Source of the DNA: Macrostomum lignano
Lineage: Eukaryota
Length of the DNA stretch: 64,000 bases
NCBI GenBank assembly: GCA_002269645.1
Contig: NIVC01000200.1
Location: 62,001-126,000 of the forward strand
Reading direction: 5' to 3'
The position numbers were made by a program, and so were the translations under genes. Numbering within the stretch: position 1 is the first letter of the stretch; each line of letters begins with the position of its first letter. Under the pieces are notes generated by a model. That model made no database searches. It saw nothing but the letters and a program-made list of their open reading frames with translations, and was not told the origin of the DNA. Shown here in pieces: positions 1 to 64,000 of this stretch.

Positions 1-1731
1 CGATCGCAGGATCGCAGTACGATGCTAAGCAGTCAACTACTGCTCCGTGAAAAGCAACAGCCCCTTCACGCCGGCGAAGAACGTAAAAAGTCGCAAAATT
101 ATGGCTGGTTGCATGCACCATCGGCCCTTACAGCCCAAGACCAAACCGACCGCGCCGAATCTGACAGCGGAACCTTTCAAGTAGCTGCATATGTACCGTG
201 CACAGGCTACAGACCACACGGCAAGCAAAGCACCAAAACATGAAATTTCGCAGTAAAACCCAGCAGTTGTACAGCCGCGATCTACACGTGTAGCTGGCTG
301 TACGGGCCGGTTGTACGATTTGCTGTACGGGAAATTTTGGAGACGCGGTCCTTGGCCATATATTAGACACACAGACGAAATAATGTACAGATCTAGACAC
401 GTCAGACGACGTTTCTGACGTCTATACATGTTATTAATGTCGCTGAATAATAAGAAATTTTGCATTACGAGCTTGGCCAACGAATAAACCCAGCTGGGAA
501 ACGTATAATGTTTAACGGTCGAAACTAGCGGCCATTATGCTCCCTCTGCAAAAGCGGCGTGCATGTACCTGGGCGTAGTCAAGAGGGATAGCTAGGGGAG
601 CAAATTTGGCAGGTCGCCCCCTCGCCCAGGAAGATGGCCCTAATCGGCCTGCCAACGTACATATATAATTGTGAGTCCGCGACCGGTCATCTTAGTTTTA
701 TTGGACCGTTAGAAGACTGCCCTGCCAGGAACATTGGTGACTCTTTCAAGGTTCCATAGGCCTTTGGACTCGCAAAACTGTTGTCAAACTGGGGTCAAGG
801 CTCCAGCTCGCGTTCTCCTTTTATAAGCTTCATCTTTCTCTAGAACAGATAGCAACAAAAGAGCAGGTGCCCATTCCGACATACCGTAAATTATGGTATG
901 CTCTACCTGCAATTATCTTTTTTCGATAGCCTGGTGCAGTCTGAAAAACTACTTTTTGTCACCGTTTTTAATTTAGACTTCTCTTTTCCTTGTCCTGTCA
1001 ATTTTATCTTTCATCTGCATCCATGCTCTCCCTTATTCGTCCTCCTTCACTTCCTTTCCCTTTTTTCTCTTTGATATAAGAATACCAGCATTTTCATGAC
1101 TTTTTCATGTCATATCACCAGATGTCAAGGTACGGCTGGTACGCTCGCATTCGGCGGCCACCTGACATGCAGATGGGTCAAGGATCGAAGCAAGAGACTG
1201 GTGATTTTTTCTCATTTTTTTTCTGACAACAAATTATCTATCAGTTTTCGGCCTGTTGTTCGCATGAATCTACATGTACAAATGTAGATGTTGGTCCTAA
1301 TCTTCTGTGAATTTTCCCATTGCTTTCAACTTCATCACTGATCTATTGTGTATATTTTAATACTGATTTTGGACTTGGCAGTGCTGAAACTCATCAATCA
1401 TTTTTATTAAAATTGGATGATTTATGGCCACACCTAGTTGTCGCTTTTTGAGGGTTCCAATGGACCTGATGTGATCTCTCGGCTTTTCGTGGGTTTTGTT
1501 CAGCAACTAGCTGCTTGGCCAATCAGAAAATTGGGTGCGCATTTTAACAAATTGGCTCAGCCAATCAGAATCGCCGCGTTTAACTAAAACAAATCGCGGA
1601 CCAGTTGTTTCCTATTTAAACCGCTGATTTTACTGCTCGGAACTCGACCTAGCTCGTACTGGCTGGCCGTAATCACAATCTTCTGCTTGAAGACTGCTCT
1701 GGGAACTCCATGTCTCGCCCTCTCCAACTGT

Positions 1732-1810
1732 CAAAATGAGTGTCTGCGGCGCCAAAATGAGTGTCTGCGGCGCCAAAATGAGTGTTTGCGGCGCCAAAAT
1801 GAGTGTCTGC
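1732..1810. repeat. 21-bp tandem repeat caaaatgagtgtctgcggcgc, ~3.7 copies
   Basis: Directly visible. Confidence 0.9.
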
Positions 1811-2594
1811 CTGCAATTCTCAAAATAATGTGCATGTAGGAATTTGTCACATACATGTAGAATTCATCCCCACAATACTTGTAAAACCCATGGCGACGCC
1901 CCTGAAGTCTTGTGCTTTTTTATGTGGTCCCGTTTTCAGTAAGAATGATTGGGCATTGCACTTTACTTGATTGCTTTTTATGTACTCAACTTTTCGAGGC
2001 AGAAAACCAGCGTTTACTACTACAAGTAGCTTTTTCGCCCTTGAATCAGTTTAAGTACTGAATGGCCATATAGGAATAAGTCAATCGATCAATAATCTAT
2101 ATAATTTTGAATCAGAATTCAAGTCAGTCATGTACTTTAGTGCTGACTCAGGCGGCATCGGGGTTGATTTTTTATGCACTAAAATTGCCACGGGGTCAGA
2201 GCTTGCGATTCCCGCCCGTTCGTGTCAATCAACTCCCAAGGCGTAGATCGTGTGCACTGCCTCCGATAGGCCAAGGCTGCTGTACATCGCTGTGTGTGTG
2301 CTTGAGGTTCAATCCATTCAGATGGGTTTGGCCTTCTTAAGCCCTTGATCGGAGGCAATTGTCGGGTCTCAAAGCTTAAAAAGTCAACCACTGATTGCTT
2401 CTGGCCTCCCTCATAGATGTGGCGAGCAGCTGGCTTCATCAATAAAAGAAGACAGCGAGTGACAAGCTGGGAAAATTGAAAGGTAGAAATCAGCTAATTT
2501 GGAGATTAAGCTTGATAAGTACCCTGCAGCAGGCGGAGGGGACCACCCATTCCACTGGTCCCTGGCTCAGCGTCTTCACTGCCGGAGCGACAGT

Positions 2595-3030
2595 ACTACG
2601 TAATGTGCAGAAACTGCAGGGTTTTTAGGCAGATTTGACGCAAAAAACGCAAATTATACTACTATCTGAAAATGAAGTAAGTAGTATACAAAAACGCTAT
2701 CCTAAGCGTGATATGGCAATATGTAGTCGTAATAATCCATGTGCTCATTTTAATTCCATGTACATTAATCCCTATCTATCTCAAATTGGATATGTACATT
2801 AATTCCATGTACATTAATCCCTATCTATCTCAAATTGGATATGTACATTAATTCCATGTACATTAATCCATATCTCAAATGTCCATGTCTATCCCCAATT
2901 CTATATGTACACTCACATTAATCTACAGTGTCATCCCCAGACGGTCTGAGCGCGCACCAAAATTACATGTACAATACTACATGTACGCAGAGGCGAGAAT
3001 TACTAATCTCATCTACTACCAAATGAGTCA
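2595..3030 (+). repeat. Left terminal inverted repeat with an internal ~45-50-bp tandem subrepeat (aattccatgtacattaatccctatctatctcaaattgg...)
   Basis: Near-identical to the reverse complement of ~20400-20714 over the outer ~300 bp; more diverged similarity (gcagagg.gagaatt, aatctcatctac, taccaaatgagt) continues to ~3030. Confidence 0.9.
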
Positions 3031-3393
3031 ACTAACAGTGTAGCGTACATCATGTATAAGTATTTACAATGAAGATATATTTACATTTAATCAGTAGCAT
3101 ATTACAGGAATCGAGACATGTACACCATCACCAGCAAATAGAATATACAGAAAATTTTACATTGTTTTTCATTAATTTTCTTTTCATAAATGATTTTAAA
3201 CAAGTTTGACACGCAAAATATGTACAATAGATTTTTACATTGGCAATTTCGCTGCATACAATACAAAAATGCTTTATGTACATTTGTATAGTAGTATGTA
3301 ACTCTTCATTAATTTAACATGCAAAATATGTACAACAATAAATAGATTTTACTCAGTCAAATTTAACAAGATATTTATTAAGCAAGGGCCACA

Positions 3394-6300
3394 TTATTTA
3401 TAACCATAAGGCCTGCTGCAGGCCCCGTACACGCGCTTCGTCAGGACGCGCTGAAACGTCTTGTCCATACTAACAGTGTGTATGGTACAAGACGCCTTGT
3501 CGCGCCTAAACTGAAGCTGCGGCAGCTGCAGGGAGCCGCCGTGTAGTAGGGCACTGCGCAATTCATCGCTGCGCTCCCGAATCTCCGGAGTCAGGCGGAT
3601 GCCCTTGCACTTCAGGACCTGACTCCGGGCACCGGCCGCATCCTCGACAATGTAAGTGTAGAGCTTGGGCCCCCCACTTACAAAGTCGGTCATCCGGCTG
3701 CCTGCGGGCACCTCATCGGTCCACATTCCGAGGCTCGTGCCATGGGGCGGCTCCCATTGGCCCTCGGAATGCCGGTAAACGACCCTGTGTGGGGGAGAGA
3801 AAACGAGATAATTGCCAACTTGCTAATTTACATGTAATCAATTCTAAAAGAATTTTCCCAATGCAATACTTACGAGTCAGTGTCGCAGTAAATGGCCCGT
3901 TCGCCGAGCCCCTCCAATGCCTCATACAGGCGCAGCCGGGCCTGCGTGGTCGTAAAGACCCCGATTGGTACGTTGGAGTACCGGAACGGCCGCTGATTAA
4001 AATAGCGGTGCCGGTACTCTAGCAGCATAAACTCGCTGCCAATCGGTTCGCAGGCCTTGACTTTGAGGTTGGGGTCGGTCAGCCGGGCGAGCCAGTCCTC
4101 GTAGCTGGATACTATTTCGGTCGATGTCAGGTCGTCACGCTGACAAAATTTGCCCCAGAGCCTGTGTGTTGCGAAAAGCTACTGTTAGTAGAAGAAGAAA
4201 TCGTTTAAAAAACAGAATTTATAATTACTTACGAATTCAAAAAGATTTTCGCTACAAAGCGAAGTCCTGGGTTGGGCTCGACCTTGTCCAGCGTGACGCC
4301 CTCCTTTGCAAAGAAATCGGCAATGTAGGCGGCCTTGTCCTCATCCGACATGCCAGGGGAGCCGCTCGACTCAGCCTTCAGCTTGAGGAAGGTGCTGACA
4401 TAGTCACTGAACAGACCGGTCCGCTTCTCTGTCCAGTAGGCTAGTGCGTGCACCACCTGCAGCCCAACTGGAAGCCCAACTGGAAGGCCTTTCGCAGCTC
4501 CGGCGTTGCCCAGGTGCCAGTTAGCGCCCGCTCCTCGTCTGAGTGGTCACAATCGTCGCCGCACTGCTGCTGCTCCATACAGGTGCGGCAAAGCCCAAAA
4601 AAGAGCTTCTTTTGCACCCTGTACGGCAGCAGCGGAATGTGCAAATTTGACGGCGGCAACACAGTCACTTTGGCAATACCAAAGTAACTAGCCAGCGCGT
4701 CAGAATCTAGCACTTGCGGCGTCGGATGTTGCACCGGGTGGCCAATCGGGTACGGGTCTTTCGACTGCACCGTCGGGTACAGAGAGACCTGCAAGTTGAA
4801 ATAAAACATTATTTTCATAAACTGTATTTTTGCAAAATATTCTACTATATTAGTAGTATCACTACTAATTGCACTTTGCAAACAGCGTTAAAGTGCTCGC
4901 CAATTAGGTGCAGATTCAGCACTTCGCGGCCGGGTAGGGCGTACACGCACGTATTGCCCTCCTCGGCACTGTACACGCGGGCGCCGAAATCTCGGCCGGG
5001 TGACTGGGCGTTCAGGACCGCGAGCAGTTGGGGGAGCACATCAACCCCGAAAGGCCCGACCTGTGCAATGGTTGATAAAGACTAAAACATTTGTATATTA
5101 ATAAAAATGCAAATTAAAATGTGCAAGATTATTTTTACTCACCGAATACGGATCGGCAGCAATCTGAAGCTCCCCAGTCAGCTTCGTCTGCAGTGGGGAG
5201 TCGGCCTTGATTGTTTGCCACGTAGTTCTCGTGATGACTTTGGCCTGCAGGTCGGCAAAGGCCTTGGACACCACCAGCGCCCGGATAAGGCACCGCTTGT
5301 CGCTGTTGGCGATGACCACGTAGTTATAGCCAATTGAATGGCGTGCCTGAATGTGCCGCTCCGCCGCATCTAGGCTGCCGCAGCCGCCCCGCGGGACCCA
5401 GGCCTTGAGCAAAAACAATTTAAAGTTGTTGCCCAAGACACTGGAGTCCGACTGCAGAACCTTGCTGATATGTTTAAATACCAGCTCTGCAGTGAAGCGG
5501 CTGCGGCGGACTGGCGGGACATTAACCGTGAGCAGCATGTTGTCGGCCGTTAGTTTGGCCGAGATGAAATCGTCAGCTTGCAAATCTGAGCAGAGCACAG
5601 AAATAATGCCCTCAAACGTGGAACGAATATCGGTAGTATCTGCTGCTGCGGTGAATGTCACTACATATTCGTAGCCTTTTGCCTTAAATTTTGGCAGGGC
5701 TTTCGCCCCGCCAAGACGCGCAATGAAGCCTGAAAAATGGAGGGTTTTGAAATTAGAATTGCGAGAGGCAGCGGCAGGTTTATGACTCATGAAATCAACT
5801 CCTTACCATCACCTTCGACAGTGTCGGGCTGGGGCGGGGGTTGAAATTGAGCCAAATCTGCAATAAAAATGCGCATGGTGACTAAAATTCTGACCGCTTG
5901 GAATTTTACAACTGTCAAAAATTTTTGATTGATTGCCTGCAGCAGCAGCAATTTTATCGCCCCACCCCAAGCAACAAAAATCGGCGAGTTGTAAAAACCC
6001 CAACTCGACACGTTCCGACACGTAGCAACAAAAGAAATGTGGGGTTGATTGACCCCCGCTTCGAATTTTAGGCTGTCAAAAATGTTTGATTGATGACCCT
6101 GATAACACTGATCCTGCTGCAGCAGACATTGTAAAATTTAAGAAAACCCCCTATCAGCACGTGTCTCCATTGTGCCTCCTTGACACCTAGCAACAATACC
6201 GCGCGGTCGCTTTTGGATTTTAAAGCTGTCTGATTAATAACCCTCACTGTAGCAGACAAGTTTTATTGCTGCCAAAACCCCTACTGTCAATTGCAGCGGT

Positions 6301-7240
6301 GATTACATCATCATGCCCGAAATCAGGGGTTGATTTGATCACTGCGCCGCTAGAATACCTGCCGCCGTGGTGATTACATCATCATGCCCGAAATCGGGGT
6401 TGATTTTATCACTGCGCCGCTAGAATACCAACCTGCCCGCCCCCCGCTGAGTCACGCGCGCGCCGCAGGATTGCTGTTTTTGCTTCTCTAGTCACATAAC
6501 CCCTGAAATTTTATGACTATCCTCTACAGGCATTATCCGGCTATACTGCTGCTGCTGCGGATATTCTCTAAAACTCTGTTATTTCAACAGGCCTGAATTT
6601 GAGAAATCCAACTTCAACGTCTATGTCAAGAGGAAATTCAGAAATTTTAAGCCAAAATGAATGCTAAAGATGAAAAGCAGCTGTGGTTCAAAGAAAGTCC
6701 ATATTTCAATAAGCGTGATTTAGAGTTTGCAAATCCCACAAATAAAAATGAATGTTGGACAAAAAGCTGTTTCCTCCGTTTACTTCAGTCTGCGACAGAC
6801 AGTCCGAATGCAGAAATTGTAAGATAATTGAGGTTAAAGAATAAAAAGCAGATTTTAAGAGAGTCCTATTATTTCAATAAGCTGAATTTACAGTTTGCAA
6901 AGCAACTCTGAATGCAAAGGGTGAAAAGCAGTTTTACAGTGGGCCTATTATTTCAATAAGCCTGATTTTGAGTTTGCGAAAGCCAAATGAATTCCAAAGA
7001 TGAAAAATCAGTTTTACAGAGAACAGCCCTATATTTTTCAATAATCCCGAATTTAGAGTTTCGTAAAAGACAAAGACGAAAAAGAAATTTTTACACAGAA
7101 TTGCAAGACTCACCTAGTTGTCTCCGCTTTGCAGCCGGAGGCTGATGCTGCTGCTGTGGTTGCTGCTGCTGCCTGGAGGGGCCGGCCTGCCCCCACAATG
7201 CCGATATTGCCGCTTCCGCAGCAGAGCGCTTCGATGCCAT
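3394..7240 (-). pseudogene. polB: Protein-primed family B DNA polymerase (Polinton type), intron-containing, internally deleted and frameshifted
   Basis: Exons 7240-7114, 5857-5807, 5729-5143, 5060-~4875, 4788-4233, 4161-3874, 3784-3394. Motifs: VSLYP (motif A, Asp missing), CRTC..C.H...ERALTGTW, K..LNS|LWGKF (B), YCDTDS (C), FVSGGPKLY, KCKGI, RPYGY. Exonuclease region absent. Frameshifts near 4470 (11-nt duplication) and ~3910 (1 nt). Confidence 0.9.
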
Positions 7241-7381
7241 TTCGATGGGGAAGGTAGATGGTTGTTGATGCTGCTGATGCTGTTGTTGTTGTTGTTGTTG
7301 TTGTTGTTGCTGATGCTGCTGTTGTGGTTTCTGCTGCTGCTGGCTGCTTCTGCGGATGCGGCTGCAGCAGCTCTCACCCGC

Positions 7382-7389
7382 TTTATATA
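7382..7389 (-). promoter_or_regulatory. Candidate TATA box of the pPolB gene
   Basis: TATATAAA on the minus strand ~140 nt upstream of the inferred ATG (7240), followed by a CAG/CAA-rich leader. Confidence 0.45.
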
Positions 7390-10105
7390 CCCGCAAGAGG
7401 GAGGGTGGGGTAGGGGCACGAGAATTGTGCGTGATTTTCTTTCCCGGGTCTATATTCTCCAGATTAGTGTACGATTGAACACTCCATTCCGCATTTGGTA
7501 TAGAAAAGTTGGGGTCAAAATTACCCCGCCAATTCTTTTCTCATGCGGTATTTTATTGGATCTGAGCGGAGCCATCCAACCGGCACTCTCGCAGGAGTGA
7601 AATGGCGACTTCGTCAGAGTACAGTCTCTCAAAGAAGAAGACCGCTTCCTCTTGCAACATATCTTTTCGACTTGAATCGGATAGAAAACGGTGTTTATCC
7701 AGAAAACAATTGGCAGAAGCTGACCAATAATAGCTAAATACAGATGAAAAATATGAAAGATAACTTCTGTGGTTTTTAAGGCCCGCCTGTCTCTGCGAGA
7801 AAATGGATGTCAAAAATCGCTGTATCAATTTAATGACCTGGGGGAAATGGGGCTTGTGTGCAAAGCATCCGATTGACAGAGGCTTGGGGAAGAGTTAATG
7901 GTCGATGAAAAGCTCTTGCCATCATCTAAAATATCCATCAAAGAGTAATAGGTGACAGCCCCTGTCTCGAGCCAAAAAATCAGAGAGACAGAGTTTTCTA
8001 CTTCTGTTTACGTAATGTTTAGGGATGGACCTGGGGTTATAGTGACAGAGAGTCAGTTATGGCATTTACGCGGTAGTAAAGAATTGCATTGGTGAGGCTG
8101 GGGTAGGTGTTGTTCTCTCCATATTGGCGAACATTAATAGTCCTGGGTTGAATTTTGATATGGCTAGAATGTATAGCGGAGAATCGTTGAATTGAAGGGT
8201 GATTCAACATGCAAAGTATGCAACAAAACCGATTCAGTGCATCTAAAAGAGGCTGTTGTGAGCTTCAGAACTGAGAATAACGTTTAAAATAGCATCAATG
8301 ACATGATTTAGTAATCGAAATCAATTGAATGCTGAAAACTTTAAGTTTAATAGCAGACTGTGTTTTTAGCCCCAATTTTACAGTGTCTATACAATATTTC
8401 CCCAGCTTCTTGGGCAATATACATGCCTATTTGAATGACAAAACAGCATTTTTGATGGTTTATTAGCTAAAATTACGATTTCTATTGATAAAATGGCAGA
8501 TTTCGATCCATAAAGTAAGCATTTTAACGTTAAAAATCGAAAAATGAGGAAAACTCGTGTTTTTCATGAAAAAATTTGCATTACTAGTAATTTAGCCTCC
8601 ATTAACTATTTCTTGGGCTGGGCTGGCTGTGGACTTCCATGTGGGATTTATTCCTGCTTCGAAGCCGTCTCAAGTAAAGTTGAAACGGCATTTGGGTAAA
8701 TTAACTGTTGAAGTTTCCAGTGATGAAATTACTGATTTTTATCCACAAAGTCTAACTTTTAACGTTAAAATTAAAAAACTGTAGAAAACTCGCCTTATAT
8801 GAAATGTGCTTTTTACGAGCTAGTAATTTAGCTTTTAATAAACTTGGACGGACCCGGTGTAAAAAGTAGGGTCAAGCGGACGTCTTTCGGACCCCGACGG
8901 GTCCTCATTGGGGTTGCGTCTGCTTTGTGAAAAAAATGTCTAGTTTTTACATTAAATCACTCTAAAGGGCCATATTTCAGTTACTTCATGGCTAAAAAGT
9001 TTGTCGACTTTGTACTTATGTGGGTCCGTTATTCGTCCCCAATGGTCCGTTTAGATCCGATCGACTCCTAAAAAATGCAAGTTTTTTCTAACGCCGTATA
9101 AATGTCCCTTTTGCTGTGATTTCGATTTGTTTTGGGTTTATTTTCAAGTATTCACCTTTGTGTACTGACAACTAGCACTTTTTGACAGTCCGATTTAAAA
9201 AGATACGTCAGATGAAAAATGACCCTTGGTCATTCTCCAGTTGCATAATTTACTACTTGTGATAGTAGAAAAGTTGGCGAAGTTTCTTTTCAAACTTTTC
9301 AAACTTTTCAAACTTTAGTCTTTTGTGTTTTGGGGCTTCTAGATTGCAGTCGCTTGACATTAGCCTTTCAGTTGAAAACAAATTAATCTTTTCGTGTGAA
9401 TGTTATATTTTCGTTTTTCATAGACTAATTTTTAAGCTATCTTTTAAAGCTACATTTTGGTTGGGGTGTCGCGTAAAATACGTATCAACAGTAAGTCTGA
9501 TCATGCCTTACTACTTTCGACAGTAGGGTTCACCAGAAAGGACTATACCCTGAGTGATAACTGCTTTTTATTAAAAATACCAAATTACCTGGTTATTAAT
9601 TGCGTACAATCACTTTGATTATGTAAATATTTTGCAGTGCCAGAGCTTTTGAATTTGGAAAAGAAGTTGGTCAAATTTTCAGTGCGCACCTTACCCGTGT
9701 GAATAAGAGTTTAGCAACGTTGGGCGTGGGTGGGTTAAAACTCAAGAATTTCGGGAAAACAGAAAGTGAATGAGCTCAATGTAGCACTGAGCCGCCGAAG
9801 GGCTGGCGCCAGATTTTGGTGGACCAGGGCCCCGAAGCCCTAACTAAGATCAGTAGCGCAACGAGAAATTTTTAGGGGGGGGATTCTGGAGGGTAAAGCC
9901 CGGGAGGAAGCGGAGGGGTGTCAGGGTTGCTTTCACAAGGTCGAAATTTCATATCCTCGAAAATACATATCTCACATAGCACCCTATCCTTTCTTATCTC
10001 CCATTATCTTCTTATTTTTACCATCTCTTATCTCCTCGCTTCTCTCGTTTCTCTCCTCTCCATTTTCTCTACTCTCAGCTCCTTTCCTAGAGAAATTTCA
10101 TATAT

Positions 10106-11015
10106 TGTTTGGGAGCCTGCTGTTTGGGAGGGGACCGCTTGCTGTTTGGGAGGGGACCGCTTGCTGTTTGGGAGGGGACCGCTTGCTGTTTGGGAGGGGA
10201 CCGCTTGCTGTTTGGGAGGGGACCGCTTGCTGTTTGGGAGGGGACCGCTTGCTGTTTGGGAGGGGACCGCTTGCTGTTTGGGAGGGGACCGCTTGCTGTT
10301 TGGGAGGGGACCGCTTGCTGTTTGGGAGGGGACCGCTTGCTGTTTGGGAGGGGACCGCTTGCTGTTTGGGAGGGGACCGCTTGCTGTTTGGGAGGGGACC
10401 GCTTGCTGTTTGGGAGGGGACCGCTTGCTGTTTGGGAGGGGACCGCTTGCTGTTTGGGAGCTTGCTGTTTGGGAGGGGACCGCTTGCTGTTTGGGAGCCT
10501 GCTGTTTGGGACCCTGCTGTTTGGGAGGGGACCGCTTGCTGTTTGGGAGCCTGCTGTTTGGGACCCTGCTGTTTGGGAGGGGACCGCTTGCTGTTTGGGA
10601 GCTTGCTGTTTGGGAGGGGACCGCTTGCTGTTTGGGAGCTTGCTGTTTGGGAGGGGACCGCTTGCTGTTTGGGAGCCTGCTGTTTGGGACCCTGCTGTTT
10701 GGGAGGGGACCGCTTGCTGTTTGGGAGCCTGCTGTTTGGGACCCTGCTGTTTGGGAGGGGACCGCTTGCTGTTTGGGAGCCTGCTGTTTGGGACCCTGCT
10801 GTTTGGGAGGGGACCGCTTGCTGTTTGGGAGCTTGCTGTTTGGGAGGGGACCGCTTGCTGTTTGGGAGCCTGCTGTTTTGGAGGGGACCGCTTGCTGTTT
10901 GGGAGCCTGCTGTTTGGGACCCTGCTGTTTGGGAGGGGACCGCTTGCTGTTTGGGAGCTTGCTGTTTGGGAGGGGACCGCTTGCTGTTTGGGAGGGGACC
11001 GCCTGCTGTTTGGGA
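10106..11015. repeat. G-rich minisatellite, 22-bp unit gggaggggaccgcttgctgttt with shorter variant units
   Basis: Directly visible tandem array; the overlapping long ORFs are repeat translations. Confidence 0.95.
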
Positions 11016-11401
11016 GATATAGTACACAATAGGGTAGATATACCAGTACACAATATAGTACACTTTTCTAGCTCTTCCTCTCCTTTCTATATAAACTCTT
11101 GAATTAAAAATTTCGCGCCTGCTATTTTATCTTTTGTAACAAAAAAACTTTCAAATTTTCAAACCAAAAGAGCTTTGTTTAAAAAGGGGCCTAGGGCGTC
11201 CAATTCCATACAACCAACCGATATTCTTATCTAAAATACCACCATAGTTAATATAGAAAAATTTATGATCCTACTCCGACACAGTGGGCTGGTTGATTTG
11301 TTTCTTCCTCGCTGAACCAGAGACTTCTAAATATAACGGCTGTTATTATTATAACTGTTATCTTCAGAGCTTTCTGTTCTGAACCACTTGACCTGCATAA
11401 C

Positions 11402-11406
11402 AGAGA

Positions 11407-11438
<32 letters not shown>

Positions 11439-11442
11439 AGAA
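11402..11442. repeat. (AG)n microsatellite at the 5' break of the RT fragment
   Basis: Directly visible. Confidence 0.9.
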
Positions 11443-11449
11443 ACTGAAG

Positions 11450-14035
<2,586 letters not shown>

Positions 14036-14061
14036 AGGCACAAGGACATATTGGTACCCAC

Positions 14062-15316
14062 CTGCATAGGCGGTAATCCCCCGGTGTACGCTCCTCTCCA
14101 ACAGTTGTTGGATACACTGTGCGTCTCTCGGCAGTCCTTGCGACTACTTTGCAATACGGACAACCGTGGTGGCCATTATGTCCAACAGTAGCCGTTATAA
14201 ATGATCTGAATTTCAGATGTAAAAATAAATGTGCTTTCATGCTCTGTAATTATATCTAATTAGATTAGAACCTGAAGATAGATACAGGAGATTCGCGTTC
14301 TAAAATGATTTAATTACACTTGTAATATACAAACCTAGCGGGGGCATCACAGATGAACCGGGCATTGGCGATACGAACTGGGATTCGGTTGACCAGCACG
14401 AAATCCGCCATGAAAGTCGCCATCTCATCGCAGAATTGCGCCAGATATTCTTGCAGAGGTGGTTTGCCGATCCCCGCATAAACTGAATGTTAATAAAAAA
14501 GATAGGGTATGTTGTACACATGTATTAGTTTATGAGAAGAGATACTAAATTAGACAGTGGCTTTAAATGTATAAAGCAAAATTAAATTTTACCTGCCACC
14601 GGAAGAGGACGGCTGGAACCGTTGAACAACGCCAAAATCGGCCAAGCGGAGAAATTTGAGGAGTTGTACAGTGGCATTCCGTCTATGCCGATTTTCACGT
14701 CAATTTCATAGCCCTGTGTGCCGTCGGCTAAGATGGTCGGGCTCGGCAGAGTGATCTCTTGCTTTTGTAGCAGGAAGTTGAGATTGGAGGAAATCCCGAG
14801 GTAGGCAAAATGGCCATTGCCCATTTCGTGCTTCGAGAAGCCTCCTTTTTTAGCACATCCGGACATGTGCGTGAGCAGGTGCACAGTCTTTGCGACTGGC
14901 AGGCCGCGGCTGCGAAGCGCATTTAGAAGAAATTCCATTCCTCTAATTGGCACTTTATACTTCAAAAAGAAGACCAACAGCTCTTCGTTCAAGCTCTCCA
15001 GGCTTGGCTGCTGTGGCGTGTCGTCATCGGGCTCGGGCTCTTCTACAATGACATCGTTGTCTTCTTCGCTATCGATGTCAGCGCAGAGATAGTCGAAGAG
15101 ACGATTTTGACGCACAGGATCGTTATTTTGAGTACTGAACTCCATTTCTGACTTTTCTTCGGAACAATTAGAGTTTTGAGAGTCAGGGACTTCCGTGGAC
15201 TTCTCAGCCGAGTTTTCCATTTTTTTGCCATCGTGACCGAAAAAAGTGGATGACAGCCAGTCGCGAGTTCTACGCGACCTGTTTGAGTCACCTTGACTCC
15301 CCCTTCGTTTATACAT
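14062..15316 (-). mobile_element. CMC (CACTA/EnSpm-like) transposase, 5' part only, three exons
   Basis: Exons 15316-14593, 14482-14335, 14205-14062 splice in frame. Motifs G.FAYLGI, IGIDGMPLYNSS..SAWPIL, FICDAPAR|SF, GHNGHHGCPYC. Cut off by (TATC)n about 27 nt into the next intron. Confidence 0.85.
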
Positions 15317-15770
15317 TAGAGGAGCAAATACAAAGCAATGTTAAATCAAGTAATATAGTTATAGCCTTTATCGGAGTTGAGATTATCGAGTGGGATACAC
15401 TGGGATTGTTAATAATAGAATAGCGTAAAAATAGCAATGAAAAAATCATCAGACTGGCGATGAGTCGGAGTGTGAGGTGAGACACGAAGCGCGCGGGGAG
15501 CGGGGTGGTTGAATTTTTCTGCCATCTTATTGGTCTTGAGACTCCGCCCCACACTGGGTGCGCTTGTGAGAGAATGGAAAGGGAGAGGGGGGGAAGGGGA
15601 GTCAAGGGTTGGGCCTATCCCAGGCCGGGAAAATCTTTTTCCCTAGATATATTCAGCTCGCGTATTAAATACTGAAGTATATTTCAGCATATTATAATTC
15701 AGACACTCAGCTCGAATATTTTTACTGCAACTGCATACACTGTTGATTAGCTCAAAAGTAAGCAGTTGAA

Positions 15771-17651
15771 ATGGCAGCAGAAGACATCCGGTTCATCGTT
15801 TTCTTTGAGTCTGACAGACAAGTATTAGAAATCGACACCCATAGCATTACTCTTGGAGAGTTCCAGGACTTTAGCATCAAAGACTGGGAATCCTTGAATG
15901 CCACCGATCCGTATTCGACCACCCGCATAGAAGTTCGGGCCGAATATGAAGGCCATTGGTATGACGCCGTGGTCATTCAAGTGGTCCTCAATCCGGAAAC
16001 GGATACGGACCCGGTGATATTTAAAATCCGGCAGCTTGTCGAGAAAAAGAAAAAGTCAACGGAGGGACTCATGCAAGCAGTGCAGCGCGTGCACACCGGA
16101 AAGCAGCGAATCCGCATGCAAGCCCTTCAGGTAAGAACTTAGATGCTCTTAATCCTCATGAACTGAACGTGCTCTGCAACCCAAAGATAAGTTATTCTGC
16201 TTTTAATGAAAACAAAATGCATTCTTTTTACCAGAATATAAGGACATCGGACAGTGAAGCATCCGACTGCCCAACTTCACGCATGCCAGCGAGAACGCCA
16301 GCAGTGGTCGAAAGCAGACCTACTCGACCAGACCTGCCCCCGCCTCCAGCATCTTCCGTCGTGCTGACACCACGGTCGCGGTCCACAGGCCCAGATGCGA
16401 CGCTGGTGTCGGATTTAGCGTCAGAGCCAGAGGCAACGGCATCGCCTTCTGCTGCAGCCGTCGCAGTAAGATCTACACCGGCCGGGCCATCAACGGTATC
16501 AAAGCAGAAGCCCTCCTCTGCCATCCCGTCTGACAATGCCGAGGTGCGGGAAGAAGGCATCGGCAGGCTGCACAGCGCGACTGCTCGCCGATTCCAAGAC
16601 CAGCTGCGTGCAGATGGCTTCGACCCGAATTCCACGGAAGGTGTGGCATACCTTTCGATGCTAACTGCTCGACGCCTAGCAGAGATGGAGAGGCGCCAGC
16701 ACCAATTTGAGCGCCAAGTTATTGACCTCCTCGAAGGCATTTCCGCTCATTTGGCATCTCAAACTCGACGCGGCCGCCAAGAAGAAACCGCCGTTGAGTT
16801 CACGCAAATTGACTCGTGGCCGGACTACCTCAGCTTTATAACGTCGATTGAAGCTCAACAGCGCCTCGTAAGTTTTCATATTTGCTAGATTAATCACAAA
16901 CAGATCTAATCCAAATTAAAAGCAATGAACTTATACTCATAGAAGAAATAATATACTTGTGCTTTCAACCTACTTGCAGTAGTATTGTAGTAATATAATT
17001 TTATACTTCTTTTGCTTTAAAAATAATAATTTCTACTTCATTCCACTTCAGGGACCCAGTCTACGTGGCTGCCGATGCGCGACCCTACATGAAACGGTCC
17101 GACGGATGCTGGAAAAGTGCATGTCGGCTTCAATGCTAAGTGTAGTCAACTACAGTGGCCGTGGCATGGCGGAAAGGCTGAACCGGGCTGTTCCTGGGCA
17201 TGGCGCGACCGAGGCCGAACTGGGCTTCCGCAATGCCATGAATACCATTCAGGGTGAGTGCTCTTTGTATTCAGTATTCGTTTTTGATGGAACTTAGAAA
17301 GAATTAGAAATGAAAGAATACGTAAAATACGCATTTAGAGAGATTTAGAGTTATATAGCGACAGGTACAGGGAGGCAGATAAACATGTTCCAGGTCCTCT
17401 CTAACCCTGTGTGCAACCCACCCAAACCTACATTTACAGAGGCAATCAGGTTCATATATCCTGAGGACAGAGGACGACCCTCTGAGCGCGATGTAGAAGT
17501 CGCCGTTATTCAGGTGCTGAAACACGCTGCCGAGAGGGAGGCCGCGCGCCAACGTAGAAAATCCCTACGTGAAGAGCACCACGAAATGCCAGGAGACACC
17601 AGCGAGGCGCAGCAAGGGATGAGAAAGCGGGCCAGAATTGACTCTGATTGA
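15771..17651 (+). CDS. DUF4806-like transposon accessory protein (~468 aa, four exons), head-to-head with the CMC transposase
   Basis: Exons 15771-16130, 16235-16867, 17052-17253, 17440-17651 join in frame. S/P-rich linker, coiled coil, C-terminal ETVRRML...VNYSGRG...EVAVIQVLKHAAER pattern resembling DUF4806 partners of animal EnSpm-like elements (family assignment from memory). Confidence 0.7.
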
Positions 17652-17744
17652 GATGCCGAGGAGTAACTGTTTATTTCTTTTGCACCCCAAAAACATTAAT
17701 TTTCTGGATACGCACCAGAATATCCTATGTATTAAAATTCAGAT

Positions 17745-18650
17745 AGAGATAATTAGGATTCAGGTAAGAGATAATTAGGATTTAGGTAAGAGATAATTAG
17801 GATTTAGGTAATAGATTAGGATTCAGATAAGAGATTAGAATTCAGGTAAGAAATTAGGATTCAGGTAAGAGATAATTAGGATTCAGGTTAGAGATTAGGA
17901 TTCAGGTAAGAGGTTATAATTCAGGTAAGAAATTAGGATTCAGGTAAGAGGTTATAATTCAGGTAAGAAATTAGGATTCAGGTAAGAGATAATTAGGATT
18001 CAGGTAAGAGATAATTAGGATTCAGGTAAGAGATAATTAGGATTCAGGCAAGTGATTAGAATTCAGGTAAGAAATTAGGATTCAGGTAAGAGATAATTAG
18101 GATTCAGGTAAGAGATTAGAATTCAGGTAAGAGATTAGGATTCAGGTAAGAGATTAGAATTCAGGTAAGAGATTAGGATTCAGGTAAGAGATTAGAATTC
18201 AGGTAAGAGATTAGGATTCAGGTAAGAGATTAGAATTCAGGTAAGAGATTAGGATTCAGGTAAGAGATTAGAATTCAGGTAAGAGATTAGGATTCAGGTA
18301 AGAGATTAGAATTCAGGTAAGAGATTAGGATTCGGGTAAGAGATTAGAATTCAGGTAAGAGATTAGGATTCAGGTAAGAGATAATTAGGATTCAGGTAAG
18401 AGATAATTAGGATTCAGGTGAGAGATTAGAATTCAGGTAAGAGATTAGGATTCAGGTAAGAGATTAGAATTCAGGTAAGAGATTAGGATTCAGGTAAGAG
18501 ATTAGAATTCAGGTAAGAGATTAGGATTCAGGTAAGAGATTAGAATTCAGGTAAGAGATTAGGATTCAGGTAAGAGATAATTGGGGTTCAGATAAGAGAT
18601 AATTAGAATTTAGATAAGAGGTTATTAGGATTTAGGTATTATATCAATAG
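17745..18650. repeat. Tandem array, 19-22-bp unit attag(g/a)attcaggtaagag
   Basis: Directly visible, downstream of the DUF4806-like stop codon. Confidence 0.95.
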
Positions 18651-20261
18651 AATTCGGGTATTTGATAATTAGGACTATTTCGGCCACTGCTGCCAAACCT
18701 GCTGCTCAACGACCCTGCCCCGTTCTGCTAATGTTGCGCTAAGTGATGTTATATATTTCATACTTTCTATTTTACCCGTAAACTATATGTAACTACGTAA
18801 ACAGGAAATAAATGATAACTAAAATGCATTTTTCATTTCGCTCTTCAAAGTCTTCGTATACGTGATATAACTTTAACAAACTGAAACACTGCACGCAATG
18901 CAACCTACTGAAAGTAGTGTGTAAATACTGGGGTCGAATAAAAGATTGCAAGTAGGAGTCATGAGGACCCCTACTGAACAGGGTCCGGTCTGCGTCTGAA
19001 TCAGTCCTACATCAGCGTCTGGCGGACTCGATTTCAGTAGGACATAAGCACCCTACCCAGACGGCCCAAAACTGACGCCCGATGGACGGCTTATTTTTAC
19101 ACCGGGGAATTCCAACTTGGAGAGGTCAGTGGGTGATTCATTCCTGCTTCGAGAGATCGAACTTTCATAGAGTCTGAAAGCTTGAAGTGAGAGGGCAGGG
19201 GAAGCGATAGAATTGACATAGCCGCACGTTTTTGGGCGGGTGGACTTCACTACTTCTAGTATACCGCATTGGTCATAGTGCCAAAGTATTTCTGTGACAA
19301 AACACATCTATAGAATTCAGTCTCGGAATTGTATGCAGAGGAGACACTGATTCATAGGCTGTGTACATTGACAGATGTGGCTGGGGTTTGTCAATGCAGG
19401 TGGAGGTTGACTCGGATTTGCCCAGATTCGTGGGGTTGATATGTGCATTAAAAGTTGGTTTCTTGCTAACTGGGGGTGGCATGGATGACGTAATTGGATA
19501 AGAGGGGTTTTGCTGAATGAGGTTTAATTTAAGGTCCGTGCTGTGAAAAGATCTGTTTGAACACTGAAATGGAGAGAGGGGTTGGAATTCCTTGGCATTT
19601 ATTAGAAGGGGGACAGAGAGAACAGGGACGAGTGGTTCTATTCGATTTGCTATAGGGGTCTGCTGACCATTAGAGGGGTGGCTGTTTTCAAACAGTCTTG
19701 GGGTTGAATTTTGAATATGGCCGGAGATAAAGGGTGATTCAACATGCAACATAATTAATTCCATAGTGTACACCAGCGTCAGTGGCACATTTTGCGGATT
19801 ACAGCGCGACAAGGGGTCTTGTATCATCTGCACTATCAATACAATAGATATATAAAACATTGCTTTCACAGTCTTGATTTAGAGGCCGACTAAATAAATA
19901 TATACTTATCAAAGCTCGGCCGGCTTTTTGTGTAAATATATATACGTCTTTTGACAACTTATTTGACTCGGGTAGAGGCATTGGGAATGACGTAATTGTC
20001 TCGGAGTGGTGACGAGGGCTGAATTCTAGAGGTATGAAGTATAAAAGGAGTGGAAATAACAGTGTGGACCGCGATTTTTGGCTGACTCATGCCTCCTCTG
20101 CCAATTTTGGGGGATGGGCGGCGGTTTCTGCGTACACTGTTTGCTTTCTGTGGATCAGCAGATCATGAAGAGTTAATTCTTGGATGTGCGGCCGCTTTGC
20201 AAATTTTGGGTATAATATCAATATGGGTGGGTGGGCGCTTCTGCATGCTGTTTCAACTATT

Positions 20262-20714
20262 GAAAACTCATTTGGTAATGGTAGATGAGATTGTACAGCG
20301 CGCGCGTACACCAATTCTCACCTCTGCGCACAACTGTACACACGTAGTAGGGTTTCGAGTTGTAATTTTGGTGCGCGCGTGGGCCGTCTGGGGATGACAC
20401 TGTAGATTAATGCACATGTACATATAGAATTGGGGATAGACAATTTGGGATAGGGATTAATGTACATGGAATTAATGTACAATTTGAGATAGATAGGGAT
20501 TAATGTACATGGAATTAATGTACAATTTGAGATATTTAGGGATTAATGTACATGGAATTAATATGAGCACATGGATTATTACAACTACATATTGAATCAC
20601 GCTTAGGATAGCGTTTTTGTATACTACTTACTTCATTTTTCAGATAGTAGTATAATTTGCGTTTTTTGCGTCAAATCTGCCTAAAAACCCTGCAGTTTCT
20701 GCACATTACGTAGT
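20262..20714 (-). repeat. Right terminal inverted repeat
   Basis: Reverse complement of the left TIR with several indels and a differently sized subrepeat. Confidence 0.9.
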
Positions 20715-21203
20715 GACAGTAGGGCCCCGCTCGTCTCAGGACCTGCGTGGCCCTGAAGAAAGAGAAGCAGCCATCCCCTGAGGGCCATGTTGATTGCTCT
20801 CTGCGGTTGAGTCTACAGGTACTGTAAAGAGTGCTCTGCGCGGAGGGGGCACGGACAGGGGACGGCAGCACAAGACATAATGTGGACTTTAACGCCTCAC
20901 CTGTTCCTCTTTCATCTGAAATTGTTTTAGGAAATTCTTATAGTAGAAATTTCGAGGGAAATTTCTTCCAAACTATGAAGTCTTCGTTAAAGTGGTTCCT
21001 GACGCTGGCATGTAGCTCGTAGCTAATTAATTCTTCACGTGAGCAACTATACAAGCCAAGTATTGACGGGAACACTTGCTACTTACTATAAGTAGACAGA
21101 TACATGTAGGAAAAGATAGATGCAATCCACAACAGGCCGTTGAATGGATTGAAATTCGCTGTAAGTTGGTCAATACGAACAGCCCAGGCCTTGATCGGCT
21201 TAT

Positions 21204-21721
21204 CAGGGGACCACAAACTTTTTTACCTAAAGGGCCAGATAGAGAATCCAGTTCATGGCTGCGGGCCAGATGAGAGTGGAATGGAGAGGAAATGGAAGAT
21301 GAGAGAAGAGATGAAAGAAGAGAGAAGAGGCGAGAGATGGCTTGAAGGAAGAGATAGTAGAAAAGATAAGAGGAGAGAAGAGGAGAGAGAGGAGAGGAGA
21401 GAGAGGAGATGAGGAGAGAGGAGAGAGAAGAGAGGAGAAAGAAGAGAGGAGGGAGAAGAGAAGATAGGGGGAGAGAGGGGAGAGAGGGGAGACGGGTAGT
21501 GAAAGGAGAGAGAAGAAGAGGGAGCGGGGGATAGAGAAGAGAAGAGAGGGGAAAGATGAGATAAATCGGAGAGGGAGAGACGAGGAGAGAAGAGAGCTGA
21601 GAAGAGACACCAACCTTGAGCGGCCCGGATTGCTATTTTGAAGTTTCGAAGGACCCGAGGGCCGGATAGAGAGGCTTTGCAGGCAGCATGTGACCCGCGG
21701 GCCGAAGTTTTCCAACCCCTG
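21204..21721. mobile_element. Non-autonomous hAT-like element (MITE) with a GA-rich core
   Basis: Begins CAGGGGACCACAAACTTTTT...AAGGGCCAGAT and ends CCCGCGGGCCGAAGTTTTCCAACCCCTG, typical hAT/Charlie-like termini and GGGCC subterminal motifs. No clean 8-bp TSD. Confidence 0.55.
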
Positions 21722-22875
21722 GCTTGTATTAAACAGTGTTTTAACTATGACTGACTTCCTAGTGGATGGACTGATGTAGACTAGACCACAGACCACAGTA
21801 TTTAGTATCTGTGGACTAGACTCGGTCTAATAAAAATTCGTAAAATATCCTAAATACACACGAGTTAATATGATTTAAAAGAAAGTTATGAATCGATTTT
21901 CTTTCTTACTTAACACTATACTTGAATGCTTCTCGCGCTGTCATGGACCAATGAAAATGCTCTACTCAACCCTGTCAACTGCTCAAGAAAAATGTAGACA
22001 CACTGCATATGGACTGGCAGTGGTAGAGAGCGAGGGTAGAGGCAGAAAGAGAGAGTTGACTTAGTCTTGGAAAGAAAGCCGTAGCTGCCAACAAGCTGTT
22101 GTTCCCCGAGCGTTTGCTTCAGCGACAGCTGGCAACGGCCTCTGCATCCCCCGATTGTTAAATGTACATTTACTCGTATGCATTAATTGGTACAGCCGGA
22201 GGGAAGGGAAAATCGATATATCTCTATTTTTAACCCCCTAAGTAGTTCGCTGTACATAGCAGCATAAGTCGCTAGCTTGAGTTTTAATCTTTTAAGCCGC
22301 TCATCAACGAAATTCTTCCACAAATTTTCTGAATTTGCAAAAGCACTGAATTCAATCCTCCGTAGGGACGCGCGACTCTTTCCTGAGATTTATAGTAGCA
22401 ATAATAATAACAGCAAAAATCCCATTTCCCATAGGGCAGGATCTGTGGAAAGATAAATTGCAATATGCCTTATACTGCCCTGAGTGGATCCTGGGTTTTA
22501 TTGTAGCCACCGGAGTGAAAAATATCGTGCGTGTGTGTTTTTGCCCAAATGGTGTGCGGGAGCTGCCTCGCGTGCACCCGCAGACAGCCAATCAATTGCT
22601 CTGGCCGCGGTTCCATGAGCAAGAGAGTGAGTATTTAGCTCAGCACTTAAAGTGTAGGAGAGGCTGTTGGAGAATTCTGCTCCTGCTACTGCAGAGTTTC
22701 ATTTCCTAGCGAGTCAACTCGTTTCTGCCAGTGAGTGTTTTGGAACTTAACACGCCACGCTTAGAGACACGTTATCTTGCCAGTTCCTGTAGCCTTCACT
22801 CGTGACGTAAAGTACACCATACTGCGAACACCGAGTAGGTAAGATTGTCGGGTTGACTTCACGGGGAAGAAGATC

Positions 22876-22975
22876 CCCATTCACCCTGCTTCCCCCTCCA
22901 TCAGATCCCAATTCACCCTGCTTCCCCCTCCATCAGATCCCAATTCACCCTGCTTCCCCCTCCATCAGATCCCTA
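22876..22975. repeat. 31-bp tandem repeat (attcaccctgcttccccctccatcagatccc), three copies
   Basis: Directly visible. Confidence 0.85.
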
Positions 22976-23112
22976 TTCTTATAGGATAGGGATTCCCCCT
23001 CCATCTTATCCCTACAAAAAATCATTTTCAGACAGGAATGCTCTTTAAGGGTTTTGAGACATGCCAGTTCAATTCCATAAATGTTGGAAAATAGGGATTG
23101 GATTAAATTTAA

Positions 23113-23300
23113 GGGGCGCCAAACACCAGGGGTGCCAAGCACCAGGGGCGCCAAGCACCAGGGGCGCCAAGCACCAGGGGCGCCAAGCACCAGGGGCGCC
23201 AAGCACCAGGGGCGCCAAGCACCAGGGGTGCCAAGCACCAGGGGCGCCAAGCACCAGGGGCGCCAAGCACCAGGGGCGCCAAGCACCAGGGGCGCCAAGC
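23113..23300. repeat. 16-bp minisatellite caccaggggcgccaag
   Basis: Directly visible. Confidence 0.95.
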
Positions 23301-23403
23301 CAATTATCTTTTAGAAAAGCTACTGTTCAGAGTCGCATGTGTATCTTTGAAAATCATCCAAATAAATGTACAGGCTGAATACAGTTCTGTCTCTCTCAGC
23401 TCA

Positions 23404-24990
23404 ATGTCGGGAACCAACAATGATCACCACGGCGATGGCGGCGGCGGCGGTGGCGGCGGCGGCGGCGGCGGCGGGCCTCGTTGCGGAGGCCAGGGCCCGG
23501 TGCGCTTAAATTCAGTAGCTCGAGAGGCCATCACCAGTCAGCTGACCGAGGAGCAAGTTGCCGAGTTCAAGGAGGCCTTCGCCCTATTCGACAGAGACGG
23601 CAGCGGGTCCATCACCGTCAGAGAGCTGGAGGTCATCATGCGCTCGCTTGGTCAGAATCCGAGCGAACAGGAGCTCGCTGTGAGTAGCCAGTGACTCATC
23701 TGCTTATCTGGTGTGCTGGTTGCGAATCATTGGAATTTGCCGAGTCACAAGGACATACCTGACGATTAAAAAGTCTGGGCCTCTTGTATACCCTGTGTGA
23801 ATTAGTGGCCAGGTTCCAAATCACCCCAATAAAAATTTCGCTCCTCCAAAAACTATGTGAAACAATTGCAAGCTCAGGGAATGAAAATAGCTTGACTTTG
23901 CCACTTCATGGACGTGGCATCCGCCGGCTTGAAGACAGTGGTAGGGGCGCCCACCAAAAGACACGGGCGCCAACCAAGAGACAGGGACGCCGTCAGGGAC
24001 AACCAAGAGACAGGGGCGCCAACCAAGTGACAGGGGCGCCCACCAAAAGACACGGGCGCCAACCAAAGAGACAGGGGCGCCAACCAAGACACAGGGGCGC
24101 CAACCAAGAGACAGGGGCGCCAACCAAGAGACAAGGGCGCCAACCAAGAGACGGGTCGCCAACCAAGAGACAGGGGCGCCAACCAAGAGACAGGGGCGCC
24201 AACCAAGAGACAGGGGCGCCAACCAAGAGACAGGGGCGCCCACCAAGAGACAGGGATGCCCACTAAGAGACAGGGGCGCCCACCAAGAGACAGGGATGCC
24301 CACTAAAAGACAGGGGCGCCAACCAAGAGACAGGGGCGCCAACCAAGTGACCAAGAGACCAAATATATGCGTCCTTTAGGGGTGCGGCCGTTCAATTAAA
24401 ATGTATGCGAACGCCACTGATGTGAGGCTGTGAGCGTGTGGCGTGCCTGCGTACAGTATTGTCGCGCTCGTACTGTCACGTACAGTATCGCGCGAGAACG
24501 CCCATCAGGATTCAGCGGAATGGACAAAACTCCCTCAGGGTTTGATGTGGGACGATTTCAGGATGCCAGGGTGCCCCACAGCCTTTCTGCGAATAGTTAA
24601 ACTTATCTCGTGTACTGATAATGTGTACGCACACTTCTACGTGCTTATTTTAACATCCAAGACGATATAAAATGCCAACAGGAGATGATTCAAAGCGTAG
24701 ACATCGACGGGAACGGTGAGATTGACTTCCCCGAGTTCATGGCCATGATGGCCGAGAAGCTGCAGGACACCAACTCGGAGCAGGAGATCATCGCAGCATT
24801 TCAAGCCTTCGATCGAGACGGTAACGGCTATTTGAGCCGCGAAGAACTGCAGGGCATCCTGATGCACTTCGGCGAGAACAGCATGACGGAGGAGGACATC
24901 ACGGAGATGATCTCGGCGGCCGATCGCAACGCCGATGGCAAGATCCAGTACGAAGAGTTCGCTCACTTCATTGCCTCCGTTATTCGTTGA
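23404..24990 (+). CDS. Calmodulin-like EF-hand protein (194 aa, two exons) with a poly-Gly N-terminal extension
   Basis: Exons 23404-23679 and 24682-24990. [18 protein letters not shown]; four EF loops [48 protein letters not shown]. Too divergent to be canonical calmodulin. Confidence 0.9.
23943..24352. repeat. 20-bp minisatellite ccaagagacaggggcgccaa in the calmodulin-like intron
   Basis: Directly visible. Confidence 0.95.
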
Positions 24991-26409
24991 TGTTACCGCG
25001 GTGGTAGAGGCTGTATTAAATATTGATGAGTTTTGTGACGGGAAAGCTAGCTCGATCGATCCAGCTCGTACGTTGCTCGACCGAAGGGCGTGATTTAGAA
25101 CGTTACAGTGTAGGAAAGTTTACGACACAATCTATATATTCATAGTTAAAGTGATCCTTGGGTTCCGACCTTCTTGCGAGCATAATACAGATGAATTTAC
25201 ATGTACACACGTTATGTTAAGACACAAGTTAGGATGTTAGGTCGTTATGCACGTAGGCAACCGTTATGATTTGGTTGTTGCAGAATCTCTACATAAAATT
25301 TCGCTTCAGGCTACATGTGATTCGCTAATGATTACCTTTTCTGGAAATGCTTCTTGACTGACGCTACGTGTTACGCTTATAACAATGCTGTCAATCATTT
25401 TTATTGATTTTTTTCTGATCAGACTCTGAATTCTGAATATGACACAGGTGGATTTGATCTATATTACATGTCGTTTCTTCTTCGTCATGTCTTTAAAGGT
25501 AACTTTATGGTTAAAGATTTACAATATTATTCAATGTTTTCTTATTTATACAGTTATGCTTAGTACACTTACTTTGATCGATATTTTTGAATACATGTAA
25601 GTATCTTAAAATACAGGCGATTTCTTGTTGAATAAAAGATATGCTCTAAAAACTACTTTAACACTTATCAGTAATATGCACGTGACTTTATGCTAAGTTA
25701 GCTGTTAATTTCATTTATTAGTGACTTTCTATGCTGAAAATGAATTGTACTCTATCTACCCACTCTCCTCCCCACTCCCTCTGCCCCACTTTCCCCCCAC
25801 TCTGTCTACCTCACTCTCCTCCCGTACTCCCTCACTCCCCCTCCTCCCCAACGGCCTCCATCCCACTCACTCCCTCTATCCCACTCTCTTCTCCCACTAT
25901 ACAATTAATTAAATAATATTAATTTATATACCATTACTCCGGATAATTAATTACCTATTGAACGCGTAGAGTCAATTGCGTGTTTGCTTTAGGTAAGTAT
26001 GCACAATATACGATTTATTCATTGATATTGTAGGTATGCACAGCAAATATTAATACAATACACATTTGGGTTATTAGAGCTATGATGATCATACTCCCTT
26101 TAGCATCTGCCTGCATGCGGGAAACTGACACAAGAGGCACTTATACTGTACGCTCGTACTAAACCATATAGCTGAATTGAATTACTGCCTGCCAATGAAT
26201 TTCCGTCGCCAATTAATCACTGTCAAAGACTAAAGACTCGAAATAGTACGTATAAATTGGATTATTGCTGGATCTCACCCTTGGCCTATGCAAATTAAGG
26301 ATCATATCCGTGATTAATGTGGAATACTGAATCAATTTTTTATTATGAGACTAATTAATATATTATAGGCTTCTCAACAGCTCTATTATGACTTAGCTGC
26401 AGGATGGTC

Positions 26410-27750
26410 CGTAGACACAGCGGGGAGGCGGCGAGGGTCGCCCATTTCGCTAGCCGCCTTCGGCAGAGGCGGGGGACCGGTCAGGGTGGTCCTCCGTGGG
26501 GAAGAAAGTTGGCTCCTCGTGTCGCCCGAAAGAACTGGATGAGCCGTGGGATTCTGACGGGCTGGCAGATCTTGTCAGTTGAGGATCGGCCCGAGGTATC
26601 GTAGCCGCGGTCTCTGGTAAAGAAAGGGCAGTGACAAACAGTGCTGAGCATCTTCATTGTCGTACTCGCAAAAAGGGCAAAGTTCACTCTCGAGGTCGCC
26701 TCGGAGGGAGCAGTGCCTTGCAACGTAGCCATGGCCGGTAGAAATCATGACAAGGGCTCGAATGTCCTTCCGATTTTGGTTCAGAAGTACATTTCTGAAC
26801 CTGCGAAAGGGGCACGGAACCTCAGCAGCGATTGCCTGCAGTTCTGGGTGCCCGCCCATCTGTCCCTGTGAAGGGAGTCAGCCCAGTCATCGATCTGACG
26901 ATTGATGACCGTCGAAGGGATAGGGACCAGGCGGGCAGGGCCAAAGAAAAATCCAGAGCCGCCCCTCTTGGCGAGGGTGTCTGCCAGCTCGTTTCCCGGA
27001 AACCCTGCGTGCCCTGGGGTCCACTTCAGCCTGACAGTATTGCTACTGGCCAGGAGGTTAAGCTGCCGGGCGCAGTCGGCGACTTTCCGGGAGTTCGTGG
27101 TGTTGTGGCAAAGGGCCTGTAAGGCCGCTTGGCTATCGGAGCGGATGACAATAAGTCTCTCCTCTCGTACCCTTGGCGTTCAGCTCTGCGGCGCAGGAGC
27201 TGATGGCAAGGACTTCGTTCTGAAAGACTGTGGGAGAGTCTGCCAGTGTGCTGGGCCTGCGTGGCAATGACGCGGCCGTTGATGATGATGCAGACTCGCA
27301 AAGCCGGCGTGGCCGTCTTTGATGAATCCGTCCGTGTAGCAATGGACCTCCTGGAAATTCCAGTTGTCAGTGGCAGCATCCTTAGAGGATGGTGACCTTG
27401 TAGCGCTGAAAGAGGTTAAGAGTGGGGGTTCACTGTCAGATAAGACGTGGAGCCCGCCGCCGTCTCTCAAGTCCTTTAGGCAGAGGTGGGCGTGAGGCAG
27501 GAGCTTGCGCTTAGTCATGGCCATGGAAACGATCAGACGGCGGGCAGTCTTAGCCGCTTCCCTGCCGACAAAGATGTCCAGCGGGGGAATGTTGAGGAAG
27601 GCTTTGAGGCCATCGTAACGAGCAGACGGGGGGCGCTCATGATCATGTGGCATGCGTGTCCTTGCGCTCTCCTGAGAGTCTCCAGGCAGCTGTCTTCATC
27701 TGCAGGGCGCTAGCCCAGATCAGGCCGCCGTACGAGATAGCAGGGCCTAA
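26410..27750 (-). mobile_element. Degenerate non-LTR retrotransposon 3' fragment (RT thumb, RNase H, Cys/His knuckle), related to the 11450-12840 copy
   Basis: VRP.ISYGGLIWAS, AFLNIPPLDIFV..EAAKTARRL, HCYTDG, ISTGHGYVARH, CPFC...EDAQH. Multiple frameshifts. Confidence 0.85.
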
Positions 27751-30700
27751 CCATTGCAGTGTACATGTAGATATCGATGCACCAGAGGCTCTTTTGGGGG
27801 TGAGCCTCCAGGTGGTGCCGACGGCCCTGTGGAGCTGGGCGAGAACTGCGAGGGCGCTTGGCTTTTGCTTGAGCGTGGGATAACCAGTTCAGCCTGTGGT
27901 TACAGGGGTAAACAATTAAATCTGCTCAATATGCTAGTTCATCATACCACCTCAATTTTGTGGCGGACAGAGACTGGTCATCATAAGTTTAACTATAAGC
28001 AAATAAACTCGGCACAACTTTGCTTGCCACTCGCAAGTCACTTCAATTCACAAATCATTGAGAAAAAATTGATTACACCTGCCCTAATGGGCAGATGTGC
28101 AACCGACAGCTTAGCCGCAGCGATTATAGAGAACAGAATGTTAAAACATGAGTCTGCTTTGTGAGGTTTGGCTTTTTCTTCTCCGAACTCATTTTTTTTC
28201 TGAGTGGCCATCTCACGAGAAAACTTTTAAAGAATTAAAGGATCTGTATATGATCTCCAGACTCTGATATATTTTCAGAAACGTCACTGATGAAACTACG
28301 AGCGTATTCACAAAAAATTCGCTCATTCAAGATTTTCAGTTAGTTTATTAATTTTGCTTCCTAAACTTGAGAGTTTGATATAGCTACCAAACGCCCAATA
28401 ATAAGGTGTCTCCATTGTATACAGGATTTTCTTGCATCTACATCGAGTGGGAAACAATAAACTAACTGACTTACTTGGTAGGGGACAAAAATCTGAACAA
28501 TCTGGCGAAAAAATTAACCTTCTACATGTAACCGATTTTTAAATACACACATTTTAATAATCGGCCTTATATCTTTGCACGATTAGCAAGTGTTGCGTCC
28601 TTCAAGTCTAGTAGTCCTTGAAGCATTAAAAACTTTATGACGAGGACGCACTTTTTTCCAAATCCCGCGCTAGCACATGGGCTCAAAACTTACTAGCCTA
28701 CTGACAGCAGGCTAAGGGCATTTTTATTCTTTTTCTGCGAATTTTCATAGAATCTATACTAGATATAATGTCTGGTCATACTTGTCATAATAACATAGGC
28801 GCAGCTTTTTGGGTCATAAATCATCGCTTTCGAAGCTGGTCTGACAGCCACCTGCGCCTCACTCAGTGTTGAGGCGGGCGCCAGATGGTCTGAGAGGATG
28901 CGGGCGGTAGCTTTTTTCTCATCATTTTGACAGGCCATCAAGATTTATGAGGTCAGAGCCTATTGTTCGTGTTCACTCAAGCGTGTGACAGCTTTGACAG
29001 CTATGCGTTTTACCCCTAAAAGTACTTTGGGATTAGCGATTAGTGATTTCTCTTCATTATCTTCACTTTCTATTTATTAAGAGCTTTCTAATGTATATTT
29101 TTTCATTAATTTCTGTCAATCCTACGCGAAAAGTCATAAATCATTTTGTTGCGATTTTGATTGATTTATGGCCGCACCTGTCATCTTTTTACGACCCTGT
29201 GGGAACTGATAGGATCTCCCGGTCACGTGATTCTGGGTAGCAACAAGCTTAGCCAATCAGAAAATTCGGCGCTCATTTTAACAAATCGGCTCAGCCAATC
29301 AGTTTTTGGCCCGCTCGGACCTCAACCGGCTCTCCCGCGGAGGAACCTTTCCGACATTTCTGGTTCCCGGAGCCCGACCGTCGTTTCTTGATCCCCGGAT
29401 TGCGACTCTCCCCATCATCATCAAGGACGAATTCCCCCGGGCAGTGAACATCAAAGTTAAGATCATCACCTGCTAGCTATCAGCGAAGATTGTGTCAGCA
29501 TCATCCCGAGTCTACAGCTGCGAAGCATCAAGCCGATTCGGTCACTGTGGATTTCCTGGTCTCCGGCTGTTGAGTTTCTGATTGGTTGGGTGAGAGGCTA
29601 TCTAGACTTGCTTGATTGGGTGATCCCTTATCTGCCCCCTGTTTCAGTAGCTGAATTAGGCGCACACTTTTGCTCATTTTGTTCAGTAGTGCTGTTGCTG
29701 AGGCAGGAATCATTCAATAATACTGCTAGTAGTCTAAACTCCAATTCAATCTGAAGTGTGAAGTGATCTAAGGAGAAGGTTAAATCTAACAGTTATTTTT
29801 ATCGGTTTTATTTCTTTGTTCGCCGATGGCTCAGATGAGTAGCTAAGCTAGTATAGGCGCCGGTCACAGTGGACCAATGGCAAGGCAGTTCTCAGTCGAT
29901 CAATCTATCAAATCAGTTAGCGCAGCTGCCAGGAGTGCAGAATCGGCGCCAGAGATGTACTTTGTGCACTCTAGGGTAGCCAAGCGGCTCGGGTGAATGA
30001 ATCATGCGGTCTCTGAAGTTCGAGTTAGTCTATCATCAGCGCTAGGAGAGGCTGGTTGGCGCGTCGAAGGCCAAAAGTACAATTCTTCGTATTTAGCAAT
30101 GTAATAGTACATGTAGCTACCCCATAGTCTCGCCTTTGCAAGAATTCCCTGCACAAGTCCCCTCTGTACCTGCATGGCCAATGCGATCTAGTCCCAGCAG
30201 TGTCCCTTATCATCGGCTATGACTTCGAGATAGATTGCAAAAAGACACTAGTTGGCAGGTAAAGTGCAAAGCCCCTTTCAGTCGGAAACCCGATTTCGAG
30301 AGTCCCGGTGTGGTGAGCCAGGGCGCACGGGCTGGTGGCAGCAAGTTAGTTATCTGCGGATTGGATAATTTCTACTTTCAAAATTCTCCCTGCTCGTCTC
30401 TCGCTGTCCCTCTCTTAGCTATAGGACCTAGACTGCTCGCCACACGATCAAGCTACCATGGGGCTGACCATCTGACAGGAGTGGGGGGCCAGGACTCTAA
30501 TTGATTTATTTCTGAGACCTGAGGCCCGAAGGCTTCCCCACAAGCTAAGGGGGCCGGAAGGTCGAAACCCATCATTTAATTGAGGCGTTCATAGCGTAAG
30601 ACAAAGATAACTGTTCATGCGTTAACATGTAATTAAAACATTAGTTGTACAATCATTTGGGCACTTAACTGAGTGCATTTCGTACATGATAAAAACTTTG

Positions 30701-32749
30701 AATGCAGTTAAAATTCCTACACAAAAATGTTATTTTCGTTGGGATTTTTCACGGCCAAAAATTTCATCGATGTTTACTGTAATTTTCGCTATATTTCTTT
30801 TACATTATTTTGATCTTTTCCTAGCAATTGGGAAAAATCGTGCATTCTGCAAGAAATACTAAAAAATACCGGCACATTTTTATTTATTTTGAAAAGTTTT
30901 TAACAAAGCCAGTATTTTTAACTATACTAAATTTCTAAAAACACTTCTAGAATGATTCACAACAAGTAAAAAATGCTTTTACAAGAAATTTCCCAGTTTT
31001 TTTAACAGAAAGCTTTTACATTAAGGTCCGCGTTTTTTAAACCTATAATTTCCTATTTTTAGCAACAAAGCCACGCCCGCCAAGTACATACTACACGCCC
31101 ACCGAGCTCCGTCAGTTTCACTAACTTCACTCTTCGTCATACTTGAGGCTTTTCACATTACCAATTCCAGAACCAGTAATCGTTCGTATCTTCAAAAAAG
31201 CACTATAACTATTTACTTTGTTGAATGTTTGACTGCCTTCACATTAATTACATTGTTCTTGGCTGTTGCCATTCAGTAATTACAACTTTATAGCTCATCT
31301 ATATCTCTAGTTTAGGAGACAAAAAGTTATATTTTACAAATTGAATCTGGTTCTAGAACCAGAACAAGCAGTATGAAAAGGCCCTTGTATTAGGCCTTGT
31401 AGTGCAAAAGATATATTTGCTCATTTGTTGGAAACAATGTAGGGGGCCCCTAACAATTTTGTAACATTTTCTAACAATGTCAATAGTTGGTCTAAAATTT
31501 TGAAATTTGCTCTAAATTTGATTTTTTTCATTTGTCATATGACAAAGTCGTTCTGTACTTGGCAATCAAAGTTTTAATAAAATAATTAAATGTACAAAAA
31601 AGTAAAAAGATCATCATGACAATTTTAAACTGTTTACTTTTACTTTTCCATAAAAATTTGGAATCCTAGACTAGACTAGAGAATGTGGTAACTCAAACTG
31701 GGTTTTTTGTCTAGATGTTAGGTTGGGTACAATTTTGTATCCAAGCCCAAGGTTTAAATTAAGGGTCCAAATTTTAAAACCAAAGTGGGGCACTAGGGCC
31801 TAGTTAGACTATTAGTATTGCTACAACTAAAAAAATAAAAATTAAATTTCAGAAGCAAAATAATGAGTCATAACATGATAACAACTAGGGCTTATACTAG
31901 GCCAGCTATTGCATTTAATTTTTGGCAATAGTACAGTTTCGTTTGTGAAATTATTTTTTGTTTTAATTTGAAAGTTCAAAACCAGAAAACAATAACAATG
32001 ATAAAAATTGATGTTTTAAACCATTCTGACGATTGTGGCAAAGTTTTTAGCTCCCTGGTTGCCAAACTTGCCAAGTTGTCATTGTGTTCTAATTATGTGT
32101 TCTAATTGTGTTCTAACTAATTATGTCATCAAGCTTTGCATGGAAGTGTAATGTAAATGTCTTATTAATTGTAATTTATTATAATGCTAGGATTTTTCTG
32201 AAAGTTCCGGAGCTAATATGTTGCATATAAATACACAAAGCCAGAAGCAAATATCTCCAACTGTTTAGTCTCCTTCCAACTTTCTTTTTTTTCGTGTATG
32301 TAAACTCATATGCAATTTATTCACGAATACAACTAGCTTAAATGCACAAAGTGTAAAATGTAAGGAGCAATCGAAATTGTAGGCACACACGCATCAATGC
32401 GTCAAAAGTATTATATAGGTTAGTTAGGTTTCGTAGAAAATGAAGAAAAACAAAATGTATCAATATAAATAAGAAAACATACTTAAAACTTGCTTATACT
32501 AATTTATTTTAATTCCCTACATAAAAAAGACTAAATAAGTGAACCAAAATAAACATAAATAAAAAAGTCGTTTCGTCTGCTAAAATTCTTTGGCAGACGA
32601 AAAGGCGGCAGACGAAATGACTGCAGACCGTGTTCTAGTGGCGGATATAGAGCTTGTCATTGGGCACTATAGTAGTGGCAAATCTAGAAAAGCATGTTTC
32701 CGAAAGCCCTGTTTGCTCCAAACAGTCAGCACCACATAAATTCCTAGAT

Positions 32750-33400
32750 GTGGCTCTTGAAGAAAGCATCGCTTGTTCTATGCATGGCCCTGAATTTGGC
32801 CTTGCAATGCGCCAACGTTCCCCCAATCATGTTGGTATGGAAAGTTGTATCATTTGGGTCCATAAAATGGAGTCAATAGTTCATGACACTGTGGTCTCCA
32901 TGGCCACCAACTATATTCGCCACTTGGTTGTAGGCTTGCTAACCATTAGTCAAGATCTCTGTGCCAGGCAAGACAAACAAATTTGCTTTCATTGATTTCA
33001 ACAGTAGTGCCAGGTCTACCAAGTTGCATCAGATGGTCAATGAAATATTGGCAGCAAATGTCCTTGACAAAATTGAGCCAGTCCATAGCAATATGATTGC
33101 TCATGTGACACTCGTGCATCATGGCCATCTTGGTCTTATTCCTGGCCTAGCAGTACAGCAAGGTGATAAGCTGCTGCAGTGTGAGGTGACTATGCTTGAA
33201 GAAAGAGTTCTTGATGCTTTGTTGACTGCAGCAAGTCTTGCAGTCCCAGGCCCAGCCATCTACATAACAATCACTAGCTCAACGCTGCAGGTTCATGGGG
33301 GTCTAAGCTGGACAGGAGCATGTACATTGGTTGCCAATAAGCCCAACCTTGGCCATCTAGCGTATTATATCCTCTGGCAGCCATCAGGTCGTACGCATTT
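32750..33400 (-). pseudogene. Merlin/ISXO2-like DDE transposase relic
   Basis: DGWAWDCKTC..SIKNSFFKHSHL, DWLNFVKDIC...LGRPGTTVEINESKF, HFMDP...HTNMIGERW match Merlin-type motifs; stops and frameshifts present. Confidence 0.7.
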
Positions 33401-35493
33401 AGCTCTAGTTATAGTAGAACATTTGCTGGCAGCACTTCATTCGGCAGAATTATCCACGATGGTCTTAGTGGTTGTCTAGCCATGATACAATATGTTGTCC
33501 AAAAGAAAAAGCAGATATTAGCAGCTTCTCAGCTAAAGGAAATAGTTTAAGCCCTCCCCCACTTGAGCCCCTTTCAATTTTTTAAACTATTTTTTCTATA
33601 GACAACTTGCATTTCAAGTAGCATTCAAGTGTGGTACTGATTTAATGAAAAAAGTATATTAATAGAGCGCCCATTTGCTTTAAAGTTCCATGACCAATGA
33701 GCTCTGGCACAGTTGCTAGAATGGTTTAAAACATCGTTATTGTTTTCTAGTTTTGAACTTTCAAATTTAAACAAAAAATAATTTTGCAAACAAAACTGCA
33801 CTATTGCCTAATTTTTTTGTAGCTCATAAAACATGACTTGCTTCACTTTAGTAATTTTATTTCATTGGATAGGGCCTATCATTATAGCCATAGGCCTAAA
33901 TGATAAGTTTAATCAAATAAAATCTTAATTGCATGCACCTAAATCTGGATCAAGTCAAGTTTTAAGGTGCAAAATTTCACTATAGCTCAAATTTCAAGGT
34001 GCAATTTTGAAATTTTGGATGTCATTCATATTAATTTATACAAAAAACCTAGAACTCAACAAAGTCAAAGTTGATTTAGTCAAGAGGGCAATATTTCAAC
34101 TTGTTGTGATACAATCTTTATCAAAATCTAAATTCAGCCAGTCAGTTTTTTCTCTAGCATTTTTACAATTCATTTCAAGTTGAAAATTCTGCTTGACCTT
34201 TGCAAAACAGCATGTTTTTTTAACATTTAATCCCTTTAACATTGAGCAATTTCTTAGCCATGATGCATATACTGTCACAGGGAAATTTCGATCAAATGGT
34301 GCAAGCTTGAAGAAAATTGGTTGAGCCATTTTTAGTGCATAGGAAGTCAAGTCATAGGTATATTTAAAGTCTCTAAACCTCTTAGCTTTATCTATTTTAT
34401 ATTAAGTAGATATAGAAATAAAATAAGTTTAGACTTAAAATTAAGACTTATGGTTTTAGGTGTATATATATTTGTTTAAAAATTTATATAATTTTTATTC
34501 TATATTGACTTTTAATTTGCCAGATACAAACCCAAAATTTGTTTCTATTTTATTTCTTCTATATTTACTTTAAGCTTCATTCATATAAATAAGTAGTTTT
34601 AAATTTTAAGGACATTGAGCATGCTTGTTTAGTTAAATAAATACAGACTTATAATACTCAAGAAAAATGTTGTAGGAGTGCTTCAATACTGTACAAATTT
34701 TGAACAATAAAGGTATGTTTTCTTAGAAACCAAACTTGTGTGAAATATTAGATAAATATTTTGTTTCACTGCGCGAAATAAATTAGGGAATTATTTTTTT
34801 GTTTAATCATATAGGGGGAAACCACTATATATAGGAGCAATTTTGTAGCAAATAAACCAACTGTCTGATTCCTGTGAGCAATTGTTGCAAGCAAAATAGC
34901 AGTTCAATCTACACATTTTAAAGTCTTTCAAGCTAAATAGCGACTTATTCATTTGCAAAACCTGTGAAACAATTCCAAGAAATTTGCTAAGAATGGAATT
35001 GGGACTAATTCTTGGAGATATACTAAGAAAGGCGCCGTGACCCTCTAGTCTTGGTGAACGCCCAATTAGGACTATTAACTAATACATATACTAGTACTAG
35101 ACTGCTCAGGCCATAAGCTACGAGAACGCTACCAGAAATGCTACTAAGAACGCTACCCAGAAATATTTAAATGAAATTCTAAGAAATAGTTAGGGAGTAA
35201 AAACAAGTATAATCAAGATAACTATAGTTGGCAAACAGGAATAACCCCTGTTACAACTTTGGTGGCAGCGGTGGGATATTATTAAGAAGGAAGAAAAAGC
35301 CCTGTTACAATATTAACTTTTAGTTAATAGAATAAAATATTTTATCAACTTGTCCTCAAGACTTAATATATGCTTATTTTATAATCATGTATTATAGTTA
35401 TAGTTTGTAAAAATGTTTTGTTTTTTCATTCATGAAATATTTTCACTTGAATAAACTATTAAAAATTGGTTACTGATTAACTAAGCAGCAAGA

Positions 35494-38400
35494 ATGGGAA
35501 AGCCAGTAAGTTTTAAGTATTGTTTTTTTAATTTTCCTATCACATCAGTTTATAAAAAACAAAATGTTCAACATTATCAATCACCAAATCTATAGATAAA
35601 TGTGAAAGTTACAACCATGGATGCTGAGCTGGAGTTTGCTATTCAGCCTAGCACAACTGGTAAACAGCTGTTTGACCAGGTGAGTAAAATTGTTGCCTTA
35701 GTTTTATGTTTGTGCTTAGTCTCGCCATTTAAATATAACTAATTAGGTGGCGAGGTATTAACAAAAAATGAAGCCATATTTACTCTCGCCGTTTACCTTA
35801 ACTTTTTTCCTATAAGGTGGTAAAAACCATCGGGCTTCGCGAAATCTGGTACTTTGGCCTGCGCTACACTGATGTCAAAGGCTTCGCCACCTGGTTGAAG
35901 CTGAATAAAAAAGTTCTACAGCAGGATGTGCCGAAGGACACGCTTCTGGTGTTCGAATTTAGGGTCAAATTCTTCCCAGAGGACGCCTGTGAAGAGCTCG
36001 TCCAAGAGGTGACGCAGCGCATGTTCTACCTGCAGGTGAAGGAGTCCATTCTGCGAGGCGAGGTCTACTGCCCGCCTGAGACAGCCGTTCTGTTGGCCAG
36101 CATTGCCTGTCAGGTGAAATTTGGCGACTACAACCCGGATGTGCATCAGCAGGGCTTCCTGGCCAACGAGACTCATTTTCCTATCTCGCAGGTGCGTTCT
36201 TGTTTAATAAAAAGATTGCATTTGCAATTTCTTACTGTTTTTTGGCCGGTTGCTTCTCTGATTGGTAATCAAAGTTGACCTATTATGCTTGCTGTTCCCT
36301 GATTGGCTGGTTGTAATTAGAAGATTTTGCTTGCTGATCCCTGATTGGCTGGTTTAAATTGGACGATTTTGCTTGCTGTTCCCTGATTGACAGGTTAAAG
36401 TTGGACGATTCTGCTTGCTGTTCTCTGATTGGCTGTTTTTAATTGGACGATTTTGCTTGCTGTTCTCTGATTGGCTGTTTTTAATTGGACGATTTTGCTT
36501 GCTGTTCTCTGATTGGCTGTTTTTAATTTGGACGATTTTTATTGCTGTTTTCAGATAGGTTATCTTGTCACCAACACATTGCACTCGTATTGTCTAATTC
36601 AAGCTTAATCGCTCCCAATTCTAACAGGCCATTCTAAATCAGCACACCCTGTCCCGCCAAGATTGGGAGGACAAAATAGTGAATTGGTACCGCGAACTTA
36701 AAGGCAAAATGAAGGAGGACGCCATGCTTGAGTACCTGAAAGTTGCCCAAGATCTGGAGATGTACGGCGTGAACTATTTCGAAATCAAGAATAAGAAAGG
36801 CACTGATCTGTTTTTGGGCATCGACGCGTTGGGCCTGAACATCTATGCTCAGGAGGACAAGCTCACGCCTAAGATCGGCTTTCCCTGGTCGGAGATTCGC
36901 AACATCTCGTTTAACGATCGGAAGTTTGTCATTAAACCAATTGATCGCAAAGCACCGGTGAGACGAACTAAAATGTGTCATTCACTGTTTTTAAGGAACC
37001 TCATTCACCGTGTTTAATGAGCTCCATTCACTGATTAAAGAACCCCATTCACATCCTCAAGGAATCTCATTCACATCCATAGGAATCTCATTCACATCCC
37101 TAGGAATCTCATTCACATCCCTAGGAATCTCATTGAAATCCCAAGGAATCCCATTCACATCCCTAGGAATCTCATTCACATCCCTAGGAATCTCATTCAC
37201 ATGCTGTTCATACCTGAAATTCTGGAATCCCTCATCCCCAGGATTTCGTGTTCTTCGCTCCGCGGCTCCGCATCAACAAGCGCATCCTGGCGTTGTGCAT
37301 GGGCAACCACGAGCTGTACATGCGCCGGCGCAAGCCCGACACCATCGAGGTGCAGCAGATGAAGGCTCAGGCCAAGGAGGATCGGGCTAACAAGCAATAC
37401 GAGAAGTGGGTCGCAGTGTAACCTCTCCAGAAGCTCTATTAAATCCGCTCCCTGGTCCTCTCCCACATCCGCTCCCTGATCCTCCCCCCGAATCCGCTCC
37501 CTGATCCACCACCAAATCCGCTCCCTGATCCTTCAAATCCGCTCCCTGATCCTTAAATCCGCTCCCTGATCCTCCCCCAATTCGCTCCCTGATCCTCCCC
37601 CAATCCGCTCCCTAATCCACCAAATCCGCTCCCTGATCCACCACCAAATACGCTCCCAAAACCTCTACTATATCCGCTCCCTGATCCACCAAATCCGCTT
37701 CCTCATTCGCCACATTTAATCAATTCTATAATGCTTAGCTAGTGGTAACGATTAATAAATCTGCACAACAAACGAATGCCCTTATCAGTATAGAGGACTG
37801 CGCTAATACAAATTATGTATTTATAAATTATCATTAATAAGTATAAATAGTAGTCAGAAAGGCACGATAGTCGGCATTGACTTGCTGTTGTACCATATGG
37901 TTCATTGCTTATGTGAAAGCTAGTCTATATCCTAGCGTGTGCTGAGTCTTCAGAACTGTCACACAAACACAATTTCTCTCCGCCACGTACCCACGAGTAC
38001 ACCAAAGCAACAAAAATATTGTTTATTCGATCTGTCCTATTTTGCTTTCTTTCTGCTTCTAGTAAGACACAGAGACACTACGCCCTCCACCCCCCTATTA
38101 GAAGAAGCAGCAGGTTTGTGTGTGTTTAGCACAGCCCGTCCCGTGAGTGTACAGTGGCCTCGCTAGCTTGAAGTTGGGGTGGTTGGGTGGGTGCTTTTGT
38201 GTGCGGCTTGATCCGCGGGTTCGGTTTTGTAAAGTAAAAGACAGCAGGCCAAACAAATCTTGCAATGCTGGCTGACAGTGAATTAAATGACATAAAAACT
38301 TTATAGTTTGTCTTCTGGGTAAATGGAAATGAAACTTTAGAATGGATCAATTCTTTTTAGATGCTGCTAATGAACCGATTTTAGTGTCAGATTTTAGCGT

Positions 38401-41400
38401 CATAGACGAGATTTTAGTGTCATAGCAGGATCATGTCATAAAGGAGATTTTAGCGGGACAGAAGACGATATTTTAGCTTCATAAATGAGCTTTTAGCAAC
38501 ATAGAGGAAATTTAAGCGTTATTGACGAGATGTAAGCGTGACAGAAGACCATACTTTAGTGTCATAGCTGAGATTTTAGAGTCATAGATTATGTTTTAGT
38601 GTCATAGCTAAGATTTTAGCTGAGATTTTAGCGTCATATATGTTGTTTTAACGTAATAGATGAGACTTTAACGTCATAGATGATGTTTTAGTGTCATAGC
38701 TAAGATTTTAGCTGAGATTTTAGCGTCATAGATGATGTTTTAGCGTCATAGATGAGATTTTAGCGTCTTAGATGATGTTTTAGTGTCATAGCTAAGATTT
38801 TAGCTGAGATTTTAGCGTCATAGATGAGATTTTAGCGTCTTAGATGATGTTTTAGTGTCATAGCTAAGATTTTAGCTGAGATTTTAGCGTCATAGATGTT
38901 GTTTTAACGTAATAGATGAGACTTTAACGTCATAGATGATGTTTTAGTGTCATAGCTAAGATTTTAGCTGAGATTTTAGCGTCATAGATGATGTTTTAGC
39001 GTCATAGATGAGATTTTAGCGTCTTAGATGATGTTTTAGTGTCATAGCTAAGATTTTAGCTGAGATTTTAGCGTCATAGATGAGATTTTAGCGTCTTAGA
39101 TGATGTTTTAGTGTCATAGCTAAGATTTTAGCTGAGATTTTAGCGTCATAGATGTTGTTTTAACGTAATAGATGAGACTTTAACGTCATAGATGATGTTT
39201 TAGTGTCATAGCTAAGATTTTAGCTGAGATTTTAGCGTCATAGATGATGTTTTAGCGTCATAGATGAGATTTTAGCGTCATAAGATGATGTTTTAGAGTC
39301 ATAGATTATGTTTTAGTGTCATAGCTGAGATTTCAGCGTCATAGATGTTGTTTTAACGTTATAGATGAGATTTTAGAGTCTTAGATGATGTTTTAGTGTA
39401 ATAGCTAAGATTTTAGCGTCATAGATGAGATTTTAGCGTCATAGATGAGATTTTAGCGTCTTAGATGATGTTTTAGTGTCATAGCTAAGATTTTAGCTGA
39501 GATTTTAGCGTCATAAATGTTGTTTTAACGTAATAGATGAGACTTTAGCGTCTTAGATGATGTTTTAGTGTAATAGCTAAGATTTTAGCTGAGATTTTAG
39601 CGTCATAGATGAGATTTTAGCGTCATAAATGAGATTTTAGCGTCATAGATGATGTTTTAGCGTTATAGATGAGATTTTAGCGTCATAGATGAGGTTTTAG
39701 CGTCATAGATGATATTTTAGCGTCATATGATGTTTTAGTGTAATAGCTAAGATTTTAGCTGAGATTTTAGCGTCATAGATGAGATTTTAGCGTCATAAAT
39801 GAGATTTTAGCGTCATAGATGCTGTTTTAGCGTTATAGATGAGATTTTAGCGTCATAGATGAGGTTTTAGCGTCATTGATGAGGTTTTAGCGTCATAGAT
39901 GATATTTTAGCGTCATATGATGTTTTAGTGTCATAGCTAACATTTTAGCTAAGATTTTAGCGTCAGATCAAGAGATCAAGAGGGGAGGAGAGGGGAGGTC
40001 AGTTGCCCTCCCTGCCCAAGTGTCTAACAATGAAAGGGATCTTGCTTCCTAGAACAAAAAACTTGACTGCGGCGCCACAGTGGCGCAGTCAAGTTTAGCG
40101 CCACAGTGGCGCTAAAATCTTATCTTTTTCTGGTTTAATAAATTAAGCTGTGGGCATTTGTATGAATGTTACTAGCTATTGAATGAACTATAGCTAGGGG
40201 AGGTCAATGACCTCGCTTGACCGGATCGAGAAAGGTACAACTAGGGAAAGGGGTCAATGACTCCCGGGTCCGGATTGATTAGATCGTAGATAACTTCAGC
40301 TAGGGAGGGGGAGTTCAATGACTCCCGGGTCCGGCTTGATTAGATCGTAGATAACTTCAGCTAGGGAGGGGGAGTTCAATGACTCCCGGGTCCGGCTTGA
40401 TTAGATCGTAGATAACTTCAGCTAGGGAGGGGGAGTTCAATGACTCCCGGGTCCGGCTTGATTAGATCGTAGATAACTTCAGCTAGGGAGGGGGAGTTCA
40501 ATGACTCCCCTCCTCTGTTGCAGTGTCTACATGCGCCCATTAATTAGCTCGTTTAGATATTTTTTGATAGTAATCAGCCTCATCACCACCCCCCCCCCCC
40601 CAGAATCCGACTCGAACGCGAACGCGCCGCTCGCGAAGAGGCCGAGTCGCGTCGCAAAGAGCTGGAAGACCGCCTAGCCGAACTCGAAGGCCTTCAAGAG
40701 TCGTACGCTAGAGAGCGCGAGGAGCAGTCTACCCGCATGGCTGAGATGTCACGCCAGATGGAAGAGATTCAGCGCCAACGAGACGAGATCGAAGCGGCCA
40801 GGCTGCGGGCTGAGGAGATCAAAAACCAGCTGGAGTCGGAGGTGCAGATGAGCGCCGAAGAGCGAGCCAGGCTTCAAGAGGAGAACGAACGCGTGCAGGC
40901 AATGGTTCGGGCTAAAGAAGAGGAAGCTCAGGCCGCTTCAAACGAGCTGACTTCGATGCGGGGCGAGCTGGAAACTGTGCGCAAAGATCTGGATCAGACA
41001 ACTAATCGGATGCAGGACTTGCAGACTAAAGCTGCCGTGATTGTGACGCCTCACCTGGCTGAGCTGGACGATGAAGCTGCTGGTAAGGAGGCTGGCTAAT
41101 CATTTTTTTAGCTTGAGTTCTACTTCTAAATTCCTCTCTGCTCTTTTTGGCTTACTTAAATTCTCCCTTTACTAGCTGCCAGGATTCTAAAAATACCCTC
41201 TGTTCTTTGAGCTAGTAAGATTCTGAATTCCCCTGGTGCTTTGAGCTAGTGAGATTCTGAATTCCCCTGGTGCTTTGAGCTAGTGAGATTCTGAATTCCC
41301 CTGGTGCTTTGAGCTTGTGAGATTCTGAATTCCCCTGGTGCTTTGAGCAAGTGAGATTTTGAATTCCCCTGGTGCTTTGAGCTAGTAAGATTCTGAATTC

Positions 41401-43809
41401 CCCTGGTGCTTTGAGCTAGTGAGATTCTGAATTACCCTGTTGCTTTGTTTGAGCTTGTGAGATTCTGAATTCCCCTGGTGCTTTAAGGTATTGGGATTTT
41501 AAATTCCCAGATGCTTTAACGTATTGGGATTTTAAATTCCCAGATGCTTTAACGTATTGGGATTTTAAATTCCCAGATGCTTTAACGTATTGGGATTTTA
41601 AATTCCCAGATGCTTTAACGTATTGGGATTCTAAATTTTCCTGTTGCTTTCAGCTTATTAGTAAGATCGTTTAGGTTCTCTTGTACCTTCAGTTACCTGT
41701 TGAGAGCATGATTTCACCACGCGGAAATCATTTCGAACTTATTATTCTTAGGAGTTAACTGTATTGCTTTGTGTGCGCTTCAATTTGCGCATTTTTTTCC
41801 GAAGCAAAATGACTAATTGCTTCTTTTGCGTTATCAATAAAACAGCCAGGCGTATTTCCGTCTTTAAACATAATAAGGCGTATATTTGACTATATATTAT
41901 TGACTCGAACCATTAATGTGGGTGTGAGTCAGAGAGGTGGATGCTGTTTGTGCATAGATGATACAGCCTAATTGTGGTTTTATAAATGCCTGCCAGGGGC
42001 GCTAATTTAAATTCGTATCTGTGGCGTTTTATTTTTAGATACTACTCAGTGCGATGGTTTAGTTTAGTACAATACAAATAATCTGTATGCTTAAAAATAA
42101 AAGAAAACGCAATTTTTTCTACTATAAGTAGGCTAGTTAAAATTTTACGGTTTTTTTAAAGAAATCGCACTGAAAAGTATTATTATATCGCGCAATTCAG
42201 CGTCCCGTTCGGCAGATGGCGAAGAAATTGCTAATTGTAAGTTGTTTATTTTTTAACGGCACAAATTTTAGGTTCGACGTTTTATTCAACCAATATTGCT
42301 GTCACTTTTACCTTATTTTTTAAGTAAAGAACTAGTAATACCGCCAGTTTGTGGAGGCACGTTTAAGTTGAACTGACCGTCACTACATGTAAGATTTTTG
42401 CTGTTTAAGAATTAAACACCAGATTGCTATTGTTGTTTCATCAGCTATTTTAGTCTAGAAAGTATTTTTAATATCCGTTTATACGTGTATACATGTACTA
42501 AGATCCAAGGGTCACAGATGAAGGTTGACGACTCACCAGAGCTTTTTTATTTTAAATATAATTGACATTTTTGCGTGTAAGAAAGGTTTAAAAATTAACT
42601 ACGAAGTTTTTCTGTAAAGTTGAAAATCAACAAGGGAAATTACAGTCCCTATAGCTCAAAGCACCAGAGGAATTTAGACCCCCAATAGTTCAAAGCAACA
42701 GGGGAATTCAGAATCCCAATACCTTGAAGCGCCAGGGAATTTAGAATCTTTATACCCTAAAGCACCCGGGGAATTCAGAATCCCAGTACCTTAAAGCACC
42801 AGGGAATTTAGAATCCCAATACCTTAAAGCACCAGGGAATTTAGAATCCCAATACCTTAAAGCACCAGGGAATTTAGAATCCCAATACCTTAAAGCACCA
42901 GGGAATTTAGAATCCAAATATCTTGAAGCACCAGGGAATTTAGAATCCCAATACCCTATAGCACCAGAGGAATTCAGAATCCCAGTAGTTCAAGGCATTA
43001 GGGGAATTCAGAATCCCAATATCCTAAAGCACCCGGGGAATTCAGAATCCCAGTATTTTAAAGCACAAGGGAAATTCAGAATCCAAACACCTCAAAGCAC
43101 CAGGGGAATTCAGAATCCCAGTAGCTCAAAGCACCAGGGGAATTCAGAATCCCAGTAGCTCAAAGCACCAGGGGAATTTTAGTATCCCAGTAGGCTAAGG
43201 CCATAAATAAAGTCTATAGTCGATCCGCAGCCAGTGAGAGGAGGCAGGTAGTTATGTCTGTCGCACCCGTCCGACCCCAGCACGCACAGATTTGTACGCA
43301 TGCACACCCAAGAGTATACAGCGGCTCTGACTTTCTCATTGTCAGGCATGTGTACGTACACTCCTGTGCTTTCAAGAGCTTGTACTCACTGGCGTGAATA
43401 TTGTAAAAGAAATCGAACCTCTACCTGAATGCTGTTGATGTGTGTTGAATAGAGAAAGCATATAATTTTCCTAAATACTTCGTACTAGCTCTGAAGTGTC
43501 AGGTCAATCAACTTCCTTTCCTTCACCATCCCAATAGGCGACAAAAAGTACAATTTCGAATCGCAAGAGAACGGCGACATGGTTGCTAGGGACGACTATC
43601 GAGAGGAGTACATGCAGAGTCACACTATCAAGACTCGGCTAGACGAGATGCGCGACGAGTTCAAGACCTCGCGCAAAGAGGACCAGGTTCAGACCATCGA
43701 CCGGCTTCACGAGAGCAACGTCAAGGAGGGCCGGTCCAAGTTTAAAACTTTGCAAAAAATTCGCATGGGCAACACTAAGAAACGCATTGACGAGTTCGAG
43801 TCGATGTGA
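35494..43809 (+). CDS. ERM: Ezrin/radixin/moesin (ERM) protein, 571 aa, seven exons
   Basis: Exons 35494-35505, 35596-35679, 35817-36191, 36628-36957, 37242-37405, 40604-41082, 43538-43809. MGKP|[22 protein letters not shown] domain ([14 protein letters not shown]), coiled coil, C-terminal [23 protein letters not shown]. Confidence 0.97.
36280..36540. repeat. ~42-bp tandem repeat containing CTGATTGG (CCAAT-box-like) in ERM intron 3
   Basis: Directly visible. Confidence 0.85.
37040..37200. repeat. 21-bp tandem repeat ggaatctcattcacatcccta in ERM intron 4
   Basis: Directly visible. Confidence 0.9.
37440..37700. repeat. C-rich tandem repeat with core aatccgctccctgatcc in ERM intron 5
   Basis: Directly visible. 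Confidence 0.85.
38380..39965. repeat. ~20-bp satellite gattttagcgtcatagatga with higher-order structure, ERM intron 5
   Basis: Directly visible ~1.6-kb array. Confidence 0.95.
40255..40510. repeat. 62-bp tandem repeat, four copies, ERM intron 5
   Basis: Near-identical units gactcccgggtccggcttgattagatcgtagataacttcagctagggagggggagttcaat. Confidence 0.92.
41170..43185. repeat. Foldback-like structure: two arrays of ~34-bp subrepeats in inverted orientation around a ~1-kb AT-rich spacer, ERM intron 6
   Basis: Left arm (41170-41650) gattctgaattcccctggtgctttgagc; right arm (42640-43185) gctcaaagcaccaggggaattcagaatc is its reverse complement. Confidence 0.85.
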
Positions 43810-45667
43810 GAAAACAGGGGGCTCACGATTGAGACCATAACGATGGCTGAGCAACGAACAGTGTCTGTGCGCTTCTATCCTGTTGACTTTGTTGTTAACT
43901 CCATGTATTAAAATTCAAACAATATACTGCTTTTTTCGGTGGGCTGAAAGTGGGATCGCCAAATCAAGTTACTCGCTTTGAAATTGGATTTTCTAGAATA
44001 ATCATTTTAGTTATATGGACTAGCCCACAACCCCCTTGGGGGCGAGGGCGGATATACAGTTTTGGTGAGTGGAAACTTTGATATTGATTGTACCATTCAC
44101 CTTTAACACCTAGGCATTAACTCCCTTTCAAATAATTCTATCAAGAGAGGTTTATCTCGCTTTGCCTAGCGAAAGTTAATTATATTTATCTATTTTTAAT
44201 AATTATTAATAATTGATGTATTGTTTGGTTTTGTGTTTAAAGTTTGCACACACACACACACCAATATTAATAAGTTTCCTATGTTGTAGTTATTACATGC
44301 ATATTCTAGCTTTATTATTCAATATAATGTTATAAGGATGGCGTATGTCAATGTAAATTTGATCAATTGTTTGTGTTTTTAATAGCTACTCTGCCTATTT
44401 GGAAGAACGAAAACAAAATTAACTTTTTTGTGCACTGTGGCCAAAATTACATATCTTATATTTACTATTAATAATATCGATATGATTATTTTTTATGATT
44501 AATTATCTATTAATATTGTATATCAAGTATCCAATTTCATGCAAGTCTTTGTTTTGCTCACTCCAGCACCTAATCTGTGTATGTGAGAATTTTCGACTAA
44601 GTTTCGTTTTTATAAATTTTTATTTATCATATCGTATGGGAAAATATTTAATATACTTCGACATTCAGCTGCAGACCATTTTGGCATCTATTTAGTATGA
44701 TAAATAATAATTTCTATTCCTGTATTTAGTAAGCAAGTAGTAAGCAAGGGTTATGTCAATGGTCATTGCTTTGTTTGTAGTTGTGAGGTTTTTTGTTTCA
44801 GTAAATTCATTTTGGAAACTTTAAAATTCTTATTGCCTGGAAAACACAAAAGCATTCTCTCTCTCTCTCGTCCGTATTGGTTTCATTCCTTGCCTTCCCC
44901 TGTTTATCCTGGTTTGTGTTTAGCTATTTATAGTAGTTCATTACGCATCTCAATCGCATTATTATCAATTTCAAGAAAAAGTCGAAAACCCAATCTTTTT
45001 TTCTATACTTATATATTCTTATTAAAAAATAGAAACTACACGCATTGTAGCTACTTACAGTAGTTGATTGATTGAAAATTTAACAACAAACAGCTGGAAA
45101 AATATGTTAGTTGGCCGTGTGTGAATTATGAAACGATCCCTGATGCCGCTCCATGTTGAATATAATAATTATTATTTTATTTTTTGCGACGAAAATTCTC
45201 AATACTTCGAAAAGCATAATTAATTGGAAGTTTGTGTTTAAATTCTTATTTATTTTTTAGCTAGGTTTCTAGCCATTTTGTGGGCGTTTTAATGTATTAA
45301 AAAAATAGAGGTAGTCTTCATATTCTTCTAATAGTAATAGAGAGGTAAAAGTAGTTGCAGAGACGAGAAAGCAGACTACAGATTGTATTTTAGCGAACAA
45401 CGGATTGCGACCATAAAAATACTTAAAACCCGGCTAAGGTGCTCAAACTTAAAGCAAGTTTTTAATGAATAATGAAAAAAACTGTGTAAATGACAATCTT
45501 TTATAATATGGAAGACAGCTTATTACAGGTAAACTTGAGATGCTTATATATACATATAATACCGTTCACAAATGATGACGTAATAATAGTTGAAATCTAT
45601 GGCATTCTTCAAATCGAGGCCCGGTTTCATTTCATCAGGGTTCATTCATTTTTAACAGCGTTCATTT

Positions 45668-46080
45668 ATTGCATCAGCTGAGTTCATTCATTTCATCAGC
45701 TGGGTTCATTTATTTCATCAGCTGGGTTCATTCATTTCATCAGCTGGGTTCATTCACTTCATCAGCTGGGTTCGTTCATTCATTCATTTCATCAGCTGGG
45801 TTCATTCATTTCATCAGCTGGGTTCATTCATTTCATCAGCTGAGTTCATTCATTTCATCAGCTGGGTTCATTCACTTCATCAGCTGGGTTCATTCACTTC
45901 ATCAGCTGGGTTCATTCATTTCATCAGCTGGGTTCATTCATTTCATCAGCTGGGTTCATTCATTTCATCAGCTGGGTTCATTTCATCAGCTGGGTTCATT
46001 CACTTCATCAGCTGGGTTCATTCATTTCATCAGCTGGGTTCATTCATTTCATCAGCTGGGTTCATTCATTTCATCAGAGG
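45668..46080. repeat. 22-bp tandem repeat ttcattcatttcatcagctggg
   Basis: Directly visible. Confidence 0.95.
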
Positions 46081-46289
46081 TTCATTTCGCCACCTATTTA
46101 CCAGCCACTAAGCAGAAATCGTTAACAACTGCAATTAATTAAAGGATGCAGCTGCACTCGAAAATCGGGCAGATTTTCCTGGCGGATTTCTTGAATTATG
46201 TCTGTCTGGCACTGCAATATTAAAATTGGGTTTGGCCAGAGACAAATTATATCTGTAGATAATTATAGTTGTTTATGGTCTAAATCAGT

Positions 46290-47568
46290 TCACATTGCTT
46301 TTGGTATGGCCACGCGCTTCACATTGGAGTCTGAGTACTGCTGCTGCTGTTGAGATCCAGTTGGTCGAAGTTCACCTAATCGCGTCTGTAACTCATCAAT
46401 TCTGACGTCTTTCAGGTGCAGCAGGTGTTCCAATCGACGAATTTTGGCTTCAAGAATGTCGATTGTTTCGCTTTTGGCCAGGCTTTCCTACAATTTGCAA
46501 ACGTAAACATGTGAGGAGGAGAGGCTTGGGTTAAGGAGGTCTCACACAAATTACTGGGGTATTTATCAATTACAGTATACATAGCCTCGTAGTTTTTTTA
46601 ATCTTTCGGATCATAATTTGCTACCCTCTTTGCCTGAAATGTACAGGTAGCATATAGGCCCCTGATGCTGGCGCCCCTGATGCTGGCGCCCCTGGTGCTG
46701 GCGCCCCTGGTGCTGGCGCCCCTGGAGCTGGCGCCCCTGCTGCTGGCGCCCCTGGTGCTGGCGCTAAAGACCCTGGTGATTGGCGCCCCTAGTGCTAAAG
46801 ACCCAGGTGCAAGCCCCTGAGCTGGTGCTTGGCGCCCCTGGTGATTGGCGCCCATGGTGCTAAAGCCCTTGGCTTCCCTGGAAAATAAAATCTAGGCTTC
46901 GCCCTCAATCTGATAAGGGTAGCAAGTAAAAAATCTTTGACAGACAGCGCGTCCTTTGACAAGGAAATTAAAAATTGTCCGGCAACAAATCGCACCTGCA
47001 CTTTCTCCTCGTACTCCAGTCTGGTTACAAAGTCTGTCTGGCCGACTCTCTGTAAGCTGTCCGAACGGCCAACTGGCCTACCGTGGCCGGTGGCTTTTCC
47101 GCGGGCAAACCGCGGAGAAACCTTTTGTTGCGGTTGCTGATTTTTCCTTTTAGACGAAGCGCCCAAGATAGCTTGGTCTTGGTCGACTTCCGGTGCGTCG
47201 TTGGAAGCTGGTCGCTGCTGCTGGAACAAAGACTTGTCCAGCTTTGTTCGCAATAGCAGCAGCACCCGTTCAATGGTGCCAGGCTTGGCGTTGGCTAGAG
47301 CGTCAATGACATCCGGTGACAGCTCGAAGCTGAGCTTTTTAAAGATCTTCCAGTTGAGCAGAAGCCAGTTCTTCTTCTTCTGATCTGTGGCGTTGCACGC
47401 GCTGAAATTGTGCAGGTCGACCAGCTTAGGACAATAGTGTTTAACAACCTCGGCCATGAGGACACCGTCGCTAAAGTCTCGGGCTATGCTGCGCTTTGGC
47501 CTAGATAGAGGAATCTGGTCGATCCAGCCGTACAGATCCTGGAGGACGTCGTCGTCGATTTCGGTCAT
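46290..47568 (-). CDS. SPEF1: Sperm flagellar protein 1-like CH-domain protein, 256 aa, two exons
   Basis: Exons 47568-46996 and 46487-46290. LYGWIDQIPLSRPKRSIARDFSDGVLMAEVVKH (CH domain); C-terminal ETIDILEAKIRRLEHLLHLKDVRIDEL coiled coil. Confidence 0.93.
46655..46865. repeat. 15-bp minisatellite ggcgcccctggtgct in the SPEF1 intron
   Basis: Directly visible. Confidence 0.9.
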
Positions 47569-48351
47569 CTTTTTGTCACCTAGGAAGAGTTAGCCGCAAG
47601 AATGAAAATTAATTTCAGTGATATGCATGCATTAATCTGCAGTAATGCTTATGGCACAACAATTTTTTATCTGTTTGATAACAATTAAGCATTTAGTTGT
47701 TTGTTCTATAGCTAAATTTTCCAGATCATACGATATCAAGCTTTAAACTATAAATACATCTATACTCTACGCAATCAATGTAAGTGATTTAGTAATTCAT
47801 TTACCAAACAGATTTTACGAAGTGAAGGAACCCTTGTAGTAGCTTGAAATTAGTAAGACGTAACTGCCTAAGTCAACAGAATTCAAACTTATGCTGGATT
47901 GAATATTTTGAAAGAAATTATGAAGTATTTTTACTGACTATCAATATCATGTTACACTAAAATTTACACAAAATGATAAATTGAATTATCAACGTAGATA
48001 GTAGACTCAGTGCCTTAATGCTTGAATTTGTTTTTTAAATATGCATTTAAACATAAATAAGCAATTTTAAGGTTTACTGTTGCGGGAAGAACAAGATGGA
48101 AAATATTTCAACAACAAAAAGTTGTATTTTGTTTTAATTTATGACAGTCACGAAAATTACATTTTTAATTTATGTGGCTGAGTTTCTTTTTCCCGGAAAG
48201 TTTCAAAGTGAAGTTTATTATAGACAGACAAAATCTGAAAAGTAGTCGAGCTATACATTGTTTGTATTCATTATATAGTTAAATTTTTACCATCCAAGTC
48301 TCTAAAATTTATTTTGGCTTTCAATAGTGTTTTTCTACTTTGCATTTTTCC

Positions 48352-51300
48352 ATGGCATCTTCTGGAGTGGATATGGAATTAAAAGAGGTAGGTAAGCTGT
48401 AAGCTTGCCTTAACTAAAACAGTATTATGCCATAATTTATACACTACTACTATGCAATACTTTGAATGTTGTCTTTGCGACTGTACTATGCTATGGTATT
48501 ATATCAAGTTGTCTTTCTCTATGATGGGGATTTTAATTTTATATATTGGTTATGCTTTATGCATAGAATTTGCTAAATTAATGTAATTAATTAGGGTAGA
48601 CTAATAGACTATAGCTTCTTTTCAAATCATCATAGACCTATTATTGTCTTTTTCTGCAATGATGCTTAATTTATGTATATTTATAGCTATAGTATAGCAT
48701 AGCTATTGCCTATTGTGTATTATATTGGGTGTTAGCCTACTTTTAAATATGTCAATATTTCAATTTTTCTCTATAGTTTGGATCGTGTTTGGATCATGCT
48801 GGGTCCAGTAGGGAAAAAAGTATAGGACCAAATTTGTATGCCAAGACTAAAAAATATTTTTAACTATATAAGCCAAAGTTGCACACTTTTTTCATTCTTG
48901 AATTCATTATTCATGCAAAGTAGCAAACTTGAAAAATATGCACTTTTCAACTTTTGCAATATGCATTGAAAAAAGACAATTAAATATTTTTTATTTGCTA
49001 AAAATTATAGAAAATAAGTTTTTAAGGCACCAAGTTTAAATTTTTTTACTATCACTATTGTTCCATATTGACAATGTTATCTATATATAATATATAGTCT
49101 ATAGATGCAGGGATTCCCCAAGCAATATTCAAGATTGATATTTGGAAATACCAAAAATCTCTGCTTTTAAAGCACCAAACGCCATGATTTTTTATAGAAA
49201 AAATATCACCCACGAAATAAACCAACTTTAAAAAAATTACGGCTATAGATTGAAAGGATTTCAGTGTAATAAATTGATATTCAATTTTGAGTACTTCTGC
49301 TTGCTCTCTGTTGCTGAAAATTGACATGTAGGACTTCACCCAGACACTAATTGATTATCATAACTCAAACTGAACTCAAAGCTTCATGCTCAAGAACTAT
49401 TCGAGAAAAACTGATGTTCCTATCTCCAGTGTATTACATGTACATCATGCACACTGTGGAGATAGGAACATCAGTTTTTCTCGAATAGTTCTCAAGCATG
49501 AAGCTTTGAGTTCAGTTTGAGTTATGATAATTTTTGCAATTAGTTTTGCAATAAGTTTTGCAATTTTATAGCTAAAACTTTATAGATAACTTTATAGAAA
49601 CTGCAGTTGTGTCTCTAATGTTGGAGCTAATAGGCACATCCACTTCCACTATATAAGCATACATGGTACCATTGTTTTAAATTTTGGCAATAAAGATATT
49701 GCTGCTATCTCTAGTGTTGAATATATTTTATATTAGATATATAGCCACCCATGTATCTTTAAGTATGAACTCATTCAATATTAATGACATGGCTAATTGG
49801 CATTGTGCAGACCTTATTGACGTGGCTAGTATTTCCAGTGTGAGATGCATTTTATATTATATGGGCATGGCTGCTATGTTTATAAGTATGGACCTAATTA
49901 CTATTGAGACATAGCCACCATTTCTAATAGTTTTTAGATTATAGACATGGCTGCTATTTCTTTAACTGTAGTGAAAACCTTAAGCCTAGATAGTATAAGC
50001 ATATCTATTTTATATGTTTTTTTACTTAGACTTACTATGATCCTAACTATGATCTAAATAGTAATCACATTATAGAAAAATGCAAAACAGAGTATTAATA
50101 ATAGGTAGTTATTATTTTGACAATGACTATAATTCCATAAATAGTGAAATGGTGAATAGTCAATGGTAGAAATATATTAAATTATATTATTTAATTAAGA
50201 TATAAATAAGCCTTAAATATAAAACAGATTTAAAATATAAAATAATAAAATAATATTTTTTACTGATTGTATCATACTATATTATATTATTATCATAATT
50301 GATTTTTGAACTTAAATTTTTTTAGAAACTTAAAAGAGGTCTTACCTTTGACCCTATAGACTTACTAGTACTCAAGATATAAAGTTCTGAATTGCAAATT
50401 TTAGCAATTTTCTATAATAGATAGTAAGCTAGAAATAAAAACTATTATTGTGGTATAGACTCTTTAGTCTTTACCTCAGTATTAGGATTGATGCTTTGAT
50501 ATAAGTAACTAAAAAACTAGGCAAAACAGTGGATTCATCAACAAATCTTAAGCATAGTATGGAACTAGATTAAGAGATAGAATGAGATGCAGAATAAGCA
50601 AAGATAAGAAAAAGGCCTCTGATAACATTGCTATATGGGGCTCTATTTATAATATATTTAGGTTGGTTCAAAGTTAAAAAATGGAAAATAACTCTTTTGA
50701 TTATGTATGTAAGCATTTATATTTGATTGAAAAAATCACTTCTAATTTCTATATTTTAGCATAAATCTTTCATTTAGTTTGTATATAGGGCCAGGCCTAG
50801 TTTAACTTATAGATTTTTATTATTTAAGAAAAAATCTAAGTGATGTCAAGTTTTGTAAATTCTTCCCAGAGTTTGTGTGCTGTACCAATAATATCCCAAA
50901 CTGACATGTACCAGCTAACTGAAAGAAATTAAAGAAAAATACAATTATTTGATCTAAGAAAAGCTTAAAAGCCTTCATATTAATTAGATTTGTAACATCA
51001 ACACGCTTTCACAACTTAACAGGCCATCACCCAGCTGCAGCAGAAGAAGCTGCAGACTAACCAGCAGTTGATGTTTCAAAGCCGCCAAATGGATCAGCTG
51101 CAAAAAGATGTTCGCCACAGGCAGCTGGTACTCGAGGAGCTGTCCAGCATCAGCCCCGAAGGTCGTGTGTACTCATCAGTGGGGCGCATGTTCATGCTGC
51201 AGCCTGTTGACGAAATTCGTACAGAAATTCGTACAAAGATCTCGGCCTCTGAGGATAAAGCGAAAACTCTAGAAGCTAATAAAACTTATCTGGAGCAGAG

Positions 51301-51358
51301 TCTGAAGGAGGCTGAGAACAATCTGAGAGAGATGATTCAAGCTAAGCATGGCAAATGA
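48352..51358 (+). CDS. PFDN1: Prefoldin subunit 1, 123 aa, two exons
   Basis: Exon 48352-48387 (MASSGVDMELKE|) and exon 51023-51358 (AITQLQQK...RVYSSVGRMF...LEANKTYLEQSLKEAENNLREMI). Confidence 0.9.
49354..49531. repeat. 178-bp near-perfect palindrome/hairpin in the PFDN1 intron
   Basis: attatcataactcaaactgaactcaaagcttcatgc...gcatgaagctttgagttcagtttgagttatgataat; arms of ~75-80 bp with few mismatches. Confidence 0.92.
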
Positions 51359-51599
51359 GTCTCTTGTTTCACTCAATTTGGACTCATGCGTCTGTACTGA
51401 CATCTCTGAATAGCCTACCCTGCTTGTTTAAACTGAAAGTTTTTTATAATTACAATATTAGTAATAAGCTTAATGCAGTGCCGTGTATGCTCAGTACATG
51501 AGAGCATTCTCTATAGTTACTGTTTGTGTTTTTATACATTCACTAAAATGGTCATTCTTCTACTTTTTTTGTGCTAGTTTTCTGTAACAAGTGTTAATA

Positions 51600-51860
51600 A
51601 CCCAGATCCTTAGTAGTTGGGCCAGCCTCCCAGATCCTCAGTTGCTGGGCCAGCCTCCCAAAGTGTCAGTTGCTGGGCCAGCCTCCCAAAGTGTCAGTTG
51701 CTGGGCCAGCCTCCCAGATCCTCAGTTGCTGGGCCAGCCTTCCAGATCCTCAGTTGCTGAACCACCAGCCTCCCAGATCCTCAGTTGCTGGGCCAGCCTC
51801 CCAGATCCTCAGTTGCTGGGCCAGCCTCCCAGATCCTCAGTTGCTGGGCCTGTGGGCCAG
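51600..51860. repeat. 28-bp tandem repeat gctgggccagcctcccagatcctcagtt between PFDN1 and ECHDC3
   Basis: Directly visible. Confidence 0.92.
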
Positions 51861-51947
51861 CCGTTAGATATGATTGCCACACCTGTTTAGTCTACTGTAA
51901 GTAGCTGAAATGTAGTTTGTTTTCCAATTCAATTTCAGCATACCTCA

Positions 51948-54754
51948 ATGACGTCAGTTGCCGCAGCTGGCGCCCGTGCTCTCTGGCACCGGTTCCCTCG
52001 GCGACTCGCCTCAACCTCGGCTTCGCCGCCGGTTGTTAGCGAGGTTCGCGACTCGGTCGCCCGAGTGACGCTGGCCAATCCGAAGCAGCGCAACTCGCTG
52101 TCGTTGGAGACGCTTCGCCTATTGGAGTCGACGCTGAATAAACACGCAGACGACTCGGCAGTTCGGGCTGTGCTGCTTCGCTCCGACGGTCCCGTGTTCA
52201 GCTCCGGGCACAATCTGCGCGAGATGGACCAAGGCGAAGCACTGCGCCGCGATGTCATGTCGCAGTGCTCGCGACTGATGCTGCGGTTGCACAGCCTGCC
52301 CCTGCCTGTGATTGCCCAGGTGCGTCCATTGTGTGCTTGTCGAGCCCTCTTCCCCTACCTGTCTTTCCCTCTTCCCTTACCTGTCTTCCCCTCTTTCCTT
52401 ACCTGTTTTCCCCTCTTCCCTTACCTGTCTTCCCCTCTTTCCTTACCTGTTTTCCCCTCTTCCCCTACCTGTCTTCCCCTCTTCCCTTACCTGTCTTCCC
52501 CTCTTCCCCTACCTGTCTTTCCCTCTTCCCTTACCTGTATTCCCCTCTTTCCTTACCTGTTTTCCCCTCTTCCCCTACCTGTCTTCCCCTCTTCCCTTAC
52601 CTGTCTTCCCCTCTTTCCTTACCTGTTTTCCCCTCTTCCCCTACCTGTCTTCCCCTCTTCCCCTACCTGTCTTTCCCTCTTCCCTTACCTGTCTTCCCCT
52701 CTTTCCCTACCTGTCTTCCCCTCTTCCCTTACCTGTCTTCCCCTCTTTCCTTACCTGTTTTCCCCTCTTCCCCTACCTGTCTTCCCCTCTTCCCCTACCT
52801 GTCTTCCCCTCTTCCCTTACCTGACTTCCCCTCTTTCCTTACCTGCTTTCCCCTCTTCCCCTACCTGTCTTCCCCTCTTCCCCTACCTGTCTTCCCCTCT
52901 TCCCTTACCTGTCTTCCCCTCTTTCCTTACCTGTCTTTCCCTCTTCCCTTACCTGTCTTCCCCTCTTTCCCTACCTGTCTTCCCCTCTTCCCTTACCTGT
53001 CTTCCCCTCTTCCCTTACCTGTCTTCCCCTCTTTCCTTACCTGTTTTCCCCTCTTCCCCTACCTGTCTTCCCCTCTTCCCCTACCTGTCTTCCCCTCTTC
53101 CCTTACCTGACTTCCCCTCTTTCCTTACCTGTTTTCCCCTCTTCCCCTACCTGTCTTCCCCTCTTCCCCTACCTGTCTTCCCCTCTTCCCTTACCTGTCT
53201 TCCCCTCTTTCCTTACCTGTTTTCCCCTCTTCCCTTACCTGTCTTCCCCTCTTTCCTTACCTGTTTTCCCCTCTTCCCCTACCTGTCTTCCCCTCTTTCC
53301 TTACCTGTTTTCCCCTCTTTCCTTACCTGTTTTCCCCTCTTCCCCTACCTGTCTTCCCCTCTTTCCTTACCTGTTTTCCCCTCTTCCCCTACCTGTCTTC
53401 CCCTCTTCCCCTACCTGACTTCCCCTCTTCCCTTACCTGTCTTCCCCTCTTCCCCTACCTGTCTTCCCCTCTTCCCTTACCTGTCTTCCCCTCTTTCCTT
53501 ACCTGTTTTCCCCTCTTCCCCTACCTGTCTTCCCCTCTTCCCCTACCTGTCTTCCCCTCTTCCCCTACCTGTCTTCCCCTCTTCGCTTACCTGTCTTCCC
53601 CTACCTGTCTTCCCTCTTCCCCTACCTGTTTTCCCCTCTTCCCTTACCTGTATTCCCCTACCTGTCTTTTCCCTCTTCCCCTACCTGTCTTCCTCTTCCC
53701 CTACCTGTCTTCCCTCTTCCCTTACCTGTTTTCCCCTCTTCCCTTACCTGTTTTCCCCTCTTCCCTTACCTGTCTTCCCCTACCTGTCTTTTCCCTCTTC
53801 CCCTACCTGTCTTCCTCTTCCCCTACCTGTCTTCCCTTTCCCTCTTCCCCTGCCTGTCTGTCAATTTATCGTAGAGAGTTAAATGGCTATCTTGCTCGTC
53901 TCCCATCCCATGCAGGTGTCCGGCCTAGCCACAGCGGCCGGCTGCCAGCTGGTGGCCTCCTGCGACCTGGCCGTGGCCGCCTCCAGTGCTCGGTTCGCCA
54001 CACCCGGAGTGAAAATTGGCCTGTTCTGCTCCACTCCCGCCGTAGCCTTGGCCCGATCTGTGAACGGTTAGTTGGGCTAAATTCTGCTATTGATATGTAA
54101 AAGCACCTATAGAACAACTACCATTTTGGTATACAAGCGTTAAGTAGAAAATATTAAATTTGTGCACAAAACGATTATATTTTTCATATATTAACTACTC
54201 TACTTATAGTAGAGATATAAGGATAAAAATGTAGAATAATTTAAGCAACGAATTTTATTTGCTTTTTTAATTCGTCAAACAAATCCCTTCACAAAACCTG
54301 ACAGATCCCCAAATCCCTAAATTATACACGAAGCTAGTGTGTCTCCCCACTGTGTCTTTACCACTTATTAATTAATAACTTGTATCCTTTCATTTTACAC
54401 CTGTCAGGCAAAATGGCAATGCGCATGCTGCTCACCGGCGAGCCAATTACAGCTCAGGAGGCGCTAAACTCCGGCCTAGTCAGTCACGTGGCCGAGGACG
54501 CCGATTTAGAAACTACTACGGAGGCATTGGTTGCTATGGTTACCCGGCACAGTAGGCCAGTGGTTGCTATGGGCAAGCAAACATTCTATCAACAGGTGAA
54601 GCTGCCCAGAGATGAAGCTTATCGCCTGTGCGAGTCCACGATGCTGGCCAATCTCCGTCTGCCCGACGCTCAGGAAGGAATTGCGGCTTTCTTAGAAAAG
54701 CGACAACCGAATTGGAGCCATTCGGACAAGGAAATTGTCGAGAAGCAGAAGTGA
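51948..54754 (+). CDS. ECHDC3: Enoyl-CoA hydratase domain-containing protein 3-like, 289 aa, three exons
   Basis: Exons 51948-52319, 53916-54066, 54408-54754. Arg/Ala-rich mitochondrial-type leader, [51 protein letters not shown]. Confidence 0.93.
52345..53855. repeat. Pyrimidine-rich minisatellite (cttcccctcttcccttacctgt-type units) filling ECHDC3 intron 1
   Basis: Directly visible. Confidence 0.95.
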
Positions 54755-54924
54755 CCGGTGCTTCAAATTTGACATCATGATTTTTTTAAAATTAAAATCG
54801 ATATATATTTTATGAATTTGGCTTGATGTAAAATGATTTCTCTCTGATTAGAATAAATCTATTTTTATCGTCATTTTTGTGCGCCATTCGCACTACTGAT
54901 TTTGTCGATTATGACAGTAGTAGT

Positions 54925-55359
54925 ATGCAAGGCTTTTGTTCGGTAATTTTTCTATATAAAGCTAAAAATAAGTCTAATTTAATAGATTAAATTAACAAAA
55001 ACAAATTTCGTTTTCTTTCCAGCCAAGAACTGCATCTGGTGCGGTTGCACTTCAAAGTTTAGTCGGTTAAATAACGACAAATTATTAAACTAAATCTAGT
55101 CTACAATAAAGCTACAATCCTGGCCGCGGCCGCTGCTCAAGATCAGATAGTTGGCGGAGTTGTCGGGGGCCTGCTCGCCCTAGTCCTGCTCAGCCTCTGT
55201 GTTGCCCTTTATTGTTACTTCCGTCGTAGGCCCAGCCACTCCGGGGACTACGAGACTAACGAGGCGAAGAGCGCCGAGCTGACCGACAATCCCGACGCCG
55301 CTGTGCGTTACGGCGCGGCGGCTGGGCAGCCGGATTTGCGAGAGGAATTCTACATGTGA
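54925..55359 (+). CDS. Small single-pass membrane protein with a neurexin-IV/Caspr/glycophorin-C-like cytoplasmic tail (~103 aa, three predicted exons)
   Basis: Exons 54925-54942, 55023-55056, 55100-55359. TM IVGGVVGGLLALVLLSLCVALYCYF, then RRRPSHSGDYETNEAKSAE (4.1-binding-like) and terminal EEFYM (PDZ-type). The last exon is convincing; the first two are tentative. Not in the ORF track. Confidence 0.6.
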
Positions 55360-56294
55360 TTTTTTAAAACATGTATAGCTACTTTCGATACATATCGGCA
55401 GGCTGTGTAAAACACGTTTTAGTGTTTTAACGGGTTTCTTGTAGACTAAAATTTCATTTCTTTTGATTTTACCTTCTTAAAAAATGTATTAAACCAATAT
55501 GTGTACCAAAACGTCTGTAGTTGTTTATAATTGTTTTCGATACATATCGGTCGTGTAGAAATTTGAGGTAATAAAGACGATTTAAATTAAAAAACTAACC
55601 GATATTTTTTTTGATTTGTTACCAGTCAGAATTTTTCCTTAAAACATCCCTCTGACTATATGAGATTCGAACCTCAGGCGTTTATTGTTTTGAAACTGCC
55701 TTAAAATTAGATTTCGAAACATATCGGGAGATGTTTTGATACGCATATCTGTAATTGAAGTTAGTTTAGTCAGAAGTTTCTTACAATTCTTAAATGATTC
55801 AATTTGTATTATTCGATACATATCGGTGAAGCATAGAATCTGGTCTTGGCTTATTAAAAGTTACAAAAGTATCAGGGGCTGGTGAAGACTCGAACCCCTG
55901 TCATGTGTTGTAATAAGCTTCCTTTAGTCTGTCAAAAGATCAGCACCCGATGAACTTAGACTGTGATTCGCAATATGATATATTTGCATATTTTTTCATG
56001 TATCAGTGATCATTGCATAGTACCATGTGCTCAATATTGCCTATTCTAGCGCCTAGTTGTGTGACTTTGTTTTTTATAATAATGTACACTGCGGACAATG
56101 AATCTAATTTTTCTATGACTTTAAATTTGCTGTTTTGCTGTCTTTTTGAAATTATTACTTTCCTGGTAATTTGTTCTTTATTCCAGTCGTTTAAAGTTGA
56201 TATGTTTGTCAATATTCTCTGAGCTTGTTCCTCCTTTTGGCTTGCTCTTTACAATATTATTTAGTGCAGCTTTTTTTTCTATTTTAATCGTTGA

Positions 56295-56600
56295 TCTTTA
56301 GATAAGGCCGCTCAACATTCCTTTGATCTTTAGATAAGGCCGGTAAACATTCCTTTGATCTTTAGATAAGGCCGCTCAACATTCCTTTGATCTTTAGATA
56401 AGGCCGGTAAACATTCCTTTGATCTTTTGATAGCCTAAACTTCCTTTGATCTTTAGATAAGGCCGCTAGGCTTTCCTTTGATCTTTAGATGAAGCCGGTA
56501 AACATTCCTTTGATCTTTAGATAAGGCCGCTAGACTTTCCTTTGATGTTTAGATGAGGCCGCTAAACTTTCCTTTGATGTTTAGATGAGGCCGCTAAACT
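56295..56600. repeat. ~32-bp tandem repeat ttcctttgatctttagataaggccg...
   Basis: Directly visible. Confidence 0.9.
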
Positions 56601-57149
56601 ATCTTTTGATGTTTTTTATCTAATTACTAATTAGTCCACTGACTCACTTGCCACTATAGTAGCAATTAGTTTTCGCACTTTGGGTGCCTTTATTGCCTTC
56701 TGCTCTCTGATATTTTTGGCGACAGCACACTGTCAAACTTTTGTGCCACACTTTCCCAGCGTCTGTCAGAGGTTTTAATACTTGCGTAATGTCATTAAAA
56801 ATTAAATAACCATTTTTCCTGTACTTTTTTCTATACTACGAGTATTTAAAATTTTATATGTGTACATTTGTACACACTTCGATTGACATTGCAATTGCAG
56901 GCATATATTTTAAATTACTAATATGAACCCGCTGAAGTTAATATTGTTAAATTGCAAAATTTAAATTATTTTGGTTAAAGCAGGCCTCTTACTAATAGTA
57001 ATCAAGGCTGTGTTTTACTATCTTCACTTAAAGTGACATATGAAACACTCCGTTAAACATCATTTTGTTTATTTGTTTTTTTATGAGCAGTCTCTAAACA
57101 CTAAATTACACTTATATCAAATCACAAGCAGTTGCTTTTTAAGCAGTTT

Positions 57150-57590
57150 ATGACCAGATTACGAAGATTGCATGACCAAATTACAAGTATTGTATGACCA
57201 GATTACGAAGATTGCATGACCAAATTACAAGTATTGTATGACCAGATTACAAGGATTGTATGACCAGATTACAAGGATTGTGTGACCAGATTACATGGAT
57301 TGTATGACCAGATTACAAGGATTGTGTGACCATATTACAAGGATTGTGTGACCATATTACAAGGATTGTGTGACCAAATTACAAGGAGTATGACCAGATT
57401 ACATGGATTGTATGACCAGATTACATGGATTGTATGACCAGATTACATGGATTGTATGACCAGATTACAAGGATTGTGTGACCATATTACAAGGATTGTA
57501 TGACCAGATTACAAGGATTGTGTGACCATATTACAAGGATTGTGTGACCATATTACAAGGATTGTGTGACCAGATTACAAGTGGTCCATG
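57150..57590. repeat. ~22-bp tandem repeat gaccagattacaaggattgtat
   Basis: Directly visible. Confidence 0.92.
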
Positions 57591-58334
57591 GCCAGACTGC
57601 AAGTAGTGTATGATCAGATGGCTAGCAAGCAGTTCACATGCATGTCCATGCAGATTAGAATAAGTTGTATGACTCGATTTCAAGAAAATCATGAGCCGCA
57701 GATCCTCGCGGACGAATCGCGGTAGTCAGCGAACTTTATACCTTTCTTAGAAGACAAGAGATGGGATGAGAGAAAAAAGCTGAGAAGAGAATGAGAGACC
57801 TTGAGAATATCGCGGATGGCTTATTGTGAAGTTTCCAAGGACCCCATGCCTTGGCCCCTGTAGCATAAGCTCTTGGAACAGGAGTTTCTTTGCATGTAAA
57901 TTAATTCTCTGTTGTTTTCTTGTCTTCCGGCCAAAGGAAGCAATCTACACTGCAGCTTCCTTTATGTGGCTATATCAAGTGAGTGATTAAGTTACATGTG
58001 CGCCACGCGTTAATGCTGGATTTGATATTTAATCAGAGTCGAAAATTCTAAAGCACAGTATAGACACATTGTGCATTTATAAACTACGTGACTTGCAGAT
58101 CTACATTTACTTTAGGCTCATGCGAGTTCGTGTCCTGAGAATATTTGAGAACAAAACTTTGGCTCGTATACAGAGAAGCGCTATCTATATACACTTGATT
58201 AAGCTTTATTCCTTATTCAATCCCCCTAGAGAGAGACTTACGCACTTTAGCTACCTTGTCTATTCGATTTTCTATTACACACTGTCTTCGGCCATCTGGA
58301 AGAATTATCAACTTTTGAGTTGTTTTCAAAGGAT

Positions 58335-58900
58335 GGGATTAGCGAGGCGCCAGATCAGAAGGGATTAGTGAGGCGCCAGATCAGAGGGAATTATAGCGAG
58401 GCGCCAGATTAGGGATAAGCGAGGCGCCAGATCAGAAAAGATTAGCGAGGCGCCAGATCAGGAGGGATTAGCAAGGCGCCAGATCAGGAAGGATTAGCGA
58501 GGCGCCAGATCAGGAAGGATTATAGCGAGGCGCCAGATTAGGGATTAGCGAGGCGCCAGATTAGGGATTAGCGAGGCGCCGATTAGGGATTAGCAAGGCG
58601 CCAGATCAGAGGGAATTAGCGAGGCGCCAGATTAGGGATAAGCGAGGCGCTAGATTAGGGATTGGCGAGGCGCCAGATCAGAAAAGATTAGCGAGGCGCC
58701 AGATCAGGAGGGATTAGCAAGGCGCCAGATCAGGAAGGATTAGCGAGGCGCCAGATTTGGGGGAATTAGCGAGGCGCTAGATTAGGGATTAGCAAGGCGC
58801 CAGATCAGAAGGGATTAGCGAGGCGCCGATTAGGGATTAGCGAGGCGCTAGATTAGGGATTAGCGTGGCGCCAGATCAAGAGGGATTAGCGAGGCGCCAG
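58335..58900. repeat. Minisatellite with core gggattagcgaggcgccagat
   Basis: Directly visible. Confidence 0.92.
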
Positions 58901-59719
58901 TGCTTAATTCGCTAGCATTAAAACCACGGCCTCGATTCGGTAGAATTCCTCATCAACAAGAATACGACTCAGCAGTGTACGTACATGTAGCCCTGTTCTA
59001 TAGTAGCAGATATTGCCTGCTAAACTAATCGAGTATTTTGTTGCACAGCGAAGTGCCCATGCAGAGTCCGGGTTAGCTAGAGGCTAAGTTAATCATTTTT
59101 CTGATCAAGGAGATGTCAGTCTGCATGGCGCATGGTGCGAGAGAGGTTGGGCGCGCGAGTGAAGAGTGCAGGATGCTGCCTCGAGCCGAGGGGCTTGAAG
59201 ACGGATGAAGGTGACAGTGGAGCCATGGGATTTGCAATTTTATCCCTCTTGATTGTGCTTGGCTGTCTCTTGGCTCCAGAAGCGATATCTCATCTTGTTA
59301 TTGAGCTGACTGATGGTATCGATTTGATTGAGGGTGGAACAGTAGTAGCCAGTGCTCACAATAAGACGGCTAACGACCTCGTAATGAATGATTGATTACA
59401 TTAGAGGGTCTTGCAGACAATTGTTTCTTCAGCATACGAGCTTAGTAAATTGACCATGCAGGAGATCAATGTCGGGATATTTTTCCGAATAATTCGTTGA
59501 ATAATCAATCAGGCAACGGAAGCCATCGAATATCGCGTGCAGTCTTCCTCTCTTCTTTCGAGTTTCGAGTTTGGCTTCGCTTTGCACGGCTGTTTCTTAG
59601 AATAGCTTGCGGTGTTTCTTTCTTTTAAGTGGATTTAGCCTTAGTTTAGGGGAGTGGCATAGTAGGATTCAGGAGAGCTGGGTGGACATTCGGGTTGAAA
59701 TAAATTAAAAAAACGAAGC

Positions 59720-60245
59720 AGAGAAGAAGAGGGAAGGGAAGAGGGGGATGGCGGAAGGGAGAGGGAGAGAAGAGATGAGGGTAGGAGAGAGTAGAGAAGG
59801 AAGTAGAGAAGGAGAAGGAATGAGAGGGAGAGGGAGGGTATGGGGGAGAGGAGAGGAGAGAAAAGGAGAGGGAGATGGTGAGGGAGTAGAGGGAGAGAGG
59901 AAGGAGAGGAGGGTAGGGGGAGAGATGAGAGAAAAGGAGAGGGAGAGAAGAGAGGGAGAGAAGAGAGAAGGAGGGTAGGGGGAGAGATGAGAGAAATGGA
60001 GAGGGAGAGAAGAGAGGGAGAGAAAAGAGAAGGAGGGTAGGGGGAGAGATGAGAGAAATGGAGAGGGAGAGAAGAGAGAAGGAAGGTAGGGGGAGAGATG
60101 AGAGAAATGGAGAGGGAGAGAAGAGAGGGAGAGAAGAGAGAAGGAGGGTAGGGGGAGAGATGAGAGAAATGGAGAGGGAGAGAAGAGAGGGAGAGAAGGG
60201 AGAAGGAGGGTAGGGGGGAGAGAGGAGAGAAGTGAGAGAGGAGAA
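59720..60245. repeat. GA-rich low-complexity tract upstream of the iGluR gene
   Basis: Directly visible. Confidence 0.9.
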
Positions 60246-60551
60246 GATGATCAGTAGAAGCGGTTGAGATCAGGTATCCGGACAGGGAAGCAGTGCCGGA
60301 AATAGGCAAGCAGAGGGACAGGGAGAGGGCAGAGAGGAGAGTGACCTGGGACACTTGGAGACCGCGCAAAAGCGAGAGCAGTGTAGAAGAGAAGAGTTCC
60401 CAATATTCCAGCCAGCTCCCAGCGACCGGCAGCCAATGGCCGCTCCGGTTTGAAGGCTGCAAAATCATTAAAAACGAGTGGACTCGATCAGCTCGCTAGC
60501 AGTGCTGCAACTACAAACTACAGCCCAGACGAATATCAGTGATTCTACCCA

Positions 60552-63500
60552 GTGACAGAAATGCTCAGACAGCATTATCTTTGTCTTCTAGCAGCAGTGT
60601 CTGCTGTCTGCCTTTGCGCTGCATCCGACGCTGTTCTCAAAGCAGGAACGCTGACTCTTGGCGCCGTGTTGCCAAGTGGCAATGCTCAACTTCGTTCCGC
60701 ATTCTATTTGACGCTAAAACGGCGTCAAATAGATCCAAGTGGCGCCGTACAATGGCGCCTAGCTGTGGCAGACGCTGCCGACCCGATGGAAATTCAGCTA
60801 GCAATACGTCGCGAACTTCAAGACGTCGCCTGTCTCATAGCTGTAAGCAGCGAGTTGGACTCGATGAGTCACGTTGCTCATCTAGCTAGAAATCTCAGCC
60901 TGCCCGTTGTCATGGCAACAGCAGTAGCCAGCGGAGACGCCGGAGGATTCTACATGCGACCGAGTCTGGCGCCAGAGGCGGCGCTGAAGATTGCGCTGGG
61001 CTTCGGGTGGCGCCAGGCCGTCTATCTGGTTAACAGCGCTGACGGTCTGGCCCGGGCTGCTCAGTCGGCTGCCACAGCTGCCCGATCGGGACTCGAACTC
61101 CGGACTGTCTACTTGCCGGCGACAGAGGTGCCGCTACCCCGACGCTACTTGGATGTGCCTGAGCTGGACGGCAAGCACCGGAGGCGGGTGGTGGTGGATC
61201 TGGAGCCGGCGGAGCAGCAGGTGCAGCACCTGATGGCATCGCTGAGCGGAGCCGGGCTGAATAGGCGCGAGTTTCACTACCTGCTGCTCGACGGGGCGGC
61301 GGCGCAGCTGCCCACGGTGGGGCTGCTGTACAGCGGGGTGTCCGTGACTGGCCTGCAGCTGCTGGGGCTCGGGAGGCGGGAGGTGAGACATGGACAGGTG
61401 TTGAGGGGCCAGAGATCGATGAGGGCCAAGTCCCAAGGCACAGAGAGAGTACATGTCTGACGATTAGAATGTCAGGGCCGCGGTACACCCTGAGTGAGCG
61501 CGTGTGTGAGTGTCTGTTTGCGTACAGTATTGGTGCACTTGTGTGTGATCCGGAGTCTGCGGAATGGGTCGAGCTGCCTGACCGCTGGTGATGGGACGAT
61601 CAAATCTCAGACACAATCCCTAATCCCATCCCGGACACAATCCTTAAATTACATAATCCCGGACACAATCCCTAAATACATAATCCCGGACACAATCCCT
61701 AAATACATAATCCCGGACACAATCCCTAAATACATAATCCCGGACACAATCCCTAAATACATAATCCCGGACACAATCCCTAAATACATAATCCCGGACA
61801 CAATCCCTAAATACATAATCCCGGACACAATCCCTAAATACATAATCCCGGACACAATCCCTAAATACATAATCCCGGACACAATCCCTAAATACATAAT
61901 GCCGGACACAATCCCTAAATACATAATCCCGGACACAATCCCCAATCACATCCCGGACACAATCCCTAAATACATAATCCCGGACACAATCTCTAATTAC
62001 ATCCCGGACACAATCCCTAATTACATGATCCCGGACACAATCCCCAATCACATCCCGGACACAATCCCTAATTACATAATCCCGGACACAATCCCTAATT
62101 ACATAATCCCGGACACAATCCCTAATTACATGATCCCGGACACAATCCCTAATTACATAATCCCGGACACAATCCCTAATTACATGATCCCGGACACAAT
62201 CCCCAATCACATCCCGGACACAATCCCTAATTACATAATCCCGGACACAATCTCTAATTACATAATCCCGGACACAATCCCTAATTACATAATCCCGGAC
62301 ACAATCCCTAATTACATGATCCCGGACACAATCTATAATTACATAATCCCGGACACAATCCCTATAGCTAATTACATGATCCCGGACACAATCCCTAATT
62401 ACATAATCCCGGACACAATCTCTAATTACATAATCCCGGACACAATCTCTAATTACATAATCCCGGACACAATCCCTAAATACATAATCCCGGACACAAT
62501 CTCTAATTACATAATCCCGGACACAATCCCTAATTACATGATCCCGGACACAATCCCCAATCACATCCCGGACACAATCCCTAATTACATAATCCCGGAC
62601 ACAATCTCTAATTACATAATCCCGGACACAATCCCTAATTACATAATCCCGGACACAATCCCTAATTACATGATCCCGGACACAATCCCTAATTACATAA
62701 TCCCGGACACAATCCCTAATTACATAATCCCGGACACAATCCCCAATCACATCCCGGACACTGCAGGTTCGCGACCTCAAGCACCGCTGGCAGCTGATCA
62801 GTCAGCATGTTGAAACCCAACAGCGGCAGCGCGAAGGCCATGGCGGCTCCTCTCCGCCTCCTCCTCCGTCGCTGCAGACGGTGGCTCTGGTCATGGACTC
62901 GGTGACCGCGGCGCTGACAGCAGCGACAGCAGCTCAGCTCGACCTTAACGCAGCATCGTCGAGAACGACGACAGAAGCCAGGAAACGGATGCGGTGGCAC
63001 CTGGCCAACACCGTTGATTTCGTTGGCTACACCGGCCGTGTCACCTTTCGCGGCGGCGGCGGTGGCAGTCAGCGGCGGACGAGTTTGTCGGTGCCGGTGC
63101 TGCAGTTGAACAGCCCGGACGGCTTCCGGCATCTGGACGATTGGCGGTCGAACTCGAATTCGCGGCCGATGCAACTGTCGCCGGACGTTGCTCATGGCGG
63201 CGGATTCTTCGATAGCAGCGACAGTGACATCGGTGTCGGCTTCAGGGGGCGCCGGAACCGAACAGCGAAGTCGTCGCTGCGCTGGCCGAGTCTCATCCGG
63301 GTGGTGACCATCGAGTCCAGGCCGTTCGTGCAGCCGAAAACTGCATCGTTAGCGACAGCAGCCGATGACGTCGGTAGCAACGACACCGCACCGTCTGCGT
63401 CGCCACGTCGCCTGCCGTTTGAAGGCTTCTGCATGGAGCTGCTGGAGCGAATTGCCGAGCGAGTTGGCGGGCTGAAGTACTCGGTGCACCTTGTCCACGA

Positions 63501-63750
63501 TGGTCAGTACGGCGGTAGGAACTCCAGCGCTCCGGCAGCGACAGCGGAGGCGGACAAGTGGAACGGCATGATCGGCGAGCTGCTTCAAGACACCGCCGAT
63601 GTCGCATTCGCGCCGCTGACCATCAACACGGAGCGATCGAAGGTGGTGGACTTCACCGAGCCGTTTCTCACCTTTGGCATCTCAATCATGATCAAGAAGC
63701 CGCGCAAGGAGAAGCCGGGAATTTTCGGATTCTTGCAGCCGCTGTCTCAG
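60552..63750 (+). CDS. Ionotropic glutamate receptor subunit (AMPA/kainate-like), 5' part; continues beyond the window
   Basis: Exons 60552-61382 and 62767-63750. Signal peptide, divergent ATD, S1 ligand-binding motifs FEGFCMELLERIA, DGQYG, WNGMIGELL, DVAFAPLTINTERSKVVDFTEPF, SIMIKKP...GIFGFLQPLS. Confidence 0.92.
61605..62760. repeat. 27-bp minisatellite tcccggacacaatccctaa(a/t)tacataa filling iGluR intron 1
   Basis: Directly visible. Confidence 0.96.
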
Positions 63751-64000
63751 GTGAGGCGACGTCGTCTGCTGTGCTGGGCTTTGCATGTCCATGCTCACTG
63801 AGCCCTAGGTTTAACTGCCTAGTCGCTTTTTCCTGCTATCCTGCCAGTCCTCAGTGCTGCCCCCCCCCATGAGTGCCGCCTCTCCTACCAGTCCCGAGTG
63901 TCTAACTGCAAGTAAGCTCAACGGGTGCGTGCAATAAAATTTTTGGTAATTTTATATTAAGACATATTATGACATATTATGAATTTTATGTTATGATCTA

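Follow-up and report, generated by a model that had tools for sequence, protein, structure and literature searches.

The window, a 64,000-nt stretch of the Macrostomum lignano genome, holds an element that runs from 2595 to 20714 and is flanked by exact copies of the 6-bp TSD GACAGT at 2589..2594 and 20715..20720, as the sequence-only reading had described. The left TIR, with the terminus 5'-ACTACGT, lies at 2595..2967 (plus strand) and the right TIR at 20361..20714 (minus strand). These TIRs had been put at ~430 bp; they are present, with a measured length of 373 bp and 90% identity between left and right. The first ~31 nt of the left TIR are of a kind also found on the integrase-bearing elements described below as segment 2, and a subterminal block of ~170 bp at 19890..20065 (plus strand), which contains a TATA-like motif, shares 83-87% identity with a block of the lineage-A segment-2 elements. 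An intron-containing pPolB gene lies at 3394..5802 on the minus strand and comprises an N-terminal region, an insert and the polymerase. The N-terminal region is putatively TP-like/vOTU-like and the insert putatively VSR-like; exonuclease and polymerase motifs were located in the pPolB protein P0001. One window ORF scores PF03175 at E 6e-5, in agreement with the pPolB gene recognised earlier, and the long pPolB exon of a sister copy reaches E 9e-27. Relative to sister copies, the window gene is broken twice, by an internal deletion of ~1.76 kb (4866|4871) and, near 4465, by a frameshift. A tblastn search detected no integrase, capsid, ATPase or protease in the window element, which also bears out the sequence-only reading.

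A CMC (CACTA/EnSpm-type) transposon of an independent family is nested in this element at 8853..19106. Its ends are CCCGGTGTAAAA...TTTTACACCGGG, and its 2-bp TSD, GA, lies at 8851..8852 on the left and 19107..19108 on the right. CMC transposons are characterized by short TIRs, a 2-bp TSD, and a transposase accompanied by a second gene. The nested element (10.25 kb, TIRs starting CCCGG, 2-bp TSD, two genes) is alike to CMC elements of the CACTA/EnSpm, Mirage and Chapaev types and differs from them in nothing notable, the window copy being truncated by a non-LTR retrotransposon fragment. The 5' exons of the transposase are located at 14037..15340 (minus strand), and a second, divergent gene with several exons is located at 15762..17651 (plus strand). 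Copy C230 has the transposase's 3' part as well; in the window this part is absent and a non-LTR RT fragment takes its place at 11453..12840 (plus strand; RVT_1, E 9e-18), while an (ATAG)n microsatellite at 12840..14034 occupies the same place in other CMC copies too. Both the RT fragment and the CMC element's own ends with their 2-bp TSD had been overlooked in the earlier reading. The CMC/DUF4806 pair that it had named is there as a transposase and a divergent gene, and the Pfam signals are weak for the first (DUF4218, E 5e-4, below the cut-off, on the C-terminal part from copy C230; no Transposase_21 match on single CMC exons) and absent for the second, which looks DUF4806-like by eye and scored DUF4806 on no single exon.

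The left CMC end had 29 matches in the genome and the right end six; both ends were present at 7 of the 17 fetched loci, all seven with a 2-bp TSD. Free-standing CMC copies with their own ends occur at five sites outside the segment-1 family, and three sister copies of the window element (C1159, C1300 and C2757) have a single GA at the CMC insertion point, which is the empty site of this transposon. The CMC pair is a passenger, a separate transposon unrelated to its Polinton host, so that the nested-insertion half of the simpler earlier reading stands. The same reading had offered, as its bolder option, a hybrid self-synthesising element in which a CMC transposase replaces the integrase and travels with pPolB as a unit. 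In the window, pPolB and the CMC genes do lie between the same TIRs, but the hybrid is refuted, and by a condition which that reading itself had set: the CMC element is delimited by ends of its own with a 2-bp TSD, both in the window and at the five other sites. The empty site and the truncated transposase count against the hybrid as well.

A genome search with the window TIR gave 219 candidates, 40 of them scored, and a pPolB query gave 136 matches (a lower bound, with 131 of 157 candidates scored) that form two groups, lineage A at >=~93% and lineage B at ~65% identity. Copies of this polymerase family, here called segment 1, measure 9.0-10.4 kb when free of large insertions and have 6-bp TSDs. 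The one gene conserved throughout is pPolB, which contains introns and may be joined by PC4 and dUTPase. A divergent PC4 gene is found in the B copies and in some A copies, the latter also carrying dUTPase, and pPolB is all that the A copy C1159 has in common with the B copies. At least 89% of pPolB is retained in 12 bounded copies, all of them without integrase and capsid genes. Among seven lineage-A copies, the pPolB dN/dS was 0.08-0.13. Three GT..AG joints in pPolB, placed on sister copy C1945, were found in contigs from sequencing runs that we guess to be RNA, no run being recorded as such; one joint was seen in three runs, one in two and one in a single run, and two of the three recur in two studies. 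None was found in a fourth run, the kind of which is unrecorded. From the uninterrupted copies, the dN/dS values and the splice joints, this family appears to be selected and expressed, and to be without integrase and capsid as a rule and not through decay. The 'decayed Polinton' of the sequence-only reading is contradicted by these uninterrupted members, which lack the same genes. A structure model of pPolB was of low confidence (mean pLDDT 51.9); residues ~84-196 form a sheet-plus-two-helix domain (blocks of 50-82) that resembles one described in the available part of PMC11161782, and atlas searches with the N-terminus returned no usable lead.

The missing integrase/capsid module sits on a separate ~10-kb element with matching termini. 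This partner, C4, was found only by an exact search for the B terminus, which gave 13 matches in 6 pairs; two of the pairs were new elements without pPolB, C4 among them. C4 has the same end as B segment 1, a 6-bp TSD, and integrase, capsid and ATPase genes, and is without pPolB. Its MCP had 98 matches in the genome, mainly in a 98-100% group and an 85-89% group (a lower bound, with 95 of 450 candidates scored). Nine more loci were fetched, five from the 85-89% group and four from the 99% group. An A-type end was present in all five loci of the 85-89% group, four of which had both ends and a TSD, and a B-type end in three of the five B-group loci, namely C4, C181, which is complete, and C355, which is cut by the contig start; clean ends were not found at C150 and C633. 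The elements of this segment 2 measure 9.8-10.7 kb, with 5'-ACTAC termini, 6-bp TSDs and no pPolB, and code for an rve integrase (INT), a double-jelly-roll (DJR) MCP, a minor-capsid-like protein (mCP), a protease and an ATPase. None of these genes is carried by segment 1.

The segment-2 INT scores rve at E 2e-9, and the MCP model is a double jelly roll (pLDDT 87.5) that matches the PBCV-1 capsid in a fold search (E 1e-18); searching PDB sequences with the MCP profile gave no match. The protease, ATPase and minor capsid protein are putative, being assigned from motifs and weak phmmer matches (E 1e-4 to 7e-3) to proteins of the complete Polintons in this genome. The other ORFs include a TBP-like one, two without assigned function and, in B, one with a Fic domain, and atlas searches with ORF3 gave no usable lead. 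No relative of the MCP was found in the viral contig collection, but public contigs do contain MCP relatives at 78-80%. Twelve metagenome MCP loci (1-10 kb, incomplete) had no pPolB, and the six longest had no TIR; being incomplete, these loci say nothing on segmentation elsewhere.

Other Polintons are plentiful in this genome, with at least 148 further integrase loci that could act in trans on the segments. The complete ones end in 5'-AGTAG and do not match segment 1 at the DNA level. Two candidate partners were rejected: the 73 matches of a DJR family search pointed to Polintons that encode a polymerase themselves and have AGTAG-type ends, and a second large integrase family had AGTAG ends together with capsid genes. 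A Pox_A32 family search returned 0 matches although such an ATPase exists in the genome, so this search was too insensitive. Partial AGTAG-ended elements exist as well (C10, C356 and C393), indicating that lopsided derivatives arise in this genome anyway.

Across 28 copies bounded by TIRs and TSDs, the genes were divided as follows: 12 contained >=89% of pPolB, 5 contained part of it, 6 contained the INT/MCP/PRO/ATPase set and no pPolB, and 5 contained neither. None of the 28 carried both gene sets, and in none of the 17 pPolB-bearing copies was an rve integrase found alongside pPolB. When 62 MCP loci were compared with 102 pPolB loci, an MCP and a pPolB locus lay on the same contig in three cases, 48, 165 and 468 kb apart; adjacent fragments were merged in this count, and a 35% pPolB match on C234 and twelve MCP matches of 30-33% were left out. 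The census lists are lower bounds from which a rare complete copy could escape. One segment-2 copy, C3385, whose left end is not in hand, has a ~370-nt fragment of the pPolB 3' region inside. Three palindromic copies (C1580, C1190 and C362), in which the inverted repeat continues into the host flanks, may be assembly fold-backs and were excluded from every count.

The two families have matching ends. Segment termini read 5'-ACTACG or 5'-ACTACT, and 29 copies, located at 26 sites, are flanked by exact 6-bp TSDs. In lineage B, segment 1 (C1412) and segment 2 (C4) do not differ over their first 23 nt; in lineage A, the two segments have a common pattern over the first ~31 nt in addition to a 130-180-bp subterminal block at 87% identity. 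In 26 of the 29 copies the first 30 nt are identical on the left and right, though positions 9-28 differ among copies, and the same variants at these positions recur in both segments. Beyond nt 31 the likeness crosses lineages, the subterminal region of segment 2A resembling segment 1B, so that the pairing of A with A and B with B is not strict. TIR lengths fit the Polinton range of 100-1500 bp with a 6-bp TSD, some derivative copies having longer TIRs of 2.2-2.8 kb.

Both segments occur as lineages A and B, which split at similar depth. The A-B dS was 1.8-2.2 for pPolB and 1.6-1.8 for MCP, values near saturation, and lower for INT (0.8-1.4). For MCP, dN/dS was 0.10-0.22 in comparisons within A and 0.04 across the A-B split; judging by these ratios and those of pPolB, both halves are under purifying selection. 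The features of a multipartite genome that we observed are complementary gene sets, separate elements, shared terminal sequence and similar size. Neither segment is a Polinton by itself, and the pair together makes up the Polinton gene set. The window element is a polymerase-only Polinton segment in broken form, with an unrelated CMC insertion in it, and it likely represents one half of a bipartite Polinton.

By analogy with Polinton and adenovirus biology, we infer that the segments would cooperate and form virions. A segment would leave the chromosome as linear DNA, and the segment-1 pPolB, primed by the terminal-protein domain fused to it, would start at the ACTAC(T/G) ends and copy either segment. 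Panhandle pairing could keep both TIRs of a molecule identical and move end variants between segments, and the segment-2 integrase would insert either segment, with a 6-bp TSD as the outcome. The predicted capsid, ATPase and protease of segment 2 may package ~10-kb molecules, one per particle; such separate packaging would explain the matched segment sizes. Gene-less or long-TIR copies of 4-9.5 kb might be defective passengers of the same machinery, and would fit panhandle or copy-back replication. Splitting would cost little, since each half has many chromosomal copies and every cell is thereby provided with the partner. With confidence that is evenly balanced, we propose a multipartite dsDNA virus of the PRD1-adenovirus lineage whose two ~10-kb segments each enter a DJR particle of their own and are separately integrated, a provirus life having made the split affordable. 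The arrangement would have lasted through the A/B divergence, with ends being swapped.

Two other explanations of the paired families have to be weighed. They could be loosely linked parasites, segment 1 being a replicon that resembles a linear plasmid and integrates, and segment 2 a virus that lacks a polymerase. Each would borrow its missing function from any active Polinton, the complete AGTAG families included. The genome indeed abounds in complete Polintons that encode polymerase, integrase and capsid themselves, end sharing is not strictly within lineage, and other partial elements are present. However, the complete families end in 5'-AG and not 5'-AC and have no DNA in common with segment 1, whereas the two segments share terminal sequence and their A/B divergences are of similar depth; we regard loose parasitism as unlikely. 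It is also conceivable that both families are non-autonomous deletion derivatives of a complete ACTAC-ended Polinton that was missed or is unassembled. The searches scored only part of their candidates, and C3385 provides a case of segment-1 sequence within segment 2, which would suit such an origin. Yet the two gene sets never met in a bounded copy (0/28), no MCP locus was linked to pPolB (0/62), and deletion derivatives would not hold a dN/dS near 0.1 across the A-B split; this origin seems rather improbable. The preferred reading of two cooperating segments is the one compared with known systems below.

The pair has the same gene set, long TIRs and 6-bp TSD as the Polintons/Mavericks (adintoviruses; with a PF03175 pPolB of the Alpha type in the sense of the portion of PMC8502044 at hand), and the two segments total ~19-20 kb, within the Polinton range of 13-25 kb given in the accessible part of 10.1101/2023.08.22.554363. 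Unlike in Polintons, the genes are divided over two separately integrated elements. The 5'-ACTAC termini also contrast with the Polinton end motifs (AGT)2, (AG)3 and (AC)3A, and the spliceosomal introns of the segment-1 pPolB with the intronless intact Mavericks of vertebrates, according to the consulted sections of PMC8097293; these sections also describe jumping-back, in which protein-primed copying starts from repeated end motifs. A terminal protein fused to pPolB is reported for Polintons in the available part of PMC11161782, and capsid-less Polintons in that of PMC4028283. The literature searched contained no integrase-less Polinton that has a complementary partner. Likewise, a literature search that ran outside Repbase, subscription papers and supplements turned up neither a bipartite Polinton nor any work on Polintons in this host; in particular, the accessible parts of PMC4028283, PMC12859917, 10.1101/2025.04.19.649669 and 10.1101/2023.08.22.554363 contain no bipartite Polinton.

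The nearest organisation to the flatworm pair is that of the bidnaviruses, virion packaging here being predicted from the genes. Similar to the pair, Bidnaviridae (Bombyx mori bidensovirus) and the Drosophila Vesanto virus have a Polinton-derived pPolB, similar-sized segments and matching termini, and bidnavirus segments are enclosed in separate capsids (Parts of PMC4061559, PMC8502044 and PMC8363768). These viruses are ssDNA viruses with parvovirus-type capsids, and no integrase is named in those parts of the sources, whereas the flatworm pair keeps the DJR module and an integrase and has both segments integrated. Transpovirons, Tlr1 and eukaryotic linear plasmids resemble the pair in that replication and morphogenesis modules are separable, as presented in portions of 10.64898/2026.10.13.758929 and PMC11161782. 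The part of 10.64898/2026.10.13.758929 at hand proposes 'autonomously mobile replication modules', with DDE integrases stably tied to pPolB and their autonomy speculative. In contrast to that model, the integrase here accompanies the capsid module and the replication module is without one.

Multipartite genomes are found mainly in plant and fungal viruses, and the available part of PMC5094692 listed in 2016, as multipartite animal viruses, the bidensoviruses and one RNA virus, with polydnaviruses excluded and no multipartite dsDNA animal virus. If our proposal is true, multipartitism would extend to DJR dsDNA viruses, by a route in which integration guarantees the partner. The pair would also show in physical form the division into replication and morphogenesis modules that has been proposed for this group, and might serve as a model for the origin of segmented bidnaviruses from Polintons. 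Surveys that need pPolB beside INT, such as 10.1101/2023.08.22.554363, would miss systems of this kind, so 'defective' Polinton halves elsewhere deserve a re-check. With its many near-identical copies and spliced pPolB, Macrostomum lignano, a laboratory model, offers natural material on which the long-standing question of Polinton episomes and virions can be put to the test.

Segment 2, the ACTAC-ended integrase/capsid half of the proposed bipartite Polinton, was found to carry additional genes. In lineage B it encodes a Fic domain (L087:938-1741, E 8e-14), and a TBP-like protein is encoded by segment 2 of both lineages (B copy at L087:3281-3814, E 1e-4).

The TIRs were enlarged to 0.8-3 kb or more in the ACTAC-ended copies at loci L001-L003, L006, L009, L010, L014, L020, and L089. 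The paired TIRs of these copies were up to 99.9% identical, true 6-bp TSDs flanked the copies, and some of them were palindromic over nearly the whole element. In this respect, the long-TIR and near-palindromic copies are similar to copy-back defective genomes.

Several copies of both segments house P/THAP-type transposase genes, and non-LTR elements lie inside other copies (L010, L017, L018, and L088 for the two kinds of insertion together). Together, these insertions suggest that segment 1, the pPolB-bearing half, and segment 2 are insertion hot spots. Just beyond the damaged segment-1 copy in the window, an exon at 23113-23694, presumably calmodulin-like, adjoins 16-bp and 20-bp tandem arrays.

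Among the AGTAG-ended Polintons of the same genome, complete elements (L059-L060, L081-L086) showed a palindrome of 100-300 bp at the observed terminus. Two mini-Polintons with AGTAG TIRs were also observed: a 4.1-kb element with an integrase and without a capsid (contig C393:168304-172392, L079-L080), and a 1.3-kb element with PC4 as its sole gene (C356:361552-362885, L096-L097). The PC4-only type seems to be present in high copy number. In addition, a 7.9-kb element with AGTAG-type TIRs (C10:1494075-1501932, L098-L099) has genes for PC4, integrase, mCP, and MCP; its long ORFs include no polymerase. This element is possibly a second split system, or else a deletion derivative.

Follow-up and report, generated by a model that had tools for sequence, protein, structure and literature searches.

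A Polinton/Maverick-type DNA polymerase gene of Macrostomum lignano with spliceosomal-type introns in its catalytic motifs

The window analyzed here, a 64,000-nt stretch of contig NIVC01000200.1 of the flatworm Macrostomum lignano (positions 62,001 to 126,000), carries a Polinton/Maverick-type protein-primed DNA polymerase (pPolB) gene that is split by introns, and all three of the introns seen in its polymerase domain sit in catalytic motifs (A, B, and C). The reading that we consider probable is that introns were gained a single time in the pPolB of a Polinton/Maverick lineage, after its split from the lineage of the relative P0262, and were kept while the lineage diversified, the copy in the window being a dead derivative.

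The gene lies in an element spanning 18.1 kb (Table 1), of which 10.3 kb is nested DNA; the native remainder of ~7.9 kb is below the 15–20 kb range of Polintons/Mavericks. It is bounded by terminal inverted repeats a few hundred bases long (the left one containing internal 43–49-bp tandem repeats) and a 6-bp target-site duplication, both of which are shared with animal Polintons/Mavericks. Under the 6-bp reading the termini are AC..GT and in this respect the element differs from Polintons, which end in AG..CT. Pfam scans of open frames together with a six-frame reading found no integrase gene and no capsid, packaging ATPase, or protease gene in the window's copy, and no gene of these four kinds could be linked to the polymerase family; the ~3.3 kb of DNA that is neither polymerase, repeat, nor nested matched nothing in Pfam or among the fetched proteins. 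With ~580 codons missing, a frameshift in exon 5, and no integrase or capsid gene found, the copy is dead: a broken, non-autonomous derivative, which the initial annotation had mentioned no more than it had the ends of the element.

The assignment to pPolB is based on a PF03175 match in exon 5 (E 6e-5). Identity to animal elements is 30–45%, including the PolB of a Pimephales minnow adintovirus, and phage genomes yielded distant tectivirus polymerases only (~25% identity). The conserved Cys and His of a vOTU-like domain align with their counterparts in 14 relatives, so that the gene would be predicted to encode the N-terminal vOTU domain with catalytic Cys/His expected of a Polinton (the domain name follows the available part of PMC11071308). 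Animal Polintons/Mavericks (adintoviruses; vertebrate, insect, and mollusc elements) share the PF03175 polymerase with its vOTU-like Cys/His, as well as a VSR-like insert that is present in the sister models. The N-terminal part of relatives is where exon 3 finds its homology, and in a test for a terminal-protein domain its Atlas matches were unnamed clusters only.

Table 1. Features of the element and of the DNA nested within it (window coordinates).
Feature	Position	Strand	Remarks
Target-site duplication, left copy	2589..2594		6 bp; sole matching length among 2–10 bp at the repeat boundary
Left terminal inverted repeat	2595..2967		374 aligned nt, 90% identity to right repeat
AATAAA	3374..3379	-	15 nt past the stop of pPolB; putative polyadenylation signal
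pPolB exon 7	3394..3784	-	End of polymerase domain, including stop codon
Intron 6	3785..3873	-	89 nt, phase 2; within last codon of motif C (YCDTDS)
pPolB exon 6	3874..4161	-	Second half of motif B to motif C
Intron 5	4162..4232	-	71 nt, phase 2; inside motif B; CTAAC at -27
pPolB exon 5	4233..4788	-	Second half of motif A to first half of motif B; frameshifted
Intron 4, surviving 3' part and acceptor	4789..4870	-	Inside motif A; donor gone with deletion
pPolB exon 4, surviving 5' part	4872..5060	-	Holds conserved His of vOTU-like domain
Intron 3	5061..5142	-	82 nt, phase 0; separates conserved Cys from His of vOTU-like domain
pPolB exon 3	5143..5729	-	N-terminal region as far as vOTU-like Cys motif
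Intron 2	5730..5806	-	77 nt, phase 1; CTAAT at -27
pPolB exon 2	5807..5857	-	51 nt
Intron 1	5858..7113	-	1256 nt, phase 1; contains tandem repeats of 70 and 79 bp; least certain of the introns
Probable pPolB exon 1	7114..7240	-	ATG, Gln-rich, basic stretch at end; partial match to P0027
TATATAA	7383..7389	-	Putative TATA-box-like motif; upstream of exon 1
Nested EnSpm/CACTA-like DNA transposon	8853..19106		13-bp terminal inverted repeat, 2-bp duplication; outside polymerase element proper
LINE reverse-transcriptase remnant	11455..12848	+	Nested in EnSpm-like element; PF00078, E 9e-18
Transposase-like gene of nested element	14031..15340	-	Intron-bearing; cut off at ATAG array
Second gene of nested element	15771..17651	+	Intron-containing; no Pfam match
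Right terminal inverted repeat	20361..20714		Pairs with left repeat
Target-site duplication, right copy	20715..20720		6 bp

The initial annotation had placed five complete introns and one orphan acceptor on the minus strand, and all were found where it put them: the five have GT..AG ends, GTRAG donors, and pyrimidine-rich acceptors, and at the sixth the AG before 4788 is present, the donor having been removed by the deletion. Exon 4 terminates at the deletion junction near 4871, and ~580 codons (residues 345–926 of sister model P0001) are absent between ~4872 and the acceptor at 4789. None of the five complete introns has a length divisible by 3, and at 5/5 junctions the phases of the exons agree with a single frame; removing the introns restores the frame at each of these, as had been claimed, but does not open the copy, which retains both the deletion and a frameshift within a 12-bp tandem duplication at 4461–4486. 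GC content is 0.24–0.42 in the introns vs. 0.55–0.64 in the exons, a branch-like motif stands at -27 in two of the six, and GT[AG]AG occurs five times on the minus strand of 3394–5860, four of these occurrences being the claimed donors. Judged by such sequence features, the segments qualify as U2-type spliceosomal introns.

Their location at motifs A, B, and C was likewise borne out, except that the motif-C intron lies within the last codon of the motif rather than after it; both this intron and that of motif B split a serine codon (phase 2). Left in place, the introns disrupt the frame, and translation would run into a stop directly behind the motif-B and motif-C serines, so that unspliced RNA could not yield an active enzyme. 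Relatives run continuously across these sites, and the segments are thus not coding insertions: aligned non-Macrostomum proteins show no length difference at the motif-A site in 93/93 cases, at the motif-B site in 89 of the 91 covering rows, and at the motif-C site in 68 of 89 rows, the other 21 differing by -1 to +3 residues. The weakest part of the model is exon 1 with intron 1, since the last 214 nt of the intron are read through by seven sister models and an exon-1-like start was seen only in P0027 and, more weakly, in P0071.

Sister models of exon 5 (family A) are 85–97% identical, all of them named M. lignano, and a second M. lignano family (family B), 68% identical, also bears an intron at each of the three catalytic motifs. 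The two families comprise at least 54 gene models, several of which are fused to unrelated host genes (ADAM, NPC2-like, zinc-finger). Among the 21 family-A models examined, the motif-A acceptor was joined out of frame in three and served as the model start in two, while exon 7 was entered from other donors in nine joins; among the 33 examined from family B, the motif-C acceptor was joined out of frame in eight, and motif B showed one out-of-frame join and one read-through. These joins use acceptors requiring an AG that an intronless gene would lack, which supports the acceptors being those of real introns. In P0158 (family B) ~71 nt of the motif-A intron is read through before an out-of-frame resumption, and the intron-3 site was read through in 18 of 19 family-B cases. 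One of nine matches to the family-B motif-C acceptor pattern (P0071, position 99) was unrelated and was dropped.

The gene models of M. lignano were predicted automatically and also use cryptic sites within coding sequence, and correct joins there are therefore not RNA evidence. Because repeat-overlapping transcripts were filtered out of the M. lignano annotation, according to the available part of PMC5730564, little weight attaches to the lack of polymerase models based on transcripts. The GenBank protein ALD16274.1 (P0385; 967 aa), a member of family B, crosses all three motif junctions cleanly and without a break and appears compatible with splicing in that family; it could come from mRNA or from annotated DNA alike, its source being named neither by an accession search nor in the accessible portions of PMC4604429, PMC4490696, and PMC5173321. 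A search of genome contigs with this protein gave no match. PAA69755.1 and PAA80806.1 were rejected as polymerase transcripts, being a host ML-domain (NPC2-like) gene fused into a chimeric sister model. Extra introns near the VSR-like insert and at other points of the missing middle part were not counted, as the recurring skips in sister models (e.g., after P0043 residues 737, 828, and 1132 and into residue 1023) can be explained by GT/AG inside codons.

In two further lineages, P0209 (183 aa) and P0264 (197 aa), the protein begins where the motif-A acceptor lies and breaks off at the motif-B donor, like the window's own frame; these intron edges were read from the protein ends, and among 314 non-Macrostomum proteins only these two start at the one site and only these two end at the other. 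The four lineages (families A and B, P0209, and P0264) are 63–68% identical and form one clade with 100/100 support, sister (100/99) to P0262, a continuous 806-aa protein that could itself stem from spliced RNA; other animal relatives are also continuous across the three motif sites. This tree, of 32 chosen rows, replaced an earlier quick tree without bootstrap, and in both, neither of which has a non-Polinton outgroup, the window's pPolB nests among animal Maverick/adintovirus polymerases. Between the window's exon 3 and family-A models, changes were more conservative than random in seven of nine comparisons (at most 5/300 simulations as high), P0004 and P0043 not being clearly above random (29/300 and 21/300). 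The proposal that the lineage has long been adapted to splicing by its host gains support from these shared positions, the monophyly, and the conservative changes, all of which are consistent with it at the sequence level.

From introns shared within the clade and relatives continuous outside it, we infer that they entered the pPolB of an animal-type lineage once, after divergence from the P0262 lineage, and were retained under protein constraint, those at motifs A and B across at least four lineages and those at motif C and in the vOTU domain in the two M. lignano families. For intact copies, the host would most likely provide both nuclear transcription, by RNA polymerase II, and splicing, by its U2 spliceosome, giving a full terminal-protein/vOTU/exonuclease/polymerase protein that would copy the element. 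The introns most likely persist for want of an RNA step in a DNA-to-DNA replicon, and in invariant motifs only exact removal would be tolerated. The window's copy is an internal-deletion derivative, probably inserted by integrase supplied in trans, that was later struck by other transposons.

A bolder and rather unlikely version is that this Polinton branch has left the viral life cycle as a host-spliced, possibly capsid-less self-copying transposon, with motif introns kept by selection as a splicing switch that would confine active polymerase to cells or conditions in which the host removes them, and the introns perhaps relics of homing elements. That the motif A, B, and C introns began as homing self-splicing elements, either group I/II introns or intein alleles that targeted the most conserved polymerase codons, and later turned spliceosomal is, taken by itself, improbable. 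Inteins and group I introns, self-splicing and often with homing endonucleases, are known at the A, B, and C motifs of family-B polymerases or next to them, and the motif placement seen here is modestly above chance (p ~0.004–0.012): 832/200000 random triples were as conserved as the intron triple and 2387/200000 random draws as the two interior introns, the corresponding value being 2.6e-4 to 9.3e-4 when motifs are defined after the fact. Polinton-like viruses of protists contain group I introns, according to the part of PMC12220804 at hand. However, window conservation places the motif-A site no higher than the top 11% and the motif-C site no higher than the top 21%, three of the six introns lie outside the polymerase motifs, and none of 93 relatives has a long insertion at the motif sites. 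The introns are short (71–89 nt), GT-AG, and AT-rich, resembling the introns in the nested genes, which are of host type, and region 2500–21000 gave no Rfam group I/II match, only two weak unrelated ones below gathering score.

Less probable again is that a CACTA/Chapaev-type transposon, bounded by the outer repeats, carries the polymerase as a passenger. An EnSpm-like transposase does lie between the repeats, the copy has no integrase or capsid gene, intron-bearing genes are normal in such transposons, and the right end, if extended by one base, becomes a CACTA-type terminus to which a 4-bp duplication also fits. That reading, however, costs a mismatch at the terminal base, whereas the 6-bp one needs none; the transposase is housed in a separate nested element with its own inverted ends and 2-bp duplication; and in chimeric sister model P0007 a PC4-like gene, compatible with a Polinton neighborhood, adjoins the polymerase.

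We regard it as very improbable that the introns arose secondarily, as introners or other short elements inserted into integrated, dying copies. The window's copy is dead, and the available part of 10.1101/2025.03.18.643946 describes spliceosomal introns in dinoflagellate maverick-polinton-like proviruses, in the form of repeated introner families acquired mostly after integration. Here, in contrast, the host is an animal, the same codons bear introns across four lineages 63–68% identical, the protein changes among copies are conservative, and the five short introns are mutually dissimilar rather than a repeat family (0/10 pairs below 5% of shuffles, best 16/300). Equally hard to credit is a host gene domesticated from a Polinton polymerase, which would accord with the host-like promoter, introns, polyadenylation signal, and conservative evolution but not with a gene placed between terminal repeats with a target-site duplication, broken in this copy, and represented by gene models that point to many scattered insertions.

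Dependence on splicing is familiar in other mobile or viral DNA. The adenovirus E2B polymerase and terminal-protein genes depend on host splicing, but there it adds a short leader to a catalytic frame that is whole, unlike the split frame here; P element and CACTA transposases bear introns, and splicing regulates P element activity, but these cut-and-paste transposons are not self-replicating virus-like elements. In animal Polintons/Mavericks the core genes are described as intronless: intact vertebrate Mavericks have no introns in the available part of PMC8097293, and in that of 10.1101/2022.07.12.499685 nematode Mavericks confine introns to cargo genes. An earlier report of an intron-split Polinton polymerase was not found in our literature search. 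Intronless core genes have been used to describe and find Polintons and as a sign of viral nature. Open-frame screens would miss or fragment a clade with introns in its polymerase, as the initial annotation suggested; automatic gene callers here gave single exons or scrambled models. A clade that conserves its introns would depend on nuclear host transcription and splicing, limiting the hosts it can reach. It would also offer an example in which the gain of introns by a DNA-to-DNA replicon is dated. Since RNA-seq, RNAi, and piRNA data exist for the host, which is kept as a laboratory animal, Polinton expression, splicing, silencing, and motif-intron placement are directly testable in M. lignano.

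The nested element has a short terminal inverted repeat and a 2-bp duplication, in keeping with EnSpm/CACTA transposons, whose duplications are 2–3 bp. Its transposase-like gene has no Pfam match and Atlas leads of 0.86 (Plavaka) and 0.82 (Transposase_21), below 0.9; its motifs may resemble those of Tnp2-type transposases. Within it, the LINE remnant is followed by a 1.2-kb ATAG array (12840–14034).

The pPolB gene of this window encodes a protein-primed DNA polymerase of the Polinton type and carries introns of spliceosomal type at positions shared throughout its clade. The five complete GT..AG introns described in the initial annotation are present on the minus strand (7113-5858, 5806-5730, 5142-5061, 4232-4162 and 3873-3785), the acceptor of an intron said to have lost its 5' part lies just before 4788, and the claimed restoration of frame holds, with phases 1, 1, 0, 2 and 2 giving one frame across the joined exons. 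None of the five intron lengths is divisible by three; GC is 0.24-0.42 in introns vs 0.55-0.64 in exons (0.65-0.75 at third positions of exons 3-7), and four of the five occurrences of GT[AG]AG in 3394-5860 are the claimed donors. PF03175 is matched by the frame 4444-4887. The possibility that the intron segments are coding insertions was checked against 93 non-Macrostomum relatives (each at least 700 aa): all 93 are equal in length at motif A, with no extra residues in the alignment across the intron site, as are 89/91 at motif B and 68/89 at motif C, where unequal relatives differ by only -1 to +3 residues. Since (nearly) no extra residues occur there, the segments at motifs A, B and C are not coding insertions.

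Each of the three introns seen in the polymerase domain sits in a catalytic motif (A, B or C). When placement was scored by conservation among 93 relatives, 832 of 200000 random triples did as well, as did 2387 of 200000 random pairs when the score was limited to the interior introns; with motif limits set post hoc the chance is 2.6e-4 to 9.3e-4. Some caution is due: the motif-A and motif-C sites are only in the top 11% and top 21% of windows by conservation, three of the six introns fall within the N-terminal region, and the placement test covers the gene without its missing middle part.

Macrostomum lignano has two pPolB families, A (that of the window) and B, which share 68% identity over 937 residues. 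Since the UniRef models of both come from automatic prediction, a correct join in them does not count as RNA evidence. Their mistakes tell more: a wrong join requires an AG that would be absent in an intronless gene. Among 21 family-A models, five start at the motif-A acceptor (three out of frame, two in frame), and nine join exon 7 from other donors. The 33 family-B models include eight out-of-frame entries at the motif-C acceptor and, at motif B, one out-of-frame entry and one read-through; 18 of 19 read through at the end of intron 3. The family-B model P0158 has a read-through of about 71 nt at motif A, then resumes out of frame. Independently of these models, exon 5 is matched end to end by two unnamed proteins from outside Macrostomum, P0209 (183 aa; JGI source, contig of 1142 nt) and P0264 (197 aa). 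Each begins with the first residue of the exon and ends with its last, just as a gene caller would be expected to cut it, because a phase-2 donor makes a stop after the serine. They are the only ones among 314 non-Macrostomum proteins to have either exon-5 boundary as a terminus, show 63-68% identity with A, with B and with one another and, like a third relative, P0262, are known here from protein sequences alone.

In a maximum-likelihood tree (32 chosen rows, midpoint root, no outgroup), A and B group with P0209 and P0264 in a single clade (100/100), whose stem measures 0.42 changes per site. Sister to this clade is P0262 (100/99), with a continuous 806-aa frame, and named animal relatives fall outside. 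A single gain on the clade stem is the simplest reading, the introns are to all appearances old, and the idea of a lineage long adapted to host splicing gains support from the positions shared across the clade.

Nearly all family-B models (P0046-P0075 and others) omit most of exon 5 and a VSR-like insert, both present in P0157 and ALD16274.1; masking, extra introns or deletions may be the cause. Polymerase fragments of the window's family (P0164, P0165, P0159, P0396 and P0397) bear unrelated automatic UniRef names (VgrG, FERM, polyprotein, fibronectin, NIPSNAP), so that the family is hidden in databases.

The gene probably worked while it carried introns. When the window's exon 3 is set against family-A models, the differences are more conservative than random change would give in seven of nine comparisons (at most 5/300 simulations equally high); P0004 (29/300) and P0043 (21/300, with a model error there) are not clear. 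The Cys and His of the vOTU-like domain, as described in PMC11071308, are retained in both families. The family-B GenBank protein ALD16274.1 (967 aa, annotated hypothetical protein) is error-free and uninterrupted across all three motif junctions, and starts at an internal Met, as expected for the frame of a 5'-incomplete transcript; it is no more than suggestive of splicing.

The window's own copy is dead, and no working polymerase can be encoded from it. Homology to the sister model P0001 ends at about 4872 (residue 344) and restarts at 4788 (residue 927). The gap has cost the copy about 580 codons, among them those of the exonuclease domain, together with the donor of intron 4, and a frameshift lies inside a 12-bp tandem duplication (4461-4486). 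The closest protein matches to exon 5 (85-97% identity) are all models named Macrostomum lignano, which points to this flatworm or a very close relative as the source of the window. In exon 3 (5143-5729), residues 21-70 diverge strongly (29-40/47 identical in six of seven family-A models) and residues 71-130 are near-invariant, and the translated end of intron 1 is 97-99% alike; this pattern, noted for residues 21-70 and 131-195, suggests subfamily recombination or fast N-terminal change. A 116-codon stop-free minus-strand frame (5787-6137), running from intron 1 into exon 2, is treated as coding in seven sister models. A short internal repeat overlaps this frame, whose sole in-frame Met lies near 5876; it is probably a prediction artefact but could be an alternative start.

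We consider it probable that intact copies would be transcribed by host polymerase II (TATA-like site at 7389 to AATAAA at 3379) and stripped of introns by the host spliceosome, that the full protein would prime and copy the element, and that an integrase would insert it, leaving a 6-bp duplication. Transcription and splicing, like the integrase itself, are inferred here. Retention is best explained by replication without an RNA step and by the exact loss that would be required inside invariant motifs. A host-spliced, possibly capsid-less lineage using its motif introns as a switch is a bolder and rather unlikely reading. That the motif introns arose from homing elements, which would be compatible with the main reading, is less likely still: no self-splicing RNA family matches the introns.

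The outer element is filed as Polinton-derived and non-autonomous rather than as a complete Polinton. An exact 6-bp duplication flanks its terminal repeats, the sole matching length at that boundary (2 to 10 bp compared). Without the nested insertion about 7.9 kb of native DNA is left, with the polymerase the only gene found; Pfam scans and open-frame reading detected no integrase, capsid, ATPase or protease in this element. Polinton ends are AG..CT; those here (2595, 20714) read AC..GT. If one base of the duplication is added to it, the right end resembles a CACTA terminus. A CACTA/Chapaev reading with a 4-bp duplication is possible but requires a terminal mismatch, and it is improbable that the polymerase is a passenger in a CACTA-type transposon. 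The residual outer DNA (7241-8852 and 19107-20360) is AT-rich and has no Pfam match; a 20-nt match joins 8195 and 19730. The chimeric sister model P0007 (residues 774-810) runs antisense through a polymerase copy and continues in a gene with a PC4 domain (E 2e-4, below the Pfam cut-off), a hint that a PC4-like neighbour, absent here, accompanies the polymerase in longer copies.

In the parts available of the respective sources, intact vertebrate Mavericks lack introns (PMC8097293), nematode Mavericks have intronless core genes and introns in cargo alone (10.1101/2022.07.12.499685), and protist elements carry group I introns (PMC12220804). The nearest case is that of the introners in dinoflagellate polinton-like proviruses, but these are mostly later insertions (10.1101/2025.03.18.643946, likewise in part). 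Secondary introner insertion is very unlikely here, the short introns being mutually dissimilar, and domestication of the polymerase gene is equally remote. Accessible portions of work on nematode pPolB diversity, adintoviruses, entomopoxvirus-associated elements, Teratorn and coral polintoviruses make no mention of spliceosomal introns in pPolB. The open literature searched yielded no account of Polintons in Macrostomum and none of an animal Polinton polymerase with conserved spliceosomal introns; an entry may exist in subscription papers, Repbase or supplements.

Features of the window
Feature	Position	Strand	Basis or remark
Terminal inverted repeats	2595-2967 and 20361-20714		90% over 374 nt
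Nested insertion	8853-19106		13-bp inverted ends, 2-bp duplication; separate from outer element
Stop-free frame, 201 codons	19273-19878	minus	residual outer-element DNA
EF-hand protein	24622-24990		Pfam
RNase H remnant	26781-27179		Pfam
Ezrin/radixin/moesin-like gene	35802-43809		Pfam
CH-like sperm-protein domain	46795-47589		Pfam
Prefoldin subunit	51020-51358		Pfam
Enoyl-CoA hydratase	54338-54754		Pfam
Ionotropic-receptor-like gene	60543-63801		Pfam

The nested EnSpm-like element contains two divergently oriented, intron-containing genes (one transposase-like, for which the Atlas leads to Plavaka and tnp2 clusters with scores below 0.9), tandem arrays of 22-bp and 19-bp units, and a LINE remnant terminating in a 1.2-kb ATAG array. 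Elsewhere, 41190-43189 and 31921-33811 hold inverted 33-34-bp repeat arrays at a spacing of about 1.2-1.5 kb and an 87-nt inverted repeat whose copies are separated by 1.7 kb, possibly foldback or non-autonomous transposons.
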